Source: Acidobacteriota bacterium | Lineage (GTDB): Bacteria; Acidobacteriota; Aminicenantia; UBA2199 | Length of the DNA stretch: 64,000 nucleotides | Reading direction: 5' to 3' | NCBI GenBank assembly: GCA_022711715.1 | Contig: JAKLEC010000001.1 | Coordinates: forward strand, 33,500-97,499 | Shown here: one piece after another, positions 1-64,000 of the stretch | Layout of the letters: each line of letters opens with the position of its first letter | Position numbering within the stretch: position 1 is the first letter of the stretch | Made by a program: the position numbers and the translations under genes | The notes under the pieces: model-generated | Told to the model about the DNA's origin: nothing | The model's input: the letters and a program-made list of their open reading frames with translations, nothing else | Database searches by the model: none

Positions 1-294
1 TTCCAGGGGGTCGCCCGCCGCCCCGGCCCCGGCCTCGGCCAGGAGGAGCGCTCCCAGGCGGTTCTGTTCCTCCTTGGCATGGCGGTACGGGTCTTCGAGT
101 CCGGTCAGGGCGCGCAGGCGGCGATGGATGCGCTGGCCCATGAGCGGCGGCGGCTGGGACAGGTCCATGCCCGAGGTCCAGCGCAGCATGTCGCGCAGGA
201 TGCCTTCATGCAGCGCCGGATCGCGGCTGGTCAGGCGCGCCGCGTCCAGCGCCTGGCGGATGAGGCAGGGAATGCAATCCAGCTGCGTCCTCAT
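1..294 (-). CDS. DUF89/ARMT1-like family protein, N-terminal 98 aa (gene runs off window start)
   Basis: Minus-strand ATG at 294 gives MRTQLDCIPCLIRQALDAARL..., a CxPC N-terminal motif resembling DUF89 proteins. Not in ORF track because it is edge-truncated. Confidence 0.4.
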   Translation of the reverse strand, partial: MRTQLDCIPCLIRQALDAARLTSRDPALHEGILRDMLRWTSGMDLSQPPPLMGQRIHRRLRALTGLEDPYRHAKEEQNRLGALLLAEAGAGAAGDPLE

Positions 295-333
295 GGTCGT
301 GCCGGCTGCGGTCGCGCCGGGAAGGCCGCGCCG

Positions 334-672
334 TCAGTGGTCGCAGACGTTTTGCCCCGATTTCAGGGTGCCGGCCAGCCAGGCGGCGACCAGGGTTTCC
401 GGGGACTCGGCCGGAGCGCCGATGATCACCTCGATACCGTGCTCGCAGAACAGCGCCTGGGCGCGCTGGCCCATGCCGCCGGCGATGATCAGCTTCGCTC
501 CGCGCTCAGCGAGCCAGCGGGGCAGCAGTCCGGGCTCGTGGGGCGGGGCATCGAGGTCCTCACGCTTCACGATCCGCTTCTCCTTGGTGTCGGTTTCGAC
601 CAGGGCGAAACTGGCGCAATGACCAAAATGCATGGACAACTTTCCGTCGGACAGGGGAATGGCGATCTTCAT
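334..672 (-). CDS. MTH1175/NifX-NifB-like dinitrogenase FeMo-cofactor-binding domain protein (copy 1)
   Basis: 112 aa MKIAIPLSDGKLSMHFGHC...LIIAGGMGQRAQALF, typical small NifX/NafY-fold protein. Translationally close to upstream mrp. Confidence 0.8.
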   Translation of the reverse strand: MKIAIPLSDGKLSMHFGHCASFALVETDTKEKRIVKREDLDAPPHEPGLLPRWLAERGAKLIIAGGMGQRAQALFCEHGIEVIIGAPAESPETLVAAWLAGTLKSGQNVCDH

Positions 673-706
673 GGTGTTTTCTCCTTGGGTACGGCTTTTT
701 CGGAAA

Positions 707-1630
707 TCACTTCGCTTCCGCCTCGAGGGCCTGCAGCGGGGCGATGATGCCGCGCATGACCGCCGCCGTGGGCGAGTCGGCGAAGGTGCGCACGTATGGC
801 CGTCCGTCGTCGCCGGAGGCGGCGATGGCCGGATCGATGGGGATCGACCCCAGGAAGGGCACGTTCATGCTCTCGGCAATGCCGCGGCCGCCCCCACGGC
901 TGAAGATGGGCGTCACCTCGCCGCACTTGGGACAGGCGAAGCCGCTCATGTTCTCCACCACGCCGAGCACGGGGATGCCGAGCCGGCGGCAGAAGGTGAT
1001 CGACTTGCGCACGTCGACGGCCGCCACCTTCTGCGGCGTGGTGACGATCACTGCTCCGGTGATGCCGGGGATGAGCTGGCAGACCGAGAGCGGCTCGTCA
1101 CCCGTTCCCGGCGGCGAGTCGATAACCAGCCAGTCCAGGTCGCCCCAGGCGACGTCCATGAGGAACTGCTTGATGGCTCCCATCTTCAGCGGGCCGCGCC
1201 AGATGACGGCCTCGTCGGGATGGGGCAGCAAGAAGCCCAGCGACATGACGGCGATGCCGCCGGCGTCGGCGGGCAGGAGCCCGTCGGGCCCGCTGTCCAG
1301 CGTCATGCCCTCCAGACCCAGCATGGTGGGGACGCTCGGGCCGTGGATGTCCACGTCGAGCAGGCCGACGCGGCGGCCGACGGCGTGCAGGGCGGCGGCG
1401 ATGTTCACCGCCACCGTGCTCTTGCCGACGCCGCCCTTGCCGGAAAGGACCACGATCTTGCGGCGGATGCGGCACAGGCGCGACTCGAGCCGGCGGCGCT
1501 CGGCGAACTCCTGGTCGTTCTCGTTGCTGCGGCGGCTGGCGGCCGAGCACTCCTTGTTGCCGCAGGCGTCGCAGGCGCTCGGCCCGGCCTCCCGGGCGGC
1601 GCCGGGGTCTTTCCCGTTCTTGTTTTCCAT
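707..1630 (-). CDS. apbC: Mrp/NBP35/ApbC family Fe-S cluster carrier ATPase
   Basis: [10 protein letters not shown] Walker A, CPKCG motif, VVENMS signature. Cys-rich N-terminal tail. Confidence 0.85.
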
Positions 1631-1639
1631 GGGTGTCTC

Positions 1640-2512
1640 CTAAAGCTGCAGATTATTCCATATGGCGCGGATGTCGTCCACGCAGGGCGCGTCGGTCTCG
1701 ACCACGGCCCGCTCGCGCAGCTGCGCCGCGGTCACGCCGGCGTCGTAGCGCACGCGGCCGGCGAGCCGCGCCCCGGCGGCGGCGGCCTTGGCCTCGATGC
1801 GCTCCGTCATCTCCGGGTTCAAATCCCATTTGTTCACGCACGCGGCCACCGGGACCTGGAAGTGGCGGGCCAGGGAGAGCACCCGCTCCAGGTCGTGCTC
1901 GCCGGAGACGGTCGGCTCGGTCACGGCCAGCACCAGCGAGGCGCCGCTGAGCGAGGCGATCACCGGGCAGCCGATCCCCGGCGGGCCGTCGACGATGATC
2001 CGTTCCCGCTTCTCCTCCTCGGCCAGGCGTCGCGCCTCGCGCCGCACCAGGGCCACGAGCTTGCCCGAGTTCTCTGCGGCCGCCTTCAGCCGAGCGTGGA
2101 CCATGGAGCCGCAGCGGGTGTCGGAGACCAGCCACTCGCCGCAGAGGCATTCGGGAAAGTCGATGGCCTGGGCGAGGCAGGAGCGGACGCAGACCCCGCA
2201 GCCTTCGCAGCCGATGGGGTCGACGCGAAAGACCGGGGTACCGTCGGGGCGGGCCGCCATGGCGATGGCGGCGAAGCGGCAGAGCTCGGCGCACAGGCCG
2301 CAGCCCGTGCAGTCAGCGGGTCGGATCAGCGCCTGGCGGCCGCTGACGAAATCGTGCCGCTCGCGCGGCCGCGGCGCCAGCACCAGGTGCAGGTCGGCGG
2401 CGTCGACGTCGCAGTCGGCGACCACGGCGTCGCCGGCCAGCACGGCGAACGAGGCGGCGAGGCTGGTCTTGCCCGTTCCGCCCTTGCCGCTGAGCACGAC
2501 CAGTTCCCTCAT
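1640..2512 (-). CDS. MinD/ParA-superfamily P-loop ATPase with inserted 2x[4Fe-4S] ferredoxin domain
   Basis: LSGKGGTGKTS deviant Walker A. Two CxxCxxCxxxC motifs (CTGCGLCAELC, CEGCGVCVRSC). Confidence 0.8.
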   Translation of the reverse strand: MRELVVLSGKGGTGKTSLAASFAVLAGDAVVADCDVDAADLHLVLAPRPRERHDFVSGRQALIRPADCTGCGLCAELCRFAAIAMAARPDGTPVFRVDPIGCEGCGVCVRSCLAQAIDFPECLCGEWLVSDTRCGSMVHARLKAAAENSGKLVALVRREARRLAEEEKRERIIVDGPPGIGCPVIASLSGASLVLAVTEPTVSGEHDLERVLSLARHFQVPVAACVNKWDLNPEMTERIEAKAAAAGARLAGRVRYDAGVTAAQLRERAVVETDAPCVDDIRAIWNNLQL

Positions 2513-2775
2513 TTATCCTTCCCGCAAGCCGGTTCGCCGCAGGGCTCACCGCGGCCGCAACAGGTGCGGCCGGTGCGCTGAAGCGAGCAGTCCGCCCCTC
2601 CCCGCGCCGGCGCCTCCTTTCCGCCTCCCTTCACGATGAAACCGGCACCGCCGCTGACGACGCGATGCACCCGTCCCCGGCACTGCGGGCAGCGGGTCAG
2701 GGGCGCGGCGCTGATGGGCTGCATCTTCTCGAACCGGGAACCGCATGCTTCGCACTCATATTCATAGGTCGGCAT
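2509..2775 (-). CDS. FmdB-family zinc-ribbon putative regulatory protein
   Basis: MPTYEYECEACGSRFE...CPQCRG, canonical FmdB CxxC-CxxC ribbon. 4-bp overlap with downstream ATPase. Confidence 0.8.
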   Translation of the reverse strand: MPTYEYECEACGSRFEKMQPISAAPLTRCPQCRGRVHRVVSGGAGFIVKGGGKEAPARGGADCSLQRTGRTCCGRGEPCGEPACGKDK

Positions 2776-2778
2776 GGC

Positions 2779-3618
2779 TCATCCTCCTTGGCCGCCGAGC
2801 AGCGTGTCGGCGAGCCCGGAAAAAAGGGCACGATACTCAGGCACGGCGTCGAAGACCAGCCGGCCGCGGGAATAGGCCTCGGCGATGCGCCGGTCGTCGG
2901 CGATCTCCATCATGATGGCGATGCCGGCCTCCCGGCAATAGCGGTGAACACGGTCGTCCCCGGCCCCGGCGCGGTTCAGGACCACGGCGAAGGGCTGGGC
3001 CAACTCGCGCAGGGTGTCCACCGCCAGCTGCAGGTCGTGCAGCCCGAAGGGGGTGGGCTCGGTGACCAGCAGGACGAAGTCGGCGCCGCGCACGGCGGTG
3101 ACCACCGGGCAGGACGTGCCGGGCGGGGCGTCAATCACGGCGGGCAGCGAGGGATCGAGGCGGCGTTTGACCTCGCGGATCAGCGGCGGCGCCAGCACCG
3201 AGCCCACGTCCAGTCTGCCCGTCACCAAGGCGATGTCTCCCGCCTGCCGCCTTTCCACCATGCCGATGCGCCGGGGAACCTCGCGGATCGCCTGCCGCGG
3301 GCACACCCTCGGGCAGCCGCCGCAGCCGTGGCACATTTCGGCGAAGACCAGCGCCTTGGTGCCGGTGGAGACGATGGCGTGGTAGGCGCAGAAGCGGCTG
3401 CACTCACCGCAGCCGTCGCACCGCGACTCGTCCACCTCGGGGACCGGGATGGTGGCGACCTCGGAGGCCGCCTCGGTCCCGGGCAGGAACAGGTGGGCGT
3501 TGGGTTCCTCGACGTCGCAGTCGAGGAGCTGCAGCGGACGGGCGTAGGCGCGGGCCAGGTTGACGGCCAGCGTCGTCTTGCCCGTGCCGCCCTTGCCCGA
3601 GGCGATGGCCAGGGTCAT
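2779..3618 (-). CDS. MinD/ParA-superfamily P-loop ATPase with 4Fe-4S ferredoxin insert (paralog)
   Basis: Start taken at internal MTLAIASGKGGTGKTT (ATG 3618). The upstream 144 codons of the track ORF overlap the DUF5320 gene and are not coding. CDGCGECSRFC and CHGCGGCPRVC motifs. Confidence 0.75.
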   Translation of the reverse strand: MTLAIASGKGGTGKTTLAVNLARAYARPLQLLDCDVEEPNAHLFLPGTEAASEVATIPVPEVDESRCDGCGECSRFCAYHAIVSTGTKALVFAEMCHGCGGCPRVCPRQAIREVPRRIGMVERRQAGDIALVTGRLDVGSVLAPPLIREVKRRLDPSLPAVIDAPPGTSCPVVTAVRGADFVLLVTEPTPFGLHDLQLAVDTLRELAQPFAVVLNRAGAGDDRVHRYCREAGIAIMMEIADDRRIAEAYSRGRLVFDAVPEYRALFSGLADTLLGGQGG

Positions 3619-3890
3619 GGCCGGTCTCTCGATCCGCAGGAGCCGGGAAGCCTGCCTTCGCCTTCCAGCCGCCGCAGGCGGGCGCGCAGCGAAGCGATGC
3701 CGTCTCGCAGCGCCTGCAGGCGAAGGCGCAGCGAATGCAACCCCGGGGCCGCTGTCTCCTCCCCGACCGGCCCGGCAAAGACGGCCTGGGGACCGCCGGC
3801 TCCATCGGGCAGGTTCATCAGACAGTAACCGTGTCCATGGCCACTCATGGGCCCCTGCCCGCGGGGCCCGGTTCCATCGAATCCCGGCAT
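3615..3890 (-). CDS. DUF5320 family protein (MPGFDGTGP...coiled-coil C-term)
   Basis: N-term MPGFDGTGPRGQGPMSGHGHGYC matches DUF5320 MPxxDxTGP motif. C-terminal LRLRLQALRDGIASLRARLRRLE coiled coil. ATGA overlap with next gene. Confidence 0.7.
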   Translation of the reverse strand: MPGFDGTGPRGQGPMSGHGHGYCLMNLPDGAGGPQAVFAGPVGEETAAPGLHSLRLRLQALRDGIASLRARLRRLEGEGRLPGSCGSRDRP

Positions 3891-3916
3891 GCGTCACCTC
3901 CTGTTCGCGAACGGCG

Positions 3917-5614
3917 CTAGCGCTCCCTGGGAAAAGGCCAGGCCGCGATGCCGCCCTCCATGACCTTGACGTTCTTCCAACCGTTGGCCTCCAGGACCAG
4001 CGCCGCCTCGTAGCCGCGCAGCGAGATCTTGCAGAAGCAGACGATCTCGGCATTCTTGTCCTGGGGCAGCTCGGCCAGCCGCTTGCGCAGGGCGCCGAGC
4101 GGGATCAACCGCTCGCCGATCCCCAGGCGCATGGCCTCGAACTCGTCGGGCCCGCGCACGTCGAGAAGAAACAGCGGTTCGCCGGCCTCGACCTTCCTCT
4201 TGACCTCCATGGCCGAAATCCCCTTGAGCCGGCCTTTCAGCTTGTTCTGCATCAGATGGGCGGTGGCGATGAAGTGGTCGATGGCCAGGGAAAAAGGCGG
4301 GGCGTATGGCAGGTCGGCGTTGACGACGTCCTCGACGCCCAGCTTGCCCAGCACGGCCATGGCCCATTCGGCGACCTGCCGCGACACGTCGCCCGGGCCC
4401 ACCACCTGGGCGCCCAGGATGCGGCCGTTGGCCCTGTCCACGACCAGCTTGCTGACCAGCAGCTTGCCGTTCATGAAGCCGGGCTTGTCCAAGCTGGCGT
4501 TGATCACCGTGTCCACGTCGCGGCCCGCTTCGCGGGCGCTGCGCTCGTTCAGCCCGGTGGTGCCGGCCTTGAAATCGAAGATCTTGCAGATGCCGGTCTG
4601 GATGGTGCCGGGGAAGGAAACGACATTGCCCAGCACGGCGTTCTCGCCGGCGACGCGGCCCTCCAGATTGGCCAGGTCACCGTAGGGGGCGTGGTTGCTG
4701 CGGCCGGTGATACGGTGGGGGATCTCGATGCAGTCGCCGGCGGCGTAAATGTCGGGGTCGGAGGTCTGCATGAACTCGTTGACCAGGATGCCCCCCTTCG
4801 GGCCCAGGGCCAGCCCGGCCTCGCGCGCCATCCGGCTGTTGGGCTTCACGCCCACCGCCAGCACGGCGAGTTCGCAGGGGAGCTCCGTGCCGTTGCTCAG
4901 CTTGACCCCGGTCAGCTTCCCGTCCTGGCCCAGGAAGGCGGCCAGGCCATTGCCGGTGATCACGTTTACCCCCTTGCTGCGCACGTGGGCCTCGACCAGC
5001 TCGGCCAGCTCCCAGTCCAGGAAGGTGAGCAGCTGCGGCAGCAGCTCGATGACCGTGATTTCGATGCCGGCCAGCTGCAGCGCCTCGCAGGTCTCGATGC
5101 CGATCAGACCGCCGCCGATCACCACGGCCTTCTTGATCGTCTTCTCGTCGCGCACCCGGCGCAGGAAATCGGCGTCTTCCATCCCCTGCAGGGTGGTGAT
5201 GCCCTTCAGGTCGCCGCCGGGAACGGGGGGGATGTTGGGCAGGGCGCCGGTGGCCAGGATCAGCCGGTCATAGGGGAGCGTTTCCTCCTGGCCGGAAGCC
5301 AGGTCGCGGACGCGCACCGCCTTGGCGGCGCGGTCGATGGCCAGCGCCTCGGTGTTCGTGCGCGCCCGGATGTTCTTGGCGTTCATGTAGTAGACGGGAT
5401 CGCGGACCACGCCGGTGGGGGTGCAGAGCAGCATGTTGCGGTCGTCGAAAAAGCCGCCGACGTAATAAGGATAGCCGCAGGAGGCCATGGAGAGGTCCTT
5501 CCCCTTCTGCACCAGGGTGATGTCGGCCCGCTCGTCGAGCCTCCTGGCCTTGGCCGCGGCCTTGGGGCCGGCGGCCGAGCCGCCGATGACGATGATCTTT
5601 TTGTTTTTGGACAT
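3917..5614 (-). CDS. CoA-disulfide reductase / NADH oxidase-type FAD-dependent pyridine nucleotide-disulfide oxidoreductase with C-terminal rhodanese domain (CoADR-RHD)
   Basis: KKIIVIGGSAAGPKAA FAD motif, VVIGGGLIGIE NAD motif, AAGDC. C-terminal FLLDVRGPDEFE...CKISLRG rhodanese active-site Cys. Confidence 0.85.
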   Translation of the reverse strand: MSKNKKIIVIGGSAAGPKAAAKARRLDERADITLVQKGKDLSMASCGYPYYVGGFFDDRNMLLCTPTGVVRDPVYYMNAKNIRARTNTEALAIDRAAKAVRVRDLASGQEETLPYDRLILATGALPNIPPVPGGDLKGITTLQGMEDADFLRRVRDEKTIKKAVVIGGGLIGIETCEALQLAGIEITVIELLPQLLTFLDWELAELVEAHVRSKGVNVITGNGLAAFLGQDGKLTGVKLSNGTELPCELAVLAVGVKPNSRMAREAGLALGPKGGILVNEFMQTSDPDIYAAGDCIEIPHRITGRSNHAPYGDLANLEGRVAGENAVLGNVVSFPGTIQTGICKIFDFKAGTTGLNERSAREAGRDVDTVINASLDKPGFMNGKLLVSKLVVDRANGRILGAQVVGPGDVSRQVAEWAMAVLGKLGVEDVVNADLPYAPPFSLAIDHFIATAHLMQNKLKGRLKGISAMEVKRKVEAGEPLFLLDVRGPDEFEAMRLGIGERLIPLGALRKRLAELPQDKNAEIVCFCKISLRGYEAALVLEANGWKNVKVMEGGIAAWPFPRER

Positions 5615-5623
5615 GGGTACTCC

Positions 5624-6193
5624 TTACCCTGAGTTTTTTTCCTGACGGCGGGACGGTCTCTTCCCTTGGGCATGCCGGGACGGAAGGCGGCGTATTCCCC
5701 GCCTGCGTGCGGTCGCCTCGTCGACCTCTTCCTGCCAGCCGCTGCGGCAGGCGGCGACGCGGTCGAAGCGGGCAATATAGGGCTTGATGTCAAGCAGCGG
5801 CGTGCCGTCCAGGATGTCGCCGCCTTCGATGTGCAGCACCGATCCCTCGCGGCCGAGAAGCCGGACCAGGCTCAGGCCGATGGCGTTGGGGCGGCGGGGG
5901 GAGCGGGTGGCGAACACCCCCCGTTCGGCGTCCTGCAGGAAAGGGCGGACCGACAGTGCGGCGGCTGCGGCGCGATGAAAATGGTATAGCAGGAAGATAT
6001 GGGAGAATCCCTCCAGGTCGCGCAGTCCGGCGGCGAATTCGCCGGCCACTTCAACCCGCCCCCGGCACGCCCGGGCGTAGACCGGTTGGATGGGCGTCTG
6101 TTCGGGATCGACATGCCCGCTGCGGATCACGCCGATGGCACGGAAGGCGATGGCCGCCTTGCCGGGCAAGGGCCGGGTTTTTGCGGGGTTCAC
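5624..6193 (-). CDS. tsaA: TsaA/YaeB-family SAM-dependent tRNA methyltransferase
   Basis: GFSHIFLLYHFH and LDIKPY motifs of UPF0066/TsaA. Confidence 0.75.
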   Translation of the reverse strand: MNPAKTRPLPGKAAIAFRAIGVIRSGHVDPEQTPIQPVYARACRGRVEVAGEFAAGLRDLEGFSHIFLLYHFHRAAAAALSVRPFLQDAERGVFATRSPRRPNAIGLSLVRLLGREGSVLHIEGGDILDGTPLLDIKPYIARFDRVAACRSGWQEEVDEATARRRGIRRLPSRHAQGKRPSRRQEKNSG

Positions 6194-6549
6194 CAGTGGC
6201 CCTGAACGTCTGCGCCAGAGGATTCCTTCAACTCACCCGCTTTGTACTTTGCCACGGCATCGGCGATGGTAGCGGCGTCACTGGCATAAATCTTGACCCC
6301 GGCGGCGGCGAGGACGCGGAAAGCCTTGGGGCCGCAATGCCCGCTGACAAGTGCTTTCGCACCGGAACGGACCACTGTTTCAGCGGCTTGGATGCCCGCG
6401 CCCTGGGCCGCGGCCAGGTTTTGCTGGTTGTCAATAATTTCGAAACTTTGGTTTTCCAAATCATAGATTAGGAACTTGGAAGCCCGGCCGAAACGGCTTT
6501 CCAGCGGTGCGCTCACGTTGTTACCCGATGTAGCAAATGCAATTTTCAT
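6190..6549 (-). CDS. MTH1175/NifX-NifB-like FeMo-cofactor-binding domain protein (copy 2)
   Basis: MKIAFATSGNNVSAPLESRFGRASKFLIYD...ALVSGHCGPKAF, NifX-like fold. Preceded by AAGGAGG RBS. Confidence 0.8.
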   Translation of the reverse strand: MKIAFATSGNNVSAPLESRFGRASKFLIYDLENQSFEIIDNQQNLAAAQGAGIQAAETVVRSGAKALVSGHCGPKAFRVLAAAGVKIYASDAATIADAVAKYKAGELKESSGADVQGHW

Positions 6550-6618
6550 AAAATATCCTCCTTGCTTGTCAGTCCATGGCAGCTTGCCGGCGCCGGCCGC
6601 GTGCGTGCTGGCCTCGCA

Positions 6619-7338
6619 CTATTTTTTTTTGATAGTGCTTAAAACCTTATCCTTATCGATTTTTTTGGTGCAGAAGAACCAGTCGTGGCAGGTGACGCCC
6701 GCCTCCTTGCCCTCCATGCGCTCCTTGGCCACGCCGCAGGAGCCGGCGGTGGGCACGATGACGTCGTCGCCCGGGCGCCAGTCGGCCGGGGTGGCCACGC
6801 CGAAGGAGTCCGCCGTCTGCAGCGCCTGCAGCGCGCGCAGCAGCTCATCGAAGTTGCGGCCCATGCTCAGCGGGTAGTAGATGATGGTGCGGATGACGCC
6901 CTTGGGGTCGATGAAGAAGACGGCGCGCACGGCCTTGGTCGAGCTCTCGCCCGGCTGCATCATGCCGTATTTGTGAGCCACTTCCATGGTGATGTCCTCG
7001 ATCAGCGGGAACTTCACCTCGACGTTCTTCATCCCCTTGTAGTCGATCTTCTCCTTGATGATTCGCAGCCAGGCGATGTGGCTATACAGGCCGTCGACCG
7101 ACAGGCCGACCAGCTGGCAGTTCAGTTCGGCGAACTGGTTCTCCAGGGTGGCGAAGGTCATGAACTCCGAGGTGCACACCGGGGTGAAGTCGGCCGGGTG
7201 GCTGAACAGGATGATCCACTTGCCGGCGTACTGCTCGGGAAAGTTGATCTCGCCCTGGGTGGTGACGGCCTTGAACGAAGGAGCCTTGTCGCCGATGCGC
7301 GGCATCACGCCGCTTTGTGTTTCTTTGTTTGTTTCCAT
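6619..7338 (-). CDS. 1-Cys peroxiredoxin (Prx6/AhpC-TSA family), copy A
   Basis: FTPVCTSE peroxidatic Cys motif. ~88% nt identical over ~700 bp to 26423-27133. Start could alternatively be Met12 (MPRIGD). Confidence 0.85.
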   Translation of the reverse strand: METNKETQSGVMPRIGDKAPSFKAVTTQGEINFPEQYAGKWIILFSHPADFTPVCTSEFMTFATLENQFAELNCQLVGLSVDGLYSHIAWLRIIKEKIDYKGMKNVEVKFPLIEDITMEVAHKYGMMQPGESSTKAVRAVFFIDPKGVIRTIIYYPLSMGRNFDELLRALQALQTADSFGVATPADWRPGDDVIVPTAGSCGVAKERMEGKEAGVTCHDWFFCTKKIDKDKVLSTIKKK

Positions 7339-7377
7339 TGTCTTCTCCTTTTATTTCTATTTAAACAAGAATGGCTG

Positions 7378-7821
7378 TTAATTATAAGACGCTTTGATCT
7401 CCGGCGCTTCCAGGAAAAGGGGCTTGGCCAGTTCCTCCATGTTGCTCTCTTTCCAGAAGGGCAGCTTGGCATGGTCATCCATGTATTTCTGCGGGATGGG
7501 ATGGGTGCCGATGATCACCGGCAGGCCGTACGCGGCCTCGATGAAGGCCTTGAAGCGACGGATGTTGGGGCAGGGCGGATAGCCTACCACCAGCCCGGTG
7601 GCCAGGTGAACGGCCGTGGCGCCGTTCTTCTTGAACTCTGCCGGCACGTATTCCACGTTACCGCCCGGACAGCCGCCGCAGGTCGAATAGCCGACGACCT
7701 CCACTTCCTCTTCTCTGGAGTAAATGGAAAAGGCACCGACCCTCTCGCGTATTGCCCGGAAACATTTGCCGCCTCCGCAGTCCTTGTAGCGGGCGCAGAT
7801 GATGATGCCAATCTTGGTCAT
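7378..7821 (-). CDS. CGGC domain-containing protein
   Basis: KDCGGGKC and YSTCGGCPGG motifs of PF08821. Confidence 0.75.
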   Translation of the reverse strand: MTKIGIIICARYKDCGGGKCFRAIRERVGAFSIYSREEEVEVVGYSTCGGCPGGNVEYVPAEFKKNGATAVHLATGLVVGYPPCPNIRRFKAFIEAAYGLPVIIGTHPIPQKYMDDHAKLPFWKESNMEELAKPLFLEAPEIKASYN

Positions 7822-7863
7822 AAAAAATCTCCTGGTTCCCGGATCCGGGCCCCACCGGGAACC

Positions 7864-8229
7864 CTACTTCGTTTCGCCTTCCGTGTCCAGTTCCTCGAGG
7901 CGCTTGCGGATGGCATCCAGCTCGCCCTGCATGGCGTCTGCCTGGGCCTTCAGCGATCTTTTCTCGCTTTCAGGATCCGGGAAGAAATCGGGCGCCGGAA
8001 CGCCGTAGCGCATCCACCCCGGCTGGCCCGTCGTGTAGAAGCGGTTGCGCCAGCCGCGGCCGCCGCCGCCGAAGCCGCGGGCCCAGGCGCCGCGCCCCCT
8101 GCCCAGGCCGAAGCCGCGGCCAAAAGCCGGGTTAGCATATCCGGGCATGGCGAAGCCTGCGCAAAATCCGGCCCCACGGCCGGTCATGGGCCCCAGTCCA
8201 TTGGGCCCCGTCCTGTCTCCTCTCGGCAT
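7864..8229 (-). CDS. DUF5320 family protein (Gly/Arg-rich middle, coiled-coil C-term)
   Basis: MPRGDRTGPNGLGPMTGRGAGFCAG N-term. C-term LDAIRKRLEELD. Confidence 0.75.
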   Translation of the reverse strand: MPRGDRTGPNGLGPMTGRGAGFCAGFAMPGYANPAFGRGFGLGRGRGAWARGFGGGGRGWRNRFYTTGQPGWMRYGVPAPDFFPDPESEKRSLKAQADAMQGELDAIRKRLEELDTEGETK

Positions 8230-8256
8230 GGTTACCTCCTTGTATTTCCTATTTTT

Positions 8257-8883
8257 CTATTCCCGGACCATGGCCGTGCCGCACTGGGGGCACTGTCGCC
8301 TCACGCAGGGAACGCCCCTCTCGTGCGCCAGCCGCTGGCCGCATTTCGGGCAGACACAGTTGCCGACCGCGCCCGCGGCTACCGGGCCGCCTATGCGGCC
8401 GCGCCCCTGTCCGGCGCCTTGCCGGCCCATGCCCCCCCCCAAGCCGCGGCCTTGCCCGCGGCCTCCGCCAAAACCTCCGCCTCCTTGTCTTCTTCCGTTC
8501 ATGAAGCGATCCTCCTCGAGGAGCGCGCGGCAGCCGAATCGCCGGCAGCCGGGCATGAAAAAGCGGCTCGCGGGAAGCTTTCCCGCCGTCCAGGCCTCGA
8601 TCACCTCGGCAAGATCGCCGGAAACAAACGGGATCACCCGGATACCCGATGATGCGATCATTGCCTGCAGGGGCCGGGAAATCGCCCCGCAAACCAGGAT
8701 CTCGACGCCCAGCTCGCGGAGGCGCAGCGCTTTCTGCATGGGCAAGGGCAGATCCAACCCCTCGCGCTGCCGGCGGATGACGCGGCCGGCTCCGGCTTCG
8801 ACCATGAGAACCTGGCGGGCTGAGTCGAATACCGGCGCGATGCGCTCTTCCCAGCACGAGAATGCCGTTTTTACGCTTGCCAT
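8257..8883 (-). CDS. MTH1175/NifX-like domain fused to Gly-rich linker and C-terminal CxxC-CxxC zinc ribbon (copy 3)
   Basis: Start chosen at MASVKTAF (ATG 8883) behind AAGGA SD and the sigma-54 promoter. NifX-like LGVEILVCGAISRP core. GGGFGGGRGQGRG linker. CPKCG...CPQCG ribbon. Confidence 0.65.
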   Translation of the reverse strand: MASVKTAFSCWEERIAPVFDSARQVLMVEAGAGRVIRRQREGLDLPLPMQKALRLRELGVEILVCGAISRPLQAMIASSGIRVIPFVSGDLAEVIEAWTAGKLPASRFFMPGCRRFGCRALLEEDRFMNGRRQGGGGFGGGRGQGRGLGGGMGRQGAGQGRGRIGGPVAAGAVGNCVCPKCGQRLAHERGVPCVRRQCPQCGTAMVRE

Positions 8884-8907
8884 ACGCATTCCTTCATGAA
8901 CGTCCAT

Positions 8908-8924
8908 GCAATGACGATGCCAAG
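8908..8924 (-). promoter_or_regulatory. Candidate sigma-54 (-24/-12) promoter TGGCAT-N5-TTGCA
   Basis: Minus-strand read CTTGGCATCGTCATTGCATGG. GG and GC spaced exactly as in the TGGCAC-N5-TTGCA consensus. 25 bp upstream of ATG 8883. rpoN and an EBP gene are in the window. Confidence 0.45.
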
Positions 8925-9042
8925 CTCCCGGCAACGGAGGTGGGATCGTTTAGATTGCCGATGGCAAATGACTTTTCGTGATGCTGCTTGTAACGCGACG
9001 TACAGGAATGAGTAGCGTTTTGGCTACCCTCCATGATAGCCG

Positions 9043-9057
9043 CATTGCGGCAATGCG
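9043..9057. promoter_or_regulatory. Perfect 15-bp palindrome GCATTGCGGCAATGC, candidate enhancer (UAS) for the sigma-54 activator
   Basis: Lies ~120 bp upstream of the -24 element, the classic EBP enhancer distance. Just 3' of the activator stop codon. Confidence 0.35.
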
Positions 9058-9059
9058 AC

Positions 9060-10433
9060 CTATTTGGCTGGTGAACGGCGACCGGGGAGAGACAGGCCCA
9101 GCTGACGGATGCGGCGGAAGAGGGTGGTCTTGTGGATGCCCAGTTCGCGGGCCGCCGCGGCGCGGCTCCCTCCGTGGCGCTCGATCGCAGCGCGGATAGC
9201 TTGGGCGTCGAGAACGTCGTGGGCCGCGCGCATGCCGGGACGGTCCGTCCCGGCATGCAGGGCGGTCAGCTCGGCGGGCAGGTGCTCGACGCCGATCTCG
9301 CCGACGGAGCAGAGGATGAAGGCGCGTTCGATGACGTTCTCCAGCTCGCGGATGTTCCCTGGCCAGTCGTGGGCCATCAGCAGCGCCAGCGTCCCGGCCG
9401 ACATTCCCTGGACGGCCTTGCCTTGCAGGCGGTTAAAGCGCTCGATGAACTGCCCGGCCAGCAGGGGAATGTCCTCCCGGCGCCGGCGCAGCGGCGGCAG
9501 CTCGAGGCGCACGACGTTAACCCGGTAATAGAGGTCCTCGCGGAAGTCACCCGATCGCATGCGTTCGGCCAGGTCACGGTTGGTAGCGGCGATGACGCGG
9601 GCATCGGACGTTTCGGAACGGGTCGCTCCCAGTGGATCGAAGGCGCGGTCCTGCAGGACACGCAGCAGCTTCACCTGCAGCGGCGTGCCGATCTCGGCGA
9701 TCTCGTCCAAAAAAATGGTGCCGCCGCGAGCCATGGCGAAGCGGCCAGGTTTGTCGCGGTCCGCACCGGTAAAAGCCCCAGCCTTGTAGCCGAAGAGCTC
9801 GGATTCGAGCAGTGTTTCAGGCAGCGCGCCGCAGTTGACGGCGACGAACGGGGCGCGGTTACGCGGGCTGAGGGCATGGATGGTGCGGGCCACCAGCTCC
9901 TTCCCCGTTCCCGTCTCGCCCAGGATCAGGACGGTGCTGGGGCTGGCGGCGACAGCGGGCAGAACCTCGAATATCCGCTGCATGAGGGGGCTGCGCGAGG
10001 CCAGGTCGCCGACGCGGTATTTTCCCTGCAGCTCCTGGCGCAGCGCCTCGACCTCGGAGAGGTCGCGAAAGGTCTCGGCACCGCCGATCACGCGCCCCGC
10101 CGCGTCGCGCAGCAGGGCGGTCGAGACGCTGATGGCGATGCGATTGCCGCCTGCATCCACGATGTACCCGGACTTGCCGATGATCGGACGACCCGATTGC
10201 AGGGTCCGCTTCAGGGCGCATTCGGCCCCGCACATGCTGGAACGGAACACATCGGAGCATCTCCGGCCGATCGCCTCCCGGCGCGGCACACCGGTGATCC
10301 GCTCAGCGGCGCGATTGAACGACGTGACCCGCCATTCCGCGTCGACCGTGAACACGCCGTCGGAAATGCTTTCCAGAATGGAGTCCGTGCAGGCCAGGGG
10401 ACTCCGACTTCGTTTGGCTTGTCCGCTGCTCAC
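9060..10433 (-). CDS. Sigma-54-dependent Fis-family transcriptional activator (PAS sensor - AAA+ sigma54 interaction - HTH)
   Basis: PAS N-term. GETGTGKE Walker A. GAFTGA loop. ESELFGY. C-terminal Fis HTH (TTLFRRIRQLGL). No receiver domain. Confidence 0.9.
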   Translation of the reverse strand: MSSGQAKRSRSPLACTDSILESISDGVFTVDAEWRVTSFNRAAERITGVPRREAIGRRCSDVFRSSMCGAECALKRTLQSGRPIIGKSGYIVDAGGNRIAISVSTALLRDAAGRVIGGAETFRDLSEVEALRQELQGKYRVGDLASRSPLMQRIFEVLPAVAASPSTVLILGETGTGKELVARTIHALSPRNRAPFVAVNCGALPETLLESELFGYKAGAFTGADRDKPGRFAMARGGTIFLDEIAEIGTPLQVKLLRVLQDRAFDPLGATRSETSDARVIAATNRDLAERMRSGDFREDLYYRVNVVRLELPPLRRRREDIPLLAGQFIERFNRLQGKAVQGMSAGTLALLMAHDWPGNIRELENVIERAFILCSVGEIGVEHLPAELTALHAGTDRPGMRAAHDVLDAQAIRAAIERHGGSRAAAARELGIHKTTLFRRIRQLGLSLPGRRSPAK

Positions 10434-10528
10434 GAGCGCTTTTTTGGCGAGTACGCGGGCGGTGCGTCGTCCCGGCGCCCCGTCAGCGGGCCCGAGACGC
10501 CGGGCCCCATCCTGTCTCCTCTCGGCAT
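10430..10528 (-). pseudogene. Truncated DUF5320 N-terminus (32 codons) abutting the sigma-54 activator start
   Basis: MPRGDRMGPGVSGPLTGRR then stop. 10505-10545 (incl. RBS) near-identical to 8203-8245, the start of the intact DUF5320 gene. Stop overlaps activator ATG (ATGA). Confidence 0.5.
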
Positions 10529-10584
10529 GTTCACCTCCTGTTCATCGATCCCCCGCCGCTGCGGCGGCCGGCAGAGGAATTGAG

Positions 10585-10820
10585 CCCAGGGAAGGCAGAG
10601 GGAGGAGAGAGGGAAGAATGAGGGAAGTGAGAGTGGGAAAAGCCATGTCATGAATTATTCCCACTTTGTCTTCCCCTTGTCTTTCCCTCTGCATTTCCCT
10701 CTCTCTTCCCTGGAGCCTGGAACTTCACATTTCAGCCTGCCATACGCCGTCAGCAGAACGCCTTGCGCCAAGGTCTTTCGGCTTCCCGTACGCCGTATGC
10801 CGTCCACCGTACGCCATCTT
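10585..10820. repeat. GA-rich/CT-rich long inverted-repeat module plus CCGTACGCCGTATGCCG module
   Basis: GGGAAGTGAGAGTGGGAA ... TTCCCACTTTGTCTTCCCC hairpin. Related copies at 36130-36240, 36510-36640, 38885-38935, 40375-40440. Tail shares CGTACGCCGTATGCCG with 23265-23290 and 40500-40850. Confidence 0.7.
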
Positions 10821-11191
10821 CAATGGCAGCCGTGATGGTGCCGGCAGGCGTCGCCGGGCTGGAACAGGGGGAGACGACCGGCCTGGAACTCCTGCAGCGC
10901 CTGGCCCACCGTGGTCGGGCCCTCGGCCAGGTAAACGGAGATGCCGATCTCGTTCAGCTTCTGCACGGCGCGCATGCCCATCCCCTGGCAGGCTACCGCC
11001 TGGACGCCCCGCTCGCTCAGGCCGGAGGTCGGCTGGCATTGGCCGTGGGCGTGCTCGTGCTGGCCGTTGTCCACGGCCTCGAAAGCTCCGCTGTCGGCAT
11101 CCACCACGGCGAAGATCGGCGCGCTGCCGAAATGGCCGTACAGCTCGGAATCCAGCCCCTGGTCGGTCTCGATCGGGAAAGCAATCTTCAT
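10820..11191 (-). CDS. MTH1175/NifX-NifB-like FeMo-cofactor-binding domain protein (copy 4)
   Basis: MKIAFPIETDQGLDSELYGHFGSAPIFAVVD...VACQGMGMRAVQKL, His/Cys-rich C-term. Confidence 0.8.
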   Translation of the reverse strand: MKIAFPIETDQGLDSELYGHFGSAPIFAVVDADSGAFEAVDNGQHEHAHGQCQPTSGLSERGVQAVACQGMGMRAVQKLNEIGISVYLAEGPTTVGQALQEFQAGRLPLFQPGDACRHHHGCH

Positions 11192-11640
11192 TGTGTTTCT
11201 CCTTGCGTTGATTGGCTACGTTCATGGACGCGCCGGCCCGCGCCGGCTCGGCCGGTGCCGCGGCGGCAGGCAGGGCAGCGGGCGGGCGGCGGCGCGCCCG
11301 CATCCTGTCGCCAGCGATGGCGGCAGGAACCGCAGACGAATTCCCCCTCCCCGGCCTGCACGGCGCTGCCGGCGATGCGCAGCACCTTGCCGTTTACCAG
11401 GCAATCCGCGGTCTTGCGCCGGGCGGCGGCCACCACATTGCCGAAGGTCTGGCGCGAGACGCCCATGCGCGCGGCGGCCTGCTCGTGGTACAGTCCCTCC
11501 AAGTCGGCCAGGCGCAGCGCCTCGAGCTCGTCCAGTGCCAGCGCCACTTCAGGAAGATCCCTGGCGGGGATCCCGGCCGGCTTGAAGAGCGTGGCGTCGG
11601 GCACGAATCCCACCCGCCGGCACTTGCAGGGCCTAGGCAT
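11188..11640 (-). CDS. DUF134/UPF0251 family putative DNA-binding protein
   Basis: MPRPCKCRRV N-terminal signature of DUF134. Sigma-70 region-4-like HTH. C-terminal CGSC...CPAC. First gene of the minus-strand cluster. Confidence 0.75.
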   Translation of the reverse strand: MPRPCKCRRVGFVPDATLFKPAGIPARDLPEVALALDELEALRLADLEGLYHEQAAARMGVSRQTFGNVVAAARRKTADCLVNGKVLRIAGSAVQAGEGEFVCGSCRHRWRQDAGAPPPARCPACRRGTGRAGAGRRVHERSQSTQGETQ

Positions 11641-11707
11641 GAGCGGTTTCCATTATTAGCATATGCCAATTATAATACTATCGCTGGGAAAAAGCAACTA
11701 CTTCAAT

Positions 11708-11850
11708 AAGGAAAAAGTAAAAAGGTAAAAGGAAAAAGTGAAAACCCCAATATGAATTTTTCGGAACCGAATCTATCGAACCGGACGCGGGCCTGCGAGC
11801 CATTGCCCGCAATCTTACTTTAACCTTTTACCTTTTTCCTTTTACCTTGC
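11708..11850. repeat. ~25-bp inverted repeat (AAGGTAAAAGGAAAAAG arms) flanking an ~85-bp core
   Basis: Arms at 11713-11735 and 11823-11848 are reverse complements. Third copy of GTAAAAAGGTAAAAGG at 38958-38985. Confidence 0.6.
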
Positions 11851-11875
11851 CAAGGATCTGCTTGGCTGTTCCGCC

Positions 11876-12460
11876 CTACTTCTTCCAGCGGAAGCTGTCG
11901 ACGTCGCCGCGGTTGGTTTTCCAGGTACCCGCGGCGGTGCCGTTGGCCCAGGTCCCGCTCATGTCGGGGATGTCGCCGCTGTACACGTATTTCTCCCAGT
12001 TGCCGTAGGTCAGCGTGATCTTGCCGCCCTTGGCGGCCCAGGTTCCCTGGTAGCCGCGGCTGTCGAGGAAGGTCCCGGACAGGCGGTCTCCTCCTTCCAG
12101 CATGAGGTCGTAGTTCGTCGACTTGCTGGCCGAGTCGGTCGACGTCACGTACCAGGGCCCGCGGGGATCGAACAGGCGGGCATACAGCACGGTGTCGTGG
12201 TAGATGGTGACGGTGGAGCTGGAGTCCTCGGCGCCGTCGTCGACCAGGACCTCGACCGTTTCGCGGGTGTCGGTCGCGCCGTACGAGTACTCGATCGCGT
12301 CCAGCTCGTAGTGGGTGTAGGTCCCCTCCGCCGGGATGCCCCAGATGCCGTCCTCCAGGATGATCTGCAGGCTGTATTCGGGATGCTTGAGGAACTTGCA
12401 GCCGGCCAGCGGCAGCAGCAGGAGGCAGGCGGTCAACACAAGGCCGAGTGTTCGCTTCAT
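11876..12460 (-). CDS. Lipoprotein, hypothetical (GTW-repeat)
   Basis: Signal peptide with LAGC lipobox. Repeated GTW/GxW motifs. No family recognised. Confidence 0.6.
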   Translation of the reverse strand: MKRTLGLVLTACLLLLPLAGCKFLKHPEYSLQIILEDGIWGIPAEGTYTHYELDAIEYSYGATDTRETVEVLVDDGAEDSSSTVTIYHDTVLYARLFDPRGPWYVTSTDSASKSTNYDLMLEGGDRLSGTFLDSRGYQGTWAAKGGKITLTYGNWEKYVYSGDIPDMSGTWANGTAAGTWKTNRGDVDSFRWKK

Positions 12461-12479
12461 GGGCTAGGCTCCTACGTGA

Positions 12480-12830
12480 TGGCTCATATTATAGTATAAA
12501 TCTGACATATAGCCAAATCTTGCAGGGGATATCCGAGCAATCGTGACGCGTGACGCGTAACGCGTGACGAGTAAACGCACAACCAGCTATCGTGATTCGT
12601 GATTCGTGATTCGGAACAGCATAGTTCGGCCATGCTGTTGCTAACACAAACACTAACACCAACACGTAGCGCCCGGCAATTACCTTCATGCTGACACTGA
12701 CACTGTCACTGACACTAATTTTTATTGAATGCCGTACGCCGAGGTCCGCGTCCTGTCTCTTGTCACGCGTCACGCGTTACGCGTCACGAAGATCGTGCAA
12801 CTATGATCGACACCCGGCCGTCTTATATGG
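12480..12830. repeat. Composite intergenic repeat cluster: (TGACGCG)n, (ATTCGTG)n, (AACACW)n, (CTGACAC)n modules
   Basis: Same module types recur at 14845-15060, 21395-21545, 23330-23430, 30489-30520, 41135-41230, 46940-47030, 60400-60500, in both orientations. Confidence 0.8.
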
Positions 12831-12858
12831 TACAGTATGCAAGGAACGACCCCTTCCC

Positions 12859-13794
12859 ATGTTGAAGCATATGCAGGCGAATGAGCGGATCCAGGGCGAT
12901 GACCGCGCCGTAGAGGGCAGGACCCGGCGGCGGATCGTCGTCCTCTCCGTCCTGCTGCACATGCTCCTGCTCGCCGCCTGGAACTCGGCGCTGGTGCTTG
13001 ACTGGGCGGCGCTGCTGCCGGTCGCCCCCGCCGTGCCGGCGAAGGCCGCGCCCCTGGTATTCGACCTGCAGCCGCCCGACCTTCCCCGCGAGGTGATCGC
13101 CACCCCGGACGACGCCCGCACCGCCAGGGCGCCGCGCGACGCCGATTTCCTCTCCGACAAAAACGCCCTGGCCCGCGACCAGGAGCCGGCGCCGGGACTG
13201 CCCGTGACCGGCGCCCCCTTCTCCCGCGGCGACCTGCCCAGCCACAGCATCCCCGTCCCGCCCCCCTCCCCCGAGCGGCGGGAACGGCCGGAGCCGGAGC
13301 GCCGCAGCCCCGAGACCGGCCGCGAGAGCGAAACCCCCGACCTGGACCTCGATCCCGCCGGCCAGGCCGCCCCTCCGGCCGGCAGGCCGGCCCAGCCCCC
13401 CGGCCGCCCCTTCCGCTTCGACCTGCCGGAGGCGCCGCACCGCCAGCTGGAGGGACGCGTCGGCGAGGAGGGCGGACTCTCGTTCAACACCTACGACTGG
13501 GACTTCGCCCCCTACATGCTGGCCCTGAAGCGGCGCATCGGCGGCAACATCTTCCCGCCCCTGGCCTACAGCATGCTGGGCATGATCGACGGCGACACGC
13601 GGCTGCGCTTCAAGATCTACCCCGACGGCCGCCTGGCCGACCTGGAGCTGCTGGGCTACAGCGGCCACCGCACCCTGATGGAGACCAGCCGCTCGGCCAT
13701 CACCGTCTCGGCCCCCTTTCCCGCCCTGCCGGCCGACTTCCCCAAGCCGTACCTGGAAGTGACCGCGCGCTTCACCTATTTCGTGCGACGCTAA
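12859..13794 (+). CDS. tonB: TonB family energy transducer (Pro-rich linker + TonB C-terminal domain)
   Basis: Start at MLKHMQ (12859). Upstream track residues are translated repeat. TM helix, PxPxP/EPEP-rich spacer, C-terminal TonB fold. Confidence 0.7.
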   Translation: MLKHMQANERIQGDDRAVEGRTRRRIVVLSVLLHMLLLAAWNSALVLDWAALLPVAPAVPAKAAPLVFDLQPPDLPREVIATPDDARTARAPRDADFLSDKNALARDQEPAPGLPVTGAPFSRGDLPSHSIPVPPPSPERRERPEPERRSPETGRESETPDLDLDPAGQAAPPAGRPAQPPGRPFRFDLPEAPHRQLEGRVGEEGGLSFNTYDWDFAPYMLALKRRIGGNIFPPLAYSMLGMIDGDTRLRFKIYPDGRLADLELLGYSGHRTLMETSRSAITVSAPFPALPADFPKPYLEVTARFTYFVRR

Positions 13795-13806
13795 GCGAGG
13801 AGCACC

Positions 13807-14436
13807 ATGAAGAACATCCTGGATTTCCTGGTCAAGGGCGGCATCATCATGATCCCCCTCTTCCTGTGCTCGGTCACCGCCCTGGCGGTGGTGATCGAGA
13901 AATCGGTCACGCTGCGCCGGCGGCGGATCATCGTCCCCGAGGTGGTCAGCGTGCTGGACAACGTCAAGGGAGCCGGCGACTTCGCCCTGGCGCTCGCCGT
14001 CTGCGAGAAGCACCGCGGCTCCTTCGCCAACATCGCCCGCCTGGCGCTGGAGAACCGCGCCCTGCCCCGCGAGGAGCTCAAGGAGTCGCTGGGCGACCAG
14101 GGGCGGCAGGAGGTGCACCGGCTGGGCCGCGGGCTGGGGGTGCTGGAGACGGTCGCCGGCATCGCCCCGCTGCTCGGGCTGCTGGGCACGGTGCTGGGCA
14201 TCCTGAAGGTCTTCAAGGTCATCGCGGTGATGGGCGTCGGCCAGGCGGCGGCGCTGGCCGGCGGCATCTCCGAGGCGCTCATCACCACCATCGCCGGCCT
14301 GTTCATCGGCATCCCGGCGCTGGTGGCCTACAACTACTACTCGGACCGGACCGAGTCGCTGGTCCTGGAGATGGAGAACCACTCCAACCGCCTGCTGAAC
14401 AAGATCCACGCCCTGCAGCCGGGCGCGGAGGGCTGA
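13807..14436 (+). CDS. exbB: MotA/TolQ/ExbB proton-channel protein
   Basis: Three TM helices. GLLGTVLGI and ISEALITTIAGL motifs. Confidence 0.85.
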   Translation: MKNILDFLVKGGIIMIPLFLCSVTALAVVIEKSVTLRRRRIIVPEVVSVLDNVKGAGDFALALAVCEKHRGSFANIARLALENRALPREELKESLGDQGRQEVHRLGRGLGVLETVAGIAPLLGLLGTVLGILKVFKVIAVMGVGQAAALAGGISEALITTIAGLFIGIPALVAYNYYSDRTESLVLEMENHSNRLLNKIHALQPGAEG

Positions 14437-14437
14437 G

Positions 14438-14839
14438 GTGCGCCTGCAGACCCGACCGCGGCGCCGGGCGTTGATCAACATCACCTCGCTGATCGACGTC
14501 ATCTTCATGCTGCTGCTCTTCTTCATGATCACCTCCACCTTCCTGGAGCAGCCGGGGATCAAGCTGGAGCTGCCCAAGGCCCGGGCCGAGGCCGTCGGCG
14601 AGCCCCGGGACTACGTCCTCTCCGTCGGCCGCGGCGGCGAGCTGTTCCTGAACCGCCAGGCGGTGGGCCTGGAGGGGCTCGAGGCGGCGGTGCGCGACGC
14701 CCTGCCGAGGATGAAGGACGGGGCGCTGGTGCTCAAGGCCGACCAGGAGGTCTCCCACGGGCTGGTGGTGCGCATCATGGACCTGGCCCGCCGCGGCGGC
14801 GTCAAGAAGCTGATCATCGGCACCAAGGCCGAGGACTAG
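14438..14839 (+). CDS. exbD: ExbD/TolR biopolymer transport protein
   Basis: GTG start 1 nt after exbB stop. INITSLIDVIFMLLLFF TM segment. Confidence 0.85.
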   Translation: MRLQTRPRRRALINITSLIDVIFMLLLFFMITSTFLEQPGIKLELPKARAEAVGEPRDYVLSVGRGGELFLNRQAVGLEGLEAAVRDALPRMKDGALVLKADQEVSHGLVVRIMDLARRGGVKKLIIGTKAED

Positions 14840-14844
14840 CCGAA

Positions 14845-15060
14845 CCAACAAGTCCTCCGTGACGCGTAACGCGTGACGCGTGACGCGTGAAGGCACATAG
14901 AGAGCAATAAAGAGTCGTTCCCATGGCATTCGCCATTCATCCGGAGGGAATCCCGGCAGGGGTTGGCTTTCTTTTGCGAGAATGCTTGCCACTTTGCATT
15001 TTCTCGTCACGCGTCACGCGTTACGCGTCACGATAGTCCGTTTCTTTGACACTGTCTTCC
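14845..15060. repeat. Composite intergenic repeat cluster ((TGACGCG)n in both orientations)
   Basis: CGTGACGCGTAACGCGTGACGCGTGACGCGTG at 14855 and the reverse-complement copy at 15003. Confidence 0.75.
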
Positions 15061-15104
15061 GGGGATGCTATCATGACACCGGGATTCCGGTCGCGAATCA
15101 CGAC

Positions 15105-15821
<717 letters not shown>

Positions 15822-15824
15822 GCC

Positions 15825-17228
15825 ATGACCATCAAAATGCAGCTCAAGGGCACGCAGCAGCTGACCATCACCCCGGTGATGCACTACTTCATCCAGCTCC
15901 TGGCCGACAACCACCTCGAGCTGGCCGAGACCCTGCAGAACGAGGCCGAGTCCAATCCCATGCTGGAACTCGAGACGGCCGAGCCCGAGCCGCGCGAGGA
16001 GGAGGCCAACGACTACACCAAGCGCATCGACCGCGCCGACGCCTCCTTCATGACCCCCTACGAGGACCAGGGCTTCTTCCGCCGCGATCCCGACAGCATG
16101 GACAAGAACCGCGCCCTGGAGGTGCTGACCCCCTCCAGCGTCAGCCTGGCCGACCACCTGCTGGAGCAGGCCCGGGCCGGCTTCGACAGCGGGGAGGAGA
16201 TCGAGATCGCCCGCCAGGTCATCTACAACCTGGACGCCGACGGCTACCTGAAGACCGAGATCGAGTCCATCGCCTCGCTGATCGGCACCACTCCGGAGGA
16301 GATCGAGCGCGTGCGCCGGCTGATCACCCGCTTCGACCCGCCCGGCTGCGGCAGCAAGACGCTGCCCGAGTGCCTGCTGGCCCAGGTCAGCGAGGGCCCC
16401 GAGGAGGGGATGCTGCGTAGGCTGATCCAGGACCATCTCGAGGACCTGTCCCGGGCCAACCACGAGGCCATCGCCAAGCGCCTGGGCGTCAGCGTCGAGG
16501 AGGTGCTGCGCCTGGCCCTGCGGCTGAAGCGCCTGAACCCGCGGCCGGCCGAGGCCTTCGACCGCGGCGAGGTGGAGTACGCCGCCGTCGACCTGATGCT
16601 GATCAAGGAGAACGGCGAGTACCGCGTCGTCTACCTCGACGAGGGGCTGCCGCGCCTGACCCTGTCCCACTACTACCACGAGATGCTGGAAAAGGCGCCC
16701 GACAAGCCGACCGCCGCCTACCTGCGCAACCGCTGGCGCGACGCCCAGTTCTTCATCGAGAGCATCGAGCTGCGCAAGAAGACCATCCTGCGCATCGCCG
16801 AGTTCCTGGTCAAGGCGCAGAAGGACTTCCTGGACTTCGGCGAGAAGTGGAAGAAGCCCCTGACCATGAAAGACGCGGCCCGCGAGGTGGGACTGAACGA
16901 GTCGACGGTGTCGCGCGCCGTCAGCAACAAGTTCATGACCTGGGAGAAGGGGGTCATCCCGCTCAAGGCCTTCTTCAGCTACGGCCTGAAGGGCGACTTC
17001 GGCTTTTCCCACGCCGTGGGCACCATCAAGGACAAGATCCGCGAGCTGATCGCCGCCGAGGACCCGGCCAAGCCGCTGGCCGACGACGAGGTCGCCGCGC
17101 GCCTGGCGGCGCTGGGCATCCGCATCGCCCGGCGCACGGTGCGCAACTACCGCGAGGAGATGAAGATCCCGAGCTCCTTCGTCCGCAAAAAGGAAAATAA
17201 AATCAAAGGAGTCCAAAATGAGCATTAA
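15825..17228 (+). CDS. rpoN: RNA polymerase sigma-54 factor RpoN
   Basis: N-terminal Gln/Leu region I, core-binding region, HTH, and C-terminal RpoN box ARRTVRNYRE. Confidence 0.95.
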   Translation: MTIKMQLKGTQQLTITPVMHYFIQLLADNHLELAETLQNEAESNPMLELETAEPEPREEEANDYTKRIDRADASFMTPYEDQGFFRRDPDSMDKNRALEVLTPSSVSLADHLLEQARAGFDSGEEIEIARQVIYNLDADGYLKTEIESIASLIGTTPEEIERVRRLITRFDPPGCGSKTLPECLLAQVSEGPEEGMLRRLIQDHLEDLSRANHEAIAKRLGVSVEEVLRLALRLKRLNPRPAEAFDRGEVEYAAVDLMLIKENGEYRVVYLDEGLPRLTLSHYYHEMLEKAPDKPTAAYLRNRWRDAQFFIESIELRKKTILRIAEFLVKAQKDFLDFGEKWKKPLTMKDAAREVGLNESTVSRAVSNKFMTWEKGVIPLKAFFSYGLKGDFGFSHAVGTIKDKIRELIAAEDPAKPLADDEVAARLAALGIRIARRTVRNYREEMKIPSSFVRKKENKIKGVQNEH

Positions 17229-17787
17229 CTTCGTGCACAGGAATGTCAAGATGCCGGGCGCCCTGAAGGCCTTCGTGGAGCAGCACCTGGCCGACATCGA
17301 AAAGATCGCCGGCGAGATCATCGACGCCGAGGTGATCATCAACGAAGAAAAACTCTCATTCAAGGTGGAACTCTCCCTGAAGACGCGCCTGGACTCGTTC
17401 CACGCGGAGAACCGCGACAAGATCCTGAAGCAGGCGCTGCGCGGCGCCCTGGCCACCCTGCGCGCCCAGGCCAAGCGCAGCAAGGAGAAGATCAAGGAAA
17501 GCAAGAAGCGCGCCGGGGCCAAGGGCATCTCCATGGCCACGGTGGGCATCGCCGCCGCCCCGCGCCGCGAGCGCGCGCCGCGCGCCGACGCCGGCGAGCC
17601 ACGCGAGGAGGCCATCGTGATCTCGGACAACTACTCGCGCAAGCCGCTGACCGTCGAGGAGGCCGTGTTCTACCTGGGCGAGAGCGGCGAGACCGGCTAC
17701 ATGTTCGTCAACTCCGAGACCAACCGCCTGGCCGCGGTGTTCCGCAACGCCCAGGGCGGCATCTCGCTGATCGAGCCCAACCTCTAG
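17218..17787 (+). CDS. hpf: Ribosome hibernation promoting factor (long HPF / sigma-54 modulation protein)
   Basis: N-terminal RaiA/HPF fold plus C-terminal extension. Canonical position after rpoN. Confidence 0.85.
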   Translation: MSINFVHRNVKMPGALKAFVEQHLADIEKIAGEIIDAEVIINEEKLSFKVELSLKTRLDSFHAENRDKILKQALRGALATLRAQAKRSKEKIKESKKRAGAKGISMATVGIAAAPRRERAPRADAGEPREEAIVISDNYSRKPLTVEEAVFYLGESGETGYMFVNSETNRLAAVFRNAQGGISLIEPNL

Positions 17788-17803
17788 CGCCGGGAGGCCG
17801 CCC

Positions 17804-18778
17804 ATGTCCAAGGAGGTCAAGGGGATCCAGCTCTCCCAAGTACGCGCCCTGGCGCCGCTGAAGATCGTGCGCGTCTTCAACGAGAGGGGCCTGGCCAACC
17901 TGGTCAGCCACCCGCGGCCGCAGCGGCCGGGGCTGGGCCTGACCGGCTACCTCAAGCACATCCATGCCGGCCGCATCCAAATCTTCGGCAAGACCGAGGC
18001 CGGCTACCTGGCCAGCCTGAAGGGCGAAGAGCGCGGCCGCTGCCTGCGCAACTACTTCGCCCTCAAGCTGCCGGGGGTGATCGTCGCCGAGAGCATCGAG
18101 CCCGAGGCCGACTGGATCGCCGCCGCCGCCCGCCACAATACGCCGCTGCTGGTGTCGGAGCTGCACACGGCGCCCCTCATCTCGCGCCTCAACGCCTACC
18201 TCTACCAGTACTTCTCCAAGACCATCAAGCTGAACGGCGTGCTGATGGACATCATGGGCCAGGGGGTGCTGATCACCGGCGCCTCGGGCATCGGCAAGAG
18301 CGAGACCGCCCTGGAGCTGGTCAACAAGGGCTACCAGCTGATCGCCGACGACGTCGCCGAGTTCTACATCGACTCCAACGACGAGCTGGTCGGCCGCGCC
18401 AACGAGGTCATCAAGAACCTGATGGAGGTGCGCGGCCTGGGCATCATCAACGTCAACGACATCTTCGGCGCCTCGGCCGTGCTCGACGAGAAGAGGCTCA
18501 ACCTGGTCATCAACCTGGAGAAGTGGGACCCCAAGAAGAAATACGATCGCCTGGGCGAGGACAACCTCTACTTCAAGATCCTCGGCCTGGAGGTGCCGCT
18601 GATCAACCTGCCGGTGGGGCCGGGCCGCAACCTGTCGACCATCATCGAGGTGGCGCTGCGCAATTTCCTGGCCAAGAAGGCCGGCCGCCTGACCTACCTG
18701 GAATCGCGCGGCCCCGCCGCGCCGCCGGCGCCGCCGGGCGCGCCCGAAGAGCCGCACACGGGGGGCGGCGAGCCATGA
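17804..18778 (+). CDS. hprK: HPr kinase/phosphorylase
   Basis: GASGIGKSETALEL P-loop, C-terminal kinase domain. Confidence 0.9.
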   Translation: MSKEVKGIQLSQVRALAPLKIVRVFNERGLANLVSHPRPQRPGLGLTGYLKHIHAGRIQIFGKTEAGYLASLKGEERGRCLRNYFALKLPGVIVAESIEPEADWIAAAARHNTPLLVSELHTAPLISRLNAYLYQYFSKTIKLNGVLMDIMGQGVLITGASGIGKSETALELVNKGYQLIADDVAEFYIDSNDELVGRANEVIKNLMEVRGLGIINVNDIFGASAVLDEKRLNLVINLEKWDPKKKYDRLGEDNLYFKILGLEVPLINLPVGPGRNLSTIIEVALRNFLAKKAGRLTYLESRGPAAPPAPPGAPEEPHTGGGEP

Positions 18779-19176
18779 TCAAGAGCGTCATCATCACCCA
18801 CGGCAGCCTGGGCCGCGAGCTGGTGCAGGTGGCCGAGAAGATCCTGGAGCAGAAGCTGGACGTCGAGATCATCGCCTTTGACTGGCAGGGCGACGGCAGC
18901 GGCATGATCCGCCAGCTGGAGGCGTTCATCGCCCGCCAGGGCGGCCACAAGGTCGTCATCTTCACCGACATGTTCGGCGGCTCGCCCTCGAACGTGTCCA
19001 CGCGCTTCATCGGGCCGAATGTCGAGGTGATCTCGGGCATCAACCTGCCGGGGCTGCTGAAGTTCTTCTGCTGCGGCGAGCCCGACGGCGCCTTCCGCCA
19101 GGTGGTCAAGAAGGTGGAGCAGGAAGCCAAGAACGGGATCAACATCATCAGCGAATACCTAGGAGAAAAAAAATGA
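18775..19176 (+). CDS. PTS EIIA component, mannose/fructose/sorbose family
   Basis: MIKSVIITHGSLGREL with phosphorylatable His in THG. ATGA overlap with hprK stop. Confidence 0.8.
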   Translation: MIKSVIITHGSLGRELVQVAEKILEQKLDVEIIAFDWQGDGSGMIRQLEAFIARQGGHKVVIFTDMFGGSPSNVSTRFIGPNVEVISGINLPGLLKFFCCGEPDGAFRQVVKKVEQEAKNGINIISEYLGEKK

Positions 19177-19442
19177 TCGAGAAGAAGCAGCAGATATTCA
19201 ACAAGCTGGGGCTGCACGCCCGGGCCGCCGCCAAGCTGTCCCACCTGGCCAACATGTTCAGCGCCGACATCTATCTCATCTTCAACGAGGACAAGGTCAA
19301 CGCCAAGAGCCTGCTGGGCATCCTCACCCTGGCCGCCTCGGTGGGCAACGAGATCACCCTGCAGGCCGCCGGCGCCGACGAGAAGGAGGCCATCCAGGCC
19401 ATCGGCGACCTGTTCGACCGCAAGTTCGACGAAGAGATCTGA
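19173..19442 (+). CDS. ptsH: Phosphocarrier protein HPr
   Basis: GLHARAA His15 motif, 89 aa. Ser46 region KSLLGIL. Confidence 0.9.
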   Translation: MIEKKQQIFNKLGLHARAAAKLSHLANMFSADIYLIFNEDKVNAKSLLGILTLAASVGNEITLQAAGADEKEAIQAIGDLFDRKFDEEI

Positions 19443-21205
19443 TGCGGCGCATCTCCGGCAAGGCGGTCTCCCCCGGCATCGCCATGGGGCGCGCCGTGCT
19501 GCACAACGTCACCCGCCAGGAGATCCTGGCCGAGCCCATCCCCCCGCGGGCGGTGGAGCGCGAGACCTGGCGCCTGGAGAACGCCGTCAAGAAGTCGCGC
19601 GCCCAGCTCAAGAAGATCCACCTCGGGCTGCAGAAGGTCATGGGCAAGGACGCCGCCTTCATCATCGAGGCCCAGCAGATGCTGCTCACCGACAGCCAGC
19701 TGCTCAACGAGATCAAGGGGGCGATCTCCGGCAAGCTGGTGAAGGCCGAGTGGGCCATCCGCCTGGTCGAGCGCCGCTACCAGGAGCTTTTCCGCTCCAT
19801 CCCCGACCTCTCCTTCAAGTCCAAGAGCAACGACGTCTCCGACGTGCTCAACCGCCTGATCGCCAACCTGCGCAAGGCCCCAGCGACGAAGCCGGCCGCC
19901 GGCGCCGCGCCCGGCGCCGCCCCCGGGCAGTACGTGCTGGTGGCCGACGACATCAGCCCGTCCGAGGCGGCCACGCTGATGAGCAGCCACCGCCTGCTGG
20001 GCCTGGTGCTGAACAAGGGCGGCGAGACCTCGCACACGGCCATCCTGGCCCGCACGCTCGGCATCCCCGCCATCCTGGACACGGGGAACGCCACCGAGCT
20101 CATCGCCGACGGCGACACCGTGGCCCTGGACTCGGTCGCCGGCGAGGTCATCGTCCAGCCCACTCCCGACGCCGCCCTGGAGATCGGGCGCAAGATCGAA
20201 CAGTTCGGCCAGTACCGCGAGCAGCTGAAGGCCCTCAGCCAGCTGCCGGAGCTGACCCGCGACCGCCGCCCCTTCCACCTCTACGCCAACATCGAGCTGC
20301 CCTTCGAGAGCGAAGTGGTGCAGTCGTTCGGCGCCAAGGGCATCGGCCTGTTCCGCACCGAGTTCCTCTACCTCGACTCCAAGATGAGCATCTCCGAGGA
20401 GGAGCAGTGCCTCATCTACAAGAAGATCGCCCAGAACGTCTACCCGCACCCGCTGGTCATCCGCACCTATGACCTCGGCCGCGACAAATCGGACCCGGCG
20501 CGGCCGCGGCGCGAGGACAACCCCTCGCTGGGCCTGATGGCCGTGCGCCTGTTCCTCAAGGAGCGCGAGCCCTTCAAGGTGCAGATCAAGGCCGTGCTGC
20601 GCGCCAATGCCAGCGGCAACATCCGCATCCTCTTTCCCATGGTCACCGAGATCGAGGAGGTGCGCGCCATCCGCGAGATCATGGCCGAGGCCCGGCGCGA
20701 ATTGCAGCGCACCGGCTCGCTGCCCAAGAAGGACGTCAAGGTGGGCATCATGCTGGAGATCCCCGCCGCCGTGCGCCTGATCCGCCACCTGGGCGACGAC
20801 GTCGACTTCTACTCGGTGGGCAGCAACGACCTGATCCAGTACCTGCTGGCCGTCGACCGCAACAACGCCGACGTCGCCCACCTCTACAGCCCCTTCCACC
20901 CGGCCTTCATCCACGTCCTGAAGGAGATCCGCCGGGAGGTGGACCGCGCCGGCAAGGAGGTGACCGTCTGCGGCGAGATGGCCGGCCAGCGCCTGCCGGC
21001 GCTGATGCTGCTGGGGCTGGGCTTCACCGGCTTCTCGATGAACGCGCTGGCGATCGCCGAGATCAAGCGCGTCTTCACCCGCGTCGACCTCGCCCGCCTG
21101 CGGCGCATCGTCTCCCGGCTGGACCGCTTCGGCTCGCGCTCCGAGATCGAGGAGCACCTCAGGACGGAGATCGACAGGGCGTATCCAGGGCTGTTGCAGG
21201 GCTGA
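19442..21205 (+). CDS. ptsI: Phosphoenolpyruvate-protein phosphotransferase (Enzyme I)
   Basis: GGETSHTAILAR phospho-His motif. PEP-utilising TIM barrel with CGEMAG. Confidence 0.95.
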   Translation: MRRISGKAVSPGIAMGRAVLHNVTRQEILAEPIPPRAVERETWRLENAVKKSRAQLKKIHLGLQKVMGKDAAFIIEAQQMLLTDSQLLNEIKGAISGKLVKAEWAIRLVERRYQELFRSIPDLSFKSKSNDVSDVLNRLIANLRKAPATKPAAGAAPGAAPGQYVLVADDISPSEAATLMSSHRLLGLVLNKGGETSHTAILARTLGIPAILDTGNATELIADGDTVALDSVAGEVIVQPTPDAALEIGRKIEQFGQYREQLKALSQLPELTRDRRPFHLYANIELPFESEVVQSFGAKGIGLFRTEFLYLDSKMSISEEEQCLIYKKIAQNVYPHPLVIRTYDLGRDKSDPARPRREDNPSLGLMAVRLFLKEREPFKVQIKAVLRANASGNIRILFPMVTEIEEVRAIREIMAEARRELQRTGSLPKKDVKVGIMLEIPAAVRLIRHLGDDVDFYSVGSNDLIQYLLAVDRNNADVAHLYSPFHPAFIHVLKEIRREVDRAGKEVTVCGEMAGQRLPALMLLGLGFTGFSMNALAIAEIKRVFTRVDLARLRRIVSRLDRFGSRSEIEEHLRTEIDRAYPGLLQG

Positions 21206-21209
21206 CGAA

Positions 21210-21560
21210 ACTCGGCGGACGACTAGGACAATCGCTTCCAGATGCTATAAGGTTCGACGTCCGAGGTTCGACGCTGCCGGCCCCGTCAGGGGCGGCGTCC
21301 CCGAGGAGCGATAGCTCCGAGTGGGATAAGACGTAACGAAGGCCAATTCGCTTGAGTGCTTAAGATTTCTAGTTAGTGGCTGATCGTTCTTGCTGACACT
21401 TTCACTGACACTGACACTTAGTCTTTGCTGTTGCTAACACAAACACGAACACGAACACGTAGCGCCAGGCAATCCCCTTCTTGCTGACACTGACACTGTC
21501 ACTGACACTGATATGTGGTCGCTGCTGTTTCTCGTCACTCGTCACTTGTCACTTGTTACT
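21210..21560. repeat. Composite repeat cluster: ~150-bp GC-rich hairpin element (family A, + orientation) followed by CTGACAC/AACACG/CACTYGT microsatellite modules
   Basis: 21245-21395 matches 46772-46915 at ~90%. Reverse-complement copies at 32850-32995 and 41250-41395. Confidence 0.85.
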
Positions 21561-21571
21561 GCAAACTCGGC

Positions 21572-22291
21572 TTAGTCCACATGCCGCAGGTACACGCTCC
21601 TGACCTGCTCCATCAGCTCGCGGACGGTCTCGCGGCGGAAGCCCTGCGTGGGCACCGGCTTCTCGATGACGAACTCGACGCGGCCGGGCCGGAGCAGCAG
21701 GCTGCCGCGGCGGTTGATGGCGTACGCCCCCTTCTGCACCAGGGGCAGGATGTCCAGCCCGGTCTCCAGGGCCAGCAGGAACCCTCCCTTCTTGAACGGG
21801 CCCAGCCCGCCGTCGCGGGTGCGCGTTCCTTCGGGCAGGACCATGAAGGAGAAATCCCTCCGTGAGCGGATCAGGTCCGCGGCGCGGCGCAGCGATTCCA
21901 TGGCCCTGATGCCGCTCCTGCGGCTGACCGGGACCTGACCCATGCGCCGGATTACCCAGCCGTAGACCGGCCAGCCGAAATGGCTCTCCTCCTCGATGCC
22001 CCGCGCCCAGCCCGGGAAAGCGGAATAGAAGACGAAGGCATCCAGGATGTTGACGTGATTCAGCATCAGCAGGTACTGGCGTCCGGGAACGATATTTTCC
22101 CTTCCCGAGACGGTGATGCGGATCCCGCACAGCCGCACCAGGGAGCGGCACAGCCCCTTCAGCCAGGACTCGAAAACGCCGCCGGTGCGGAATATCCCGA
22201 TCAGCAGCAGGCTGAACCCGCCGAGGGAGAACCAGATCCAGCCAACTCCCCAGATGACGAGCGAACGGGCGATGGCGGCGGCCTTGCTCAT
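21572..22291 (-). CDS. plsC: 1-acyl-sn-glycerol-3-phosphate acyltransferase (lysophospholipid acyltransferase family)
   Basis: NHVNILD (HX4D) and VLPEGTRTRDG motifs. Confidence 0.8.
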   Translation of the reverse strand: MSKAAAIARSLVIWGVGWIWFSLGGFSLLLIGIFRTGGVFESWLKGLCRSLVRLCGIRITVSGRENIVPGRQYLLMLNHVNILDAFVFYSAFPGWARGIEEESHFGWPVYGWVIRRMGQVPVSRRSGIRAMESLRRAADLIRSRRDFSFMVLPEGTRTRDGGLGPFKKGGFLLALETGLDILPLVQKGAYAINRRGSLLLRPGRVEFVIEKPVPTQGFRRETVRELMEQVRSVYLRHVD

Positions 22292-23202
22292 GCCAGCACC
22301 GTGAGGGCGCCCGGCAGCACCCGCAGCCGAAGCGGCGTCCGCCCCAGCAGCTCGCCGTCGGCCATGAGCCGCTGCGGCGGATCGGCCGTGACCGCCATCC
22401 CGGCCAAGGGGCGGCTCCAGACCCGGGGATGCATCAGGTGGCCGCCGGAGAAGATCCGGGCGAAGATGGCCAGCATGTCGCGGCGGCTCGCGCCCTGGAA
22501 GGCGACCAGGTCGGCGCGGCCGTCGCCGGAGTCGGCCATGGGAGCGATCTTCATGGCCCCGCCGGTGAACTTGGAATTCGAGACGACCAGGGCGGAATCG
22601 GCGATCTCCAGTTCCTCCCCGTCCAGGGTCAGCCGCAGGCGGTTGCGCACGCCGCGAATCAGGCGCAGCATCACGGCCAGGCTGTAGCCGGCGGCGCCGA
22701 GCCCCTTCAGCCTCTCGTTGGTCAGCTTCAGGATGTCGGCGATCAGCCCGACGCCCAGGATGTTGAGGAAATGTCGCCGGGCCTCCCGGCCGTTGTCGTC
22801 ATAGGCGGCCTCGACCACGTCGACGGGGCGGCGGCGGCCGGCCAGGATGGCGGAGACGGCCGCGCCCCAGCCCCGCAGCGAGAAATCGCGCAGAAAGGAG
22901 TTGCCGGTGCCGGCGGGCACCAGTCCCAGCTCGAAGCCGGGAGCCGGCGCTCCGGCGGCGAACATGCCGCTGACGACCTCGAAGGGGGTGCCGTCGCCGC
23001 CCAAGCAGACCACCCTCCCGTAGCCCTCGGCCAGCGCCTCGCGGCCGAAGTCCAGCGCCTGGCCGGGCCGCGCGGAGACCCGCAGCGCCAGCCCGGGGAA
23101 GCGCGGCTCCAGCCGGGCGCGCACGGCCGGTAGGATGCGCGCGCCGCGGCCCTTGCCGGCATGGGGATTCACCACGAGCATGGTTTTCGGGTCGGGGGCC
23201 AT
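22288..23202 (-). CDS. Diacylglycerol-kinase-catalytic-domain lipid kinase (YegS/DagK family)
   Basis: Start at MAPDPKTMLVVNPHAGKG (23202). GGDGT motif. The upstream 58 track codons are translated repeat (VSRHASRVT, PYAVRRMPYA). Confidence 0.75.
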   Translation of the reverse strand: MAPDPKTMLVVNPHAGKGRGARILPAVRARLEPRFPGLALRVSARPGQALDFGREALAEGYGRVVCLGGDGTPFEVVSGMFAAGAPAPGFELGLVPAGTGNSFLRDFSLRGWGAAVSAILAGRRRPVDVVEAAYDDNGREARRHFLNILGVGLIADILKLTNERLKGLGAAGYSLAVMLRLIRGVRNRLRLTLDGEELEIADSALVVSNSKFTGGAMKIAPMADSGDGRADLVAFQGASRRDMLAIFARIFSGGHLMHPRVWSRPLAGMAVTADPPQRLMADGELLGRTPLRLRVLPGALTVLA

Positions 23203-23214
23203 GAAGGGCTTATA

Positions 23215-23430
23215 GCACAGGCAGGGCGTGCTGGCAAATGAAACGAGCTTGCTGAACTTGGCGTACGGCATACGGCGCACGGCGTACGGCAGGAAACTTC
23301 CCGAGCTTTCGTGACGCTCCTGAAGATCCCCGATGGGGGGGGTAACGCGTGACGCGTGACGAGAAACCGCGACCAAATCGATCTATCGTGATTCGTAATT
23401 CGTGATTCGTGATTCGGAACAGCAATAGGT
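23215..23430. repeat. Composite repeat cluster (CGTACGCCGTATGCCG, (TGACGCG)n, (ATTCGTG)n modules)
   Basis: Module sharing with 10745-10810, 12541-12625, 40500-40850. Confidence 0.75.
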
Positions 23431-23474
23431 CGGCTCATGCAATTGCCGTGCGCCGGGAGGCACAAAGGTGTAAA

Positions 23475-23831
23475 ATGCAAGAATTCGACCAAGGTGCCAT
23501 GCCAGGCCGACGGTTTACCGTCATTATGAATGGCGAACAGGAGGTCATCATGGAAGAAAAAGAATGCCTGAGCACCGTTCGGCGCCTGCGCACGTATCTG
23601 GGAGTTTTCTATCTCGTCATGCTGTGGGGCGTTTTTGCCCATATCATGGTCGAGGTCAACATCCATCGCCACTTCAAAATCCCCATCCACAGCTTTTTCA
23701 AGGACATCTGGCCGGCCCTCGGGCCGTTCCCCAAGCTCTATATCGTTCTGGTGCTCTACATCACGTTGCACATGGCCGTCGTGGCGGGGTGGACGTTCCT
23801 CCGGCGCCTGCGCGGCCGGGCCGTTTCCTGA
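23475..23831 (+). CDS. Hypothetical small membrane protein
   Basis: Two predicted TM helices. Start ambiguous (Met at 23475/23499/23526). No family recognised. Confidence 0.35.
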   Translation: MQEFDQGAMPGRRFTVIMNGEQEVIMEEKECLSTVRRLRTYLGVFYLVMLWGVFAHIMVEVNIHRHFKIPIHSFFKDIWPALGPFPKLYIVLVLYITLHMAVVAGWTFLRRLRGRAVS

Positions 23832-23840
23832 CCAGGGCCC

Positions 23841-24833
23841 ATGGGAGGTACGGCCTGCTTCTGGCTGGAGCAGGCAGCGGCCTGCGTCCTGATCGGCGCC
23901 ACGCTGCTCGTCTCCTTCCGGCTCCACGCCCTCTACCGGCGGGCCTATCTGCGCGACTGGTTCTTTTTCGTCCTGACCCTTGACCTGGTCCTCTACATCC
24001 TCCACCTGCTGCAGCAGACCGCCCCCGCGCCGATCCCAGGGCAGGCGCATGCCCGGTTGCTCTTCACCGCCCTGCTGGTGCGGCCACTGGCCTGGATCGG
24101 CCTGGCCCTTTTCGCGCGCTTCGTCCTGAGCCTGCTGGGGTCGAAGGCGGCCCCCTGGATGAAAGCGACGGCTTTCCTGTATCTCGGGCTGCAGGCGCTG
24201 GCCGTGATCACAACGCTGCTGCTGAGCGCCGATCCCTGGCCCGTACTGGGTACGATCTCCGACATGCTGGTCATGGCGGGCCTGTATGCCATGACCGCCC
24301 TCGTCCTTTGGCGCACCAACCGCGGCGAGAGGGAGGAACTGCGCCCGGCGCTGCGCAGCCTGGCGGCGGTCTTCTTTTTCTCGCAGACGGTGTTCTTCTT
24401 CTTCCCGTTCGAGCGCTGGCGATCCCTGGCCGGCATGGCGCTGCTGCTGCTGCCGATCCTCGCCCTTTGGCGCAGCCAGCACCGCCTCTTCCGCGGCGGC
24501 ATGCCCGCCGTGGCCCAGGCCGGGGCGGTCGAGACCTTCTTCGATCGCAGGGGGGTCACCGCTCGCGAGCGCGAGATTGCCTGGCTGATCAGCGCCGGCC
24601 GCGACAACCTGGCCATTTCCGACGAGCTGTTCATCTCCTTGGCGACGGTGAAGCACCACGTCACCAGCCTGTATCGCAAGCTGGAGGTAAAGAACCGGGT
24701 GCAGCTCAACAATCTCATCCAGCAGCTTGGGGGAAGGCCGGGGGATGGCAAATCGCCGGGAGCAGGATCCCGGGAACAGGGAGTTGCCGGCAGGATCCTG
24801 CCGGGAAACGGCGGAAGCCCTGATAGAATATGA
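23841..24833 (+). CDS. Polytopic membrane protein with C-terminal LuxR/GerE-type HTH
   Basis: ~7 TM segments, then REREIAWLISAGRDNLAISDELFISLATVKHHVTSLYRKLEV (LuxR_C HTH). Confidence 0.7.
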   Translation: MGGTACFWLEQAAACVLIGATLLVSFRLHALYRRAYLRDWFFFVLTLDLVLYILHLLQQTAPAPIPGQAHARLLFTALLVRPLAWIGLALFARFVLSLLGSKAAPWMKATAFLYLGLQALAVITTLLLSADPWPVLGTISDMLVMAGLYAMTALVLWRTNRGEREELRPALRSLAAVFFFSQTVFFFFPFERWRSLAGMALLLLPILALWRSQHRLFRGGMPAVAQAGAVETFFDRRGVTAREREIAWLISAGRDNLAISDELFISLATVKHHVTSLYRKLEVKNRVQLNNLIQQLGGRPGDGKSPGAGSREQGVAGRILPGNGGSPDRI

Positions 24834-24856
24834 GCCGCAAGGAGAGGAGGCCGCCC

Positions 24857-26209
24857 ATGAGCATGATCCTCCTCTGTCTCCCGACCGCCCTGTTCATCCT
24901 GGGCGCCGGAGCTTGTGGAAAAGGGGAACAAAGGATCGAGCATTACACGAATGGCGGCAGGAAGCTGGTGCAAGCGCTCAGGCAGGGCAAGCCGCACGGG
25001 AAGACCGTCGGCTATTTCCTGAACGGCAAAAAGGCCTTCGTGCAGGAATTCCGCATGGGCAAGCCGCACGGGAAGCTGCGGCAATGGTACGAAGACGGCA
25101 GCATTGCCGGCGAATCGCAATTCGCCGATGGCCTTCCCGCCGGAGCCATCACCCGCTATTTCAAGAACGGGAAAAAAAGCATGGAAGGCCGGTATGGCAG
25201 CGGGAAGCGCCACGGACCATGGGTCGACTACCATGAAGATGGCCGGAAAAAATGCGCCCGGGAATACAGGGAAGGGCGATTGCATGGAGCGTTGTACGAG
25301 TGGGACGCCCAGGGAAACTTGACGAAGGGCGAGTTCTATCAGGATGGCTACTTTGAAAGGCCGAGGGTCGCGGGCGGCTACATGGGGCAGAGGGAGCCGG
25401 GAATGCGGCCGGAGGTATTCGCCCCCGGGATCGTGAGCACCGACGAACGACACGAATTCGGCTGCACCTTCTCCCCCGACGGACGCGAGTTCTATTTCAC
25501 CCGGATCGAGGGCGACTCGTTCGATGACAGGAAGACGATCTACTGCATGAAGCAGGAGGACGGCGGCGGCCGCTGGACGGCCCCGTGGCCGGCGCCTTTC
25601 TCCGGCGAATTCGATGACATAGAACCCATGTTCGCCCCGGACGGCAAGCGGCTTTTCTTCGGCAGCGATCGTCCCCTGGACGGCCGGGGCGGGGAAAAGG
25701 ACACCGACATCTGGTTCGTGGAACGCACGGGCGCCGGTTGGTCCGCGCCCCGGAATGCCGGGAACGCCGTCAACACGGCCAACCGCGAGTTCCATGCGAG
25801 CGCCACCCGGGAAGGATCGCTGTACTTCGCCGGGATGGAACGGGACACCGGCGACATTTACCGTTGCCGTTCCCGGGCGGGAGAGTACTTCCCGCGCGAG
25901 CGGCTGTCCCGGGTCATCAACAGCGACTTCCAGGAAACGCATCCTTTCGTCGCGCCCGACGAGAGTTACCTCCTTTTCGAGTCGGACTCCGGGCCGGATG
26001 ACCGGGGCTTGCGCGGGCTCTTCGTCAGTTTTCGAACCCACTCCGGCGACTGGGGCCGCCCGCGCCACATGGGAAAAGAGATCAACGGCGACAGCCGAGC
26101 CGGATTTCCCATGGTGAGCCCGGACGGCAGGTTCCTGTTCTTCGCCAGGGACGGCGACATCTACTGGGTCAGCAGCAAAGTATTGGAACTCATGCGAAAG
26201 GGCGATTGA
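24857..26209 (+). CDS. Lipoprotein with N-terminal MORN-variant (YwqK-like) repeats and C-terminal WD40-like/TolB-type beta-propeller repeats
   Basis: Start MSMILLCLPTALFILGAGAC (lipobox). Repeated GKxHGxxxxYxxNG motifs. PD40-like FSPDGREFYF, FAPDGKRLFF, VSPDGRFLFF. Confidence 0.65.
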   Translation: MSMILLCLPTALFILGAGACGKGEQRIEHYTNGGRKLVQALRQGKPHGKTVGYFLNGKKAFVQEFRMGKPHGKLRQWYEDGSIAGESQFADGLPAGAITRYFKNGKKSMEGRYGSGKRHGPWVDYHEDGRKKCAREYREGRLHGALYEWDAQGNLTKGEFYQDGYFERPRVAGGYMGQREPGMRPEVFAPGIVSTDERHEFGCTFSPDGREFYFTRIEGDSFDDRKTIYCMKQEDGGGRWTAPWPAPFSGEFDDIEPMFAPDGKRLFFGSDRPLDGRGGEKDTDIWFVERTGAGWSAPRNAGNAVNTANREFHASATREGSLYFAGMERDTGDIYRCRSRAGEYFPRERLSRVINSDFQETHPFVAPDESYLLFESDSGPDDRGLRGLFVSFRTHSGDWGRPRHMGKEINGDSRAGFPMVSPDGRFLFFARDGDIYWVSSKVLELMRKGD

Positions 26210-26422
26210 TCCCATCGCCGGGCAACCGAACCGTCCAGCCAGTGCCGTTCTGCTGCTTCTACCTTCGGAGTAAAGAGGAACGCCGCGCCATGGGGGCCGC
26301 GGCGTCCCAGGGAGGAGGAGAAACGATCACACTTCAGTCAAAAGTCAGGGCATTAAGCGCCGGGCCGAGTCCGGCGTTTGCCTTCACCCTACGCCTTATA
26401 CCCTGCGCCTCGCGCCCAGTTC

Positions 26423-27133
26423 TCACTTCTTCTTGATCGTACTGAGCACCTTCTCCTTGTCGATCTTCTTGGTGCAGAAGAACCAGTCGTGGCAGGTGAC
26501 GCCGGCTTCCTTGCCGTCCATCCTATCCTTGGCCACGCCGCAGGAGCCGGCGGTGGGCACGATGACGTCGTCGCCCGGGCGCCAGTCGGCCGGGGTGGCC
26601 ACGCCGAAGGCGTCGGCGGTCTGCAGCGCCTGCAGCACGCGCAGCAGCTCGTCAAAGTTGCGGCCCATGCTCAGCGGGTAGTAGATGATGGTGCGGATGA
26701 TCCCCTTGGGATCGATGAAGAAGACGGCGCGCACGGCCTTGGTCGAGCTCTCGCCCGGCTGCATCATGCCGTACGCCTTGGCCACGTTCATGGTGATGTC
26801 CTCGATCAGCGGGAACTTCACCTCGACGTTCTTCATCCCCTTGTACTCGATCTTGTCCTTGATGGTGCGCAGCCAGGCGATGTGGCTGTACAGGCCGTCG
26901 ACCGAAAGGCCGACCAGCTGGCAGTTCAGCTCGGTGAACTTGGCCTCCATGGAGGCGAAGGTCATGAACTCCGAGGTGCACACCGGGGTGAAGTCGGCCG
27001 GGTGGCTGAACAGGATGACCCATTTCCCCGCGTACTGCTCGGGAAAGTTGATCTCGCCCTGAGTGGTGACGGCCTTGAACGACGGGGCCTTGTCGCCGAT
27101 GCGGGGCATGCTGACGGTTGCGTTCTGTTCCAT
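26423..27133 (-). CDS. 1-Cys peroxiredoxin (Prx6/AhpC-TSA family), copy B
   Basis: Start MEQNATVSMPRIGD (ATG 27133). FTPVCTSE motif. Paralog of 6619-7338. 5 bp downstream of the Fur-family gene. Confidence 0.85.
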   Translation of the reverse strand: MEQNATVSMPRIGDKAPSFKAVTTQGEINFPEQYAGKWVILFSHPADFTPVCTSEFMTFASMEAKFTELNCQLVGLSVDGLYSHIAWLRTIKDKIEYKGMKNVEVKFPLIEDITMNVAKAYGMMQPGESSTKAVRAVFFIDPKGIIRTIIYYPLSMGRNFDELLRVLQALQTADAFGVATPADWRPGDDVIVPTAGSCGVAKDRMDGKEAGVTCHDWFFCTKKIDKEKVLSTIKKK

Positions 27134-27138
27134 TTTGC

Positions 27139-27558
27139 TTATCTCCTTTTGCTTGAATTGGCTTGGCTCTCTGCGGCCAGGCAGGCGGAGCAGGTGCCGT
27201 AGAAGCGCACGGTATGGCCGCTGACGCGGTGCATCGAGAGGCGGCGCGCCGCTTCGGTGATCCTTTTGTCTGCGGGCATGTCCAGGTCGCTCACCGCGCC
27301 GCAGCGCTCGCACACGAAGTGGTAATGGCCGGCGGTGACGGCGTCGTAGCGCACGGTGCCGCTGCCGAACTCCCCCGCCTGCAGCCGCCCCTCCTCGAGG
27401 AGGATGGCGATGTTGCGGTAGACGTTGCCCAGGCTCAGCCGCGGCATTTCCGGCTTCAGGCCGTTGTACACTTCCTGCGCCGTCGGATGGCTTCTGGACG
27501 CACGTATCGCCTCATAAATCCGCTCACGCTGCGTGCTTTTTCTTCTGATCTGCTCCAT
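27139..27558 (-). CDS. Fur-family metalloregulator, PerR-like
   Basis: Start MEQIRRK (27558). HTH then HYHFVCERCG...CSAC metal-site Cys pairs. Position upstream of a peroxiredoxin suggests peroxide regulon. Confidence 0.75.
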   Translation of the reverse strand: MEQIRRKSTQRERIYEAIRASRSHPTAQEVYNGLKPEMPRLSLGNVYRNIAILLEEGRLQAGEFGSGTVRYDAVTAGHYHFVCERCGAVSDLDMPADKRITEAARRLSMHRVSGHTVRFYGTCSACLAAESQANSSKRR

Positions 27559-27574
27559 ATTAGTAATATTTCCT

Positions 27575-27588
27575 ATTATTAATATTAA
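27575..27588. promoter_or_regulatory. AT-rich palindromic operator-like site ATTATTAATATTAA (candidate Fur/PerR box overlapping promoter)
   Basis: Only strongly AT-rich palindrome in this GC-rich locus. 17-30 bp upstream of the regulator start. Confidence 0.3.
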
Positions 27589-27759
27589 CATTGATTTCAT
27601 TGTTTGTCAACTTCGCCCCCAGTCCAAGTCAGCAGGGGCCACCTGGAACCCGCTTTTCGACATACGGCTCGAGGCCGGCGGAACAGGCGCTTGCGGAACG
27701 ATCCACCACACCCAGGCCAGCGCGTCTGCAGCCGAGCGCTCCCGCCACCGCCGTGCAAT

Positions 27760-29610
27760 TCACTTTTTAATCTTGAACTTTTTCAATTCTCCGTAATTTC
27801 GAGCCACGGAGAGAAGAACATCCCCGGCCGCCAGCCCATAAACGACCGACCACTGGGTCACATGGCCATCGCTGCTGGAAATGGACTTCAGGATATTCAT
27901 GGCCTCCGGCGGTGAAACGCTCCCCCGCGATCCCTTCAGCGCCTGGTACGCTTTCTGATATCGCCAGCACTGGCGCAGGTTTTTTTCGGGATCGTCATGG
28001 CCGACATTGAAATTGGTCGCCACCTGCCACGGCTCCCGGCTGCGGATGACATCGAGGTCCCCGCCCGGGTATTCAATGATCGCCGATCTGCCGGTGGCAT
28101 CCGCCAGCAGATAATGGCTGCCGAAAGCCGATGAATTGTTGTAGTTCTCGAACAGGGCGATCGCCTCGGGTACATCTGCCGCATAATCCAGCACCAGCCG
28201 GATCATTTGCGAGCCCTTCAGCGTCACCTTGAGAGGATCGATCCGGGTATCCCCGCCGTCAAAGATCGCCATGGAGGCAATGGCCAGGCCGCGCTCATTG
28301 ACGCCGCTGTGGGGAAAATCGGGAGCCGCCAACAGCGCCCTGCGCTCCGGCAGCGGCGCGAGCCGGATATCCCGCCCGCCATGTACCAGGTCATCCGCCG
28401 GCACCATGGAAACGGAAGCATAGGCGCCCGGAGGATGGGTGAAGAGAATGAGCGGCATGCTGTCTCGCCAATCCATATTGCTGCCCAGAAGGGCGCGGTT
28501 TCCCGAAATGTCCAAACCGGCGATGGCGCTGCAGGCATGCCCGGGATCGCTGTCATTCCTTGCCTCCCAAAACCAGTCTCCTTCCCATGGCCTCAACCCC
28601 GCGGCAAGCTTCTCTTCAAAGCCATAACCGCCGAAATACTCCATGGTATACAGGCCGGAATCGCCTATTTTTTCGAGGGTCTGCAGCGTTTTCTCCTGGA
28701 ATAGGCTCAATCCTGCGTGAGTCCCAGGCCGGAAATTCCCACTTATCGGCGTTTTCTCCCCGGCAAGTGGATTGCCGGGGAACAAGCCCTTCAACAGATA
28801 ATGATTCCGGAAATCCTCCGGCCAGCCATCTTCGCCCCAGGCCCGCCATTCCCCGCATGGCCGCCCTGCCCGCCATTCGCCTTGAAACTGCCGGCCGCCA
28901 TTCTCATGCCAGCGTACCTGGGCTCCATGCCTTTCTCCATTGCGGAAAGCGACCTCCTCCTTCATCCGCCCGTTGGCATGCCACCTTGTCCATATCCCCT
29001 CCGGTATCCCCTGGCGGCACGCGCCCTGCTCTTTTCTTGCCCCATTGGCATGCCAAGTGCGGTACTCGCCATGGGGCTTTCCCTGTCGGCACGCGATGCG
29101 ATACCTCATCCTGCCCTGTTCGTCCCAACCGGTCAGACGGCCGTGAAGGTTTCCCTCCAGGAACTGCCCCCTGAACCGGATGGCGCCATTTTCGAACCAC
29201 AATATTTTATCCCCATGCGGCACGCCGTTGCGAAACCGGGCTTCCTCCATTTTTTTGCCGTTTTCATGCCAGCGGGTCAGGTTCCCGTTCAACCGCCCTT
29301 GAGTGAATTCAGCCTCCATTTTCCTTTGCCCGTCTTCGCTCCAGGCGATGCTCTTCCCCTCGAGCCTGCCGTTTCTGAATTCACTGAGATATTTCATTCG
29401 CCCGTTGGCGAATGCTTTACGGGCAACCCCGCTGAAGGGCTTTTTTTCACCCCGGACATGGTACACGCCCTCCAGCTCATGCAGATCCTCGAGCGACATC
29501 TCCCGCTTGCAGCCGACCGAAACAAAGCCGACGGCCAGAACCAGCCACAGCCATTCACGAGATCGGCAAGCCCCCGACCGAGAGCTCCCCCTGCGGTCAA
29601 TTTCCCCCAT
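27760..29610 (-). CDS. Lipoprotein with MORN-variant repeats and C-terminal C45/Ntn-hydrolase-like (acyl-CoA:6-APA acyltransferase-type) domain
   Basis: Start near MGEIDRR with WLWLVLAVGFVSVGC lipobox. Many GxxxGxWxxWxENG repeats. C-terminal region resembles peptidase C45 / linear amide hydrolases (low certainty). Confidence 0.5.
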   Translation of the reverse strand: MGEIDRRGSSRSGACRSREWLWLVLAVGFVSVGCKREMSLEDLHELEGVYHVRGEKKPFSGVARKAFANGRMKYLSEFRNGRLEGKSIAWSEDGQRKMEAEFTQGRLNGNLTRWHENGKKMEEARFRNGVPHGDKILWFENGAIRFRGQFLEGNLHGRLTGWDEQGRMRYRIACRQGKPHGEYRTWHANGARKEQGACRQGIPEGIWTRWHANGRMKEEVAFRNGERHGAQVRWHENGGRQFQGEWRAGRPCGEWRAWGEDGWPEDFRNHYLLKGLFPGNPLAGEKTPISGNFRPGTHAGLSLFQEKTLQTLEKIGDSGLYTMEYFGGYGFEEKLAAGLRPWEGDWFWEARNDSDPGHACSAIAGLDISGNRALLGSNMDWRDSMPLILFTHPPGAYASVSMVPADDLVHGGRDIRLAPLPERRALLAAPDFPHSGVNERGLAIASMAIFDGGDTRIDPLKVTLKGSQMIRLVLDYAADVPEAIALFENYNNSSAFGSHYLLADATGRSAIIEYPGGDLDVIRSREPWQVATNFNVGHDDPEKNLRQCWRYQKAYQALKGSRGSVSPPEAMNILKSISSSDGHVTQWSVVYGLAAGDVLLSVARNYGELKKFKIKK

Positions 29611-29777
29611 GGCGTGATTGTAGTGATCCCCGCCCGCGATGTCAAAAAGTCCCTCGCCGCTGGAACAAGGCGGAACCCGCTGAAGCGGGCGCGGGTACAA
29701 GTCACGCGGAGAGGCGTTTCGCCATGGGGGCCCCCCATTTTCCCCCCAGCATGATATACTGTCCATTTGGAGGCCGA

Positions 29778-30488
29778 ATGTCCCTCGCCACAGCCTTTCC
29801 CGGTTTTCCCAAGCGAACCGTGGAGTTCCTGCGCGAACTGAAGAAGCATAACGACCGCGAATGGTTCGCCGCCCATCGCGGCGAGTACGAGGAGGCGGTG
29901 ATGGCGCCGGCCCGGGCCTTCGTCCTGGCCCTGGGCGAGCGGCTGCGGCGCCTGGCGCCCGCCCTCCGCTTCGAGCCGCGGGTGAACGGGTCGATCTTCC
30001 GCGTGCAGCGCGACACCCGCTTCAGCGCCGACAAGACCCCCTACAAGACCAACCTGGGGGTCTATTTCTGGGAGGGCGCCGCCCGGCGCATCGACAGCTC
30101 GGGGTTCTACTTCCATGTCGAGCCGCCGGTCCTGATCCTGGGCGGCGGCATGTACGTCTTTACCCGGCCTTTCCTTGCCCAATACCGCCAGGCCGTCGCC
30201 GACCCCGCCATCGGCCCCGAGCTGGCCGCCATCACCAGCCGCATCGCCGCCAGGCCCGGCTTCACGGTCGAGGGCGCCCGCTACAAGCGCCTGCCAGCCG
30301 GATTCGAGGCTGACCCGGAGACCGCTCCCCTGCTCCTGCACGACGGCCTGTACGCCGGCTGGGAGGGACGCATCCCCCCCGAGCTGCACTCCCCCGCCCT
30401 GGTCGGGTTCTGCCTCGAGAAGTTCAAGGCCATGCTGCCGCTGCACCGGTGGCTTTGCGATCTGGCAGGCGGCAAATTCAAGCCCTAG
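29778..30488 (+). CDS. DUF2461 (TIGR02453) family protein
   Basis: MSLATAFPGFPKRTVEFLRELKKHNDREWF is the family N-terminal signature. Confidence 0.75.
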   Translation: MSLATAFPGFPKRTVEFLRELKKHNDREWFAAHRGEYEEAVMAPARAFVLALGERLRRLAPALRFEPRVNGSIFRVQRDTRFSADKTPYKTNLGVYFWEGAARRIDSSGFYFHVEPPVLILGGGMYVFTRPFLAQYRQAVADPAIGPELAAITSRIAARPGFTVEGARYKRLPAGFEADPETAPLLLHDGLYAGWEGRIPPELHSPALVGFCLEKFKAMLPLHRWLCDLAGGKFKP

Positions 30489-31140
30489 AGTGTTAGTGTT
30501 AGTGTTTGTGTTCGCAACGGCAAACGAACGAACTAAGCAGTATTGACAACTCATTGCCGTCCGAAATAAATCGTTTTTTATAGGAAATCAGTACTGCAAA
30601 TGGTTTTGGGGCTACCTCATACGGTTTTTATGGCTAGGTCGGCTGCTTGTAAGACTAAAATTCCAAGCACCAAGCAGCAAATTTCAAATAAATTCCAAGT
30701 TCCATCAAAGCCAGAAGCAAGTGTCAGTGTGAGTGTCAGTGTCAGCAAATCCAAACGGAAATGATGCTAAATTCTCGCTGTCACTGGCACTGTCACAGTG
30801 CTTTGTTTTGTTCATTTGGACATTGGTGTTTGGTGCTGATTTGGAATTTGGTGCTTGGAAATTGGTGCGTAAGTCCTCCCAGTTTCTAAAAGTTATTTTG
30901 GACAGATCTGTTGACAACTCTGTCCTGATCGAGTTCTCCATTATTCAGAATCCTGGCTTTCCTAACACGAACACTAACACGAACACAAACACAAAAGATT
31001 TGAGGTTCTGCGAGCAAGGGCGCCGTTCTTGCCGGGGCCGGGCGGGAGGCCCGGCTATATCTTTGGGTTTATTCGTCAAATTCTACCTTCAGGACTATTG
31101 TTTCATCCGCTTTTCAATTTTATAAGAAAATAACAAGCCT
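30489..31140. repeat. Composite intergenic repeat cluster (GTGTTAG, family-B element, TGTCAGTG, TGGAATTTGGTGCTTGG, AACACGAACAC modules)
   Basis: 30580-30680 (CTGCAAATGGTTTTGGGGCTACC...TAAGACTAAAATTCCAAGCACCAAG) recurs reverse-complemented at 39365-39465 and direct at 39170-39200. Confidence 0.8.
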
Positions 31141-31175
31141 GAATCCATGAAAAGCGAACCCACATGAGGTTGATC

Positions 31176-32480
31176 ATGAAGTTTGTGAAAGCGGGATTAA
31201 CGGCCCTGAGCGCCTGGGCCGTCCTCACGGCGGTCCTGTCCGGCCAGGCGGTCAGCGGCCGTATCGTGGGCACGATCCGCGACGAGGAGAACCGCAAGCT
31301 GGCGGGCGTGCAGGTGACGCTGGTGAACGCCAACAACAACTCCAGGCGCACGACCTGCTCGGGAAAGGAAGACGGCATGTTCCGCATGCTCGGCCTGCAG
31401 CCCGGCTATTATCAGCTCGAATTCGAGCTGGCGGGCTACGAGCCCTATACGCTGGGCGGCATTGCCCTCTCGGTGGAGCAGTCGGTCACCCTAAGCGTCA
31501 AGCTGAAAAAGGCCGCGGCCCGCGGCATATCCGTGAGCGCCGCCTCCGGCTCCTTCATGCCGGAGCAGACGGCCTCGGCTCCCGACGGTCCCGCGGGGCC
31601 TCCCCCCGCCTCCGGCTTGCCCGAAGAGGATGATCAGCCGGCCAGGACGAACTTTTTCGCGGAGCGGCAGCGATGGGCGATCCATTTCAGCCTCAGCGCG
31701 AATTACCTCGCCGGAGGCGACAGCAATGCCTACCTGCGCGCATTCCCCGACCGCGTAGGGGATAGGATCACCGACTCATTCGAGACGATGCACTCGGGTT
31801 CCGACCTGAGCGTCGAAGTGGGCTTTCGCGCCACGCCGCGACTGGAGTTCGCCCTCGGTGCGGGACTGGTGAGGGCCCGGAAACGGAACAACGACCTGAG
31901 CTGCTTCAGGCCAGGGACCTACCAGAATCGTCCGACCTACTTTAAAGAACAATATATGATCGACCTTCAGGCCAAGACGTTCCCCGTGCAGCTGATCTGC
32001 CGCTATTGGCTGGCCAGCAAGGGAAGCCGCATCTACAGCGTGTATGTCGCGATCCTGTTCCATTTCGCGTCCTGGAGCATGAGCACCTATCACCAGCCGC
32101 GGATGAATTTCTACCAACCGTATGAGTCGATCGAGCTGGAAACCGCATCGCGGCAGGGCCTGGGACTCGCGGCCGGCGGCCGCATCGAATGGAGGCTGGA
32201 CGACCATCTTTCCTTCTCCGTCGACCTCGGCGGCCGCTACGCCCCGCTGCGATATTTTTCAGGAGAGCGAACGTATTATGGGAACGGGAATACTCAAGCT
32301 CCCCAGGTCAGCCGCGGCCATCTCTGGTTTTTCGAGTTTTCCGACCCGGCCAGCCACAAATGGGTGAAGGAGCTCAGCATCGGCGACCGCCCGGCAGGAG
32401 AGGGCATTCGCAACGTCTCCAGCGCCACGGTCGATTTTTCCGGCCTGGCCCTGCGCCTCGGGTTCCTGTTCCGCATTTAG
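31176..32480 (+). CDS. Outer-membrane protein: N-terminal carboxypeptidase-regulatory-like (CarbopepD_reg) domain plus beta-barrel
   Basis: Signal peptide. GRIVGTIRDEENRKLAGVQVTLVN prealbumin-like fold. C-terminal LGFLFRI. Confidence 0.5.
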   Translation: MKFVKAGLTALSAWAVLTAVLSGQAVSGRIVGTIRDEENRKLAGVQVTLVNANNNSRRTTCSGKEDGMFRMLGLQPGYYQLEFELAGYEPYTLGGIALSVEQSVTLSVKLKKAAARGISVSAASGSFMPEQTASAPDGPAGPPPASGLPEEDDQPARTNFFAERQRWAIHFSLSANYLAGGDSNAYLRAFPDRVGDRITDSFETMHSGSDLSVEVGFRATPRLEFALGAGLVRARKRNNDLSCFRPGTYQNRPTYFKEQYMIDLQAKTFPVQLICRYWLASKGSRIYSVYVAILFHFASWSMSTYHQPRMNFYQPYESIELETASRQGLGLAAGGRIEWRLDDHLSFSVDLGGRYAPLRYFSGERTYYGNGNTQAPQVSRGHLWFFEFSDPASHKWVKELSIGDRPAGEGIRNVSSATVDFSGLALRLGFLFRI

Positions 32481-33020
32481 CCGGAACAGGCTATCGCGAC
32501 ACGCGACAGGTAACAGCGATGGACGGATCCGTCGCGATTCGCATTTCGTGACGAAATCGGCAGACGGTTTACGGGGTACGGTTTACGGGAAAGCCATTCG
32601 GAGCTAACGCTCCTCGGGGACGCCGCCCCTGGCGGGGCCGGCGGCGTCGAACCTTGCTGCATCCGAAAAGTGTCAGTGACAGTGTCCGTGTCAGCAAGAA
32701 GGGAAAAGGGGTAGAGAGATAGAGTGGTAGAGGGGGAAAGCAAGAAACAGCCCGGGAGATTTCTTTGCATGGCCGCCACTTTTTCTCTTTCCCACTTTAC
32801 CTCTCTACCACTTTACCTCTCTAGCACTGAGCGTCCTGGCACAGCGAGCAAGAACGATCAGCCCCTAACTAGAAATCCTGAGCACCCAAGCGAATTGGCC
32901 TTCGTTACGTCGAATCCCACTCGGAGCTAACGCTCCTCGGGGACGCCGCCCCTGGCGGGGCCGGCGGCGTCGAACCTCGAACGTCGAACCTTAAAGCATC
33001 TTTAGTATTTCCTGATAGCG
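32481..33020. repeat. Composite repeat cluster with two reverse-orientation copies of the family-A hairpin element
   Basis: 32595-32655 (half element) and 32850-32995 (full). Also contains GTCAGTGACAGTG and GA-rich modules. Confidence 0.85.
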
Positions 33021-33542
33021 CTAAGGTTTCCTGTAGAAATAGACCTCGAAGCTCTCTTCGCTCTCCTTGACCAGCCAGTGCTCGAGCCCCAGGCTGGCGC
33101 CCTTGTCGATCAGCGGCGCCGGCAGGAAGGGGGCGCTCAGCTTATAGATGGTCCCCGGCGCCAGGGCGGCCAGGTCGGCCATCGCCTGGTTGACCGGCTG
33201 CTCGCCGGCGGCCAGCAGCGGCCGGGCGTCCAGCTCCTTCGCCACGCGAGCCGCGTCGAACCAGCCCGGGCGCTCCGTGCGGTACGCCGAGCCGGCTCCG
33301 CCGGCATAGAGGTCCTGGCCGGCCTCACGGCGCAGGCGGTTGACCAGCTCGTCCACCGCCACGCTGCCGACGGCCGCCGCCTGCTGCAGCGTGGCCACCC
33401 GGGCCACGGTCCGGCGCAGCACCGGGTTCTGCAGCTTGCGGAAGGCCGGGACCATCGCCACCAGCACCGCCTCCAGCTGCGGGTAGGCCTCGAGCAGCTG
33501 CAGCACCTTCGTCTTGGGGGTGATGACGGGCTTTTCGTCCAC
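33021..33542 (-). CDS. DUF1858 + DUF2249 domain protein
   Basis: N-terminal ITPKTKVLQLLEAYPQLEAVL...TVARVATLQQAAAV (DUF1858). Typical partner of DUF438 proteins. Confidence 0.65.
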   Translation of the reverse strand: MDEKPVITPKTKVLQLLEAYPQLEAVLVAMVPAFRKLQNPVLRRTVARVATLQQAAAVGSVAVDELVNRLRREAGQDLYAGGAGSAYRTERPGWFDAARVAKELDARPLLAAGEQPVNQAMADLAALAPGTIYKLSAPFLPAPLIDKGASLGLEHWLVKESEESFEVYFYRKP

Positions 33543-33545
33543 GGC

Positions 33546-34778
33546 TCACTCCCCATACTGCAGGATGCGCCGCTGGCCTTCGAGCCGGCGGTAGCGATCC
33601 ACGTCGTGCGACACCTCGAGCGTCCCCAGGTACTCCCCCTTGTCGTTGCGCAGGGCGAAATACTCGATGTGGACGAACTTGTCCCCCATCTGGATCCAGA
33701 AAGGGGCGCGACTCTGGCGACCGCTCTTGAAGTCGTCCACGATCCTCTCGACGATGTGGGCGCTGGCCGGTGGGTGGCAGTGGCGCACGTCGCGGCCCAG
33801 AATGGCGCGGTTGCGCTGGAAGACGCGCTCGCTGCCCTGGGTGAAGTAGCGCACCTTGTCGTCGCGGTCGACGAAAGTCATGTCCACCGGCACGGTGTTG
33901 AGAATGGCGAGCAGTTCCTCGGCGGAGAAGGAGCCGGAGGGCAGGGTGATCCGTCCCAGCGCGCCGGCGTTCGCTGCGGTTTCCTCGGCCGGGGCGCCGG
34001 CGGCGGAAGCGGGCCATGCATCCGCCGGATCCACGAGGCAATATCCGAACTGCGGCGATTGCCGCGAGATATCCCGCCAATCGGCCTCCGCCAGCTTGTC
34101 CAGCGCCATGGGGAACAGGATCTCCTCCTCCTTGACCGTCATGTCGTCGATGGCCTGCAGCGCCGGCTCGAGCAGGATGCCGGCGGCGGCCAGCAGCTCG
34201 TCGCGCCCCGCGTACGGCGCCTGCAGCGCCTCGATGCTCCCTTTCAGCAGGTCGCGGATCTCGTCGTGCTTGCCCCACATCACCTTGGGCGGCCCGGTCA
34301 CGCCCAGCTTCTCCAGGTAGGGGAAGACCAGGTACTCCTTGCGCTGGTAGTGCTTGTCGGCGTCGAAGAGCTGGTTGAGCGCCTCGCGCAGCTCCAGGAC
34401 CGCGGCCGGGAGGTCGCCGCCCGCACCCAGCGCGGCCAGCGCCTCGCGCGCCCCAGCCGTGGCCTTGCGCAGCTCGGCGTTCTCGCGGCGGAAGACGTCG
34501 ACCGGGTGTCCCGGCGGTACCTCTTTCTGGCCGCTGAGGTCGACGCGGCCGTGCAGCACCGCCGAGTGGGCGTCGCAGAGGCGCAGCACCTCGGACTCGG
34601 GCAGCCCCTCGCCGATCAGCTCCTGCTCGACCTCGACCACCTCGCCGTAGGGGATGCTGGCCAGGCTCTGCAACAGCTCCCGGCGCACCGCCTCCTCCCC
34701 CTGGCCGGCGTGCAGCTTGAGGATCAGCTCCTTCAGCTTTTTCTTCCTGTCCTTTGAGTTGTCGATTATCTCGCTCAT
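33546..34778 (-). CDS. DUF438 / hemerythrin-like / PAS domain protein
   Basis: Start MSEIIDN (34778). N-terminal DUF438, hemerythrin-type H/E-rich segment, C-terminal PAS-like region. Confidence 0.65.
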   Translation of the reverse strand: MSEIIDNSKDRKKKLKELILKLHAGQGEEAVRRELLQSLASIPYGEVVEVEQELIGEGLPESEVLRLCDAHSAVLHGRVDLSGQKEVPPGHPVDVFRRENAELRKATAGAREALAALGAGGDLPAAVLELREALNQLFDADKHYQRKEYLVFPYLEKLGVTGPPKVMWGKHDEIRDLLKGSIEALQAPYAGRDELLAAAGILLEPALQAIDDMTVKEEEILFPMALDKLAEADWRDISRQSPQFGYCLVDPADAWPASAAGAPAEETAANAGALGRITLPSGSFSAEELLAILNTVPVDMTFVDRDDKVRYFTQGSERVFQRNRAILGRDVRHCHPPASAHIVERIVDDFKSGRQSRAPFWIQMGDKFVHIEYFALRNDKGEYLGTLEVSHDVDRYRRLEGQRRILQYGE

Positions 34779-35003
34779 GTTGTACCCCCCGATTGCAAGA
34801 CGGGTCATATTACCCGACCGGGACCGGGAATGCAAATTCGGAACCCTGCGCAGGAGAGATCTGAATTTAGTTTCATGACATCCACTTAATTATTGAATAA
34901 TATCAATATTTTATTAATAAAATTATTTATTTTTTTAATTTATATATTGATTTTTATAATTTTTATGTCATAATTGTTTCATAAAATCAATGGAGGTCGA
35001 CCA

Positions 35004-35372
35004 ATGGCCAACGACTGGCAGGAACTGACCCGGCTGACCCAGGGCGCTCCCCTGACCGTGGAGAAGGTGCGCCTGGCCGACAGCGGCATCGCCGTCGAGG
35101 GGAGTTTCGAGCTCCCGCCCCTGGCCCGCCTGAGGCAGGAGGACCAGATCTTCGTCACCGCCTTCCTGCGCTGCCACGGCTCGATCAAGGAGATGGAGGA
35201 GCTGTTCGGCATCTCCTACCCCACGGTGAAGAACCGCCTGAATCGCATCGCCGCCCAGCTGGAGTTCGTCGAGATCAACCCGCCGCCCTCGGCCATGGAC
35301 CTGCTCAAGCGCCTGGAGAAGGGCGAGATCGGCGTCGAGGAGACGCTGAAGAAGCTGGAGAAGCGCCCATGA
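35004..35372 (+). CDS. DUF2089 family protein
   Basis: Start MANDWQ. IFVTAFLRCHGSIKEMEELFGISYPTVKNRLNRI matches DUF2089 HTH region. Confidence 0.7.
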   Translation: MANDWQELTRLTQGAPLTVEKVRLADSGIAVEGSFELPPLARLRQEDQIFVTAFLRCHGSIKEMEELFGISYPTVKNRLNRIAAQLEFVEINPPPSAMDLLKRLEKGEIGVEETLKKLEKRP

Positions 35373-35650
35373 TCCCGCTGTGGATGTGGATCCGCGTCGA
35401 GGAGCCGGGCCGGCGGCGCACGGCTTTCCCGGTGCCGCTGTTCCTGGCCTGGCTGCTGCTGGCCGCCCTGCTGCTCCTGCTGCTGCCCTTCGTCCTGCTG
35501 GCGGCGCTCCTTTCCTGGCCCTGGGGCTGGGGTGGACCGCTGCTGAAAATGTACGGCCAGCTGTTCGTCCTGATCGGCTCGCTGTCGGGCCTGCGCATCG
35601 ACGTCGAATCCCGCGAGGGCGGCAGGGTCACGCGCCTGGTGATGAAGTAA
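35369..35650 (+). CDS. Hypothetical small membrane protein (DUF2089-associated)
   Basis: ATGA overlap with upstream gene. Two hydrophobic helices. Confidence 0.45.
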   Translation: MIPLWMWIRVEEPGRRRTAFPVPLFLAWLLLAALLLLLLPFVLLAALLSWPWGWGGPLLKMYGQLFVLIGSLSGLRIDVESREGGRVTRLVMK

Positions 35651-35666
35651 AATTAAGGAGAATAAA

Positions 35667-36077
35667 ATGAGCGAGGAAAAGAGAAAGATCCTGGAGATGC
35701 TGGCCGACAAGAAGATCTCGGTCGACGAGGCCGAGAAGCTGCTGGCCGCCGTTTCGGAAGCGCCGGCCGCCTCCGGCCCCGCCCAGGCAAAGGGGCCCAA
35801 ATACCTGCGCGTGCTGGTCGAGCCGGCGCCGGGCAACAAGGAGGGCGACCGGGTGAACGTCCGCGTGCCGCTGAACCTGGTGCGCGCCGGCCTGAAGTTC
35901 GCCAGCTTCATCCCGCCGCAGGTGCAGGAGAAGGTCAACTCCGAGCTGAAGGAGAAAGGGGTGCCCTTCGACCTCAGCCATTTCAACGCCCAGGACGTCG
36001 AGGCGCTGCTGGTCCACCTGAACGACCTGACCGCCGAAGTCGAGGGCAAGGAGAACGTCAGGGTTTTTTGTGAATAA
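35667..36077 (+). CDS. Hypothetical protein with SHOCT-like N-terminal motif
   Basis: KKISVDEAEKLL motif. AAGGAG RBS. Third gene of DUF2089 trio. Confidence 0.5.
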   Translation: MSEEKRKILEMLADKKISVDEAEKLLAAVSEAPAASGPAQAKGPKYLRVLVEPAPGNKEGDRVNVRVPLNLVRAGLKFASFIPPQVQEKVNSELKEKGVPFDLSHFNAQDVEALLVHLNDLTAEVEGKENVRVFCE

Positions 36078-36079
36078 AA

Positions 36080-36700
36080 CGCACTGGGGTTCCACGTACC
36101 ACGTACCATGTTCCATGTTGAAGAGATTTCGGAAATCATCGGACGGCAAGGGAGAAGCTCAGGGAAGACAGAGGGAAGAATGAGGAAAGAGAGAGGGAAG
36201 AGAGAGTGGGAAAAGCCCTTTCTATGTGCTTGTGTCAGTGTTTGTGTTAGCGAAGGCAATCGGGCGAAACTAAAAAAAATGAAAGAGAATAAAAGCCTGC
36301 GCCTGGCGCAGTGACAAGCAGGATACCATGCGCAAGACAACCCCAAGCAAAGAACGCCGACAAGACAAACGGAGACCAGACCGCCGCGCCCAGGAGCGCA
36401 AAACAAATGGCCCCGCGCCGGGAGCCGTGCTTCTCTTCCCATTCAGCACCCTGCTGCTGGGTCCGCTGCTGGCCGGCGTCGAGCGGAAGCATCCTTCAGC
36501 TCGTCGAGCTCAGGGAAGATAGAGGGAAGAGAGAGAGAAGAGAAAGGGAAGAGAAGTGGGAAAAGTCCTTCCGAAAGTTCTTTCTCACTCTGTCTTCCCT
36601 CTGCCTTCCCTCTGTATTCCCTTTCTCTTCCCTGCAGTATCTTAGAGCTTGCGCTCCGGCGAGATTTTCCGCCCTGGCCGCTATTCATATAGTATAGGAA
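36080..36700. repeat. Composite repeat cluster with two GA/CT-rich inverted-repeat modules
   Basis: 36130-36240 and 36510-36640 related to 10585-10720. Also TGTCAGTGTTTGTGTTAG module. Confidence 0.8.
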
Positions 36701-36731
36701 CTGCCGGCAACAGGCGGCGCGGGGAGGGAGC

Positions 36732-38102
36732 ATGGGCACACGGGGGGATGCCTGGAGAACGGCCATACTGGCGGCAACGCTGGCGCTGCTCATTTCCTGC
36801 AGCGGCGGGAACGGGGACGGTGACGACCAAGGGCCGCACGACGACAATGGCACGCAGTTGCCGCGGGCCACGCTGGACGACTTCATCTACCAGGGCGCGT
36901 TCAAGGCCCCCTTCGGCCAGTATGGCCAGGGGAAGATCGCCTTCAACCCCCAGGGCGACGGCGGCCGCGGCTCGCTGTACCTGGTCGGCGGCGGCACCGA
37001 CACTTTCGCCGTCGGCGAGATCGCCATCCCGGCGCTGGTGAACGTGACCGGCCGCGACGGCCTGGCGGCGCTGAACACGGCGGCCGTGCTGCAGCCCCCG
37101 GCCGACATCTACCGCCGTATCCCGGTCAAGGCCGCCTCCTGGCCGCGCGGCGCCGTCAACCGCTACGACGGCGGCAATTTCGCCGCCTTCGGTGGCCTGT
37201 ACTGCGAGGGCGGCAGGCTCTACTTCAACGCTTACACCTACTACGACGGCGAGGGCAGCGAGACCGCCACCACCGGCGTCATCCACAACCCGGCCCGCCT
37301 GGCCTCCTCGCCGGTGTCGGGCATGTTCAAGGCGCAAGGGGCGGCCCACGCCTCGGGCTGGATCACCGCCATCCCCTCCGCCTGGAGCTCCCGGCTCGGC
37401 GGCACCCACCTGATGGGCCACGACAACCAGATCACCATCGTCTCCCGGGCCAGCGCCGGGCCCAGCCTCTTCGCCTTCGACCTGGCCGACGCCGCCGCGG
37501 CCCAGAACGGCGCCGTGATCGAGACCCGCGCCTGGCTGGACTACTCGCTCGAGCACTCGCTCTGGGGCGACGACATGGCCAACGTCAGCGGCGACAACAA
37601 GACCTGGACGCTGAAGACCGAAACGGGCGTCGGCATCATCGTCCCCGGGACGCGCACCTATGCCTTGCTCGGCAGCGCCGGCGGCTTCAACCGCAACCCC
37701 GCCAACCCCTGGCACGGCACCCCCGAGCCGGCGTTCCAGCCGCCCATCGCCGGGACGATCATCTACAAGCATGAGGACTCGCTGGGCTACGACAACGGCG
37801 GCGTGGCCGTCTGGGACGCCCAGGACCGCCATTACATGTACGCCTTCTACGACATCGAGGAGATCCTCGCCGCCGCCCAGCCTTACTCCGCGCGGCCCTA
37901 CGCCAACGGCATTTTCCCGGCCCCCTTTGCCCGCTATGGCGGGTACGAGGTCCCCGGGCAGTGGATCGACGCCGTCGCCGGCGGCGCCTACGACCCGGCC
38001 CGCAACCTGCTGTACCTGACCCTGCCGGCGGCGGCCAACGAGAGCGACCCCCTGTATCCGGGCGATCCGGTCATCGCGGTGTACAAATTCCGCAGGAACT
38101 GA
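36732..38102 (+). CDS. Lipoprotein, hypothetical
   Basis: LALLISCSG lipobox. 456 aa, no recognised family. Confidence 0.55.
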   Translation: MGTRGDAWRTAILAATLALLISCSGGNGDGDDQGPHDDNGTQLPRATLDDFIYQGAFKAPFGQYGQGKIAFNPQGDGGRGSLYLVGGGTDTFAVGEIAIPALVNVTGRDGLAALNTAAVLQPPADIYRRIPVKAASWPRGAVNRYDGGNFAAFGGLYCEGGRLYFNAYTYYDGEGSETATTGVIHNPARLASSPVSGMFKAQGAAHASGWITAIPSAWSSRLGGTHLMGHDNQITIVSRASAGPSLFAFDLADAAAAQNGAVIETRAWLDYSLEHSLWGDDMANVSGDNKTWTLKTETGVGIIVPGTRTYALLGSAGGFNRNPANPWHGTPEPAFQPPIAGTIIYKHEDSLGYDNGGVAVWDAQDRHYMYAFYDIEEILAAAQPYSARPYANGIFPAPFARYGGYEVPGQWIDAVAGGAYDPARNLLYLTLPAAANESDPLYPGDPVIAVYKFRRN

Positions 38103-38176
38103 AAGCGAGAGAGCCGGAAAAAGGCGACGCAGGCAGGCACGGCGCCTTCCTCTTCCTGGCTGGCCTTTGCCAGGTC

Positions 38177-38863
38177 CTATCCGCCGCCCGATTTCCGCGC
38201 CGTGTAGAGGCAGCAGACTCCAAGGGTCAGGCGGCGGCAGGCGGCCCCGGAAAAGCCGCAGCGCTGCAGCACGGCGGAAAAATCCCTGCCATCGGGAAAA
38301 GACAGGATCGTCTCTCCCAGCAGGGCATACGCCGCGCGGTTGCCGGCGAGCAGCCGCCCGGCCAGGGGGATGACCGCCTTCAAGTAGAGGCGGTGGAGCG
38401 TACGCACGGGGAACAGCCGGGGCCGGGAGAATTCGAGGATCACGGCGCGGCCGCCGGGCTTCAGAACGCGGTGCATCTCCCGCAAGCCGCCTTCCAGGTC
38501 GCGGAAGTTGCGCGCGCCGAAGGCGGTGGCCACGGCGTCGAAGGAGGAGTCAGGAAATGGAAGTCCCTCGGCGGCCCCGAGTTTCGTCTCGATCCGTTCG
38601 CCCGCCCCCCTCTTCCGCGCCTTGGCGACAGCCAGTGCCAGCATCCTTTCCGAAGGGTCGAGGAGCGTCACGCGCCCCGCGCCGGCCGCGAGGGCGGCCA
38701 GCGCCAGGTCGCCGCTGCCGGCGGCGATGTCCAGGAGCCGCGTCGGGGAGTGCAGGGCCGCCGCCGCCTGGCGCCGCCAGCCCCGGTCAAGGCCCAGCGA
38801 CAGCAGGCGGTTCATGCGGTCGTAGCGCGGGGCGATTTCGTCGAACAGCAGGCCGTCTGGCAT
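38177..38863 (-). CDS. ubiE: Demethylmenaquinone / ubiquinone-menaquinone biosynthesis C-methyltransferase UbiE/MenG
   Basis: LLDIAAGSGDLA SAM motif I, GGRAVILEFS motif. FDEIAPRYDRMNRLLSLG N-term characteristic of UbiE. Confidence 0.8.
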   Translation of the reverse strand: MPDGLLFDEIAPRYDRMNRLLSLGLDRGWRRQAAAALHSPTRLLDIAAGSGDLALAALAAGAGRVTLLDPSERMLALAVAKARKRGAGERIETKLGAAEGLPFPDSSFDAVATAFGARNFRDLEGGLREMHRVLKPGGRAVILEFSRPRLFPVRTLHRLYLKAVIPLAGRLLAGNRAAYALLGETILSFPDGRDFSAVLQRCGFSGAACRRLTLGVCCLYTARKSGGG

Positions 38864-38869
38864 CGTGCT

Positions 38870-39480
38870 CAGATTATATCGATACCCGTGAGCTCAGGGA
38901 AGAGCGAGGGAAGACCATGCTCGAGGAAGTCAGGGGCAAAGAGCCGATACGGATAAGGAACAAGTAAAAAGGTAAAAGGTAAGAGGAAGAGTTCGTTCCA
39001 ATTGCCCGCTGCTGCCACTGCCACAATGACCACCACAAAGATTCTGAAAGATCTTTTCCCACTCTCTTTTCCCTCTGGCTTCTCTGAGCTTCATTCAATT
39101 GCTGTTGCGAACACAAACACTAGCACCAGATCTATTCAAAATAACTTGCCAAGAGGCCTCGTGAAACTGGTAAGACTAAAGCTCCAAGTTCCAAGCACCA
39201 AATCCCAAATAAGCACCAAGCGCCAATGTCCAAATGGCCCAAACGAAGAGTAAACGCGCTCGATTATTGAATTACCGCCCAATTTTCCGGTGTAGGCACC
39301 CGATCGATTGAGCGCCCTGGTTTGGGTCATTGGAATTTGGGACTTGGAATTTGTTTGGAATTTGCTGCTTGGTGCTTGGAATTTTAGTCTTACGAGCACA
39401 TGCCCTAGCCATGAAAACCGTCTGGGGTAGCCCCAAAACCCTTTGCAGAACTGATTGTCTGTCAAAAAAACGAATATTTT
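38870..39480. repeat. Composite repeat cluster (GA-rich half-module, GTAAAAAGGTAAAAGG, family-B element in both orientations, TGGAATTTGG modules)
   Basis: 39170-39200 and 39365-39465 match 30580-30680. 38958-38985 matches 11713-11735. Confidence 0.8.
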
Positions 39481-39601
39481 GGACAGCAATGCACTAACCC
39501 AAACACATAGTGAAGCTTCTGCCGCTCTGCTTCATGCGAGATTTTCCCGGCCTGGCCATATTTATAACGCAGAGACAAACAAGCCATCCCAGGGGGAAAA
39601 C

Positions 39602-40357
39602 ATGAAGAAAGCACTTGCCGCGATCGCCCTGATCGCGATCATCTCGGCGCCGGCGCTCAGTGCCCAGGGCAAGGTCATCACGCCGCTCGTGCCGGAAGCC
39701 GAAAAGATCCTGGCAAATGGCGCCACGATTTTCTATGCCGGCTCGCCCTACCTGTCCATCAGCATCCACCTGACGCGGGCCGGCGCCCCCGTTCTCGGCG
39801 CCACGGTGCGCATGAACGAGCTCCTGCTGCGGGACAACGGCCATGGCGACTACGGCGGGGCGTACTATACACCCTTCACGGTCGAGCTGGGCCAGGAACA
39901 AGTCTTCACCATTGAGACCCTGCTCCCCGTGCCGGCAGGAAGCCCAGGCCCGCTCCGCCGCGAGAAAACGCGGCTGGCAGCCTACCGCGTTGACAGGCTG
40001 CTGCAATGGCTTTCGCCGGGCACGGGAGAAACGATCGACCTCGCCGCCTTCCCGCTGGGAGAACTGCCCCTGCGCTGGAAATTCGTCGGCGCGACTTCCG
40101 GGGTCAGGGCCCGGCTGACCGTCCTCGAAAGGGGCGGGCGCGGCGAGATCATCAGCCGCGCCGTCGAGGGCGACGAATGCACCATTCCCATCGCCGCCCT
40201 GCGGCCCGGCATGGAGTACATCATCAGCATCGACACCACGCCTCCCGACTGCGGCCCCATGGGAGTTTTCAAGCTGGGAAAAATCGCCGCCCCAGGCTCG
40301 GAGGTCCACTTCGAGTGGGAGTCCCACGTCGTGCTCAGGACCGCGCCGGCCAAGTAG
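39602..40357 (+). CDS. Secreted hypothetical protein
   Basis: Start MKKALAAIALIAIISAPALSA signal peptide. Upstream track residues are translated repeat. Confidence 0.55.
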   Translation: MKKALAAIALIAIISAPALSAQGKVITPLVPEAEKILANGATIFYAGSPYLSISIHLTRAGAPVLGATVRMNELLLRDNGHGDYGGAYYTPFTVELGQEQVFTIETLLPVPAGSPGPLRREKTRLAAYRVDRLLQWLSPGTGETIDLAAFPLGELPLRWKFVGATSGVRARLTVLERGGRGEIISRAVEGDECTIPIAALRPGMEYIISIDTTPPDCGPMGVFKLGKIAAPGSEVHFEWESHVVLRTAPAK

Positions 40358-40359
40358 AA

Positions 40360-40860
40360 AGCAAAAAGGACGATCTCAGGGAAGAGAGAGGGAAAACAAA
40401 GGGAAAGGCAGAGGGAAGCCGGAGTGGGAAAGGATTCCTGACAGAGCCTTTCCCGCATGGACCGATCTGTTGCTTTTACGAACCACTAATCACTTCGCCC
40501 GTGCCCTACGCCGTCCACCGCAGGGCCTTTTCTTCCTTTTTCCTTTTTCCTTTTGCCCTTTGCCTTTCGCCTTCCTCTTCCCCTCCGCCGTACGCCGTCC
40601 GCCGTCAGCCGTATGCCTTATGCTATGCTGGGGTTTTCTCTTACTTTTGCCTTTTGCCCTTTGCCCTTTGCCTTTCGCCTTCCTCTCCCCTCCGCCGTAC
40701 GCCGCATGCCGTCAGCCGTATGCCTTATGCCATGCTTGGGTTTTCTCTTACTTTTGCCTTTTGCCTTTTGCCCTTTGCCTTTCGCCTTCCTCTTCCCCTC
40801 AGCCGTACGCCGTATGCCGTATGCCGTCAGCCGAGTCCTGATATTCATAAATAGTTCCTA
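40360..40860. repeat. Tandem array, ~3 copies of a ~108-bp unit (CCGTACGCCG...CTTTTGCCTTTTGCCCTTTGCCTTTCGCCTTCCTCTTCCCCTC), preceded by GA-rich half-module
   Basis: Units at ~40586-40690 and 40691-40799 with partial copies on each side. No unique spacers, so not CRISPR. Confidence 0.85.
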
Positions 40861-40869
40861 TGACATCAT

Positions 40870-41109
40870 TTGTCCCACCCCCCTGTTTATATTATGGGCA
40901 GGAGGCTCACGATGATGAAACAAAAAGTGTTCTTTTTCGTGCCCAGGACGGAGGACGGCGACATGTCCGGGAGCGACGACCTGCGGCGCATGGCGGACGA
41001 CTACGTCCGGCTGTACGGCGAAGGCTGCCTGAAGGACCCCGAAACCCCTTCCTTCGTCCGCCAGGCGCTCGGCCAGGGAGCGGAGTGCGAGCTGCTTCAG
41101 GCCGGGTGA
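40870..41109 (+). CDS. Hypothetical small protein
   Basis: ORF-track only. Flanked by repeats. No family recognised. Confidence 0.25.
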   Translation: MSHPPVYIMGRRLTMMKQKVFFFVPRTEDGDMSGSDDLRRMADDYVRLYGEGCLKDPETPSFVRQALGQGAECELLQAG

Positions 41110-41400
41110 GGGCGGCGACGGTACTCGCTGTCCACAGTGTCAGTGACAGTGACAGTGTCAGCAAGAAACATCTCCGAACGCTACGCGTTAGTGTTTGTGT
41201 TTGTGTTAGCAACAGCATGAACCAATACTACGTGACAGTGCCAGTGCCAGCAAGAACGATCAGCACCTGACTAGAAATTCTAAGCACCCGAGCGAATTGG
41301 CCTTCGTTACGTCGAACCCCGCTCGGAGCTAGCGCTCCTCGGGGACGCCGCCCCTGGCGGGGCCGGCAGCGTCAAACGTCGGACGTCGAACCTTGTCGCC
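41110..41400. repeat. Composite repeat cluster with reverse-orientation family-A hairpin element
   Basis: 41250-41395 is the reverse complement of 21245-21395 (~90%). Also CAGTGACAGTGACAGTG and GTGTTTGTGTTAG modules. Confidence 0.85.
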
Positions 41401-42427
41401 CTTCTGGAATTCCTCTTTTCTTTATTCTTTGCAGTGAGAAAAGCCCTGCCGCCAGGAACAACAAGCCGAAGGCGACATAGGCGTCCGCGGCAAGGAACAG
41501 CACCAGGTGCGCGTAGACCCACATGCCCAGGATGTACGCCCACCACCAGCCGCGGAAGCGGATGACGCCGGCGACGATCAGCAGCACGGCGGTGAACCCG
41601 ACCAGCGCCGCCTGGGCGTCGCGGGTGGCCAGCAGCACCAGCAGCAGGTAAGCTGCCGCGAAGACTACCCACGGCCAGCGCCGGCGCCGGGCCAGGATCC
41701 TCCGCAGCGCCAGGTCGCAGGCGGCGACAAACCCCAGTCCGGCGATGAAGTTCAACCACCAGGGCGCGGCCGGCCGCCCCTCGGCCAGGCGCTTGACGTT
41801 GCGCATCATCTGCCGCTCCATGACGAAGTGGATGGTGTCGAAGGTCAGCGCCTGGCGAAGCAAGTCCCAGCGGCCCATGGGCGGGACGCGGCCGCGCAGC
41901 AGCAGCCGGGTGCGGCCGTCCGCCAGGGGGATGAAGTTGAAGCTGCCCCAGCCGCGCAGGACGAAATGTTTCGGTTTATCCAGCCGGGACACCGGCGGCG
42001 CCAGCCGGGGGGAGGGCTCCTGCCGGCGGAACAGTCCCAGCGGGTAGTCCTGGGGCGTCAGCAGCACCGGCATGCCCAGGCGCAGCTCCTGCCATTCCGG
42101 GCGAATGGACTCCGTATTGCGAATGTTGGCCAGGAAAAGGTTCTCCAGCCAGTGATAGCTATAGAAGCCGCCGCGGTCCTGGCCGATCTGCGCCTGCCAG
42201 GCCCAGGCCTGCTCGGGCGGTGCGTTGACGTCCAGGGCGCGGGTGGTCTGGTAGGCGTAGCCGGGAAGCTCCTCGTCGCCGGGGAAGACGGCGGCGCGCT
42301 CCTGCGGCGTCGAGCCCCAGTGCAGCAGCCAGGGTCGGCCCCAGGCGAAATAAAAGGAGATGACAGCGGCGAACACCAGCAAGAAAACCAGGGTCGACAG
42401 GGCCCGGCGTTTTTTTTCCATGCGCAT
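41372..42427 (-). CDS. Membrane protein with N-terminal SRPBCC-like region, hypothetical
   Basis: Start MRMEKKRR. N-terminal TM, soluble region, then 4-5 C-terminal TM helices. Family uncertain. Confidence 0.45.
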   Translation of the reverse strand: MRMEKKRRALSTLVFLLVFAAVISFYFAWGRPWLLHWGSTPQERAAVFPGDEELPGYAYQTTRALDVNAPPEQAWAWQAQIGQDRGGFYSYHWLENLFLANIRNTESIRPEWQELRLGMPVLLTPQDYPLGLFRRQEPSPRLAPPVSRLDKPKHFVLRGWGSFNFIPLADGRTRLLLRGRVPPMGRWDLLRQALTFDTIHFVMERQMMRNVKRLAEGRPAAPWWLNFIAGLGFVAACDLALRRILARRRRWPWVVFAAAYLLLVLLATRDAQAALVGFTAVLLIVAGVIRFRGWWWAYILGMWVYAHLVLFLAADAYVAFGLLFLAAGLFSLQRIKKRGIPEGRQGSTSDV

Positions 42428-42505
42428 CGCTCCCCGTGGATTCGCTCCATGATACAACGGCGGGTGAGATTTCTCCAGCCGGAGTCGTATTCAGAAAGCG
42501 GTTTC

Positions 42506-43216
42506 ATGGAGGCCATGATGAAGAAAAGTCATTTGCTTGCCGTGTGGATGATTGCCGCTGTCTGGCCCGCCTGGGCGCAGGAGAAGACGGTGCCCAAGCC
42601 GAGCGGGACCATCCTCGCCCCGCCGCGGGTGTTCATCACCGTCGTCCGGCCCGAGCACTACGAGCATGTCCTGCGCGGCGCCCAGCAGACGGTGCAGTGG
42701 ACGCGCACCGCCGACATCGGCCGCCCGACCATCGAGATCTGGAAGGGCGAGGCCGTGGTGCAGAGCTATCCGCTGGTCACCGCCGAGGGGCCGATCTCCC
42801 GCCGCTACCGCTGGACCTGGAACGTGCCGGCGACCACGGCGACCGGCGGCGATTACCGCGTCAAGGTGATCTCCGAGAACGGCCGCGCCTCCGACTTCAG
42901 CGAGTACTTCTCGGTTGTGGCCAGCAAGATCGAGATCAGCATGCCGCGCTACGGCTCGCACTACCGCCGGGGCTCGCTCATGACCATCCATTTCACCTGC
43001 TACAACGTGACCCAGAACCTGAGGGTCTACCCGCTGAACTTCTCCAACTATCCCATCGCCACCGATATTTCCCCCAGCACCACCTACGTCGACTGGCCCA
43101 CCGCCGGCACCAGCCCCGACGGCGAGGTGTGGATGCCCTTGAGCGGCCGCATCGTGGTCTCGACCATGGACGGCTCGGTCTACGCCGAGAGCCACGTGTT
43201 CACCATCGACGATTGA
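42506..43216 (+). CDS. Secreted hypothetical protein
   Basis: MEAMMKKSHLLAVWMIAAVWPAWAQE signal peptide. Rest of the 569-aa track ORF upstream is an antisense shadow. Confidence 0.5.
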   Translation: MEAMMKKSHLLAVWMIAAVWPAWAQEKTVPKPSGTILAPPRVFITVVRPEHYEHVLRGAQQTVQWTRTADIGRPTIEIWKGEAVVQSYPLVTAEGPISRRYRWTWNVPATTATGGDYRVKVISENGRASDFSEYFSVVASKIEISMPRYGSHYRRGSLMTIHFTCYNVTQNLRVYPLNFSNYPIATDISPSTTYVDWPTAGTSPDGEVWMPLSGRIVVSTMDGSVYAESHVFTIDD

Positions 43217-43277
43217 GCCCGGGCGTCGGATGCCGGACGGTCGGCGCGATCCGTTCAGGGGCGCCTGAGATCTTCCC

Positions 43278-43706
43278 CTACCCGGCGATGATCCTGGCGC
43301 CCAGCGCCAAGACCAGGGAGAACACGGCGCTCCAGAGCACGGAGCCGGCGGCCAGCCAGGGCAGGAGGCGCCTCGGCGGCGCGCCCAGGACCAGCCCCAG
43401 GGCGGCGCCCAGCGGCGAGCCGACCAGCAGCGGCGCCAGCAGCCCCCAGCCGATGACGCCGTAGCGCAGCCAGACGCGGTACAGCAGGCCGCGCCGCTTT
43501 TCCAGCTTTTCGCGCCCCCGTTTCTTCTCCAGCCAGGCCTTCACCCGCTCCCCCAGCAGGACGACGACGGCGCCGCCGCAGCCCGCCCCGGCGGCGGCGA
43601 CGGCGAAGACCGGCAGCGGGTCCAGGCCCATGGCCGCGCCGGCGGGGGCGGCGGCCCAGAGCTCGGCGACGCCCAGCGCGAAGAGGGTCAGCAGTTTCCA
43701 GGCCAT
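43278..43706 (-). CDS. Small polytopic membrane protein (possibly small-multidrug-export-like), hypothetical
   Basis: 142 aa, 4 hydrophobic helices with central basic loop KKRGREKLEKRRG. Confidence 0.35.
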   Translation of the reverse strand: MAWKLLTLFALGVAELWAAAPAGAAMGLDPLPVFAVAAAGAGCGGAVVVLLGERVKAWLEKKRGREKLEKRRGLLYRVWLRYGVIGWGLLAPLLVGSPLGAALGLVLGAPPRRLLPWLAAGSVLWSAVFSLVLALGARIIAG

Positions 43707-43865
43707 GGAGTCGTCCGTCCCATGCGCGCCATTCTAGCGCGGCCGGCAGCGGCTGTAAACCTTGTCTCGCCGGCACGATTGCTTTTTCCCCACGATTCGG
43801 GTATTTTTCCCTTTCGCCGCCGCATCCCCCCGCCTGCGGCAGGGCGCGGCGGTCCCGGGAGGGTT

Positions 43866-45183
43866 CATGCGCCGCTCATCCGCCGTGGTCGCGCTCATCG
43901 TCCTGTTGAACACCGGCATCGCCTCGCCGTTGGCTGCCCGGCCCGGCGCCGACCAGCCCGATCCCAAGCTGCAGCTCTATTTCTGGGAGCGGGTCCGCCA
44001 GGAGAGCTGGGACAACACGATGAGCCTGGACGACCGGGCCAACGACTCCAGCGCCTACCTGCGCCTGCGCACCGGCCTGGGCGCCTATTGGCGTCCCGGC
44101 AAGGGCTGGGAACTCCACCTGCGCCTGAGCAACGAGAACCGCCTGTACCTGGCGCCCAAGCTCGACCCGCGGCTGAAGAAGGACTTCGACGTCCACGAGC
44201 TCTTCGTCGACCAGCTGAGCGTGCGCTGGCGCAGCGCCGGCCCGCGGCCGCTGACCGTCACCCTGGGCCGGCAGGACATGATGTTCGGCGAGGGGTTCCT
44301 GATCATGGACGGCGGGCCGCTCGACGGCTCGCGCTCGGCCTACTTCAACGGCTTGCGCCTCGACTGGGCGCCGCGGCAGAATGCCAACCTGACGTTCTTC
44401 CTCGTGCGCCAGGGCAGGAGCGACCGGCTGCTGCCGGTCGTCAACGACCAGCATCAGGCCATGGCCGAGCAGGAGGAGCAGGGCGTCGGCCTGTATTACC
44501 GCGGCAAGGCGAAGCGCACCGCGCTGGAGGCCTACCTGTTCCGCAAGGACGCTTTCGCCTTCGCCGCCCTGCCGCGCGGCAGCGTGAACGTGGCCGGCGG
44601 CCGCGTCGTCCACCCGTTCTCGGATGCGCTTTCCCTCAGCGCCGAGGCGGCCCTGCAGCTGGGGAAGCTGGGCCAGGAGACACGCCGCGGCCTGGGCGGC
44701 TATGTCCACCTCGACGGCAGCCCCGGCCGGCGCTTCCCCGTGCCGGCGCTGGTCACGCTGGGAGGCATTTGGCTCAGCGGCGACGACCCGGGCACTCCGC
44801 GCTGCGAGGCCTGGGACCCGGCCTTCGGCCGCTGGCCCAAGTGGAGCGACTCGCTCATCTACCTGCAGGCCAGGGAGACGCGCATCGCCGACTGGACCAA
44901 CTTCGCCTCGCTCTTCGCCGTGCTGCTGTTCGCGCCGTCCGACCGGATCAAGCTGAGCTTGGGCGGACACTTCCTGTCGGCGCCGGAGCGGACGGCGCCC
45001 GCGGCCCTGCTCAGCGGCGCCGGACGCGACCGCGGCGGCCTGTTCATCGCCAAGGCGTCGTACGAGGCCTCCAAAAACCTCACCGGCCGCCTGATCTGGG
45101 AGTGGTTCAATCCCGGGAGCTTCTACCGCGCGGGAGCCGACCCCTACCACTGGGTGCAGTTCGAGATGTTCTTCCGCTTCTGA
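43866..45183 (+). CDS. Outer-membrane beta-barrel protein (alginate-export-like), hypothetical
   Basis: Start MRRSSAVVALIVLL signal peptide. Alternating amphipathic strands. C-terminal FEMFFRF aromatic terminus. Confidence 0.4.
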
Positions 45184-45198
45184 GCGAGGAGTGAGACC

Positions 45199-46749
45199 AT
45201 GAACGTCCTTTCCGTCCTGCTGGCCCTGCTGCCCGTGATCCTGGTCTTCCTGCTGCTGGTGCTGGCCAAGAAGGCAGCCGACGTGGCCGGCGCCTGGGGC
45301 TGGCTGGCCGCCGCCGTCATCGCCTGGCTCTGGTTCCGCACGCCGCCCGGCGTCGTCCTGTTCGCCAGCCTGAGCGGCGCCGTCGCCTCCTTCCCCATCT
45401 CGCTGATGGTGGCCACCTCCATCTTCCAGGTGACGGTGATGCTCGAGAGCGGCGCCATCGCCCGCGTGGCCGTGCTGATGAAGACCGTCTCGCCGCAGGA
45501 CAAGGTCGTGCAGGTGCTGCTGATCAACGTCGGCTTCGGCACCCTGATCGCCGCCATGGGCGCGACGCCGGTGTCCATTCTGCCGCCGATCATGCTGGCC
45601 CTGGGTTACACCACCTTCGTCTCCATCGCCCTGCCGGCGCTGGGCTACGACGCCCTGTGCACCTACGCGCTGCTGGGCGTGCCGGTGCTGGTCTTCTCCG
45701 CCTTCGTCGGCCGGCCGGTGACCGACATCGCCCACGTCTTCGCCCGCTACATGCCCTTCGTCAGCACCTGCATCGCCTTCGGCATGCTATGGATCGTCGG
45801 CGGCTGGAAGCTGGTGCGCAAGGGGATCGTGCCCACGCTGCTGGCGGGGATCAGCGCCGGCCTGGTGGCCGTCGCCATGGCCGCCGTCGGCCAGATCCCG
45901 CTGACCGGCATCGTGGCCGGGCTGGCCGTGATCGCGGTCATGCTGGCCTACCTGAAGCTGCGCGGCCGCCGGTTGATCGACCGCTCGGGGCTGGGGGAGG
46001 CCGACTTCGCCGCCGAGAAGCGCATCGGCCTGGCGGCGGCCACCTCGCCGTGGATCATTCTGGTGGGCGCCTCGCTGCTGATCAACCTGAAGGCGCTGCC
46101 TTTCGAGCGCCTCTTCACCGTGACCTGGGCCATGCCGCTGGCGGTCATCCCCGGCGCCCCCGAGAAGCTGCGCCTGTTCTCGCAGGCCTACTTCTGGGTG
46201 CTGGCCGCCACCCTGCTGGCGCTGCCGTTCCTGCGCCTGCGCCGCGGGCAGTTCGCCGCCTCGCTGCGCAAGTGGGCGAAGCGCGCGCCGCGGCCGGTGT
46301 TCGCCGCCGCCGTCTTCTTCGCCCTGGCCTACGTGCTGAACCACTCGGGCAAGGGCGGCGACTGGCTGCTGCTCGACCCGGCGCGCAACATGGTGGCGGT
46401 GGTGGCCGGCGCCGCCGCCGCCGCGTTCGGCAAGTTCTACCCGCTGGTGGCACCGTTCATCGGCCTGCTGGGCGGCTTCGTCAGCGGCTCCGAGGCATCG
46501 GCCATCGCCATGCTCACCAAGCTGCACCTGGCCACGGCCGAGAAGATCGGCGCCTGGGGGATCCTGATCGCGGCCTCGTCGGGCATCGGCGGCGGGCTGG
46601 CCAGCGTCATCTCGCCGGCCAAGCTGCAGAACGCGGCGGCCAGCATCGACCGCATCGGCGAGGAGGTGAAGGTCATTCCCGTCACCTTCGTCATTTCGCT
46701 GCTGATCACGCTGGTCACCGCCGTACTGACTCTTTTATGGTCATACTGA
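45199..46749 (+). CDS. lctP: L-lactate permease family transporter (LctP)
   Basis: 516 aa, ~14 TM. N-terminal MNVLSVLLALLPVILVF and GxGT/ALGY motifs consistent with the LctP family. Confidence 0.7.
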   Translation: MNVLSVLLALLPVILVFLLLVLAKKAADVAGAWGWLAAAVIAWLWFRTPPGVVLFASLSGAVASFPISLMVATSIFQVTVMLESGAIARVAVLMKTVSPQDKVVQVLLINVGFGTLIAAMGATPVSILPPIMLALGYTTFVSIALPALGYDALCTYALLGVPVLVFSAFVGRPVTDIAHVFARYMPFVSTCIAFGMLWIVGGWKLVRKGIVPTLLAGISAGLVAVAMAAVGQIPLTGIVAGLAVIAVMLAYLKLRGRRLIDRSGLGEADFAAEKRIGLAAATSPWIILVGASLLINLKALPFERLFTVTWAMPLAVIPGAPEKLRLFSQAYFWVLAATLLALPFLRLRRGQFAASLRKWAKRAPRPVFAAAVFFALAYVLNHSGKGGDWLLLDPARNMVAVVAGAAAAAFGKFYPLVAPFIGLLGGFVSGSEASAIAMLTKLHLATAEKIGAWGILIAASSGIGGGLASVISPAKLQNAAASIDRIGEEVKVIPVTFVISLLITLVTAVLTLLWSY

Positions 46750-47045
46750 ACAGGCAATAAGCTTGCAGATGCGATAAGGTTCGACGTTCGAGGTTCGACG
46801 CTGCCGGCCCCGTCAGGGGCGGCGTCCCCGAGGAGCGTTAGCTCCGAGTGGGATTCGACGCAACGAAGGCAAGTTCGCTTGGGTGCTTAAGATTTCTAGT
46901 TTGTGGCTGGTCGTTATTCTAAAAAGGTTAGGATCATTTGAAGGCCTTCTCGAATCACGAATTACGAATTACGAATCACGATAGCTCAAATTCGTGCAGT
47001 TGCTGACACAAACACTAACACGATCACGCAGATCTTCTGTTCGCT
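46750..47045. repeat. Composite repeat cluster: family-A hairpin element (+ orientation) plus (ATTCGTR)n and AACAC modules
   Basis: 46772-46915 matches 21245-21395. Confidence 0.85.
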
Positions 47046-47049
47046 CCAG

Positions 47050-48867
<1,818 letters not shown>

Positions 48868-49009
48868 GTGCTGCAGACGCGCCGGCCTCGGGTCCGCAAG
48901 GGGTTCACGGGTCCTGCATCGGGTGATCGGTTGGGGAGCGGGAACGGGCCTTTCCGTCAGGGCCATTATACACCAGGCGGCGGGGAATGTAAATCATCGC
49001 CTCCGGCAT

Positions 49010-50237
49010 GGGGACGGAGGATTAAAATTTGACTTTTTCCCTGCGAGGTAAAAAGTCAATATTTAAAGTTCCGTCCCCCAGCAGGCAGGAAGGCAGCCTG
49101 CTTGCCTGCGCTGTATGGCCACAAAACTGATGCGGAGGACCAGCGATACAATGCAGCACACAGGGATGGCTAGAGGATTTTCCCATACCATACAGATTGA
49201 TGGACGAAATTCTAATTTTTGACCTTTATATTTCCTCTCTTCTTTGCATTGCGGTACAGATGCCCCAGAGACTGGTGCTTCAAGTCAAAGAAGAAGGGGA
49301 TTTCGCCTATATCCGAATATTTCAGCCCGGCCAGGTCATGCAGCCAGACCAATAGCTCGCCCCGCAGTCTTTTGCCTGCGTGGGATGAGCGGTCGATCTG
49401 CTTCAGGCTGACCTGGTGCTTCCTTTCGAACTCATGGACCACCTTTTCAGCGGGCTCAAAGAATCGGTCCTCCGCGCGCTTCCTCTGTGCATCGGCGGGC
49501 GTTTTCCTGCGGTCGAACTTTTCCGCCGCCTTATCCGGGAAATCATCGCTCCCGATCACAGTCCCGAACCGAGTCCGAATGATCGGCAGCTCCGCATCGG
49601 CCGGATCGCGCAAGACGGCAGCCAGACCCTGGCGCGACTTGAAGAGGCCTTCAATGAGGTCAGTCGCCAGCCACTCGCTCCTTCTCCTGGAAAAATACGC
49701 GCCAGCGCTCGACCAGGGATAATCCGTCGATACTGCAGCCAGGCCCGCCCTGACCGGATTCAGGAGGACGTAACGGATTGCCAGTGTCAGGTATCCTTCA
49801 TCCTGGATCAGGGAGGAGTGAAAGCGGTTTTGGAACACGTATCCCTGGCTCGCCGTCTTCCTGCGATAATACATGCCGTACTGGCCGTTCAACTGCCGGA
49901 GAAAATGGGAAAGCCGGCCTGAGCGATTCTCGACCACCAGGTGATAGTGGTTGTCTATCAGGCAGAAGGCGAAAATGCGGATGCCGTTCAGTTTGGAATT
50001 CCTGGCCAGAAGTTCAAGAAAATGGCGTTTATCATTGTCACCCGCAAGGATCTTTTCCCCGTTGATCCCGCGGCTGGTGACATGGTGAAACGCTCCAGGG
50101 TAAGTCAGCCTGGGAAGCCGCATGGTTCGATCTTAGTTGAGGAGCGAAACGAATTCAATGGGGACGGAGGATTAATTTTTGTGTTTTTCGTGATTCGATA
50201 AAAAAGTCAAAAATTAAAGTTCCGTCCCCAAAAGGAG
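49010..50237. mobile_element. REP-associated tyrosine transposase (RAYT) unit flanked by two AT-rich ~75-nt palindromic hairpin elements in direct orientation (REPtron-like)
   Basis: GGGGACGGAGGATTAAAATTTGACTTTTT...AAAAAGTCAATATTTAAAGTTCCGTCCCC at 49010-49082. GGGGACGGAGGATTAATTTTT...AAAAAGTCAAAAATTAAAGTTCCGTCCCC at 50157-50237. Confidence 0.7.
49212..50123 (-). CDS. IS200-like Y1 (HUH) transposase, REP-associated (RAYT), with C-terminal DnaA-C-like HTH extension
   Basis: NHYHLVV HuH motif. Catalytic Tyr region YVLLNPVRAGL. C-terminal LHDLAGLKYSDIGEI...LGHLYRN resembles DnaA domain IV. Confidence 0.75.
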   Translation of the reverse strand: MRLPRLTYPGAFHHVTSRGINGEKILAGDNDKRHFLELLARNSKLNGIRIFAFCLIDNHYHLVVENRSGRLSHFLRQLNGQYGMYYRRKTASQGYVFQNRFHSSLIQDEGYLTLAIRYVLLNPVRAGLAAVSTDYPWSSAGAYFSRRRSEWLATDLIEGLFKSRQGLAAVLRDPADAELPIIRTRFGTVIGSDDFPDKAAEKFDRRKTPADAQRKRAEDRFFEPAEKVVHEFERKHQVSLKQIDRSSHAGKRLRGELLVWLHDLAGLKYSDIGEIPFFFDLKHQSLGHLYRNAKKRGNIKVKN

Positions 50238-50321
50238 CGGGGATTGTAAATCGCGGCGATTCCCCATAGAATAGGGCCTTGACCGATGCGGCCGGAACCA
50301 CCGGGCCCGGAGGAGCACACC

Positions 50322-53300
50322 ATGAAAACAAGGCAGCGCAACACCCTGGCGGCGATCGTCCTGACGCCACTGCTGGCAGCCGTCCTGGCCTTCCCCAGCC
50401 GCGCGGCGGCGGCGCGCGAGCGGATCGCCGGGCTGGACAAGGCCATCGACGCCCGCATCGCGGGCTGGGAGCTCTCCCTCGACGGTTCGCGCTGGGAGCC
50501 CTACCAGCCCGGCCGGCCGGTCACGGCGGCGGGCTTCCGCCTGCGCGCATCCGTCCAGGCGCCGGCCGCCTTCGCCGGCGCGAGGGTACAGGGCACGCCG
50601 CTGCGCCTGGCGGCGCGGATGAGCGGCCGCGGCCTGGCGCAGGCCGCCTTTTTCCTCGACGGCCGCGAGCTGGAGCAGGCCGTCCTGCACGGCGAGAACG
50701 GCACCGCCGTCGAAGAGCGCCGCGACGTCTCGCTGCTGGAACGCAGCGACGGCGCCGCCCACGTCCTGGAGATCGCTGTGGAGAACCGCGGCTTCCTGCC
50801 GGCGCGCGGCGAATATTGGCCGGAGCGCCGCCGCGGCGCGCCGCCGGACGAGGGGATCTCCTTCACCCTGGCCGCGGCCGAGCTGTCATTCCCGGCGGCG
50901 GCGGGGAACCTGGCCGCGCTGCAGGACTGGCTGCGCTCGTTCCAGTTCGCCGACATCCTGGTCAACCCCGAGCTGAAGCGCTACACCTTCACCGGCAAGC
51001 CCTACGACATCCCCGACAAGCGGCGCGTCGCGGCGGAGAAGCTGCGCCGGCTCAATGACGCGCTGGACAGGGCCGCCGCCGCCCTGGACCTCGCTGCGCT
51101 CCAGGCCGGCGACGGGCCGAAGCTGCAGGCGTCGCTGCGTCGCTCCTTCGCCATCGCCGCCCCCGTCAAAGACTATCTCCGGGAGTTCCGTATCAGCCTG
51201 GTGGGCAACGCCCACATCGACATCGCCTGGCTGTGGCGCATAGCCGAGACCATGGCCCTGACCAAGAACACCTACGGGACGGTGATCCAGAACATGGGCG
51301 AGTACCCCGAGCTCACCTACGCCCAGAGCCAGGCCGTCACCTACGACTGGATCGAGAGGAAGCATCCCGACCTGTTCCGGAAGATAAAGGAAAAAGTGAA
51401 GAGCGGCCGCTGGGAGATCGTGGGCGGCATGTGGGTCGAGCCCGACTGCAACCTGATCGCCGGCGAAAGCTGGGCGCGCCAGATCCTCTACGGCAAGACG
51501 TACTTCAAGGAGAAGTTCGGCGTCGACGTGCGCATCGGCTGGAATCCCGACTCCTTCGGCTACAACTGGAACATGCCGCAGCTGTACAAGCTGGGCGGCA
51601 TCGACACCTTCATCACCCAGAAGCTGTGGTGGAACGACACCACCGTGTTCCCGCACTTCTTCTTCAACTGGCAGGGGGTGGACGGCACGACCATCCTCAC
51701 CTATCTGCCGCCGCTGAGCTACGCCAGCCAATTGAAGCTGGCCGAGGTGGCCAACGGCGTCTCCAAGTACGAGGCCACCACCGGTTTGAAGGAGAGCCTG
51801 ATCCTCTACGGCCTGGGTGACCACGGCGGCGGCCCCAACCGCGAGATCCTCGACCGCGTGCGCGGCTACGGCAAGATGACGCTGGCGCCGCGCTTCGTCC
51901 ACACCACGCCGAGCCCGTTCCTGCAGGGGAAGCGCAGGGAGAAGCTGGACCTGCCCCTGTGGCAGGACGAGCTCTACCTGGAGTACCACCAGGGGACCTT
52001 CACCACCCAGGGAGCGATCAAGAAGAACAACCGCCGTACCGAGGCCCTGTTGGCCACGACGGAGAAGCTCGCCGCCGCCGCCTGGCTGCTGGGTGCCCCG
52101 TACCCTAAGGAAGAACTGGAACGGTGCTGGAAGAGCGCCCTCACCCTGCAGTTCCACGACATCCTCCCCGGCTCATCCATCACCCCGGTCTACCGCGATG
52201 CGCTGGAGACCTTCCAGCAGGTGCAGCAGGAGCTGAAACGGCTTGGAAACGCGGCTTGCAGCCGCATCATCGACAGCATCGCCACCGCCGAACCGGCCGA
52301 AAAGCCGTTCCGGATGTGGCTGTTCGTCTTCAACCCCCTTTCCTGGGAGCGCGATGACGTCGTGACCACCGCGTTCCCTATCCTCGAGGGCCATGGACTG
52401 CGTCTCCTTGATGAGCAGGACCATGATGTCGAGTTCGAGATCGGCAAGGCGGTCAATGGCAAGGACGAGATCACGTTCATCGCCCGCAAGGTCCCGCCCT
52501 TGGGCTACCGGGTTTATTCCTGGCTCACGTATCCCGAAGGTTCGCCGCGGGCGCCCGCGCCGCAAGCCGCCGGCCCGGGCAGCGGCATCCTGGAGAACGA
52601 AACCCTGCGGGTGGAGATCGATCCCGCCAGCGGCAACCTCAAGAGCATTTTCGACAAGAGGCGGGGGTGCGAGTTCGTGGCGCCCGGCGAGCAGGCCAAC
52701 AAGCTCTGGGTCTACGAGGACCGGCCGGAGAACTGGGATGCCTGGAACATCGGCTATACCGGCCGCGTCTGGGAGCTGAATAAGGCCGACAAGGTGGAGC
52801 GGGTCTCCAGCGGCCCGGTCAAAACGGTCTTCCGCGTCGACAAGAGCTTCCTGGGCTTCTCCAAGGAGCGCGAGTACCCGAGCGAGGACTTTCCCTCCTC
52901 CTTCTTCACGCAGTACATCACCCTGTACAAGGGGCTGGACCGCCTGGACATCCGCACCGAGGCCGACTGGTGGGAGGACCACCTCTCGCTCAAGGCCTGC
53001 TTCCCGCTCGACGTCAAGGCCGACAAGGCGTACTACGAGATCCCCTTCGCCGCCATCGGCCGCACCACCCGCTTCGAGACGCTGTGGGAGAAAGCGCGCT
53101 ATGAGGTGCCGGCACTGCGCTGGGCCGACCTGGCGGACGAGAAGGGCGGCGTCGCCCTGCTCAACGATTCCAAGTACGGCTACGACATCCACGGCAGCGT
53201 CATGAAGCTGTCGCTGCTCCGCTCGCCGACCTGGCCCGACCCGCTGGCCGACCGCGGCCGCCACGAGTTCACCTATTCCCTTTATCCCCATGCCGGCTCG

Positions 53301-53666
53301 TGGAGTGAGGCGCAGGTGGTGCGCCGCGGCCAGGAGCTCAACCAGCCGCTGCTGACAAGAGTCTTCACGGGAAGCGAAGGCAAGCTGCCGCCCATCCAGG
53401 GCTTTTTCGCCATCGACGGCGAGGGCGTGATCATCGATGCCATCAAGCTGGCCGAGGACCGCTCGGGGCTGGTACTCCGCCTCTACGAGGCCAACGGCAG
53501 GGCGGAAAAGGCGACATTGCGCTGCTTCCGCGCCCCGACCGCGGCGGTCGAGACCGACCTGCTGGAGAAGGAGACCGCCCCGCTCGCCGTGAAGGACGGC
53601 GGCATCGCCCTGTCCTTCCGCCCGTTCGAGATCAAGACGGTCAGGATCCGCTTCGCGGAACGCTGA
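50322..53666 (+). CDS. Glycoside hydrolase family 38 alpha-mannosidase with N-terminal signal peptide and ~260-aa extra domain
   Basis: Start MKTRQRN (50322). GH38 core from NAHIDIAWLW. GGMWVEPDCN, GWNPDSFGYNWNMPQ, C-terminal beta-sandwich domains. Confidence 0.85.
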   Translation: MKTRQRNTLAAIVLTPLLAAVLAFPSRAAAARERIAGLDKAIDARIAGWELSLDGSRWEPYQPGRPVTAAGFRLRASVQAPAAFAGARVQGTPLRLAARMSGRGLAQAAFFLDGRELEQAVLHGENGTAVEERRDVSLLERSDGAAHVLEIAVENRGFLPARGEYWPERRRGAPPDEGISFTLAAAELSFPAAAGNLAALQDWLRSFQFADILVNPELKRYTFTGKPYDIPDKRRVAAEKLRRLNDALDRAAAALDLAALQAGDGPKLQASLRRSFAIAAPVKDYLREFRISLVGNAHIDIAWLWRIAETMALTKNTYGTVIQNMGEYPELTYAQSQAVTYDWIERKHPDLFRKIKEKVKSGRWEIVGGMWVEPDCNLIAGESWARQILYGKTYFKEKFGVDVRIGWNPDSFGYNWNMPQLYKLGGIDTFITQKLWWNDTTVFPHFFFNWQGVDGTTILTYLPPLSYASQLKLAEVANGVSKYEATTGLKESLILYGLGDHGGGPNREILDRVRGYGKMTLAPRFVHTTPSPFLQGKRREKLDLPLWQDELYLEYHQGTFTTQGAIKKNNRRTEALLATTEKLAAAAWLLGAPYPKEELERCWKSALTLQFHDILPGSSITPVYRDALETFQQVQQELKRLGNAACSRIIDSIATAEPAEKPFRMWLFVFNPLSWERDDVVTTAFPILEGHGLRLLDEQDHDVEFEIGKAVNGKDEITFIARKVPPLGYRVYSWLTYPEGSPRAPAPQAAGPGSGILENETLRVEIDPASGNLKSIFDKRRGCEFVAPGEQANKLWVYEDRPENWDAWNIGYTGRVWELNKADKVERVSSGPVKTVFRVDKSFLGFSKEREYPSEDFPSSFFTQYITLYKGLDRLDIRTEADWWEDHLSLKACFPLDVKADKAYYEIPFAAIGRTTRFETLWEKARYEVPALRWADLADEKGGVALLNDSKYGYDIHGSVMKLSLLRSPTWPDPLADRGRHEFTYSLYPHAGSWSEAQVVRRGQELNQPLLTRVFTGSEGKLPPIQGFFAIDGEGVIIDAIKLAEDRSGLVLRLYEANGRAEKATLRCFRAPTAAVETDLLEKETAPLAVKDGGIALSFRPFEIKTVRIRFAER

Positions 53667-53676
53667 GCGGGGCCCC

Positions 53677-54699
53677 ATGAACAAGCACCTGCTCAAGGTC
53701 AAGCAGTACCTGCTCTCGGGCGTCTCCTACGCCATCCCCTTCGTCGCCTGCGGCGGCATCCTCATCGCCGTGGCCATCGCCCTCGTGCCCATGGGCGCCG
53801 GCGGCCCCGACTTCTCCCACTCGCCCTTCCTCAAGATGCTGCTGGACATCGGCAGCAGCGCCTTCTCGCTGCTGGTGCCGGTGCTGGCCGGCTACATCGC
53901 CTTCGGCATGGCCGACCGGCCGGGCCTGGTGCCGGGCTTCGTCGGCGGCGCCATCGCCAACCAGATCGGCGCCGGCTTCCTGGGCGGGCTCGTCGCCGGC
54001 CTGCTCGCCGGCGCCGTGGTGATGCTGATCAAGAAGGTGAAGGTGCCGATCTACTTCCGGCCGGTCATGCCCATCCTGGTCATCCCCGTCGTCGCCTCGC
54101 TGGTCGTGGGCTTCGTCATGTACCGCTTCCTGGGCGTGCCGATCCGCGACCTGATGACCGCGATGTCGGCCTGGCTGAAGGTGATGGGCACCGGCAACCG
54201 CGTCGTCCTGGCGGCGGTGCTGGGAGCCATGATCGCCTTCGACATGGGCGGCCCGGTGAACAAGGTCGCCTTCTTCTTCAGCGCCGCCATGATCAAGGAG
54301 GGGAATTTCGCGCCCATGGGCGCCTGCGCCGCCGCCATCTGCGTGCCGCCGCTGGGCATGGGCCTGGCCACGCTGCTGGGCCGGCGGCGGTGGACGCAGC
54401 AGGAGCGCGAGGCCGGCTACGCCAGCCTGGCCATGGGCATGATCGGCATCACCGAGGGGGCCATCCCCTTCGCCGCCGCCGAGCCGCTGCGCACCATCCC
54501 CGTCATCATGCTGGGCTCGATGACGGCGTCCGTGATCGCCATGCTGGGCAACGTGGGCGGCCATGCGCCGCACGGCGGGCCCATCGTGCTGCCGGTGGTG
54601 GACAACCGCCTGGTGTACGTCGCGGCCATCCTCGCCGGCACCCTGCTGGTGGCGCTGCTGGCCAACGCCATCCGCCGCTACGCCGGCGTGAAGTCCTGA
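53677..54699 (+). CDS. PTS fructose-family EIIC permease component
   Basis: 340 aa polytopic. GGPVNKVAFFF and GITEGAIPFAAA motifs of EIIC-Fru. Confidence 0.85.
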   Translation: MNKHLLKVKQYLLSGVSYAIPFVACGGILIAVAIALVPMGAGGPDFSHSPFLKMLLDIGSSAFSLLVPVLAGYIAFGMADRPGLVPGFVGGAIANQIGAGFLGGLVAGLLAGAVVMLIKKVKVPIYFRPVMPILVIPVVASLVVGFVMYRFLGVPIRDLMTAMSAWLKVMGTGNRVVLAAVLGAMIAFDMGGPVNKVAFFFSAAMIKEGNFAPMGACAAAICVPPLGMGLATLLGRRRWTQQEREAGYASLAMGMIGITEGAIPFAAAEPLRTIPVIMLGSMTASVIAMLGNVGGHAPHGGPIVLPVVDNRLVYVAAILAGTLLVALLANAIRRYAGVKS

Positions 54700-54710
54700 A
54701 GGAGAAGCAG

Positions 54711-55010
54711 ATGAAGATCGTCGCCGTCACCGCCTGCCCGACCGGCATCGCCCACACCTACATGGCGGCCGAGCAGCTGGAGAAGACCGCCCGCAGGCTC
54801 GGGCACGGCATCCGCGTGGAAACCCAGGGCTCGATGGGCATCGAGAACAAGCTGGCCGCCGCCGAGATCCGCGCCGCCGATGCCGTCATTTTCGCCGCCG
54901 ACATCGCCGTGCAGGACGGCGAGCGCTTCGCGGGCAAGAAAATCGTGGAGGTCGGCGTGCAGGAGGCCATCAAGCGCCCCGAGGCGGTGTTCGCCCGCCT
55001 GGGCGGGTAA
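54711..55010 (+). CDS. PTS fructose-family EIIB component
   Basis: MKIVAVTACPTGIAHTYMAAE with active-site Cys. Confidence 0.85.
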   Translation: MKIVAVTACPTGIAHTYMAAEQLEKTARRLGHGIRVETQGSMGIENKLAAAEIRAADAVIFAADIAVQDGERFAGKKIVEVGVQEAIKRPEAVFARLGG

Positions 55011-55019
55011 GGGAGCGCC

Positions 55020-57539
55020 TTGGCCGCGGTGCGCTTCGCCTTCCCCCTGGCCGGCGGCCTGCACGCCCGGCCGGCCAGCCTGCTCCGCGACGCCTGCCGC
55101 CCGTTTGCCGCCGCCGTCGTCTTCCGCAACCTGCGCAGCGGCAAACGCGCCGACGCCGCCAGCGTCCTGGAGCTGGTGGCCAGCGACACCGTCCGCAACG
55201 ATCCCTGCCTGCTGGAGGCGAGCGGCCCGCAGGAGCGCGAGGCCATGGCGGCGCTGCGCGCCTTCGTGGAGCGCGACCTGCCCGGCGCCGACGACGAGAC
55301 GCCGCCGGCCGGCAGCGCCGCCGGCGCCTCCTGGCTGCCGCCCGTCTTCGTCGCCGGCGGCGGCTCCCTGCTCCGCGGCCGTCCCCTGGCGCCGGGGGTG
55401 GGCCGGGGCCGCGTCCGCCGCCTGGCCGGGCGGGCTTCCTTCCCGAAGCGCTTCGCATCCGGCAGGCGCGACGCGGCGCAGGAACTGGAGTCGTTCCGCC
55501 GGGCCGCTGCCGAGGTCGAGGCCGCGCTGGCGGGATCGGCTGCGCGCGCCGCCGGGCCCGTCGCCGCCATCTTCAAGGCCCAGCAGGCCATCGCCGCCGA
55601 TCCGGCGTTCGCCGGCCGGGTGGCCGGCCTGATCGCCAAAGGCAGGCTGTCGGCGGGCGCGGCGATCGGGCAGGCCGCAGGCCATTACGCCGGCAAGCTG
55701 CGGCGCTCCTCCAGCGCCTACCTGCGGGAACGGGCCGACGACGTGTACGATATCGCCGCCCAGCTGGCGGAGAAGCTGTACGGCGCCGTGTCCCGACCGG
55801 CCGCGCCGGCTTCAGGTCCCTTCGTCGTTGCCGCCTCGTCCCTCTCCGCCTCCGAGCTGCCCGCCCTCCAGCGTCGCGGCCTGCGCGGGCTGATCCTCGG
55901 CGACGTCGGCGCGACCGCGCACGTCGCCATCCTGGCGCGCTCGCTGTCCATCCCCGCCGTCTCCGTCGATCCCGGCGCCCTGGCGCGCATCGTGGCCGGC
56001 GCCGAGGCGCTGGTTGACGGCCGGCGCGGCCTGGCGGTGATCGCCCCCGGCGCCGCCCTGAAGCGCTACTACCGCCTGGAGCAGGCGTCCGCCGCGGAGA
56101 TCCGGCGCCGGCGGAGCGCCTGGCGCCGGCTGCCGGGCCGGACACGCGACAAAAAACGCATCGAGATCGCGGCCAACGTCGGCCGGCCCGAGGAGCTGGC
56201 AACGGCCTGGGCCGCCGGCGCCCAGGGCATCGGCCTCTTCCGCAGCGAGTTCCTCTTCCTCGGCCGCCGGGAGCCGCCGGGCGAGGAGGAGCAGTTCGCG
56301 GCCTACACCCGGGCGACGCGGTCGGCCGGCGGCCGGCCGGTGATCGTCCGCACCCTCGATGTCGGCGGCGACAAGCCCCTCCCCTACCTGAAGCTGGCGC
56401 CTGAAGCCAATCCCTTCCTCGGCCGCCGCGCCGTGCGCTTCTACGCCGGGCATGCCGGCCTGGTGCGCTGCCAGCTGCGGGCCATGCTGCGCGCCGCCGG
56501 CCGCGGCCGGCTGAAGATCATGGTGCCGATGGTGACCGCGCCGGGAGAAGTGCGACTGGTGCGCGGGCTCCTGAAGGAGGCCGCCGCCGAGCTGCGAAGT
56601 CGCCGCGTTCCCCATGCCCGCTCCGTCGAGCTAGGGATCATGGTGGAGACGCCGGCGGCGGCGCTGGCCGTCGATTCCCTGGCGCGCGAGGCCGACTTCT
56701 TCAGCGTCGGCAGCAACGACCTGCTGCAGTACGTGATGGCCGTCGACCGCGGCAACCCGGCGCTGGCCGGGCTCTACGACCCGCTCCATCCCGCCTTCCT
56801 GCGCCTGCTGGCCGGCGCCGCCCGCCAGGCCCGCCGGGCGCGGCGCTGGCTGGGGCTCTGCGGGGAAATGGCGGGAAGCGCGGAGCTCCTGCCGCTCCTG
56901 GTCGGCATGGGCTTCGACGAGCTCAGCATGGCGCCGGGACTGATCCCCGGGACGAAGGAGCGGCTGGCCCGCCTGGACGCGGCCGCCTGCCGCCGGCTCC
57001 TGGGCCGCGCTCTGCGCTGCGGCGAGGCCGCCGCGGTACGGGCCTTGCTGCGGCAGTTCGCCGCCGCGGACGACGGCTCCGCCCGGCGCCAGGTCACCGC
57101 GGCCGGCCTGGTCCGCCTGGGCTCGCCCAGCCGCAGCGCCGCCGAGGCGATCCGCGAGCTGTGCGCCATGCTGGAGCTCGACGGCCGCGTGGGCGACGCC
57201 CTGGCGCTGGAAGAGGCGGCGTGGAGGCGCGAGGAGTCCTATGCCACCGACCTGGGGCTGGGTTTCGCCCTGCCCCATGCCAAGTCGCCGGCCGTGCGCG
57301 AGGCGGCGGTCGCCTTCCTGCGGCCGTCCCGCCCCTTCCGCTGGGCCGCGGGATCGCGAACACCGGTGCGTGGCGTGCTGCTGATCGCCGTTCCGGAGGG
57401 CGGAGGCGAGGAGCACCTGCGCCTTATCGCCGGGTTGTCGCGCCGGCTGGTGCACGAGGAGTTCCGCCGCGCCCTGCTCTCCGCCCGCACCGTTGCCGCC
57501 GCCCTGGCCGCCCTGCGCTCGGGGCTGGGGAGCGGATGA
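55020..57539 (+). CDS. PTS multiphosphoryl transfer protein (HPr domain - Enzyme I - EIIA-Fru/Ntr type), FryA-like
   Basis: N-terminal GLHARPAS HPr His. Central GDVGATAHVAILAR EI His and CGEMAG. C-terminal EIIA GLGFALPHAKS. Confidence 0.8.
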   Translation: MAAVRFAFPLAGGLHARPASLLRDACRPFAAAVVFRNLRSGKRADAASVLELVASDTVRNDPCLLEASGPQEREAMAALRAFVERDLPGADDETPPAGSAAGASWLPPVFVAGGGSLLRGRPLAPGVGRGRVRRLAGRASFPKRFASGRRDAAQELESFRRAAAEVEAALAGSAARAAGPVAAIFKAQQAIAADPAFAGRVAGLIAKGRLSAGAAIGQAAGHYAGKLRRSSSAYLRERADDVYDIAAQLAEKLYGAVSRPAAPASGPFVVAASSLSASELPALQRRGLRGLILGDVGATAHVAILARSLSIPAVSVDPGALARIVAGAEALVDGRRGLAVIAPGAALKRYYRLEQASAAEIRRRRSAWRRLPGRTRDKKRIEIAANVGRPEELATAWAAGAQGIGLFRSEFLFLGRREPPGEEEQFAAYTRATRSAGGRPVIVRTLDVGGDKPLPYLKLAPEANPFLGRRAVRFYAGHAGLVRCQLRAMLRAAGRGRLKIMVPMVTAPGEVRLVRGLLKEAAAELRSRRVPHARSVELGIMVETPAAALAVDSLAREADFFSVGSNDLLQYVMAVDRGNPALAGLYDPLHPAFLRLLAGAARQARRARRWLGLCGEMAGSAELLPLLVGMGFDELSMAPGLIPGTKERLARLDAAACRRLLGRALRCGEAAAVRALLRQFAAADDGSARRQVTAAGLVRLGSPSRSAAEAIRELCAMLELDGRVGDALALEEAAWRREESYATDLGLGFALPHAKSPAVREAAVAFLRPSRPFRWAAGSRTPVRGVLLIAVPEGGGEEHLRLIAGLSRRLVHEEFRRALLSARTVAAALAALRSGLGSG

Positions 57540-57586
57540 GTTGCATGTCCGCCGCCGGGCGCCTATAATCGGGGCGGAACGAAGCC

Positions 57587-58198
57587 ATGGGGAGGAGCGA
57601 CATGGACCCGAAGAACGCCCTGCCGCCGCGGGCGCGCAAGCGCCTGATCGTCCTGGCCGCCGTCATCCTGCTGCTGCTGGCCGTCAACCTGGCCGTGCCG
57701 GCACGCAAGGTGCGGCCGCCGCTGACTGCCCGCACCCTCAAGGACCTGGCGGAGCTGGCCACCGTCGAGTACGAGGTGACCAAGATCGTCTCGCACAAGG
57801 ACATCGCCTGGTACGGCGACCGCAAGATCCTGTTCGAGACGGCCGCCGAGGTCAAGGCCGGCATCGACCTCAACGAGTTGGCCGACCAGGACGTGCGCGT
57901 CGAGGGCGACGCCGTCACCGTCACCCTGCCGCGGCCGCGCATCCTGCTCTTCAACATGAAGCCCGGAAGCATGCGCGAGATCTTCAACGAGTCGGGCATC
58001 CTGCGCAGCGACTTCTCCAACCAGGAGAAGGACGCCCTGCTCAGCCTCGGCGAAAAGGACATCCGCGCCAAGGTGGCCGCCATGGACGTCCTCGACCGCG
58101 CCGCGCGCAACGCGCGTATCCTGGTGGAGTCGTGGCTGCGGCGCTCGGGCTATTCCGCGGTGCGCGTGGAGTTCCGCGCCGCCGGAGGCGCCGCATGA
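57587..58198 (+). CDS. DUF4230 domain protein
   Basis: N-terminal TM anchor then DUF4230 fold (VEYEVTKIVSHKDI..KAGIDLNEL). Confidence 0.65.
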   Translation: MGRSDMDPKNALPPRARKRLIVLAAVILLLLAVNLAVPARKVRPPLTARTLKDLAELATVEYEVTKIVSHKDIAWYGDRKILFETAAEVKAGIDLNELADQDVRVEGDAVTVTLPRPRILLFNMKPGSMREIFNESGILRSDFSNQEKDALLSLGEKDIRAKVAAMDVLDRAARNARILVESWLRRSGYSAVRVEFRAAGGAA

Positions 58199-58800
58199 AG
58201 CGCCTGGCCGCCCTGCTCACCGCCGCCGCCCTGCTGGCCGCCGCCCTGCTGCTCTACAACCCGCTGGCCAAGATCGGCCTGCTGCCGCCGCTGAAGGCGC
58301 TGCTGCGCGGGGGCGCCGCCGAGATCGCGGAGACGCCGGTGATCGTCCAGCAGGTGAAGAACATCGCCCAGATGTTCACCCAGACCTTCTACGACGAGAT
58401 CGTCTACGACACCGGGGTCATGCGCACGCCGGTCTTCAGCCAGAACAAGCGGCTGATCTTCATCGCCAAGGGAGAGGTGATCGCCGGCTTCGACCTGTCG
58501 GAGCTGGGCGAGAGCGCCATCATGCGCCGCGGCCGCTCGATCGTGGTCAAGCTGCCGCCGGCGCGGGTCCTGGACGTGGTCATCAACCCCAGCGGCTTCG
58601 AGACCTTCATCGAGGAGGGCGAGATCAGCTTCGAGGAGAGCAAGCGCTTCCATGAGGACGCGCGGCGCATCTTCGATGAGAACGCCCGGCGCAAGGGCAT
58701 CCTGCGCAACAGCGCCGAGCAGGGCCGGCAGATGCTGGAGAAGTTCTTCCGCCTGCTGGGCTTCGAGACGGTGGACATCATCATCCCCGCCAGCCGCTAG
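58195..58800 (+). CDS. DUF4230 domain protein (paralog)
   Basis: Start MKRLAALLTAAALLAAALLL (58195, ATGA overlap). Same architecture as the preceding gene. Confidence 0.65.
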   Translation: MKRLAALLTAAALLAAALLLYNPLAKIGLLPPLKALLRGGAAEIAETPVIVQQVKNIAQMFTQTFYDEIVYDTGVMRTPVFSQNKRLIFIAKGEVIAGFDLSELGESAIMRRGRSIVVKLPPARVLDVVINPSGFETFIEEGEISFEESKRFHEDARRIFDENARRKGILRNSAEQGRQMLEKFFRLLGFETVDIIIPASR

Positions 58801-58990
58801 GCCAGCTCGCTGCCGGTCAGAACGAACAGGGCTTCAAGGTTCGGCGTTCGAAGTTCGACGTTCGACGTAACGAAGGCCAATTCGCTCGGATGCTTTTTAC
58901 GATCTCCAAGCAGGTTCTGATCTCTGTTTCAGACAATGGGTGTCTAGTAAAGAAAAGCGATTGCTTTTGCATTTTTGCAATCCGTCCCCA
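58801..58990. repeat. Partial family-A element (arm without central hairpin)
   Basis: AAGGTTCGGCGTTCGAAGTTCGACGTTCGACGTAACGAAGGCCAATTCGCTCGGATGC. Confidence 0.7.
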
Positions 58991-59059
58991 AGCGCCGAAT
59001 ATCCTTGATTTTGCCCCCGTGGGCAGGTAAGCTGGCAGCCAGCGAAGCGGCCGTTCAGA

Positions 59060-60352
59060 ATGAATACGACGGGTGACCCTGCCAGCAAGATATCCACCAG
59101 GGAAAGGCTCTGGAACCAAAGCTTTTTCATCCTGTGGCAGGGCCAGCTGGTCTCGGCCTTCGGCGACGTCATCTATGCCATTGCCCTGGGCTTCTGGATC
59201 CTGGCCCAGACAGGCTCAACGGCGCTCATGGGCGCCTTGCTGGCGGCCGCTTCTTTGCCACGGGTGCTGGTTTCTCCCTTCGCCGGCGTGCTGATCGACC
59301 GCAGCGACCGCAAGCGCCTCCTGATCCTGACGGACACGATCCGGGGCATTGCCGTGGCCCTGGTCGGAGTGGCCGCGCTGCTGGGCTTCGCGCGAACGTG
59401 GATGCTGTTTGCGGCCGCCATCGTGATCGGCCTGGGGGGCGCGTTCTTCAATCCGGCCGTGGCTAGCGCACTTCCCGACATGGTCCGCCGCGACAGGCTC
59501 GTGCAGGCCAATTCGCTCTTTCACATGATCTATACCCTGTCGGGCCTGGCGGGCAACTCCGTTGGGGGCTTCCTGTTCAAGATTCTTGGGGCTCCGGTCA
59601 TGTTCTTCATCAACGGGCTCTCCTATCTTTTTTCGGCCCTGGTCATCCCGTTCATAAGGATCCCTAGGGTCGAGGCGCGGGTGGAGCGTTCCCCTTTCCT
59701 TTCCGACCTGAAGGAAGGCTTCGCCTTTATCTGGCGCTTCATCGGCCTGCGCCACCTGCTGGCGTTCGCCGCCATCATGAATTTCTTCGCTTCCATGGGC
59801 GTCATGCTGATCCTGCCGCTCTTCGAGCACCAGCGCCACCTGGGCCCCGTCCTCTACGGCCTGGTCATGGCCTGCTTCACCGGCGGTCTCCTGGCCGGCC
59901 TGCTCTTTTCGTCCATCGTGCGCATCCGGCCCGCCAGCCGCTTCAGGCTCTTCGCCGCTTGCGGCTTGATCTCCTCGCTCAGCATGATCCTCTTTCCCCT
60001 TTCCCTGCACTTCCCGTTGATGGCGCTGCTGGCCTTCGCGGGCGGGGCGGCTTCAGCGCTCCTCAACATGTTCATGACCAGCGTCATCCAGCTCACCGTG
60101 ACCCAAGAGATGCGCGGCAAGGTGTTCGGCATCCTGGGCGGCATCAGCACGGGCCTCATGCCCCTGGCCCTGGTCACGGGCGGCGTGCTGGCTGAGTTCA
60201 TCCCTATCCGCATCCTGATCTCGGCCAGCTTCGCGTTCACGATCCTGCTGTACTTGCCCCTTTTCGCAAGCGCCGCCTTCCGCCGCACCATCACCTTCGA
60301 TCCTGACACCCAGGCCGCGGCAGACCTCATCGCCTTCGGTGCGAAAACCTGA
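59060..60352 (+). CDS. MFS transporter
   Basis: 430 aa, 12 TM. DRSDRKR motif A-like loop between TM2-3. Confidence 0.8.
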   Translation: MNTTGDPASKISTRERLWNQSFFILWQGQLVSAFGDVIYAIALGFWILAQTGSTALMGALLAAASLPRVLVSPFAGVLIDRSDRKRLLILTDTIRGIAVALVGVAALLGFARTWMLFAAAIVIGLGGAFFNPAVASALPDMVRRDRLVQANSLFHMIYTLSGLAGNSVGGFLFKILGAPVMFFINGLSYLFSALVIPFIRIPRVEARVERSPFLSDLKEGFAFIWRFIGLRHLLAFAAIMNFFASMGVMLILPLFEHQRHLGPVLYGLVMACFTGGLLAGLLFSSIVRIRPASRFRLFAACGLISSLSMILFPLSLHFPLMALLAFAGGAASALLNMFMTSVIQLTVTQEMRGKVFGILGGISTGLMPLALVTGGVLAEFIPIRILISASFAFTILLYLPLFASAAFRRTITFDPDTQAAADLIAFGAKT

Positions 60353-60354
60353 TC

Positions 60355-60990
60355 GTCAACACTGAAGAATCGCCCAATAATACAAGAAACTCAACGAACT
60401 CTGCGTGTTAGTGTTCGTGTTCGTGTTAGCAACAGCATGAGCCGACCTATTGCCGTTCTGAATCACGAATTACGAATCACGACAGATTCTTTTTTCCTTG
60501 TCAGTGCCAGCAAGAACGCTCAGCCCCTGACTAGAAATCTTGAGCACCCAAGCGAATTGGCTCTTGTTACGTCGAACCTCGAACGTTGAACCTTACAGTT
60601 CTTATAGGTTTTTCCCCGCCCTATGCCGCCAAGTGCCTTTCAACGTGGCACGTGGTACATGGTACGTGGCACCTTGAAAGTCCGGCGTACTTTTAGTTGC
60701 TGAATAGCATGGAGTACTACTTCTCTGCCTCTGCGCCCTGTGCCGCCGAGTGCCCTTCAACGTGGCACGTGGTACATGGGATGCCACTCGGGAGGAACCC
60801 TCGGGGACGCCGCCCCTGTCGGGGTCGGCAGCGTGGTACCTAGATGGACCGTCGTACTTCTAGTTGCTGAATAGCATGGAGTACTACTTCTCCGCCCCTG
60901 CGCCCTACACCAGGCGCCGAGTTCTATCGCTGTTCCTCGTCACTTGGCACTCGTCACTCAGCCTTTGAGCTCCTGGAAGGACCCCCCAGA
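60355..60990. repeat. Composite repeat cluster: GTGTTAG/ATTCGTR modules, partial reverse family-A element, isolated family-A central hairpin, and ~170-bp tandem duplication
   Basis: 60670-60790 duplicated at 60845-60920 (GTACTTTTAGTTGCTGAATAGCATGGAGTACTACTTCTC...). 60795-60840 carries the GGGGACGCCGCCCCTGTCGGGGTCGGCAGCG hairpin. Confidence 0.8.
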
Positions 60991-60993
60991 GAT

Positions 60994-61551
60994 TCATCGT
61001 ATGCGGTATTGCCGGATGCCCTGCAAATCAATGCTTTTTAATGCCCGCTTTTCCACCAGCGCATCCAACGCTTTCTGCAGGCTGGATCGATCTTCATTGG
61101 GGCGCAACTGAACCAGCTCATAGATCGATAACTCTTCTTTTTGCAAGGCGATGAATGCCGCGATCACCGCTTTCTCCAAGGGAGTAAACGTGGCGCGAAG
61201 ATTCTTCAGGCGGACATGAACGCGGCGCGAAAACTGCCGCTTCCAGCTGGTTTCCAAGCGCTGCAGTTCCCGGACCCTTTCCTCCCTGATCTCTTCGATC
61301 TCAACGGACACGTAGCCATGAATGATTTCGTTGTCAATGACCGTGTGCTTTTTGAAGTAGGTTCCGCATTCAGGGCAGCGTAAAAGAGTATAGTGGGCGA
61401 TCGAGCTCAACAGCACGGGGAACCGGGCAAGTTCCTCAGGAATGATCTGGCCGCGACTGAGGTACACCGAAAGGCCGCAACCGATCCTCTTGCAGAAAGC
61501 GCATTTCGTTTTCCCGCCTTTTTCCACGCAGCGTTCATTCCTAGTTTTCAT
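60994..61551 (-). CDS. Hypothetical protein with N-terminal CxxC...CxxC zinc ribbon and possible C-terminal winged helix (low-GC islet gene 2)
   Basis: CAFCKRIGC...CPECGTYF. Local GC ~50% vs ~68% genome. 11-bp overlap with upstream gene. Confidence 0.5.
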   Translation of the reverse strand: MKTRNERCVEKGGKTKCAFCKRIGCGLSVYLSRGQIIPEELARFPVLLSSIAHYTLLRCPECGTYFKKHTVIDNEIIHGYVSVEIEEIREERVRELQRLETSWKRQFSRRVHVRLKNLRATFTPLEKAVIAAFIALQKEELSIYELVQLRPNEDRSSLQKALDALVEKRALKSIDLQGIRQYRIR

Positions 61552-61852
61552 CGCTGATCGTTCCCGCCATCGGCAGCGTCAACAGGGCATCAATTTCCCG
61601 CTGGATGAGCGCCCAATCCACGATGAACAGGCTCTTATCCTTGACTTGCGCCTCAAGCCGGGGAAAAAGCTCGGCAAGAAAAGGAGAATCATGCAAAAGC
61701 CGCTCGATGTTGTCGCAGGATTCTTCCTGCATCCGCCGGGCGTCGTCGCGGTACCCGTGGTCTTCCGCGTCGTTGGCGCTGCCAATCCGCCCAAGAAAGC
61801 AGCTCAGGAAAACCAGGGCGGTTCGTTGTTGATCGGTCAGTTCCCTCAACAT
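61541..61852 (-). CDS. Hypothetical protein (low-GC islet gene 1)
   Basis: 103 aa, no family recognised. Codon usage atypical for this genome. Confidence 0.45.
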   Translation of the reverse strand: MLRELTDQQRTALVFLSCFLGRIGSANDAEDHGYRDDARRMQEESCDNIERLLHDSPFLAELFPRLEAQVKDKSLFIVDWALIQREIDALLTLPMAGTISDEN

Positions 61853-62104
61853 ACCTGGATTCTATCTGGAGAAGGACTTGTTATCAAGTGACTTCGGGGG
61901 CTCCAGATTCCATGCAAATAGGCAAAATTGAGCCGCCGGGGACAGGCCCGAAAAATAGAAATTGACAATTCGATTCTTCGGGAAGGGTTTCGGGATTAGG
62001 CCTCTAGACCTTGATGGACGGTGGTTGAATTTGCTGCATTAACGAAAACGAACCCGATCGGAGACAAGGGTTTTTTCACTTTTGCCTTTTTCCTTTTCGT
62101 CCCT

Positions 62105-63202
62105 TCAGCCATTGAGCTCCTGCAGGTAGGCATTCAGGTTCTTGCGCCGCTCGCTGGCGGGCCGGACGCTGGCGCTGCCGCGCTGCAGGGCGAATTCCAC
62201 CAGGGTGAAGAGCACCTCTTCGTAGGAGATGCCGGCGCGGGCGGCGGAGCGGATGAAGCCCGACTCGGGCGAGATGTCGGGGTTGGGGTTGACGTCGATG
62301 ACGAACGGCACGTCGCGCTTGCTGAGACGGAAGTCGACGCGGGCGTAGTCGCGGCAATCGAGGGCGCTGAAGGCGGCCAGCGCCTTGCCCTCGATCTGCG
62401 CCCGCAGTTCCTCATCCACTTCCGCCGGGCAGACCGGCACCGTCCCCCGGTAGTAGGCGCTGCTGGGCGCCCACTTGGCCTCGTAGGTGACGATGCGCGG
62501 CATTCCTTCAGGCAAAGAGTAGGTGATCTCCGACAGCGGCAGCACGCGGTCGCCCAGAACGGCGGCGCTGATCTCGCGCCCGGGCAGGCACTCCTCGACC
62601 AGCACGTCCTGGCGGAAGGTGCGGAAGAGGAAGTCGAGCTGCGCCTGCAGGGCGGCAAAATCGCTGACCACCGAGTTCTCGGATATGCCGATGCTGGCGT
62701 CCTCCTTGTTCAGCTTCAGGATCAGGGGGTACTTCAGCTTGACGTCGCTTTCGGCCTGTTTGCGCCTGCAGCGCGCCAAAAAGTGCCGGGGGGTGCGCAC
62801 GCCGAGCGAGCGCAGGATCTGCTTGGTCTTGAGCTTGTCCAGGCAGTTGCCCAGGGTCAACGCCTTGTTGCCGGTGAACTCGATGTCGAGGATCTCGAAG
62901 GCACCGGCGATGTGCCCCTCGAAGTTGACGTCGCCCTCCAGCGCCTCCACGAAATTGAGGATGACGTCGGGCTCCAGCTGCAGGATGCGCCGCAGCGCCC
63001 GCGCGAAGTTGCGGCTGAAGGGCAGGCACTCGACCTGCTGGAAGCGCTGCTGCAGGATTCTCTGGATCTCGCCGACCTGGGCGGTCAGCCCCGGATCGGA
63101 GGAGTCCTCTGCCGCTGTGCCCCCGGGAGCCGTCTTGCCGGAGTAGTTCTCGTAGATTCCTACGGGCTCGTTGTAGCAGATCAGGATTTTTTCCGGCCGC
63201 AT
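62105..63202 (-). CDS. ATP-grasp protein, D-alanine--D-alanine ligase-like
   Basis: Ddl-like central and C-terminal motifs (VLVEECLPGREISAAVLG, DYARVDFRL, FVIDVNPNPD). Confidence 0.65.
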   Translation of the reverse strand: MRPEKILICYNEPVGIYENYSGKTAPGGTAAEDSSDPGLTAQVGEIQRILQQRFQQVECLPFSRNFARALRRILQLEPDVILNFVEALEGDVNFEGHIAGAFEILDIEFTGNKALTLGNCLDKLKTKQILRSLGVRTPRHFLARCRRKQAESDVKLKYPLILKLNKEDASIGISENSVVSDFAALQAQLDFLFRTFRQDVLVEECLPGREISAAVLGDRVLPLSEITYSLPEGMPRIVTYEAKWAPSSAYYRGTVPVCPAEVDEELRAQIEGKALAAFSALDCRDYARVDFRLSKRDVPFVIDVNPNPDISPESGFIRSAARAGISYEEVLFTLVEFALQRGSASVRPASERRKNLNAYLQELNG

Positions 63203-63241
63203 TTTCTCATCTTAGCAGGACAGGGGAAAAAGCGCCAGCGC

Positions 63242-63994
63242 TCAGAAGCCGTACGCCAGGCCGACAGCGAAGTAGTGGATCCAGGCGAAGTTGTAGGTTT
63301 CGTCGACGTCGGCGCCGCCCTCGACGAAGCGGTAGCCGAAGCGCAGCTGTGCCCGCGGCGAGAGGCGCCAGTTCAGCGCCAGCAGTACGTCCTCGGCGCG
63401 GCCCTGCTTGGCGGCGGCGGCGTCGGCTTCCAGCAACAGCCCCAGCTTGCTGTTCCAGTCCCAGGCCAGGCGCAGGTGCAGCAGCGGCACGAAGCCGACA
63501 TTGGCCTTGCTGGCCGAGAGCCCCGGCGCGCTCAGGGCAATCTCGGCATCGCGTATTTTTGCGGTGAAGCCGATGTCCAGGCGCAGCCGCGATCGATCCA
63601 CCAGGCGATAGCGGTAGGTGAGGCGGTAGGAGTTGAAGGTGAAGATGCCGTCAGCGTCGCTGTCCTGTGGGAACAGGACATCCATGAAGCGGACCGCGGC
63701 AGGCAGCCGGCCCGACGCCTTCAGGGTGAGCGGCGCGTAAAGCAGGGAGAGTTCGTGGCGCCGCGACAGGGCGTAGGAGAGGCGGAGACGGTAATAGGCC
63801 TTGGCCGCAATGTCCAGGTCCTCGGAAAGCGAGAACAGGTTGCCGCTGGCATTGGGGATGCGGACGTCGTTGTAGCCCGAGAACACCGCGCCCCCCTCTA
63901 ATTCGGCTGTCCAGCGCTTACCGCCATTGCCCTGCGCATGAACAGCCGTGACGAAGGCCAATATGGTAACAAGGAGAATAAGCGTTTTTTTCAT
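63242..63994 (-). CDS. Outer-membrane beta-barrel protein, hypothetical
   Basis: Signal peptide MKKTLILLVTILAFVTAVHA. Alternating strands. C-terminal FAVGLAYGF. Confidence 0.55.
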   Translation of the reverse strand: MKKTLILLVTILAFVTAVHAQGNGGKRWTAELEGGAVFSGYNDVRIPNASGNLFSLSEDLDIAAKAYYRLRLSYALSRRHELSLLYAPLTLKASGRLPAAVRFMDVLFPQDSDADGIFTFNSYRLTYRYRLVDRSRLRLDIGFTAKIRDAEIALSAPGLSASKANVGFVPLLHLRLAWDWNSKLGLLLEADAAAAKQGRAEDVLLALNWRLSPRAQLRFGYRFVEGGADVDETYNFAWIHYFAVGLAYGF

Positions 63995-64000
63995 GAGTTC

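Follow-up and report, generated by a model that had tools for sequence, protein, structure and literature searches.

A nested, REP-like mosaic repeat with a 53-nt two-hairpin insert in the intergenic DNA of an Aminicenantes bacterium

A stretch of 64,000 nucleotides from an Acidobacteriota genome, referred to in its entirety as the window, carries a repeat, family A, which is a mosaic of three modules (T5, H and T3) and not a single hairpin element. Its central module H is a discrete unit, specific in orientation and in target, which has gained no target duplication; its presence varies between related genomes, and the composite of H with its carrier T has been copied within the genome. On balance, family A is probably a nested, non-autonomous mobile repeat with the mosaic build of REP/BIME elements, kept mostly 3' of co-oriented genes. 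The window has a G+C content of 58-74%, and the closest named homologues of the PtsI protein encoded in it come from metagenome-assembled genomes (MAGs) of Acidobacteriota or Candidatus Aminicenantes. The Aminicenantes, which rank as a phylum-level group, have no cultured members and are common in sludge and anaerobic digesters.

That family A is a real multi-copy repeat, as had been proposed from the letters alone, was confirmed by a blastn search of positions 21200-21420 against the window, which returned four full and four partial copies in 64 kb. Besides the query itself, full copies were found at 32847-33001(-), 46761-46918(+) and 41232-41409(-), with 92.9, 91.8 and 86.5% identity, respectively, and E values of 6e-57 to 6e-63; the partial matches of the same search lie at 32594-32654(-), 60503-60598(-), 60799-60841(-) and 58836-58895(+). 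Alignment of the four full copies reproduced the consensus of the original prediction, including its GC hairpin. The core 13-mer GACGCCGCCCCTG occurs exactly six times in the window; with up to two mismatches it occurs 26 times, compared with 7.8 expected, and none of 100 shuffled sequences reached this number. A covariance model of H likewise identifies six copies of this module in the window, with scores of 72-102 bits. The family-A locus in the spacer behind ptsI is also present in the JGI contig Ga0116241_10000178 and in the assemblies GCA_035912455.1 and GCA_016294905.1. In two of these public assemblies, which come from the same strain, a contig ends within the element (L029 at window position 21260, L030 at 21278), as is typical of, and expected for, a multi-copy repeat. 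In a scan of one genome per species, the family-A core was found in one Aminicenantes MAG only, while a metagenome scan yielded 21 further loci with the core, mostly from sludge or digester-type assemblies. These loci were fetched with a pattern derived from H, and proportions calculated from them are biased as a consequence; orthologous pairs aside, they have the repeats, but not the coding flanks, in common with the window.

The module T5, AAGGTTCGACGTYCGAGGTTCGACG, is a heptamer array of the form (GTTCGAC)n; H is a 53-nt unit, C-TGCCGGCCCCGYCAGGGGCGGCG-T-CCCCGAGGAGCGNNAGCTCCGAGTGGG-A, with two imperfect GC hairpins; and the tail T3, TTCGACGTAACGAAGGCCAATTCGCTTGGGTGCTTAAGATTTCTAGTYAGGGGCTGATCGTTCTT, measures 65 nt. 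The carrier T comprises about 90 nt and opens with a (GTTCGAC)3-4 array. The modular build is documented by separate nhmmer profiles of the modules, which match H joined to T3, T3 alone, H alone, and H in tandem. In copy 1, on the plus strand, T5 (21249-21273; AAGGTTCGACGTCCGAGGTTCGACG, a (GTTCGAC) array) starts 44 nt past the ptsI stop codon (21205) and is followed by the 53-nt two-hairpin insert H (21274-21326; CTGCCGGCCCCGTCAGGGGCGGCG T CCCCGAGGAGCGATAGCTCCGAGTGGGA) and by T3 (21327-21391; TAAGACGTAACGAAGGCCAATTCGCTTGAGTGCTTAAGATTTCTAGTTAGTGGCTGATCGTTCTT), with (CTGACA)n arrays next to it. Copy 2 (46776-46918, plus strand; T5 46776-46800, H 46801-46853, T3 46854-46918) starts 27 nt past the stop of the gene for a lactate permease (46749), the intergenic region here being a convergent one. 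Copy 3 (32850-32992, minus strand; T5 32992-32968, H 32967-32915, T3 32914-32850) starts 28 nt past the stop codon of the co-oriented gene 33021-33542(-). In copy 4 (41252-41394, minus strand; T5 41394-41370, H 41369-41317, T3 41316-41252), the co-oriented gene 41372-~42440(-) runs into T5, which contains its final ~8 codons together with its TGA stop, and a repeat that supplies the end of a reading frame in this manner calls for caution in annotation.

The four full copies listed in the original prediction stand; the partial ones, taken there as truncated versions of one element, resolve into separate modules. At 32592-32644(-) a solitary H with no T3 has GCAGCAAGGTTCGACG before it and a (CCGTAAA)n array behind it. 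A degenerate H of 50 nt is present at 60782-60831(-), after GGTACCACG, in the first of two tandem units of another repeat, family B, of which the unit 60728-60900(-) contains H and the unit 60612-60730(-) represents the empty site. Family B is a long hairpin of 150-200 nt, its arms being (GTWCCAY)n arrays (DNA-fold z = -7.7). The carrier T without H is found at 60512-60594(-), where the T5 array is joined straight to T3, and at 58836-58895(+), 36 nt past the stop of a co-oriented plus-strand gene (58800), where the 3' half is truncated or has diverged; outside the window it is found at three positions in two fetched loci (L012 11779-11875, L012 1088-1173 and L014 2155-2061). H without T, on the other hand, occurs inside family B, beside the (CCGTAAA)n array mentioned above, and in head-to-tail tandems of two and three units (loci L003 and L005), such stacking being possible because the target survives insertion. 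The outer edges of the composite T+H grade into short 'leaders' and then into other arrays of period 6-7; arrays of period 7 number dozens in the window.

Hairpin 1 of H is GCCG-G-CCCC/GGGG-CGGC, and hairpin 2 is CCCC-GA-GGAGC/GCTCC-GA-G-T-GGG. Applied to the alignment of H copies, this two-hairpin structure accounts for 96% of cells as paired, compared with 44-54% in controls with slid partners. Compensatory changes are seen at four pairs, located in both hairpins (for example, C-G to U-A and A-U to G-C), and the one-sided changes are all of the G-U kind on the given strand; the pair 14-37 is U-G in 25 copies, C-G in four and U-A in one. Judged from these substitutions, both hairpins have been kept under selection, and the G-U/G-T pairs mark one strand of H as its predicted folding strand. 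Along these lines, folding with RNA parameters favours the sense strand over its complement in 26 of 30 copies (p = 1e-5), and folding with DNA parameters does so in 28 of 30; the predicted fold may be that of an RNA or of single-stranded DNA, the data being compatible with either. H with short flanks gives z = -2.6, while T without H is unstructured (z +0.9 to -0.1), so that the term 'hairpin element' applies to the H core only, and the idea of one hairpin element of ~150 bp has to be given up in favour of a structured centre of 53 nt within a carrier that is not. The covariation sought in the hairpins was thus found, but conserved outer boundaries were not, the edges grading into other modules.

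Several known RNA and DNA folds were considered for H and discarded. With its tandem G-A pairs and bulged U, hairpin 2 might be read as a K-turn, but the 3-nt bulge 5' of the G-A pairs is missing; readings as an attC-like site, a ribozyme or a retron were dismissed for want of a defining motif. The GGTTCGA segments, which had been likened to tRNA T-arms, are the unit of the heptamer array with period 7, and this likeness is not upheld: ARAGORN detected neither tRNA nor tmRNA, Rfam returned no match at gathering thresholds over the whole window, and at relaxed thresholds only chance-level matches appeared in the region 21200-21560 (E 4.9-9.8).

The insert character of H rests on a comparison of filled and empty sites. 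In an alignment of 13 sequences, one clean gap of 53 columns separates T with H from T without it, and the two tandem family-B units (60728-60900 vs 60612-60730) differ by a clean 50-nt gap directly after CCACG, with four heptamers in both units and thus no target duplication. Two pairs of orthologous loci show the same difference between genomes. The loci L001 and L021, with flanks 94% identical, differ at the same junction, H being present in one only; the junction in L001 is filled by a different insert of ~66 nt, composed of a spacer and a second leader. In the second pair, L011 and L026, with flanks 90.5% identical, H is again present in one member only, and the family-B arm without it is a plain empty site whose heptamer count equals that of the filled arm, which also speaks for insertion free of duplication. 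H always occurs in one orientation, exactly 3' of GGTTC(C/G)ACG, and its boundaries are exact (C-TGCC...GTGGG-A/T/G), with no bases duplicated. In 30 distinct copies the 10 nt to the left are nearly invariant, (A/G)GGTTC(C/G)ACG, while the wider contexts of the same copies fall into at least three unrelated kinds. H is present at 23 of the 74 target motifs in ~306 kb of non-redundant sequence, a biased sample, as its loci were fetched with the H pattern. Identical subfamilies of H, as defined by the stem of hairpin 2, are found in different contexts (for example, GGGG-TTCA-CCCC or GGGGC-ACTA-GCCCC), which indicates that H moves between contexts and does not diverge with them.

A reading that does without a dedicated enzyme takes H and T to be spread and lost by homologous recombination, gene conversion and replication slippage between heptamer arrays. 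H always lies between heptamer repeats (TTCSACG ... TWCSAYG), with microhomology on both sides, and because it is flanked by direct repeats, the 'empty' sites could have come from slippage deletion and the spread from gene conversion between arrays. The flanks are mosaic, as in L013 and L021_8334, which have the same left flank and H but different right flanks; whole spacers have been swapped between strains that are 99.9% identical, and the window offers its dozens of period-7 arrays as partners. As a full account, this reading is nevertheless quite unlikely: the same exact boundaries and the single orientation of H recur in GTTCGAC arrays, in GTWCCAY arrays, beside CCGTAAA repeats and at single heptamers, and recombination alone does not explain selection on the pairing of the hairpins. 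Gene conversion or slippage between heptamer arrays remains a live alternative for part of the spread.

For the preferred reading, a nested mobile repeat of the REP/BIME kind, the following course of events is proposed. As the discrete mobile unit, H would enter heptamer arrays at GGTTC(C/G)ACG; the carrier T, which begins with such an array, would have received H, and the resulting T+H has then been copied to the 3' ends of several genes. The lack of a target duplication, the preserved target on the left, the single orientation and the hairpins at the ends point to insertion as single-stranded DNA, in which the folded hairpins may be recognised by an enzyme of the Y1/HUH type encoded elsewhere in the genome. 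Against this account it has to be said that an autonomous parent, with hairpin 1 and hairpin 2 enclosing a gene, was absent from the ~400 kb of fetched sequence, in which the search for solitary left and right halves of H bracketing a gene returned only GC-rich coding noise. A reaction of the IS608 type is opposed by the dissimilarity of the two hairpins, by their position flush with the ends and by the lack of a partner gene. Furthermore, the window copies of H, two on the plus and four on the minus strand with a GC skew that is negative throughout, are unlike the strong replication-strand bias of IS608 and ISDra2, which is a further point against a reaction of the IS608 type. It is also conceivable, though doubtful, that H serves as the substrate for a site-specific insertion system of an undescribed kind, guided by hairpins and directed at one phase of the heptamer tandem arrays; along with the strain-hypervariable hairpin cassettes in heptamer arrays that fill the intergenic regions of this Aminicenantes lineage, it would make up a lineage-wide modular system for building and exchanging gene 3'-end or terminator structures.

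The position of the copies relative to genes deserves separate consideration, since it may be understood in two ways. All four full copies and the partial one at 58836 start 27-44 nt past the stop of a co-oriented gene or overlap it, the six H copies of the window are all intergenic or at gene ends, and T copies overall are co-oriented in 11 cases and opposed in four. Spacers with H are convergent in 10 of 21 cases, and in co-directional spacers H is sense in four and antisense in four, with gene strands set by the codon-position G+C phase and the gene calls being a GC3 heuristic. In the preferred reading, copies would persist mainly just 3' of co-oriented genes because at such places GC hairpins would be either tolerated or of use, possibly as mRNA 3'-end structures by analogy with the REPs of E. 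coli. A functional RNA would account for the same placement in another way, with family A primarily as a 3'-UTR module (a hairpin terminator, a 3'-end stabiliser or a 3'-UTR-derived small RNA, transcribed together with the gene upstream) whose repetition would reflect selection and not mobility. This explanation gains from the five out of five window copies behind or across a co-oriented stop and the ratio of 11:4 for T, from the preference for the sense strand in G-U pairs and folding energy, and from the compensatory changes in both hairpins. The scans of two host spacers for sigma-70 promoters and canonical intrinsic terminators were negative, and the ptsI spacer of the window contains no stable structure apart from H; moreover, other strong hairpins occupy the same position in relatives. 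In relatives with a PtsI identity of 95, 85 and 83%, however, the orthologous spacer between ptsI and the acyltransferase gene contains neither T nor H; each of them carries different heptamer-array repeats instead, and those of the relatives at 85% (L032) and 83% (L033) fold into a long hairpin whose two arms consist of different heptamers (z -6.7 and -6.5). The antisense position of H to both neighbours in four of eight co-directional spacers, its occurrence in tandems of two and three and nested in other repeats, the unstructured nature of T alone, the absence of a U-tract after either hairpin, and the lack of an Rfam family at either threshold likewise disagree with this explanation. That the element is primarily a functional RNA is regarded as possible but improbable.

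The original prediction had also named the gene at 49212-50123 as a RAYT and family A as its possible substrate. The first part of this proposal is borne out in that the open reading frame is RAYT-like: the minus-strand gene (303 aa; judged to lie outside family A) encodes a Y1/HUH protein with the motifs HYHLV (HUH) and YVLLNP (Y---NP), which matches the Pfam family Y1_Tnp with 31 bits and the NCBIfam family REP_Tyr_transpos with 69.5 bits (E 2.8e-19), below the cut-off of 80. Sequence search of the PDB with this protein gave no match, and neither a C-terminal HTH nor a DnaA-like domain was detected by Pfam at E values up to 10. The gene is flanked by a palindrome of ~70 nt, GGGGACGGAGGATTAA...TTAAAGTTCCGTCCCC, at 49010-49078(+), and by a second copy on its other side at 50160-50229(+); these palindromes are AT-rich with GGGGACGG termini, unrelated to family A, and have no further copy in the window or among the 26 loci checked. 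RAYTs are defined by flanking cognate REPs (PMC3116915, PMC6006769). TIRYTs ('TIRtrons'), with long flanking inverted repeats that carry GGGGWSAS motifs, include a distinct group from Acidobacteria (PMC3733652), and no REPs were found for the Y1 subclass 2.1 (PMC6006769). The palindrome start GGGGACGG agrees with the TIRYT consensus GGGGWSAS at seven of eight positions, and the class 2 Y1 core, the C-terminal extension and the flanking inverted repeats all correspond, so that the gene matches the TIRYT/subclass 2.1 type.

The second part of the proposal, that family A or the H core is the substrate of this protein, is not sustained by the gene's surroundings. The gene is flanked by its own, unrelated palindromes, no copy of H or T lies within 2 kb of it and the nearest is 2.3 kb off, and family A is thus not assigned to this enzyme, as the adjacency by which RAYT-REP pairs are recognised is lacking. 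Homologues of the Y1 protein were not detected near any H in the fetched loci (tblastn). What speaks for a substrate relationship are the class 2 Y1 motifs (HYH and Y---NP) with the REP_Tyr_transpos match, the single-locus state of the gene in all 11 contigs that carry it, which resembles that of domesticated RAYTs, and a short sequence agreement: the most conserved stretch of H, GCGTCCCCGAGG, has on its other strand GGGGACG, the first 7 nt of the Y1 palindromes. This 7-mer was noticed post hoc and may be due to chance, but it is the remaining lead. With the NCBIfam score under the cut-off, and with a length of 303 aa, a C-terminal extension and GGGGACGG termini that fit the REP-free TIRYT/subclass 2.1, family A is decidedly unlikely to be the substrate of this particular protein.

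The suggestion that family A is a MITE, in the sense of a classical miniature element or a fragment of a known IS mobilised in trans via terminal inverted repeats, was prompted by properties that are indeed MITE-like, namely a size of ~145 bp, the copy number and the intergenic location. Terminal inverted repeats were absent, however, with 6 of 20 positions agreeing between the first 20 nt and the reverse complement of the last 20, and terminal pairing of the composite in alifold amounted to eight weak, invariant pairs only. No target-site duplication was found either, the strings shared by the flanks being 4-5-mers away from the element ends. Together with the outer boundaries, which grade into other modules, these findings argue that the composite is not a MITE. 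A parent IS with the same ends was not found in ~400 kb of fetched loci or in plasmid, phage and viral collections; family A itself showed no similarity to plasmid and phage records (blastn) or to viral contigs (pattern scan), and the element has no coding remnant. This explanation is barely credible as a result.

If the preferred reading is correct, H represents a very small mobile unit of 53 nt for which the target can be defined exactly, the filled and empty sites are clear and an enzyme is not obvious. It would thus offer a tractable case for how REP-like repeats that are not flanked by a transposase (CGTC REPs, for example) move. The intergenic DNA of Aminicenantes would then be built from modular hairpin repeats with fast turnover. 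Such repeats break assemblies and probably supply transcript 3'-end structures.

Neither family A nor other intergenic repeats of Aminicenantes were found described in the searchable literature, and known systems resemble family A in part. BOX elements, with the arrangement boxA-boxB(n)-boxC, and ERIC sequences are intergenic repeats built of modules, in which the central module varies in number or an internal insert is optional, and they are co-transcribed with neighbouring genes. Family A shares the modular intergenic build with its variable central module or insert, but its sequence is unrelated, and BOX modules are not known to enter other repeats on their own at a defined target. Cyanobacterial small dispersed repeats (SDRs) are reportedly 21-27 nt long and located among STRR heptamer arrays; they resemble H as tiny, mobile hairpin repeats with filled and empty paralogues, with nesting and in genomes rich in heptamer arrays, but H has 53 nt and two hairpins, and both the phylum and the sequences differ. 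Like the ends of IS200/IS605 elements and PATEs (PMC3201880, PMC3597680), H lacks terminal inverted repeats and target-site duplications and is orientation-specific; as in IS200/IS605, it inserts 3' of a short preserved target, has a hairpin near each end and one active strand. At ends of the IS608 type, the hairpins resemble each other and lie at a distance from the sites of cleavage (PMC3201880), in contrast to the hairpins of H, which are dissimilar and only 1-2 nt from the termini, leaving no room for guide sequences; nor was a tnpA or tnpB partner found, or a replication-strand bias in the window.

A further correspondence is with REP, BIME and REPIN sequences (PMC3116915, PMC6006769), and the suggestion that family A is REP-like holds for an extragenic repeat in many copies with a strand-specific, conserved hairpin core and the behaviour of selfish DNA of the REP/BIME type. 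H and these elements are short, extragenic, imperfect palindromes in multiple copies, with bulged bases and a tendency to form mosaics; both show enrichment at the 3' ends of genes and in convergent spacers as well as variation between strains, and both are presumed to be mobile in the form of a folded single strand. On the other hand, a REP is a single palindrome of 20-40 nt or an inverted doublet, whereas H consists of two different hairpins in direct order within 53 nt; it also differs from REPs in having no unpaired GTAG head, in flanking no RAYT and in using one fixed heptamer site. Unlike the RAYT-REP arrangement (REPtron), the Y1 gene of the window is flanked by palindromes related neither to H nor to T, and unlike REPINs, in H the two hairpins differ in sequence and stand in direct order, and its tandems run head-to-tail. 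Among the GTAG- and CGTC-tagged REP superfamilies, no dedicated transposase is known for the CGTC REPs, and some REP families are found regularly within particular, longer 'target palindromes' (PMC3733652); CGTC also precedes hairpin 2 of H. This CGTC is, however, paired across the hairpin junction (alignment positions 36-39) and does not form an unpaired head, and the stems of H are without the A/T first positions, the length of 8-9 bp and the CCA tail of the CGTC family. In its nesting, with H located inside the hairpins of family B, the Aminicenantes repeat resembles the nested REPs described by Di Nocera et al. (2013, PMC3733652).

The intergenic segment at 12528-12795 (~270 nt) is completely replaced in the same-strain assembly L029 by an unrelated, repeat-rich sequence of 235 nt (1605-1839), while the flanks of this segment are 99.9% identical between the two assemblies. 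In the window, the segment forms a cassette (fold z -4.2) whose closing stem, ~30 bp long, consists of (CGTGACG)n/(CGTCACG)n arrays. This wholesale exchange within nearly invariant flanks shows that such intergenic heptamer-array hairpin cassettes are hypervariable from strain to strain. In orthologous spacers of related species (L032 and L033), the hairpins are made of different heptamers.

A further element, family B, is a long inverted repeat of 150-200 nt with the arrangement ACTAGTCAGCGGCTTWCAGTACGACGGTCCTTCAAGGTTCCACG(TWCCAYG)n...GTTGAAGGCAC - loop - reverse complement (fold z -7.7), found in the window at 60612-60900(-) and 36088-36119(+) and, among many other loci, at L014 5080-5270, L016 ~6306 and L021 ~1830. 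Either of its arms can carry H, the 53-nt two-hairpin module, and the family-B junction 3' of CCACG also receives duplications of spacer plus leader. One H copy, at L008 5148-5204(-), is degenerate or interrupted: truncated after hairpin 1 and TCCCCGAGGAG, it continues into unrelated sequence, and the target preceding it is the variant GGTTCAAAG.

A membrane-protein-like open reading frame, 41372-~42440(-), runs at 41372-41403(-) into copy 4 of the composite repeat, whose heptamer array T5 supplies the TGA stop and the last ~8 codons (RQGSTSDV), owing to a C-to-T change specific to this copy (GGTTCGACG to CGTTTGACG). The first ~1 kb of the long plus-strand frame 41507-43216(+) is artefactual, since the G+C content by codon position shows the minus strand to be coding there; the actual plus-strand gene is Kre9_KNH-like, has a signal peptide and starts near 42540. 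Elsewhere, two ~683-bp segments of ~92% identity (6623-7305 and ~26430-27110) are peroxiredoxin (AhpC-TSA) paralogues, both on the minus strand.

The TIRYT-like unit (49010-50229) consists of a 303-aa Y1/HUH gene between two ~70-nt AT-rich palindromes with the termini GGGGACGG; in each of the 11 contigs where it occurs, its neighbours are typA/bipA on one side and a GH38 gene on the other. Outside each palindrome, both sides share the motif GCGGGGAWTGTAAATC (48975-49000 and 50237-50265).

Short-period tandem arrays occupy most intergenic regions of the whole window, with ~35-40 rows of period 7 and some of periods 6 and 11, often paired as inverted complements; examples are 12542-12788, 14858-15032, 21393-21560, 23260-23416, 30489-30992, 40531-40833, 46951-46981 and 60404-60672. 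At 40531-40827, a 107-nt unit composed of (CTTTTGC)n and (GCCGTAT)n arrays is repeated 2.8 times with 91% matches. The period-11 arrays of AGGGAAGAGAG (10588-10711, 36161-36212, 36512-36633 and 40378-40418), close to which complementary CTCTGTCTTCC/TTGTCTTCCCC arrays occur, form with their complements another repeat family arranged in inverted pairs. The short-period arrays of the window resemble the STRR repeats of cyanobacteria, although the host here is an Aminicenantes-type genome.

Follow-up and report, generated by a model that had tools for sequence, protein, structure and literature searches.

A probable TIRtron with ends doubled into hairpins, inserted between bipA and GH38 in Candidatus Aminicenantes

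Insertion sequences of the IS200/IS605 group encode a short TnpA (ca. 130 to 150 aa), are often accompanied by tnpB, and are present in several near-identical copies; direct repeats of 15 bp or more are not a product of their Y1-type transposition. In REPtrons, the stem of each REP is preceded on its 5' side by a guide tetranucleotide (GTAG or an equivalent); the REPs lie in inverted orientation around the gene and belong to a family present in many dispersed copies throughout the genome. The TnpA_REP (RAYT) of the E. coli REPtron (PDB 4er8) is reportedly the subject of work by Nunvar (2010), Ton-Hoang (2012), and Messing (2012). A further class, the TIRYT proteins and the TIRtrons that encode them, was described by Di Nocera, De Gregorio and Rocco (2013, BMC Genomics 14:522; PMC3733652). 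RAYT Group 1 (Bertels et al. 2017; PMC5581495) corresponds to subclass 2.1 of the TnpA_Y1 proteins, which, including its division 2.1.2, is treated by Quentin et al. (2018, BMC Genomics 19:475; PMC6006769); the class-2 signature Y---NP is defined there as well. This literature describes no biochemical activity of a TIRYT and leaves their function and mobility open (PMC3733652, PMC6006769).

Positions 49010-50237 of our window (the whole 64-kb stretch of DNA that was analysed) are best explained overall as a TIRtron, with a probability of roughly 0.7: a 1.2-kb TIRYT-encoding element whose ends are doubled into hairpins (Table 1). The element belongs to a class already described, and what is new is a well-preserved further member, not a new system.

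Table 1. Features of the element and of its immediate flanks (positions in the window)
Feature	Position	Strand	Basis or detail
Left target copy	48979..49009	+	core 48980-48995 GCGGGGAATGTAAATC, with the bipA -35 (TTTACA, minus strand)
Hairpin downstream of the gene, TIR dimer, left terminus of the inserted DNA	49010..49078	+	arm 49010-49038, loop 49039-49049, arm 49050-49078
Degenerate right-end inverted repeat	49202..49231	+	inverted match to 50198-50227, 83%
TIRYT gene, 303 aa	49212..50123	-	ORF and Pfam Y1_Tnp
Helical HTH domain, residues 222-303 (C-terminal 82 aa), predicted DnaA-domain-IV-like helix-turn-helix fold	49215..49460	-	AF2 and Foldseek
TIRYT-type linker domain, residues 141-221	49461-49703	-	
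HUH/Y1 nuclease core, residues 1-140	49704-50123	-	
Catalytic Tyr118, class-2 signature Y-x-x-x-N-P, followed by Y135-x-W137-S-S139	49770..49772	-	
HUH motif H59-Y60-H61, within NHYHLV	49941..49949	-	34-homolog alignment
Weak promoter-like TTGAAT-17-TAAGAT	50130..50158	-	read by eye; under the promoter-scan threshold
Hairpin upstream of the gene, TIR dimer, right terminus of the inserted DNA	50160..50229	+	arm 50160-50188, loop 50189-50200, arm 50201-50229
Right target copy	50237..50267	+	core 50237-50252 GCGGGGATTGTAAATC, with the GH38 -35 (TTGTAA, plus strand)

The encoded protein scores 31.2 bits with Pfam Y1_Tnp (PF01797), for which the cutoff is 23. In the alignment of 34 homologs conservation spans the whole length of the family: H61 and Y118 are invariant, as are N122, Y135, W137, and S139; H59 is nearly so (at least 90%), and the stretches Y118VLLNP (within YVLLNPVRAG) and Y135PWSS are invariant or near-invariant. 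Its assignment to the class-2 (RAYT-like, Y---NP) HUH/Y1 proteins, and not to the TnpA of IS200/IS605, is supported. The AF2 model has a pLDDT of 86.6, and the solved fold closest to the nuclease core is TnpA_REP, 4er8 (E 1.6e-6, TM 0.72). The window holds a single copy of the gene, the exact 303-aa protein is found at one locus only across all contigs that carry it, and a tnpB was found beside the homologs in none of the genomic contexts inspected. The GC content amounts to 0.558 for the gene, 0.37 to 0.42 for the hairpins, and 0.651 for the window, with a GC3 of 0.69 for the gene versus 0.92 to 0.97 for its two neighbours. The promoter-like sequence stops 6 nt ahead of the ATG, so near that it would yield a leaderless or near-leaderless mRNA. 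Across the family, TANNNT stands at most 16 nt from the start in 69 of 76 loci, the commonest spacing being 6 nt, and an SD-like motif precedes the gene in one of the 76.

Judged by sequence comparison, the protein is closest to the TIRYTs (RAYT Group 1, TnpA_Y1 subclass 2.1) and not to the REP-associated RAYTs. BLASTP against the proteins in Additional file 5 of Di Nocera et al. (2013) gave 8e-35 for aba_2776, 7e-32 for pca_3049, 2e-27 for gbm_2474, and 1e-26 for sml_4509; the 11 long published TIRYTs range from 1e-20 to 8e-35 and the four RAYTs from 5e-4 to 1e-13, and the two short Koribacter TIRYTs, aba_1552 and aba_3477, reach only 4e-6 and 2e-5, within the RAYT range. The alignment to the published TIRYTs covers residues 2-233. 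The NCBIfam model NF047646 (REP_Tyr_transpos) scored 69.5 bits, under its cutoff of 80. These comparisons bear on a first alternative, the classical REPtron, in which a RAYT treats the flanking hairpins as REP or REPIN units and spreads or maintains them genome-wide. The RAYT-like character of the protein, its sub-threshold REP_Tyr_transpos match, and TnpA_REP as its best fold are what one would expect of such a system; its clustering with the TIRYTs instead of the RAYTs, at an NCBIfam score that stays under the cutoff, is not.

The last 82 residues are predicted to fold like domain IV of DnaA. AF2 models this domain at a pLDDT of 92.1, and its top Foldseek matches in the PDB are 1j1v, 8btg, 3pvp, 3r8f, and 2hcb (TMq 0.64 to 0.72, rmsd 2.2 to 2.5); the match of 1j1v_A to residues 222-303 extends over 76 columns (TMq 0.70, rmsd 2.3 Å). 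The E-values for these matches to DnaA domain IV, about 0.4, are not significant alone, and the predicted fold may be described as DnaA-IV-like or sigma-region-4-like. Searches by sequence gave no support for kinship with DnaA: Pfam PF08299 matched none of the 34 family members at E<=1; Bac_DnaA_C, HTH_23, and HTH_28 had no match in this clade (34 members), HTH_23 or HTH_28 being carried by the distant homologs P0105, P0109, P0110, and P0119; a comparison by hhalign with domain IV of E. coli DnaA returned an E of 0.46, though in the expected register; a profile search of the PDB with the domain yielded no DnaA sequence match; and among the best 150 of 298 matches of the C-terminal profile to 1.84 billion representatives there was no protein of DnaA length. 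Much of what the preliminary description of this DNA had said of the gene stands: a 303-aa HUH/Y1 protein with a catalytic tyrosine, single-copy-like in the window, with AT-rich flanks and a DnaA-IV-like tail (as a predicted fold, with a TM of about 0.7). Its figures for the tail (ca. 130 aa) and for the GC content of the genome (68%) have to be corrected to ca. 82 aa and to the 0.651 of the window, and of the two Pfam models it had named for checking, PF01797 was found and PF08299 was missing from all 34 members.

The two hairpins are imperfect palindromes of 69 to 70 nt that lie in the same orientation and have GGGGACGGAGGATTAA...TTAAAGTTCCGTCCCC in common. The window has two occurrences of the pattern GGGGACGG-N30-60-CCGTCCCC, and 100 shuffles have none; the folding energy of each hairpin, as single-stranded DNA, is about -22 kcal/mol (z = -6.5 to -7.8). 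Each consists of two TIR arms placed back to back around a short loop; over 30 nt, the outermost arms (49009-49038 and 50201-50230) show 83% complementarity. The degenerate right-end repeat includes the stop codon and the codons for the final residues of the protein (KVKN-stop). It is intact as AAAGTCAAAAATTAA / AGTTCCGTCCC in five related loci (L147, L148, L149, L150, and L068), and it is the ancestral IR_R of the plain TIRtron. In the lineage studied here each terminus bears a second arm, which faces inward and completes a 70-nt hairpin. No Rfam family was found anywhere in the window. A GC-rich, GGGGACGC-containing repeat family of the window was considered as a substrate of the enzyme and dropped: it has only a tag-like 8-mer in common with the arms, and this 8-mer, GGGGACGS, is unenriched in the window (17 occurrences versus 12.6 expected). 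The third arm, inside the element at the end of the gene, had been overlooked in the preliminary description.

Terminal repeats of this kind are a property of the family. Of 65 homologous loci, 56 have a gene-flanking inverted repeat that outscores all of 325 shuffles; these TIRs measure 25 to 35 bp, nearly all open with GGGGACGG or a near variant, and they are situated at a constant distance of about -44 from the ATG and 5 to 60 nt past the stop. Plain members have such inverted repeats alone, with no hairpins at their ends. About half of the arms carry two tandem 8-bp sub-repeats after the tag, often TTGACAnn: 26 of 56 arms (0.9 expected) match themselves in 7 or more of 8 positions when shifted by 8 nt, and at no other shift. 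The upstream arm of the family members provides the -35 of the gene, and the arm sequence is conserved across phyla. Partial Mantel tests of the inner arm versus the C-terminal domain, with the N-terminal domain controlled for, gave r = 0.17; when the two domains were exchanged, r was 0.24. Because both values are significant, the covariation is not specific to the HTH domain, and it is confounded by phylogeny.

Hairpins on both sides of the gene with conserved arms would fit the REPtron as well, and so would the dispersal of same-tag hairpins in some other genomes: a scan of genome contigs (59 loci, no Aminicenantes contig among them) found GGGGACGGAGG-tagged hairpins dispersed in genomes with TIRYT-like genes, namely Planctomycetia and Pseudohongiella, and also in Stenotrophomonas, a TIR-rich host (PMC3733652). 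At the locus itself, however, the hairpins start with GGGG, have no GTAG tag, and are in direct rather than inverted orientation; the 64-kb window contains no third hairpin outside the two gene flanks; and the 331 kb around 56 relatives hold just nine extra arms, most of them adjoining the gene. A REPtron is therefore decidedly improbable here. The preliminary description had applied that label and supposed that the protein may maintain a repeat family of the genome; with a gene nearer to the TIRYTs and bracketed by TIRs, not REPs, the label has to be given up, and the repeat family finds no support in these counts. Its two directly oriented hairpins with common termini were confirmed, at 69 to 70 nt instead of ca. 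75. It had also stated that its reading would fall if the hairpins occurred only here and the protein grouped with IS200/IS605 TnpA: the former was found in the window, the latter was not.

In three sister lineages bipA and GH38 are directly adjacent, and these empty sites indicate that the 1228-bp element was inserted between the back-to-back promoters of the two genes. The insertion occurred in an Aminicenantes ancestor and doubled the -35 region that the two promoters had in common. Filler at 50230-50236, missing from the empty sites, precedes the right target copy. Among other TIRtrons, a flanking duplication above the 99th percentile of shuffles was seen in only two of 54, so target duplication is not general. 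The locus is syntenic among orthologs down to 81% identity, and relatives at 63 to 77% identity occupy other genomic contexts; assembly GCA_041890195.1, of the same Aminicenantes lineage, has the ortholog at 86%. One might think of an active insertion sequence of the IS200/IS605 type, a single-strand 'peel and paste' transposon in which the same-strand hairpins would be the subterminal structures LE and RE. This would account for the Pfam Y1_Tnp match, for directly oriented hairpins whose positions coincide exactly with the two ends of the insertion, for the absence of the element from sister lineages, and for the different contexts of the more distant relatives. It does not agree with the flanking duplication, which IS200/IS605 does not make, with the class-2 Y---NP signature and the long C-terminal extension, which are not of the IS200 type, or with the plain family members, whose ends are inverted repeats and not hairpins.

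The history of the locus since the insertion also speaks against active transposition. Among syntenic orthologs the gene has a dN/dS of 0.14 to 0.18 at a dS of 0.45 to 0.64, and the C-terminal domain a dN/dS of 0.10 to 0.20. The arms are 90 to 97% identical in the upstream hairpin and 93 to 97% in the downstream one, versus 25 to 58% and 18 to 62% for the respective loops, 33 to 69% for the spacer, and 73 to 76% for third codon positions. Purifying selection has thus acted on the gene and the arms, not on the loops or the spacer, at a fixed locus. Such synteny at a dS of about 0.5, under strong purifying selection, together with the single locus of the exact protein in all contigs carrying it, makes an active IS200/IS605-type element most improbable.

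The same data could suggest a relic, immobile and co-opted by the host, with a nuclease inactive on its own ends and with arms that either insulate or terminate transcription between the element and the promoters on its two sides or bind a host factor. The element lies exactly between the bipA and GH38 promoters, its gene is co-directional with bipA, so that read-through would need stopping, its arms are conserved beyond silent sites, and the locus is fixed and single-copy. As intrinsic terminators, however, the hairpins had to be rejected: they lack a T-tract, and the terminator scan did not flag them. Purifying selection on the catalytic residues and on all three domains argues that the enzyme is still used, and the arms have the sequence with which members of the family end in different phyla, an indication that the encoded protein, rather than a host factor, recognises them. 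We consider the relic quite unlikely.

Taking the locus as a TIRtron, we infer the following working scheme. The HTH domain would dock onto the double-stranded sub-repeats of each arm, and the HUH domain would nick one strand at or beside the GGGGACGG tag of arms in the extruded or single-stranded state, e.g. at a replication fork. Bound to the upstream arm, the protein may also repress its own promoter. In this genome the element would be a resident single-copy gene, RAYT-like, and not a proliferating insertion sequence. A bolder proposal is that TIRYTs represent a distinct HUH/Y1 working mode, a transposition guided by double-stranded DNA, unlike that of IS200/IS605 and of REP/RAYT. The DnaA-IV-like HTH would then read two tandem 8-bp boxes in each double-stranded arm, the boxes would at the same time form the -35 of the element, the HUH domain would cut at the adjacent, phylum-spanning GGGGACGG tag, and the whole TIR-bounded unit would remain capable of integration, in the present case at a -35-like site and with ca. 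15 to 30 bp of the target duplicated. We regard this proposal as conceivable though rather unlikely; if true, it would offer a natural, compact, and sequence-programmable HUH nickase.

Apart from the mechanism, the locus is a clean natural case for the study of TIRYTs. The catalytic residues are intact, and the model of the C-terminal domain is of high confidence. Comparison of occupied with empty sites among sister lineages fixes both ends of the inserted DNA to the base, and the arms, being selectively conserved, can be directly synthesised as substrates. Regularities of the family lead to testable hypotheses on how DNA is found and cut: the GGGGACGG tag, two 8-bp boxes per arm, a -35 in the upstream arm, a predicted leaderless mRNA, and duplicated tags outside the ends. 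For annotation, the gene is an ordinary one derived from a mobile element, and neither a REP system nor a component of replication initiation.

Among known systems, the DnaA protein is related to this element only through the predicted fold of domain IV (PF08299; 1j1v), at a TM of about 0.70, and the arm repeats (8-bp units, e.g. TTGACAnn) are unlike the 9-bp DnaA box. With the IS200/IS605 TnpA (IS608, ISDra2) the element has in common the HUH/Y1 fold and one-strand hairpins at both ends; it differs in the signature of the tyrosine helix, the lack of a tnpB partner and of multicopy behaviour, the flanking duplication, and the basic ends of its family, which are inverted repeats and not subterminal hairpins. 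The E. coli TnpA_REP is similar in the fold of the nuclease core, in its single copy, vertical retention, and purifying selection, and in having cognate DNA structures on both sides of the gene, whereas the window lacks GTAG-tagged REPs and a dispersed family, and the TIRYT protein has double the length and a further two domains. TnpA_Y1 subclass 2.1, especially 2.1.2, agrees with the element in Y---NP and a serine motif (WSS) behind the catalytic helix, in a long C-terminal extension of HTH character (Bac_DnaA_C, HTH_23, or HTH_28 in the subclass, a predicted fold in the element), and in the lack of nearby REPs, a low copy number, and a patchy taxonomic distribution (PMC6006769); the three Pfam models, however, miss the present clade. 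The TIRtrons themselves share with our element a RAYT-like HUH/Tyr protein longer than 200 aa between TIRs instead of REPs, a GGGG tag that opens the repeats at a fixed distance from the gene, TIRs that are in some cases dimeric, and a 3' repeat that can overlap the coding sequence (PMC3733652). Our element differs from them in a tag, GGGGACGG, that agrees with GGGGWSAS in 7 of 8 positions (G for A at position 7), in ca. 70 to 80 extra C-terminal residues (the HTH domain) beyond the 216 to 238 aa or so at which published TIRYTs end, in both termini being doubled into hairpins of direct orientation, and in a host phylum, Candidatus Aminicenantes, that is absent from the hosts listed (PMC3733652).

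The element at 49010-50237 is a well-preserved Candidatus Aminicenantes member of the already described TIRYT/TIRtron class. The two imperfect palindromes that flank its ORF share their terminal 16-mers; the gapped pattern taken from their ends has two matches in the window and none in 100 shuffles, and as single-stranded DNA each palindrome folds into a hairpin of about -22 kcal/mol (z = -6.5 to -7.8). A flanked Y1 transposase with two hairpins had been recognized in the preliminary description and is confirmed; that description gave the palindromes as ~75 nt (they measure 69-70 nt) and the GC content as 68% (the window has 65%), and missed a third, degenerate arm, i.e. a further copy of the terminal inverted repeat. 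With GC values of 0.37-0.42 in the hairpins and 0.558 in the gene versus 0.651 in the window, and a GC3 of 0.69 versus 0.92-0.97 in the two neighbours, the element region is distinct in composition from its surroundings.

Coordinates of the element, its neighbourhood and other repeats (window-based; loci with an L-number are fetched comparison loci with their own coordinates)
Feature	Position	Strand	Remarks
TIRYT-type ORF	49212-50123	minus	303 aa
GH38 alpha-mannosidase-like gene	from 50286	plus	divergent from the 303-aa ORF
bipA/typA	47050-48867	minus	co-directional with the 303-aa ORF
Imperfect palindromes	49010-49078; 50160-50229		either side of ORF; direct orientation
Third, degenerate arm	49202-49231		overlaps stop codon of the 303-aa gene
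Inserted DNA	49010-50237		hairpin at each extreme end
Duplicated target core	48980-48995; 50237-50252		one copy per promoter
Promoter span	48965-48993	minus	
Promoter span	50244-50272	plus	
Empty sites	L151:4316-4500; L153:4308-4500; L154:4329-4500		
196-aa ORF in element-free sister	L151:7490-8080		faint Y1_Tnp match; 1.2 kb downstream of bipA
Composite intergenic repeat family	21234-21561	minus	hexamer arrays GTGTTA/GTGTCA; heptamer arrays CACGAAT/TACGAAT, CGAACCT/CGAACGT, ACGTGGC/ACGTGGT; conserved core of about 80 nt (…GCAAGAACGATCAGCCCCTGACTAGAAATCCTGAGCACCCAAGCGAATTGGCC…) and GC-rich hairpin (GGGGACGCCGCCCCTGGCGGGGCCGGCGGCGTC)
Same family	32480-33000; 41130-41400; 60390-60860		
Same family	46761-47045	minus	
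Purine-rich intergenic repeats	10583-10649; 36145-36573; 38896-38985; 40367-40417		11-nt period (AGGGAAGAGAG...)
107-nt unit	40538-40859		three in tandem
300-nt direct repeat	6623-6922; 26427-26726		91% identical; 19.8 kb apart
Heptamer arrays	12539-12789; 14855-15033	both	TCACGCG TCACGCG TTACGCG TCACGA

Pfam Y1_Tnp matches the protein above cutoff over residues 15-119. Homologs number more than 1000, and about 90 among the matches listed are full-length (~300 aa) at 41-86% identity, their hosts being Aminicenantes, Acidobacteriota, Stahlbacteria and many metagenomic bins. In an alignment of 34 homologs H61, Y118, N122, Y135, W137 and S139 do not vary and H59 hardly does, which gives the HUH motif and the class-2 signature 'Y---NP ... 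WSS'. The nuclease core of the AlphaFold model (pLDDT 86.6) finds its best solved match in E. coli TnpA_REP (PDB 4er8; E 1.6e-6, TM 0.72), followed by IS608 TnpA and ISDra2 TnpA. By signature and fold the protein is thus RAYT-like, as first proposed, with a tail that is DnaA-IV-like in its predicted fold. The label 'REPtron' is abandoned, since the gene is bracketed by inverted repeats, the match to the NCBIfam equivalog of REP-associated transposases reaches only 69.5 bits (cutoff 80), and BLASTP favours the TIRYTs. The latter are the products of 'TIRtrons', RAYT-like genes between inverted repeats that share a GGGGWSAS motif, whose spacing from the gene is constant (Di Nocera et al. 2013, PMC3733652). 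They form subclass 2.1 of TnpA_Y1, near which REPs are not found, onto which RAYT Group 1 of Bertels et al. 2017 maps, and whose subgroup 2.1.2 carries C-terminal Bac_DnaA_C-, HTH_23- or HTH_28-like domains (Quentin et al. 2018, PMC6006769). Searched by BLASTP against the sequences printed in Additional file 5 of Di Nocera et al. 2013, the window protein matches eleven long published TIRYTs at 1e-20 to 8e-35 (aligned residues 2 to about 233) and four published RAYTs at 5e-4 to 1e-13; two short Koribacter TIRYTs fall within the RAYT range.

Residues 222-303 were modelled separately (pLDDT 92.1) and compared with the PDB by Foldseek. The top match is DnaA domain IV (1j1v_A; TM 0.70, rmsd 2.3 Å, 76 columns; likewise 8btg, 3pvp, 3r8f and 2hcb), with sigma-70 region 4 ranking after it. 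PF08299 is present in none of the 34 family members, hhalign of the tail with E. coli DnaA domain IV yields E 0.46, and a PDB profile search with the tail returns nothing; the tail profile has only 298 matches in 1.84 billion representative proteins, and the 150 of these that are listed, all of at most about 380 aa, include no DnaA. With Foldseek E-values of about 0.4 for the DnaA matches and negative results in all tests at the sequence level, the models support a 'DnaA-domain-IV-like HTH' of about 82 residues (not ~130, as initially estimated) as a predicted fold, not as a detectable homolog of DnaA.

The flanks were inspected at 80 fetched loci encoding family members. At most of them GGACGG lies about 44 nt 5' of the ATG and CCGTCC 5-60 nt 3' of the stop, and a 25-35-bp inverted repeat brackets the gene (e.g. 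GGGGACGGTGCTTGACATTGTGACA ... TGTCACAATGTCAAGCACCGTCCCC), scoring higher than any of 325 shuffled controls at 56 of 65 testable loci. The window hairpins are two such arms face to face across an 11-12-nt loop, each a miniature of the element without its gene, and the degenerate arm is the ancestral right end. The rise of the double-hairpin arrangement can be followed through the relatives. L149 and L150 (63-65% identity) are simple elements with inverted repeats only, and in them the right arm supplies the final codons and the stop; in L068 and L148 (63-77%) an extra inner arm completes an upstream hairpin; L006 (86%), L147 (81%) and the window carry a hairpin at each end. Two tandem 8-bp units (TTGACAnn, GTCAGAAT, GTTCAAAC, GTGCAAAA, CTTGTTTT) follow the tag, the sequence starting the arm, in 26 of 56 arms (0.9 expected), with self-match at offset 8 only. 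At many loci a TTGACA -35 makes up the first unit. Of 76 loci, 69 have a TANNNT -10 upstream of the ATG (modal gap 6 nt) and only one has an SD-like motif, which together point to leaderless transcripts and to a left end that contains the promoter. In the mechanism we infer, the HTH domain would bind the two 8-bp boxes in double-stranded DNA and bring the HUH domain into position for a nick at the GGGGACGG tag or next to it while the arms are extruded or single-stranded; at the window locus hairpins could form locally from the doubled arms, and occupancy of the left arm would repress the gene's own promoter. In a partial Mantel test arm sequence was not tied specifically to the HTH domain. Of 78 flanks, 11 have additional same-orientation copies of the tag just beyond the ends (1.2 expected). 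Such short tandem 'stutter' copies, of the tag or of a whole arm, occur just outside the inverted repeats of L088, L126, L140, L141, L115, L107 and L072 (e.g. CGTCCCCAATTCTC three times in tandem).

The hairpin has no dispersed family in the window, where a third copy is absent, and the 331 kb around 56 relatives contain only 9 further arms, mostly abutting the gene; these counts speak against the upkeep of a genomic repeat family once considered for this protein. The other repeat families of the window have nothing in common with the arms except a non-enriched GGGGACGS 8-mer, and the composite intergenic family, unrelated to them, has no Rfam match. Some TIRs form dimers or small dispersed families, chiefly in Stenotrophomonas maltophilia (PMC3733652). 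Our genome scan for the hairpin ends found GGGGACGGAGG-tagged hairpins in Stenotrophomonas, Collinsella, a Planctomycetia MAG (7 copies), Pseudohongiella and Fermentibacteria, with TIRYT-like genes of 226 and 240 aa beside them at the Planctomycetia and Pseudohongiella loci. The dispersed hairpins of Stenotrophomonas (L014, L016, L030, L037, L040, L054, L063) and Collinsella (L020, L028, L032, L041, L046, L047, L050, L052, L057, L058) end exactly in GGGGACGGAGG...TTCCGTCCCC as in the window and have genus-specific inner stems; no TIRYT gene was found within the 8 kb fetched around them, and the TIRYT literature cited here does not mention the Collinsella family.

The exact 303-aa protein occupies a single locus across all contigs carrying it. 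Its orthologs at 86% and 81% identity retain the order GH38 / gene / bipA, relatives at 77% or less lie at other genomic positions, and in sister lineages (BipA 86-89% identical) GH38 and bipA are adjacent, 172-193 nt apart, without the element. Aligned with the window, these empty sites contain GGGGTTGTAAATC once, and within it the -35 hexamers of the back-to-back promoters of bipA and GH38 (TTGTAA, plus; TTTACA, minus) overlap in one TTGTAAA. The element was inserted at this site and duplicated the core, which left both genes with a -35 of their own; as much as 21-30 bp may have been duplicated. Across the family such flanking repeats are not general, exceeding the 99th percentile of shuffles at only 2 of 54 loci. 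Gene and arms have both been maintained since, because dN/dS is low in three syntenic orthologs (0.14-0.18 at dS 0.45-0.64, with constraint in all three protein domains) and the arms are 90-97% identical to the window, versus 73-76% for third codon positions, 33-69% for the spacer and 18-62% for the loops.

The chief value of the locus is that it defines, with unusual clarity, substrates on which a TIRYT could first be tested biochemically. The published TIRYTs differ from the window protein in that they stop at the point where its HTH domain starts, and the upkeep of both gene and arms matches the behaviour reported for domesticated RAYTs.

Follow-up and report, generated by a model that had tools for sequence, protein, structure and literature searches.

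In the 64-kb window analysed here (64,000 nucleotides of an Aminicenantia contig), the gene for a family GH38 alpha-mannosidase is followed by genes for a fructose-family phosphotransferase system (PTS) with its own Enzyme I (EI). This arrangement raises the question of the order in which the two activities are used. The preliminary description of the locus proposed the logic of the MngA/MngB pair of Escherichia coli, in which an alpha-mannoside, for example mannosylglycerate, is phosphorylated on import by the PTS and the phosphorylated product is then hydrolysed by a cytoplasmic GH38 enzyme. With modest confidence, we favour a different answer, namely that the operon encodes an exported exo-alpha-mannosidase which frees mannose and a PTS which imports and phosphorylates this mannose. 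As a whole, the operon looks like an ordinary 'cut outside, import product' module and not like the mannosylglycerate system of E. coli.

The gene order mannosidase, EIIC, EIIB, and HPr-EI-EIIA multiphosphoryl transfer protein (MTP) was confirmed by open reading frames and domain searches (Table 1). The same holds for the split permease, with EIIC and EIIB encoded by separate ORFs, and for the private EI and HPr, which are domains of the MTP. The spacers between the four genes are 10, 11, and 9 nt long, and AGGAG or GGGAG motifs are located ahead of the EIIB and MTP genes. A GGAGGAG motif occurs 8 nt upstream of the GH38 start, and the alternative ATG at position 50286 is replaced by ATT in the 87% orthologue from locus L001; both observations support the start given in Table 1. 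A single promoter-like site was found upstream of the operon. It is kept in L001 and has the right REP element on one side and the GH38 start on the other. No intrinsic terminators above the shuffled background were detected within or after the operon.

Table 1. Features of the GH38-PTS operon and its surroundings (positions within the window)
Feature	Position	Strand	Basis
Second PTS in rpoN operon: hprK, EIIA-Man, HPr, EI	17804-21205		
RAYT gene, upstream of GH38	49212-50123	-	
Sigma-70-like promoter TTGTAA-17-TAGAAT, ahead of operon	50244-50272	+	Consensus scan, match only
GH38 gene	50322-53666	+	ORF and Pfam domains
GH38 predicted signal peptide, aa 1-30, MKTRQRNTLAAIVLTPLLAAVLAFPSRAAA	50322-50411	+	Feature analysis, conservation
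GH38 N-terminal domain, aa 31-290, beta-sandwich then helical bundle	50412-51191	+	AF2 model
GH38 catalytic core and C-terminal beta domains, aa 291-1114	51192-53666	+	Pfam, PDB profile search, Foldseek
PTS EIIC, fructose family, FrwC-like, 340 aa	53677-54699	+	NCBIfam models
PTS EIIB, FrwB-like, 99 aa	54711-55010	+	Pfam PTS_IIB (9.6e-24), TIGR00829
HPr-EI-EIIA(Fru) MTP, 839 aa, TTG start	55020-57539	+	Pfam and NCBIfam
MTP HPr domain, aa 1-90	55020-55289	+	Pfam/NCBIfam
MTP EI domain, aa 119-682	55374-57065	+	Pfam/NCBIfam
MTP EIIA-Fru domain, aa 696-833	57105-57518	+	Pfam/NCBIfam

Both permease subunits belong to the fructose family. EIIC scored 301.5 bits against TIGR01427 (cut-off 157.6) and EIIB 120.8 bits against TIGR00829 (cut-off 76.9), and the EIIB active-site Cys in VTACPTG aligns with the Cys of FrwB. 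EIIC had no match in Pfam, but it did in NCBIfam. The best NCBIfam matches, NF007787 for EIIC (366 bits, cut-off 426) and NF007783 for EIIB (132.9 bits, cut-off 135), remained under the FrwC and FrwB equivalog cut-offs. The two proteins are, therefore, Frw-like but not orthologues in the NCBI sense. EIIC shares 47% identity with FrwC of E. coli (332 aa), 36% with the IIC part of MngA, and 26% with FryC; EIIB is 53% identical to FrwB. The MTP could be aligned over its full length to PtsA (FrwA; 37%) and FryA (36%), with equal domain order, and scored 419 bits against TIGR01417 (cut-off 342). All four phosphorylation residues conserved in PtsA and FryA are present, i.e. HPr His (GLHARPAS), EI His (GATAHVAILARS), EI Cys (LGLCGEM), and EIIA His (ALPHAKS), which identifies the protein as an MTP of the PtsA/FryA type. 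The previous label of a 'Fry-like' PTS is thus appropriate for the MTP domain order but not for the permease, for which it was rejected after direct BLAST comparison with FryC and FrwC. A gene of the pfkB/fruK type (1-phosphofructokinase) was absent in and next to the operon as well as in loci L081 and L089-L093; without such a linked gene, the locus does not represent a canonical fructose operon (fruBKA). From the EIIC sequence alone, it cannot be told whether the substrate is mannose, fructose or some other hexose or ketose.

Among the species-level genome loci retrieved, 16 show the order GH38-EIIC-EIIB-MTP, which, therefore, is not a chance juxtaposition. Across the Acidobacteriota, the PTS triad adjoins three unrelated types of GH38. 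Triads with EIIC proteins of 62-78% identity are located next to two other GH38 architectures, which display 30% and 22% identity to the GH38 of the operon, are placed downstream, upstream or divergent relative to the triad, and also possess predicted signal peptides. Among 49 informative metagenome loci, GH38 was adjacent to the triad in 27, and only seven triad loci of this set whose flanks both reached 3 kb or more lacked it. No recurrent triad neighbour other than GH38 was revealed in the metagenome loci. The neighbours in GH38-less loci were mixed and included a beta-lactamase-like protein, TonB, CarB, serine dehydratase, a sulfatase, an MFS protein, and a TonB-dependent-type barrel. We found no description of GH38-PTS coupling in Acidobacteria or Aminicenantes in the literature; the search yielded only generic remarks on a 'putative mannose PTS'.

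Orthologous GH38 genes (~50% identity) of other Aminicenantes have different partners. An SSF symporter gene comes next in L013, L015, L017, L018, and L085, and likewise follows in L022, L024, L025, and L030; in the latter, an asnC-asnA pair is inserted between GH38 and the SSF gene. In L019 and L084, GH38 is followed by genes for a sugar-porter MFS protein (392 bits against TIGR00879, cut-off 238) and a hexokinase. The SSF and the MFS plus hexokinase neighbours are modules for taking up and phosphorylating free hexose. In L092, a GH125 gene without a signal peptide was observed after an exported-type GH38, and an SSF transporter is present there too. The GH125 is a hint that, in this lineage, certain mannosides may reach the cytoplasm uncleaved.

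These data bear on the nature of the transported sugar. The PTS could carry fructose, some other hexose, a ketose or a polyol, its link to GH38 reflecting co-regulation within a glycan-foraging programme. This explanation agrees with the fact that every matching family model is of the fructose type, with the lack of an adjacent manA gene, and with the proportion of informative triad loci without GH38, given as about a third (none nearby) or as ~22 of 49 (none within reach); also, Frw of E. coli has no known link to mannose. It fits poorly with GH38 being the only recurrent neighbour of the triad, in three architectures and several gene orders, with the lack of the fruK/pfkB gene expected in a canonical fructose operon, and with the parallel hexose-uptake modules that adjoin orthologous GH38s. 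We consider transport of a sugar other than mannose unlikely, yet deserving of serious attention.

The assignment of the mannosidase to family GH38 is supported by Pfam matches to Glyco_hydro_38N (PF01074, 1.1e-80), Alpha-mann_mid (PF09261, 2.6e-25), 38C (PF07748, 4.2e-54), and 38C2 (PF17677, 1.2e-15). The motifs H298-x-D300, D410 (NPDSFGY), D500 (GDHGGGP), and H612-D613 show no variation among 43 homologues. By motif comparison with dGMII, we take these to be the metal-binding His and Asp residues and the Asp nucleophile. In a PDB profile search, the protein matched Ams1 (6lz1) with an E value of 2e-178 and Bl_Man38A (7ufr) with 1e-155; matches to Ams1 and Bl_Man38 enzymes covered residues 270-1100 (2e-178 to 2e-137). 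The E values for SpGH38 and EfGH38 were only 1e-42. Foldseek placed Ams1 and Bl_Man38A-C in positions 1-8. As judged from sequence profiles and modelled structure, the enzyme is a member of the Ams1/MAN2C1/Bl_Man38 class.

The region of ~260 aa at the N-terminus, reported earlier as an extra domain, is indeed present. It is additional relative to MngB but not relative to the Ams1-class relatives, since the catalytic domain starts at approximately residue 283-294 in all of them as well as in the GH38 of the operon. Modelled alone, the N-terminal domain reached an AF2 pLDDT of 94.7. Its best Foldseek matches were CBM-type beta-sandwiches (CBM51, CBM6, CBM61, and CBM36) with a weak TM score of ~0.3. 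It had no sequence match in Pfam or PDB and no detectable sequence similarity to the N-terminal domains of Ams1-class enzymes, none of which was recovered by Foldseek with this domain alone.

GH38 enzymes of the Ams1/Bl_Man38 class are exo-acting and release mannose, Bl_Man38A-C being exo-mannosidases on high-mannose N-glycans (PMC10154615). This mode of action speaks against the idea that the exported enzyme leaves a small manno-oligosaccharide or disaccharide, which would be imported by the PTS and cleaved by another enzyme inside the cell. The GH125 of L092 would suit such a pathway, but the SSF transporter in that locus could serve this GH125, and neither the operon nor most of the linked loci encode a cytoplasmic glycosidase. 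Oligosaccharide import is, therefore, very unlikely.

The GH38 leader contains three basic residues and a hydrophobic core (peak 2.6; Kyte-Doolittle, 12-aa window) followed by a small-residue A-A-A motif. Neither a twin-arginine motif nor a lipobox cysteine was detected in it. The signal peptide was called from these sequence features (n, h, and c regions, AxA-like site) and not by SignalP. An equivalent leader occurs in 106 of 120 GH38 homologues (47-99% identity), whereas an internal control window gave none in 120, and the AF2 model shows the leader as a lone helix with a pLDDT of 47-58. The signal peptide noted in the preliminary description thus stands, and the enzyme is predicted to be Sec-exported; from this we infer a periplasmic location. 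That description also stated that a periplasmic mannosidase expressed independently of the PTS genes would contradict their coupling. Export is predicted, but the enzyme does not appear to be expressed independently of the PTS.

Predicted export is one of several features which make a MngAB-like pathway highly unlikely. E. coli mngA-mngB likewise pairs a fructose-family PTS with GH38, and EIIC resembles the IIC part of MngA; it is, however, nearer to FrwC. The signal peptide is conserved on the GH38 of the operon and on both unrelated PTS-linked types, whereas MngB, with a catalytic domain that begins as early as residue 6, has no space for a leader. We defined MngB orthologues by the NCBIfam equivalog score, a cytoplasmic location, a size of about 880 aa, and no N-terminal extension. 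The GH38 of the operon is 22% identical to MngB, scored 137 bits against NF007331 (cut-off 1138), and has both a signal peptide and the 260-aa N-terminal domain, so that it does not qualify. Its membership in the Ams1/Bl_Man38 class and the sugar porter plus hexokinase in place of the PTS at orthologous loci also argue against the logic proposed initially. In view of the GH38 subclass and the location predicted for the enzyme, the steps of the pathway would run in reverse order to those of the mannosylglycerate system.

The RAYT gene lies immediately upstream of the module, which had been taken as a possible sign of recent acquisition. Comparison with related genomes opposes this interpretation. 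The order typA-GH38-PTS-DUF4230 is kept in ~11 other species without RAYT at this position, the RAYT cassette splits a typA-GH38 spacer that is intact in L001, and the GC3 of the module (0.92-0.99) is similar to that of typA (0.97) and not to that of RAYT (0.69). As judged from synteny and composition, RAYT was inserted locally, into a spacer which is conserved. With regard to the 'complete second general PTS' reported for the rpoN operon, a second EI/HPr set with hprK and EIIA-Man was confirmed. No genes for phosphomannose isomerase, hexokinase, SSF symporters or sugar porters were found in the 64-kb window; mannose-6-phosphate isomerase is reported to be encoded in Aminicenantes genomes (PMC4897734). 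That the triad transports little and chiefly senses or regulates, its state of phosphorylation signalling whether mannose is available, is hardly credible, since it comprises a full EIIC permease (62-96% identical across classes) and an EIIB with an intact Cys, with no PRD or regulator domain fused or adjacent, even if such roles are common in Gram-negative bacteria and the genome already has a regulatory PTS.

Our preferred reading, release of mannose outside the cytoplasm followed by its import, can be outlined as follows. The four-gene operon would allow its host, a diderm Aminicenantes bacterium, to scavenge alpha-mannosides. After export via Sec, GH38 would act outside the cytoplasm, most likely in the periplasm, and trim mannose off alpha-mannosides, for example mannan fragments or N-glycans of the oligomannose type. 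The hexose released in this way would enter through the FrwC-like EIIC, with phosphate passing from PEP via EI, HPr, and EIIA, all on the MTP, to EIIB and the hexose. Mannose-6-phosphate would then be fed into glycolysis via phosphomannose isomerase. The private EI and HPr may insulate this relay from the HprK-controlled EI/HPr/EIIA-Man set of the rpoN operon. More tentatively, and with some doubt on our side, the 'cryptic' Frw-type PTS with its own EI and HPr may serve across the Acidobacteriota for dedicated uptake of mannose or a mannose-derived sugar, having repeatedly recruited different exported GH38s.

If true, the Frw branch of the fructose family would receive its first functional assignment, and the relay would exemplify a PTS that runs apart from the regulatory, HprK-controlled PTS of the same cell. 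The operon provides a testable substrate hypothesis for this branch. Sediments and soils harbour large numbers of Aminicenantes and of many other Acidobacteriota; these bacteria are uncultured, and their feeding on glycans has been deduced from genomes only. A conserved operon for an exported mannosidase and a PTS would point to targeted use of alpha-mannosides (N-glycans or the mannans of fungi or algae) as a resource. The presence of a GH38 gene beside a PTS of the fructose type must not, by analogy, lead to annotation as a mannosylglycerate system.

Among the known systems, MngA/MngB of E. coli is alike in having fructose-family PTS and GH38 genes side by side. Unlike the GH38 studied here, MngB is cytoplasmic and has neither a leader nor an N-terminal domain, while MngA is a fused EIIABC that depends on the general EI/HPr instead of a split permease with its own EI/HPr. 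Hydrolysis is predicted to precede transport in our operon, the reverse of the order in MngA/MngB. All three PTS proteins are closest in sequence to E. coli Frw (PtsA/FrwA, FrwC, FrwB, FrwD), which shares the HPr-EI-EIIA order and separate EIIC and EIIB proteins; it differs in that ptsA is divergent from frwCB, a second EIIB (FrwD) is present, and the neighbours are pflDC, fsaB, and gldA, with no glycosidase. No substrate is known to have been established for Frw of E. coli, the E. coli members of the Frw-like branch have been without a known one since their discovery in the genome, and our literature search revealed none for Frw or Fry. FryA is similar in MTP domain order, but FryC is 74 aa longer than EIIC, and the Fry operon carries the aminopeptidase genes ypdE and ypdF. 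A precedent for mannose transport by a fructose-family EII, likened here by description, is ManP of Bacillus subtilis, which is mannose-specific and converts mannose to mannose-6-phosphate. ManP is a fused EIIBCA dependent on the general EI/HPr, and its operon contains manA.

The Ams1/MAN2C1/Bl_Man38 enzymes, including Bl_Man38A-C of Bifidobacterium longum, share the catalytic start at approximately residue 285. They are described as acting intracellularly, in the cytosol, the vacuole or the bacterial cytoplasm (see also PMC10154615), whereas the GH38 of the operon has a predicted signal peptide. An exported GH38 is represented by BT3774 of Bacteroides thetaiotaomicron, which removes mannose from mannan fragments imported across the outer membrane (PMC10154615). 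Compared by description, BT3774 differs from the GH38 of our operon in that it is part of a PUL of the SusC/D type, which includes many partner enzymes, and in that no PTS takes part in uptake.

Four co-directional genes spanning 50322-57539 appear to form a sugar-scavenging operon, in which a predicted exported GH38 alpha-mannosidase of the Ams1 class is combined with a self-sufficient, Frw-like phosphotransferase system (PTS). The intergenic spacers are 10, 11, and 9 nt long, Shine-Dalgarno motifs precede the EIIB gene and that of the multiphosphoryl transfer protein (MTP), and the sole promoter-like site for the operon is TTGTAA-17-TAGAAT (50244-50272). The PTS proteins retain a complete set of phosphoryl-carrier residues. 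The four-gene content and order of the preliminary description are thus confirmed, coordinates included. Two tandem DUF4230 genes (57587-58800) lie 3' of the operon, with a matching pair in relatives (L081, 17322-18523); TTGCAT-17-TATAAT at 57541-57569, spotted by eye, could serve them as their own promoter.

Features of the operon, the RAYT cassette, and the second EI/HPr set
Feature	Position	Strand	Remarks
GH38 alpha-mannosidase, 1114 aa	50322-53666	+	ORF and domain search
Fructose-family EIIC, 340 aa	53677-54699	+	ORF and domain search
EIIB, 99 aa	54711-55010	+	ORF and domain search
MTP, HPr-EI-EIIA(Fru), 839 aa	55020-57539	+	TTG start; ORF and domain search
RAYT gene	49212-50123	minus	Between two REP-like elements
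REP-like palindromic element, ~70 nt	49010-49078		Predicted hairpin -21.5 kcal/mol, z-score -8.2
REP-like palindromic element, ~70 nt	50160-50229		Predicted hairpin -21.8 kcal/mol, z-score -6.3
Near-identical 16-mers gcggggaWtgtaaatc	48979-48994 and 50238-50253		Bound the RAYT cassette
Second EI/HPr set: hprK, EIIA-Man, HPr, EI	17804-21205		rpoN operon

The G+C content of the window is ~65%. One metagenome protein is 99% identical to its GH38, and about a dozen genomes, mostly labelled Candidatus Aminicenantes, encode proteins with 71-87% identity. NCBI taxonomy treats Aminicenantes as the candidate phylum Aminicenantota; GTDB assigns this group to Acidobacteriota. The window also encodes two paralogous 1-Cys peroxiredoxins (AhpC-TSA plus 1-cysPrx_C; 6619-7338 and 26423-27313, both minus).

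The mannosidase is not of the MngB type. The GH38 shares 22% identity with Escherichia coli MngB and scores 137 bits with the MngB equivalog model (cut-off 1138). Its nearest solved relatives are Bl_Man38A-C, three enzymes of Bifidobacterium longum, and the yeast Ams1 enzymes. A profile of 43 sequences matched both groups with E values of 2e-178 to 2e-137 versus only 1e-42 for MngB-like enzymes of Streptococcus and Enterococcus. The metal-binding and catalytic motifs are unchanged in 43 homologues. Foldseek with the full-length AlphaFold model (pLDDT 83.7) gave the same ranking, with Ams1/Bl_Man38 first. The N-terminal region of ~260 aa, previously described as extra, is so relative to MngB, whose catalytic domain starts at residue 6, but not relative to the Ams1 class: the catalytic domain starts at residue 291 in our GH38 and at 283-294 in all Ams1-class relatives. 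No sequence similarity was found between its N-domain and Ams1-class N-domains. Modelled in isolation (pLDDT 94.7), the N-domain folds into a beta-sandwich and a helical bundle, with carbohydrate-binding modules as the best, weak, structural matches.

The enzyme is predicted to be exported. In its N-terminus, MKTRQRNTLAAIVLTPLLAAVLAFPSRAAA|ARE, the n-region is basic, the core is hydrophobic, and the c-region has small residues, with neither a twin-arginine motif nor a lipobox in the leader. Two observations back the start at 50322: it has a GGAGGAG motif, and the alternative ATG upstream of it is lost in the related locus L001. The leader is conserved among homologues in character, not in sequence. 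An N-terminal hydrophobic stretch (at least 2.0 on the Kyte-Doolittle scale, 12-aa window) was present in 106 of 120 homologues (47-99% identity) and in 0 of 120 for an internal control window; the other 14 are mostly truncated or mis-started gene calls. In the AlphaFold model this segment is a detached helix of low confidence. These features bear out the signal peptide noted earlier.

Aligned directly with its E. coli K-12 counterparts, the EIIC shares 47% identity with FrwC, 26% with FryC, and 36% with the IIC portion of MngA. EIIB is 53% identical to FrwB; the MTP, colinear end to end, is 37% identical to PtsA(FrwA) and 36% to FryA. Since the best NCBIfam models score just below their equivalog cut-offs (366 vs 426; 132.9 vs 135), the permease is correctly called Frw-like; the earlier term Fry-like fits the MTP architecture only. 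The second PTS set also proved real. It belongs to the operon lptB-rpoN-hpf-hprK-EIIA(Man)-HPr-EI (14982-21205), where a complete EI/HPr trunk and an HPr kinase come without any permease and are thus presumably regulatory. Together the two operons give the genome two EI and two HPr modules.

The order GH38-EIIC-EIIB-MTP recurs in 16 loci, one genome per species (L001-L012, L014, L028, L029, L043); in L021 the PTS is nearby but inverted. In Thermoanaerobaculia, Holophagales, and other Acidobacteriota, the EIIC-EIIB-MTP triad (EIIC 62-78% identical) is followed by different GH38s. One type, of ~1325 aa with C-terminal Fn3_assoc/CHB_HEX_C_1/PA14 modules, is 30% identical to ours; another, 22% identical, is followed by GH125. 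Both start with signal peptides. Among 80 metagenome loci retrieved with a Thermoanaerobaculia EIIC, GH38 adjoined the triad in 27, in varying orientations. It was not found in 7 loci with at least 3 kb on either side of the triad, nor in 15 with a single long flank; 31 were too short to judge. Because neighbours in the GH38-negative loci are heterogeneous, GH38 is the sole recurrent partner of the triad, and at least three GH38 architectures have been recruited. Such pairing is widespread among Acidobacteriota; no description of it was found in the searchable literature.

Several neighbours of these loci deserve mention. Nramp, MgtE_N/CBS protein, and CorA genes flank the triad and GH38 in Thermoanaerobaculia and Holophagales (L089, 412-2990 and 10988-12176; L090, 5300-7878), which may reflect metal supply for a metal-dependent GH38 or coincidence. 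A ROK-family gene (sugar kinase or Mlc/NagC-like regulator) adjoins the triad in L091 (12072-13190) and L103 (28-657). Upstream of the triad in L143, a locus without GH38, lies a TonB-dependent-type outer-membrane barrel (CarboxypepD_reg plus OMP_b-brl_4; 387-4532), the annotated counterpart of a barrel inferred from size and position in GH38-free L161 (388-4383). In L092, a GH125 gene (exo-alpha-1,6-mannosidase family; 15210-16556) without signal peptide overlaps the stop codon of the exported GH38 and precedes an SSF transporter, which suggests that some alpha-1,6-mannoside is cut in the cytoplasm in this lineage.

The RAYT cassette had been taken as a possible sign of recent acquisition of the module. 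It is inserted just 5' of the operon's -35 box and splits the typA-GH38 spacer, which is uninterrupted in L001; typA is upstream of GH38 in 11 other species. RAYT homologues in L005 and L011 occupy other positions, and the only two copies of the REP-like element in the 64-kb window flank RAYT. GC3 values of GH38 (0.92), EIIC (0.99), and MTP (0.93) resemble that of typA (0.97), versus 0.69 for RAYT. The newcomer is the mobile element, not the GH38-PTS module.

GH38 orthologues at ~50% identity come without the PTS, although they retain both the signal peptide and the N-domain. In five loci (L013, L015, L017, L018, L085) the gene directly 3' of GH38 encodes an SSF sodium/solute symporter, which lies 1.7-1.9 kb 3' in five others (L022, L023, L024, L025, L030); the one gap inspected, in L030, holds an inserted asnC-asnA pair. 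L019/L084 has a sugar-porter MFS (TIGR00879, 392 bits; cut-off 238) and a hexokinase after GH38. Of all the evidence, this swap argues most strongly that the transporter of the operon would handle the enzyme's monosaccharide product, not the intact mannoside, since porter and hexokinase do the same job on free hexose as a one-step PTS.

We lean, with modest confidence, towards mannose scavenging, for which we infer substrate, location, and product. The GH38 would be exported by the Sec pathway and act in the periplasm, where it would free mannose from alpha-mannosides. The FrwC-like EIIC would import this mannose; PEP would supply the phosphate, which EI, HPr, and EIIA, all on the MTP, would relay to EIIB and on to the sugar. 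The resulting Man-6-P would be isomerised to Fru-6-P. Bl_Man38A-C have documented exo-mannosidase activity on high-mannose N-glycans, and a broad-acting GH38 of Bacteroides works on mannan fragments once inside the cell (PMC10154615). A mannose-6-P isomerase is reported from an Aminicenantes genome (PMC4897734). That the PTS carries another substrate, its linkage to GH38 being mere co-regulation, is a weaker but serious alternative; the absence of a linked fruK-type gene in any locus examined argues against a canonical fructose operon. Oligosaccharide import is unlikely. The MngAB-like logic proposed initially is slightly less likely still, as the GH38 is of the Ams1 class and predicted to be exported. 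A sensory role of the triad is the least probable.

The feature exists where it had been placed; what needed correction was its interpretation. Its chief value is that it suggests a substrate, open to test, for an orphan branch of the PTS. The operon is a pairing of glycosidase and transporter, a known sort of module and not a new type of system, and it cautions that a GH38 beside a fructose-family PTS is not always a mannosylglycerate system.
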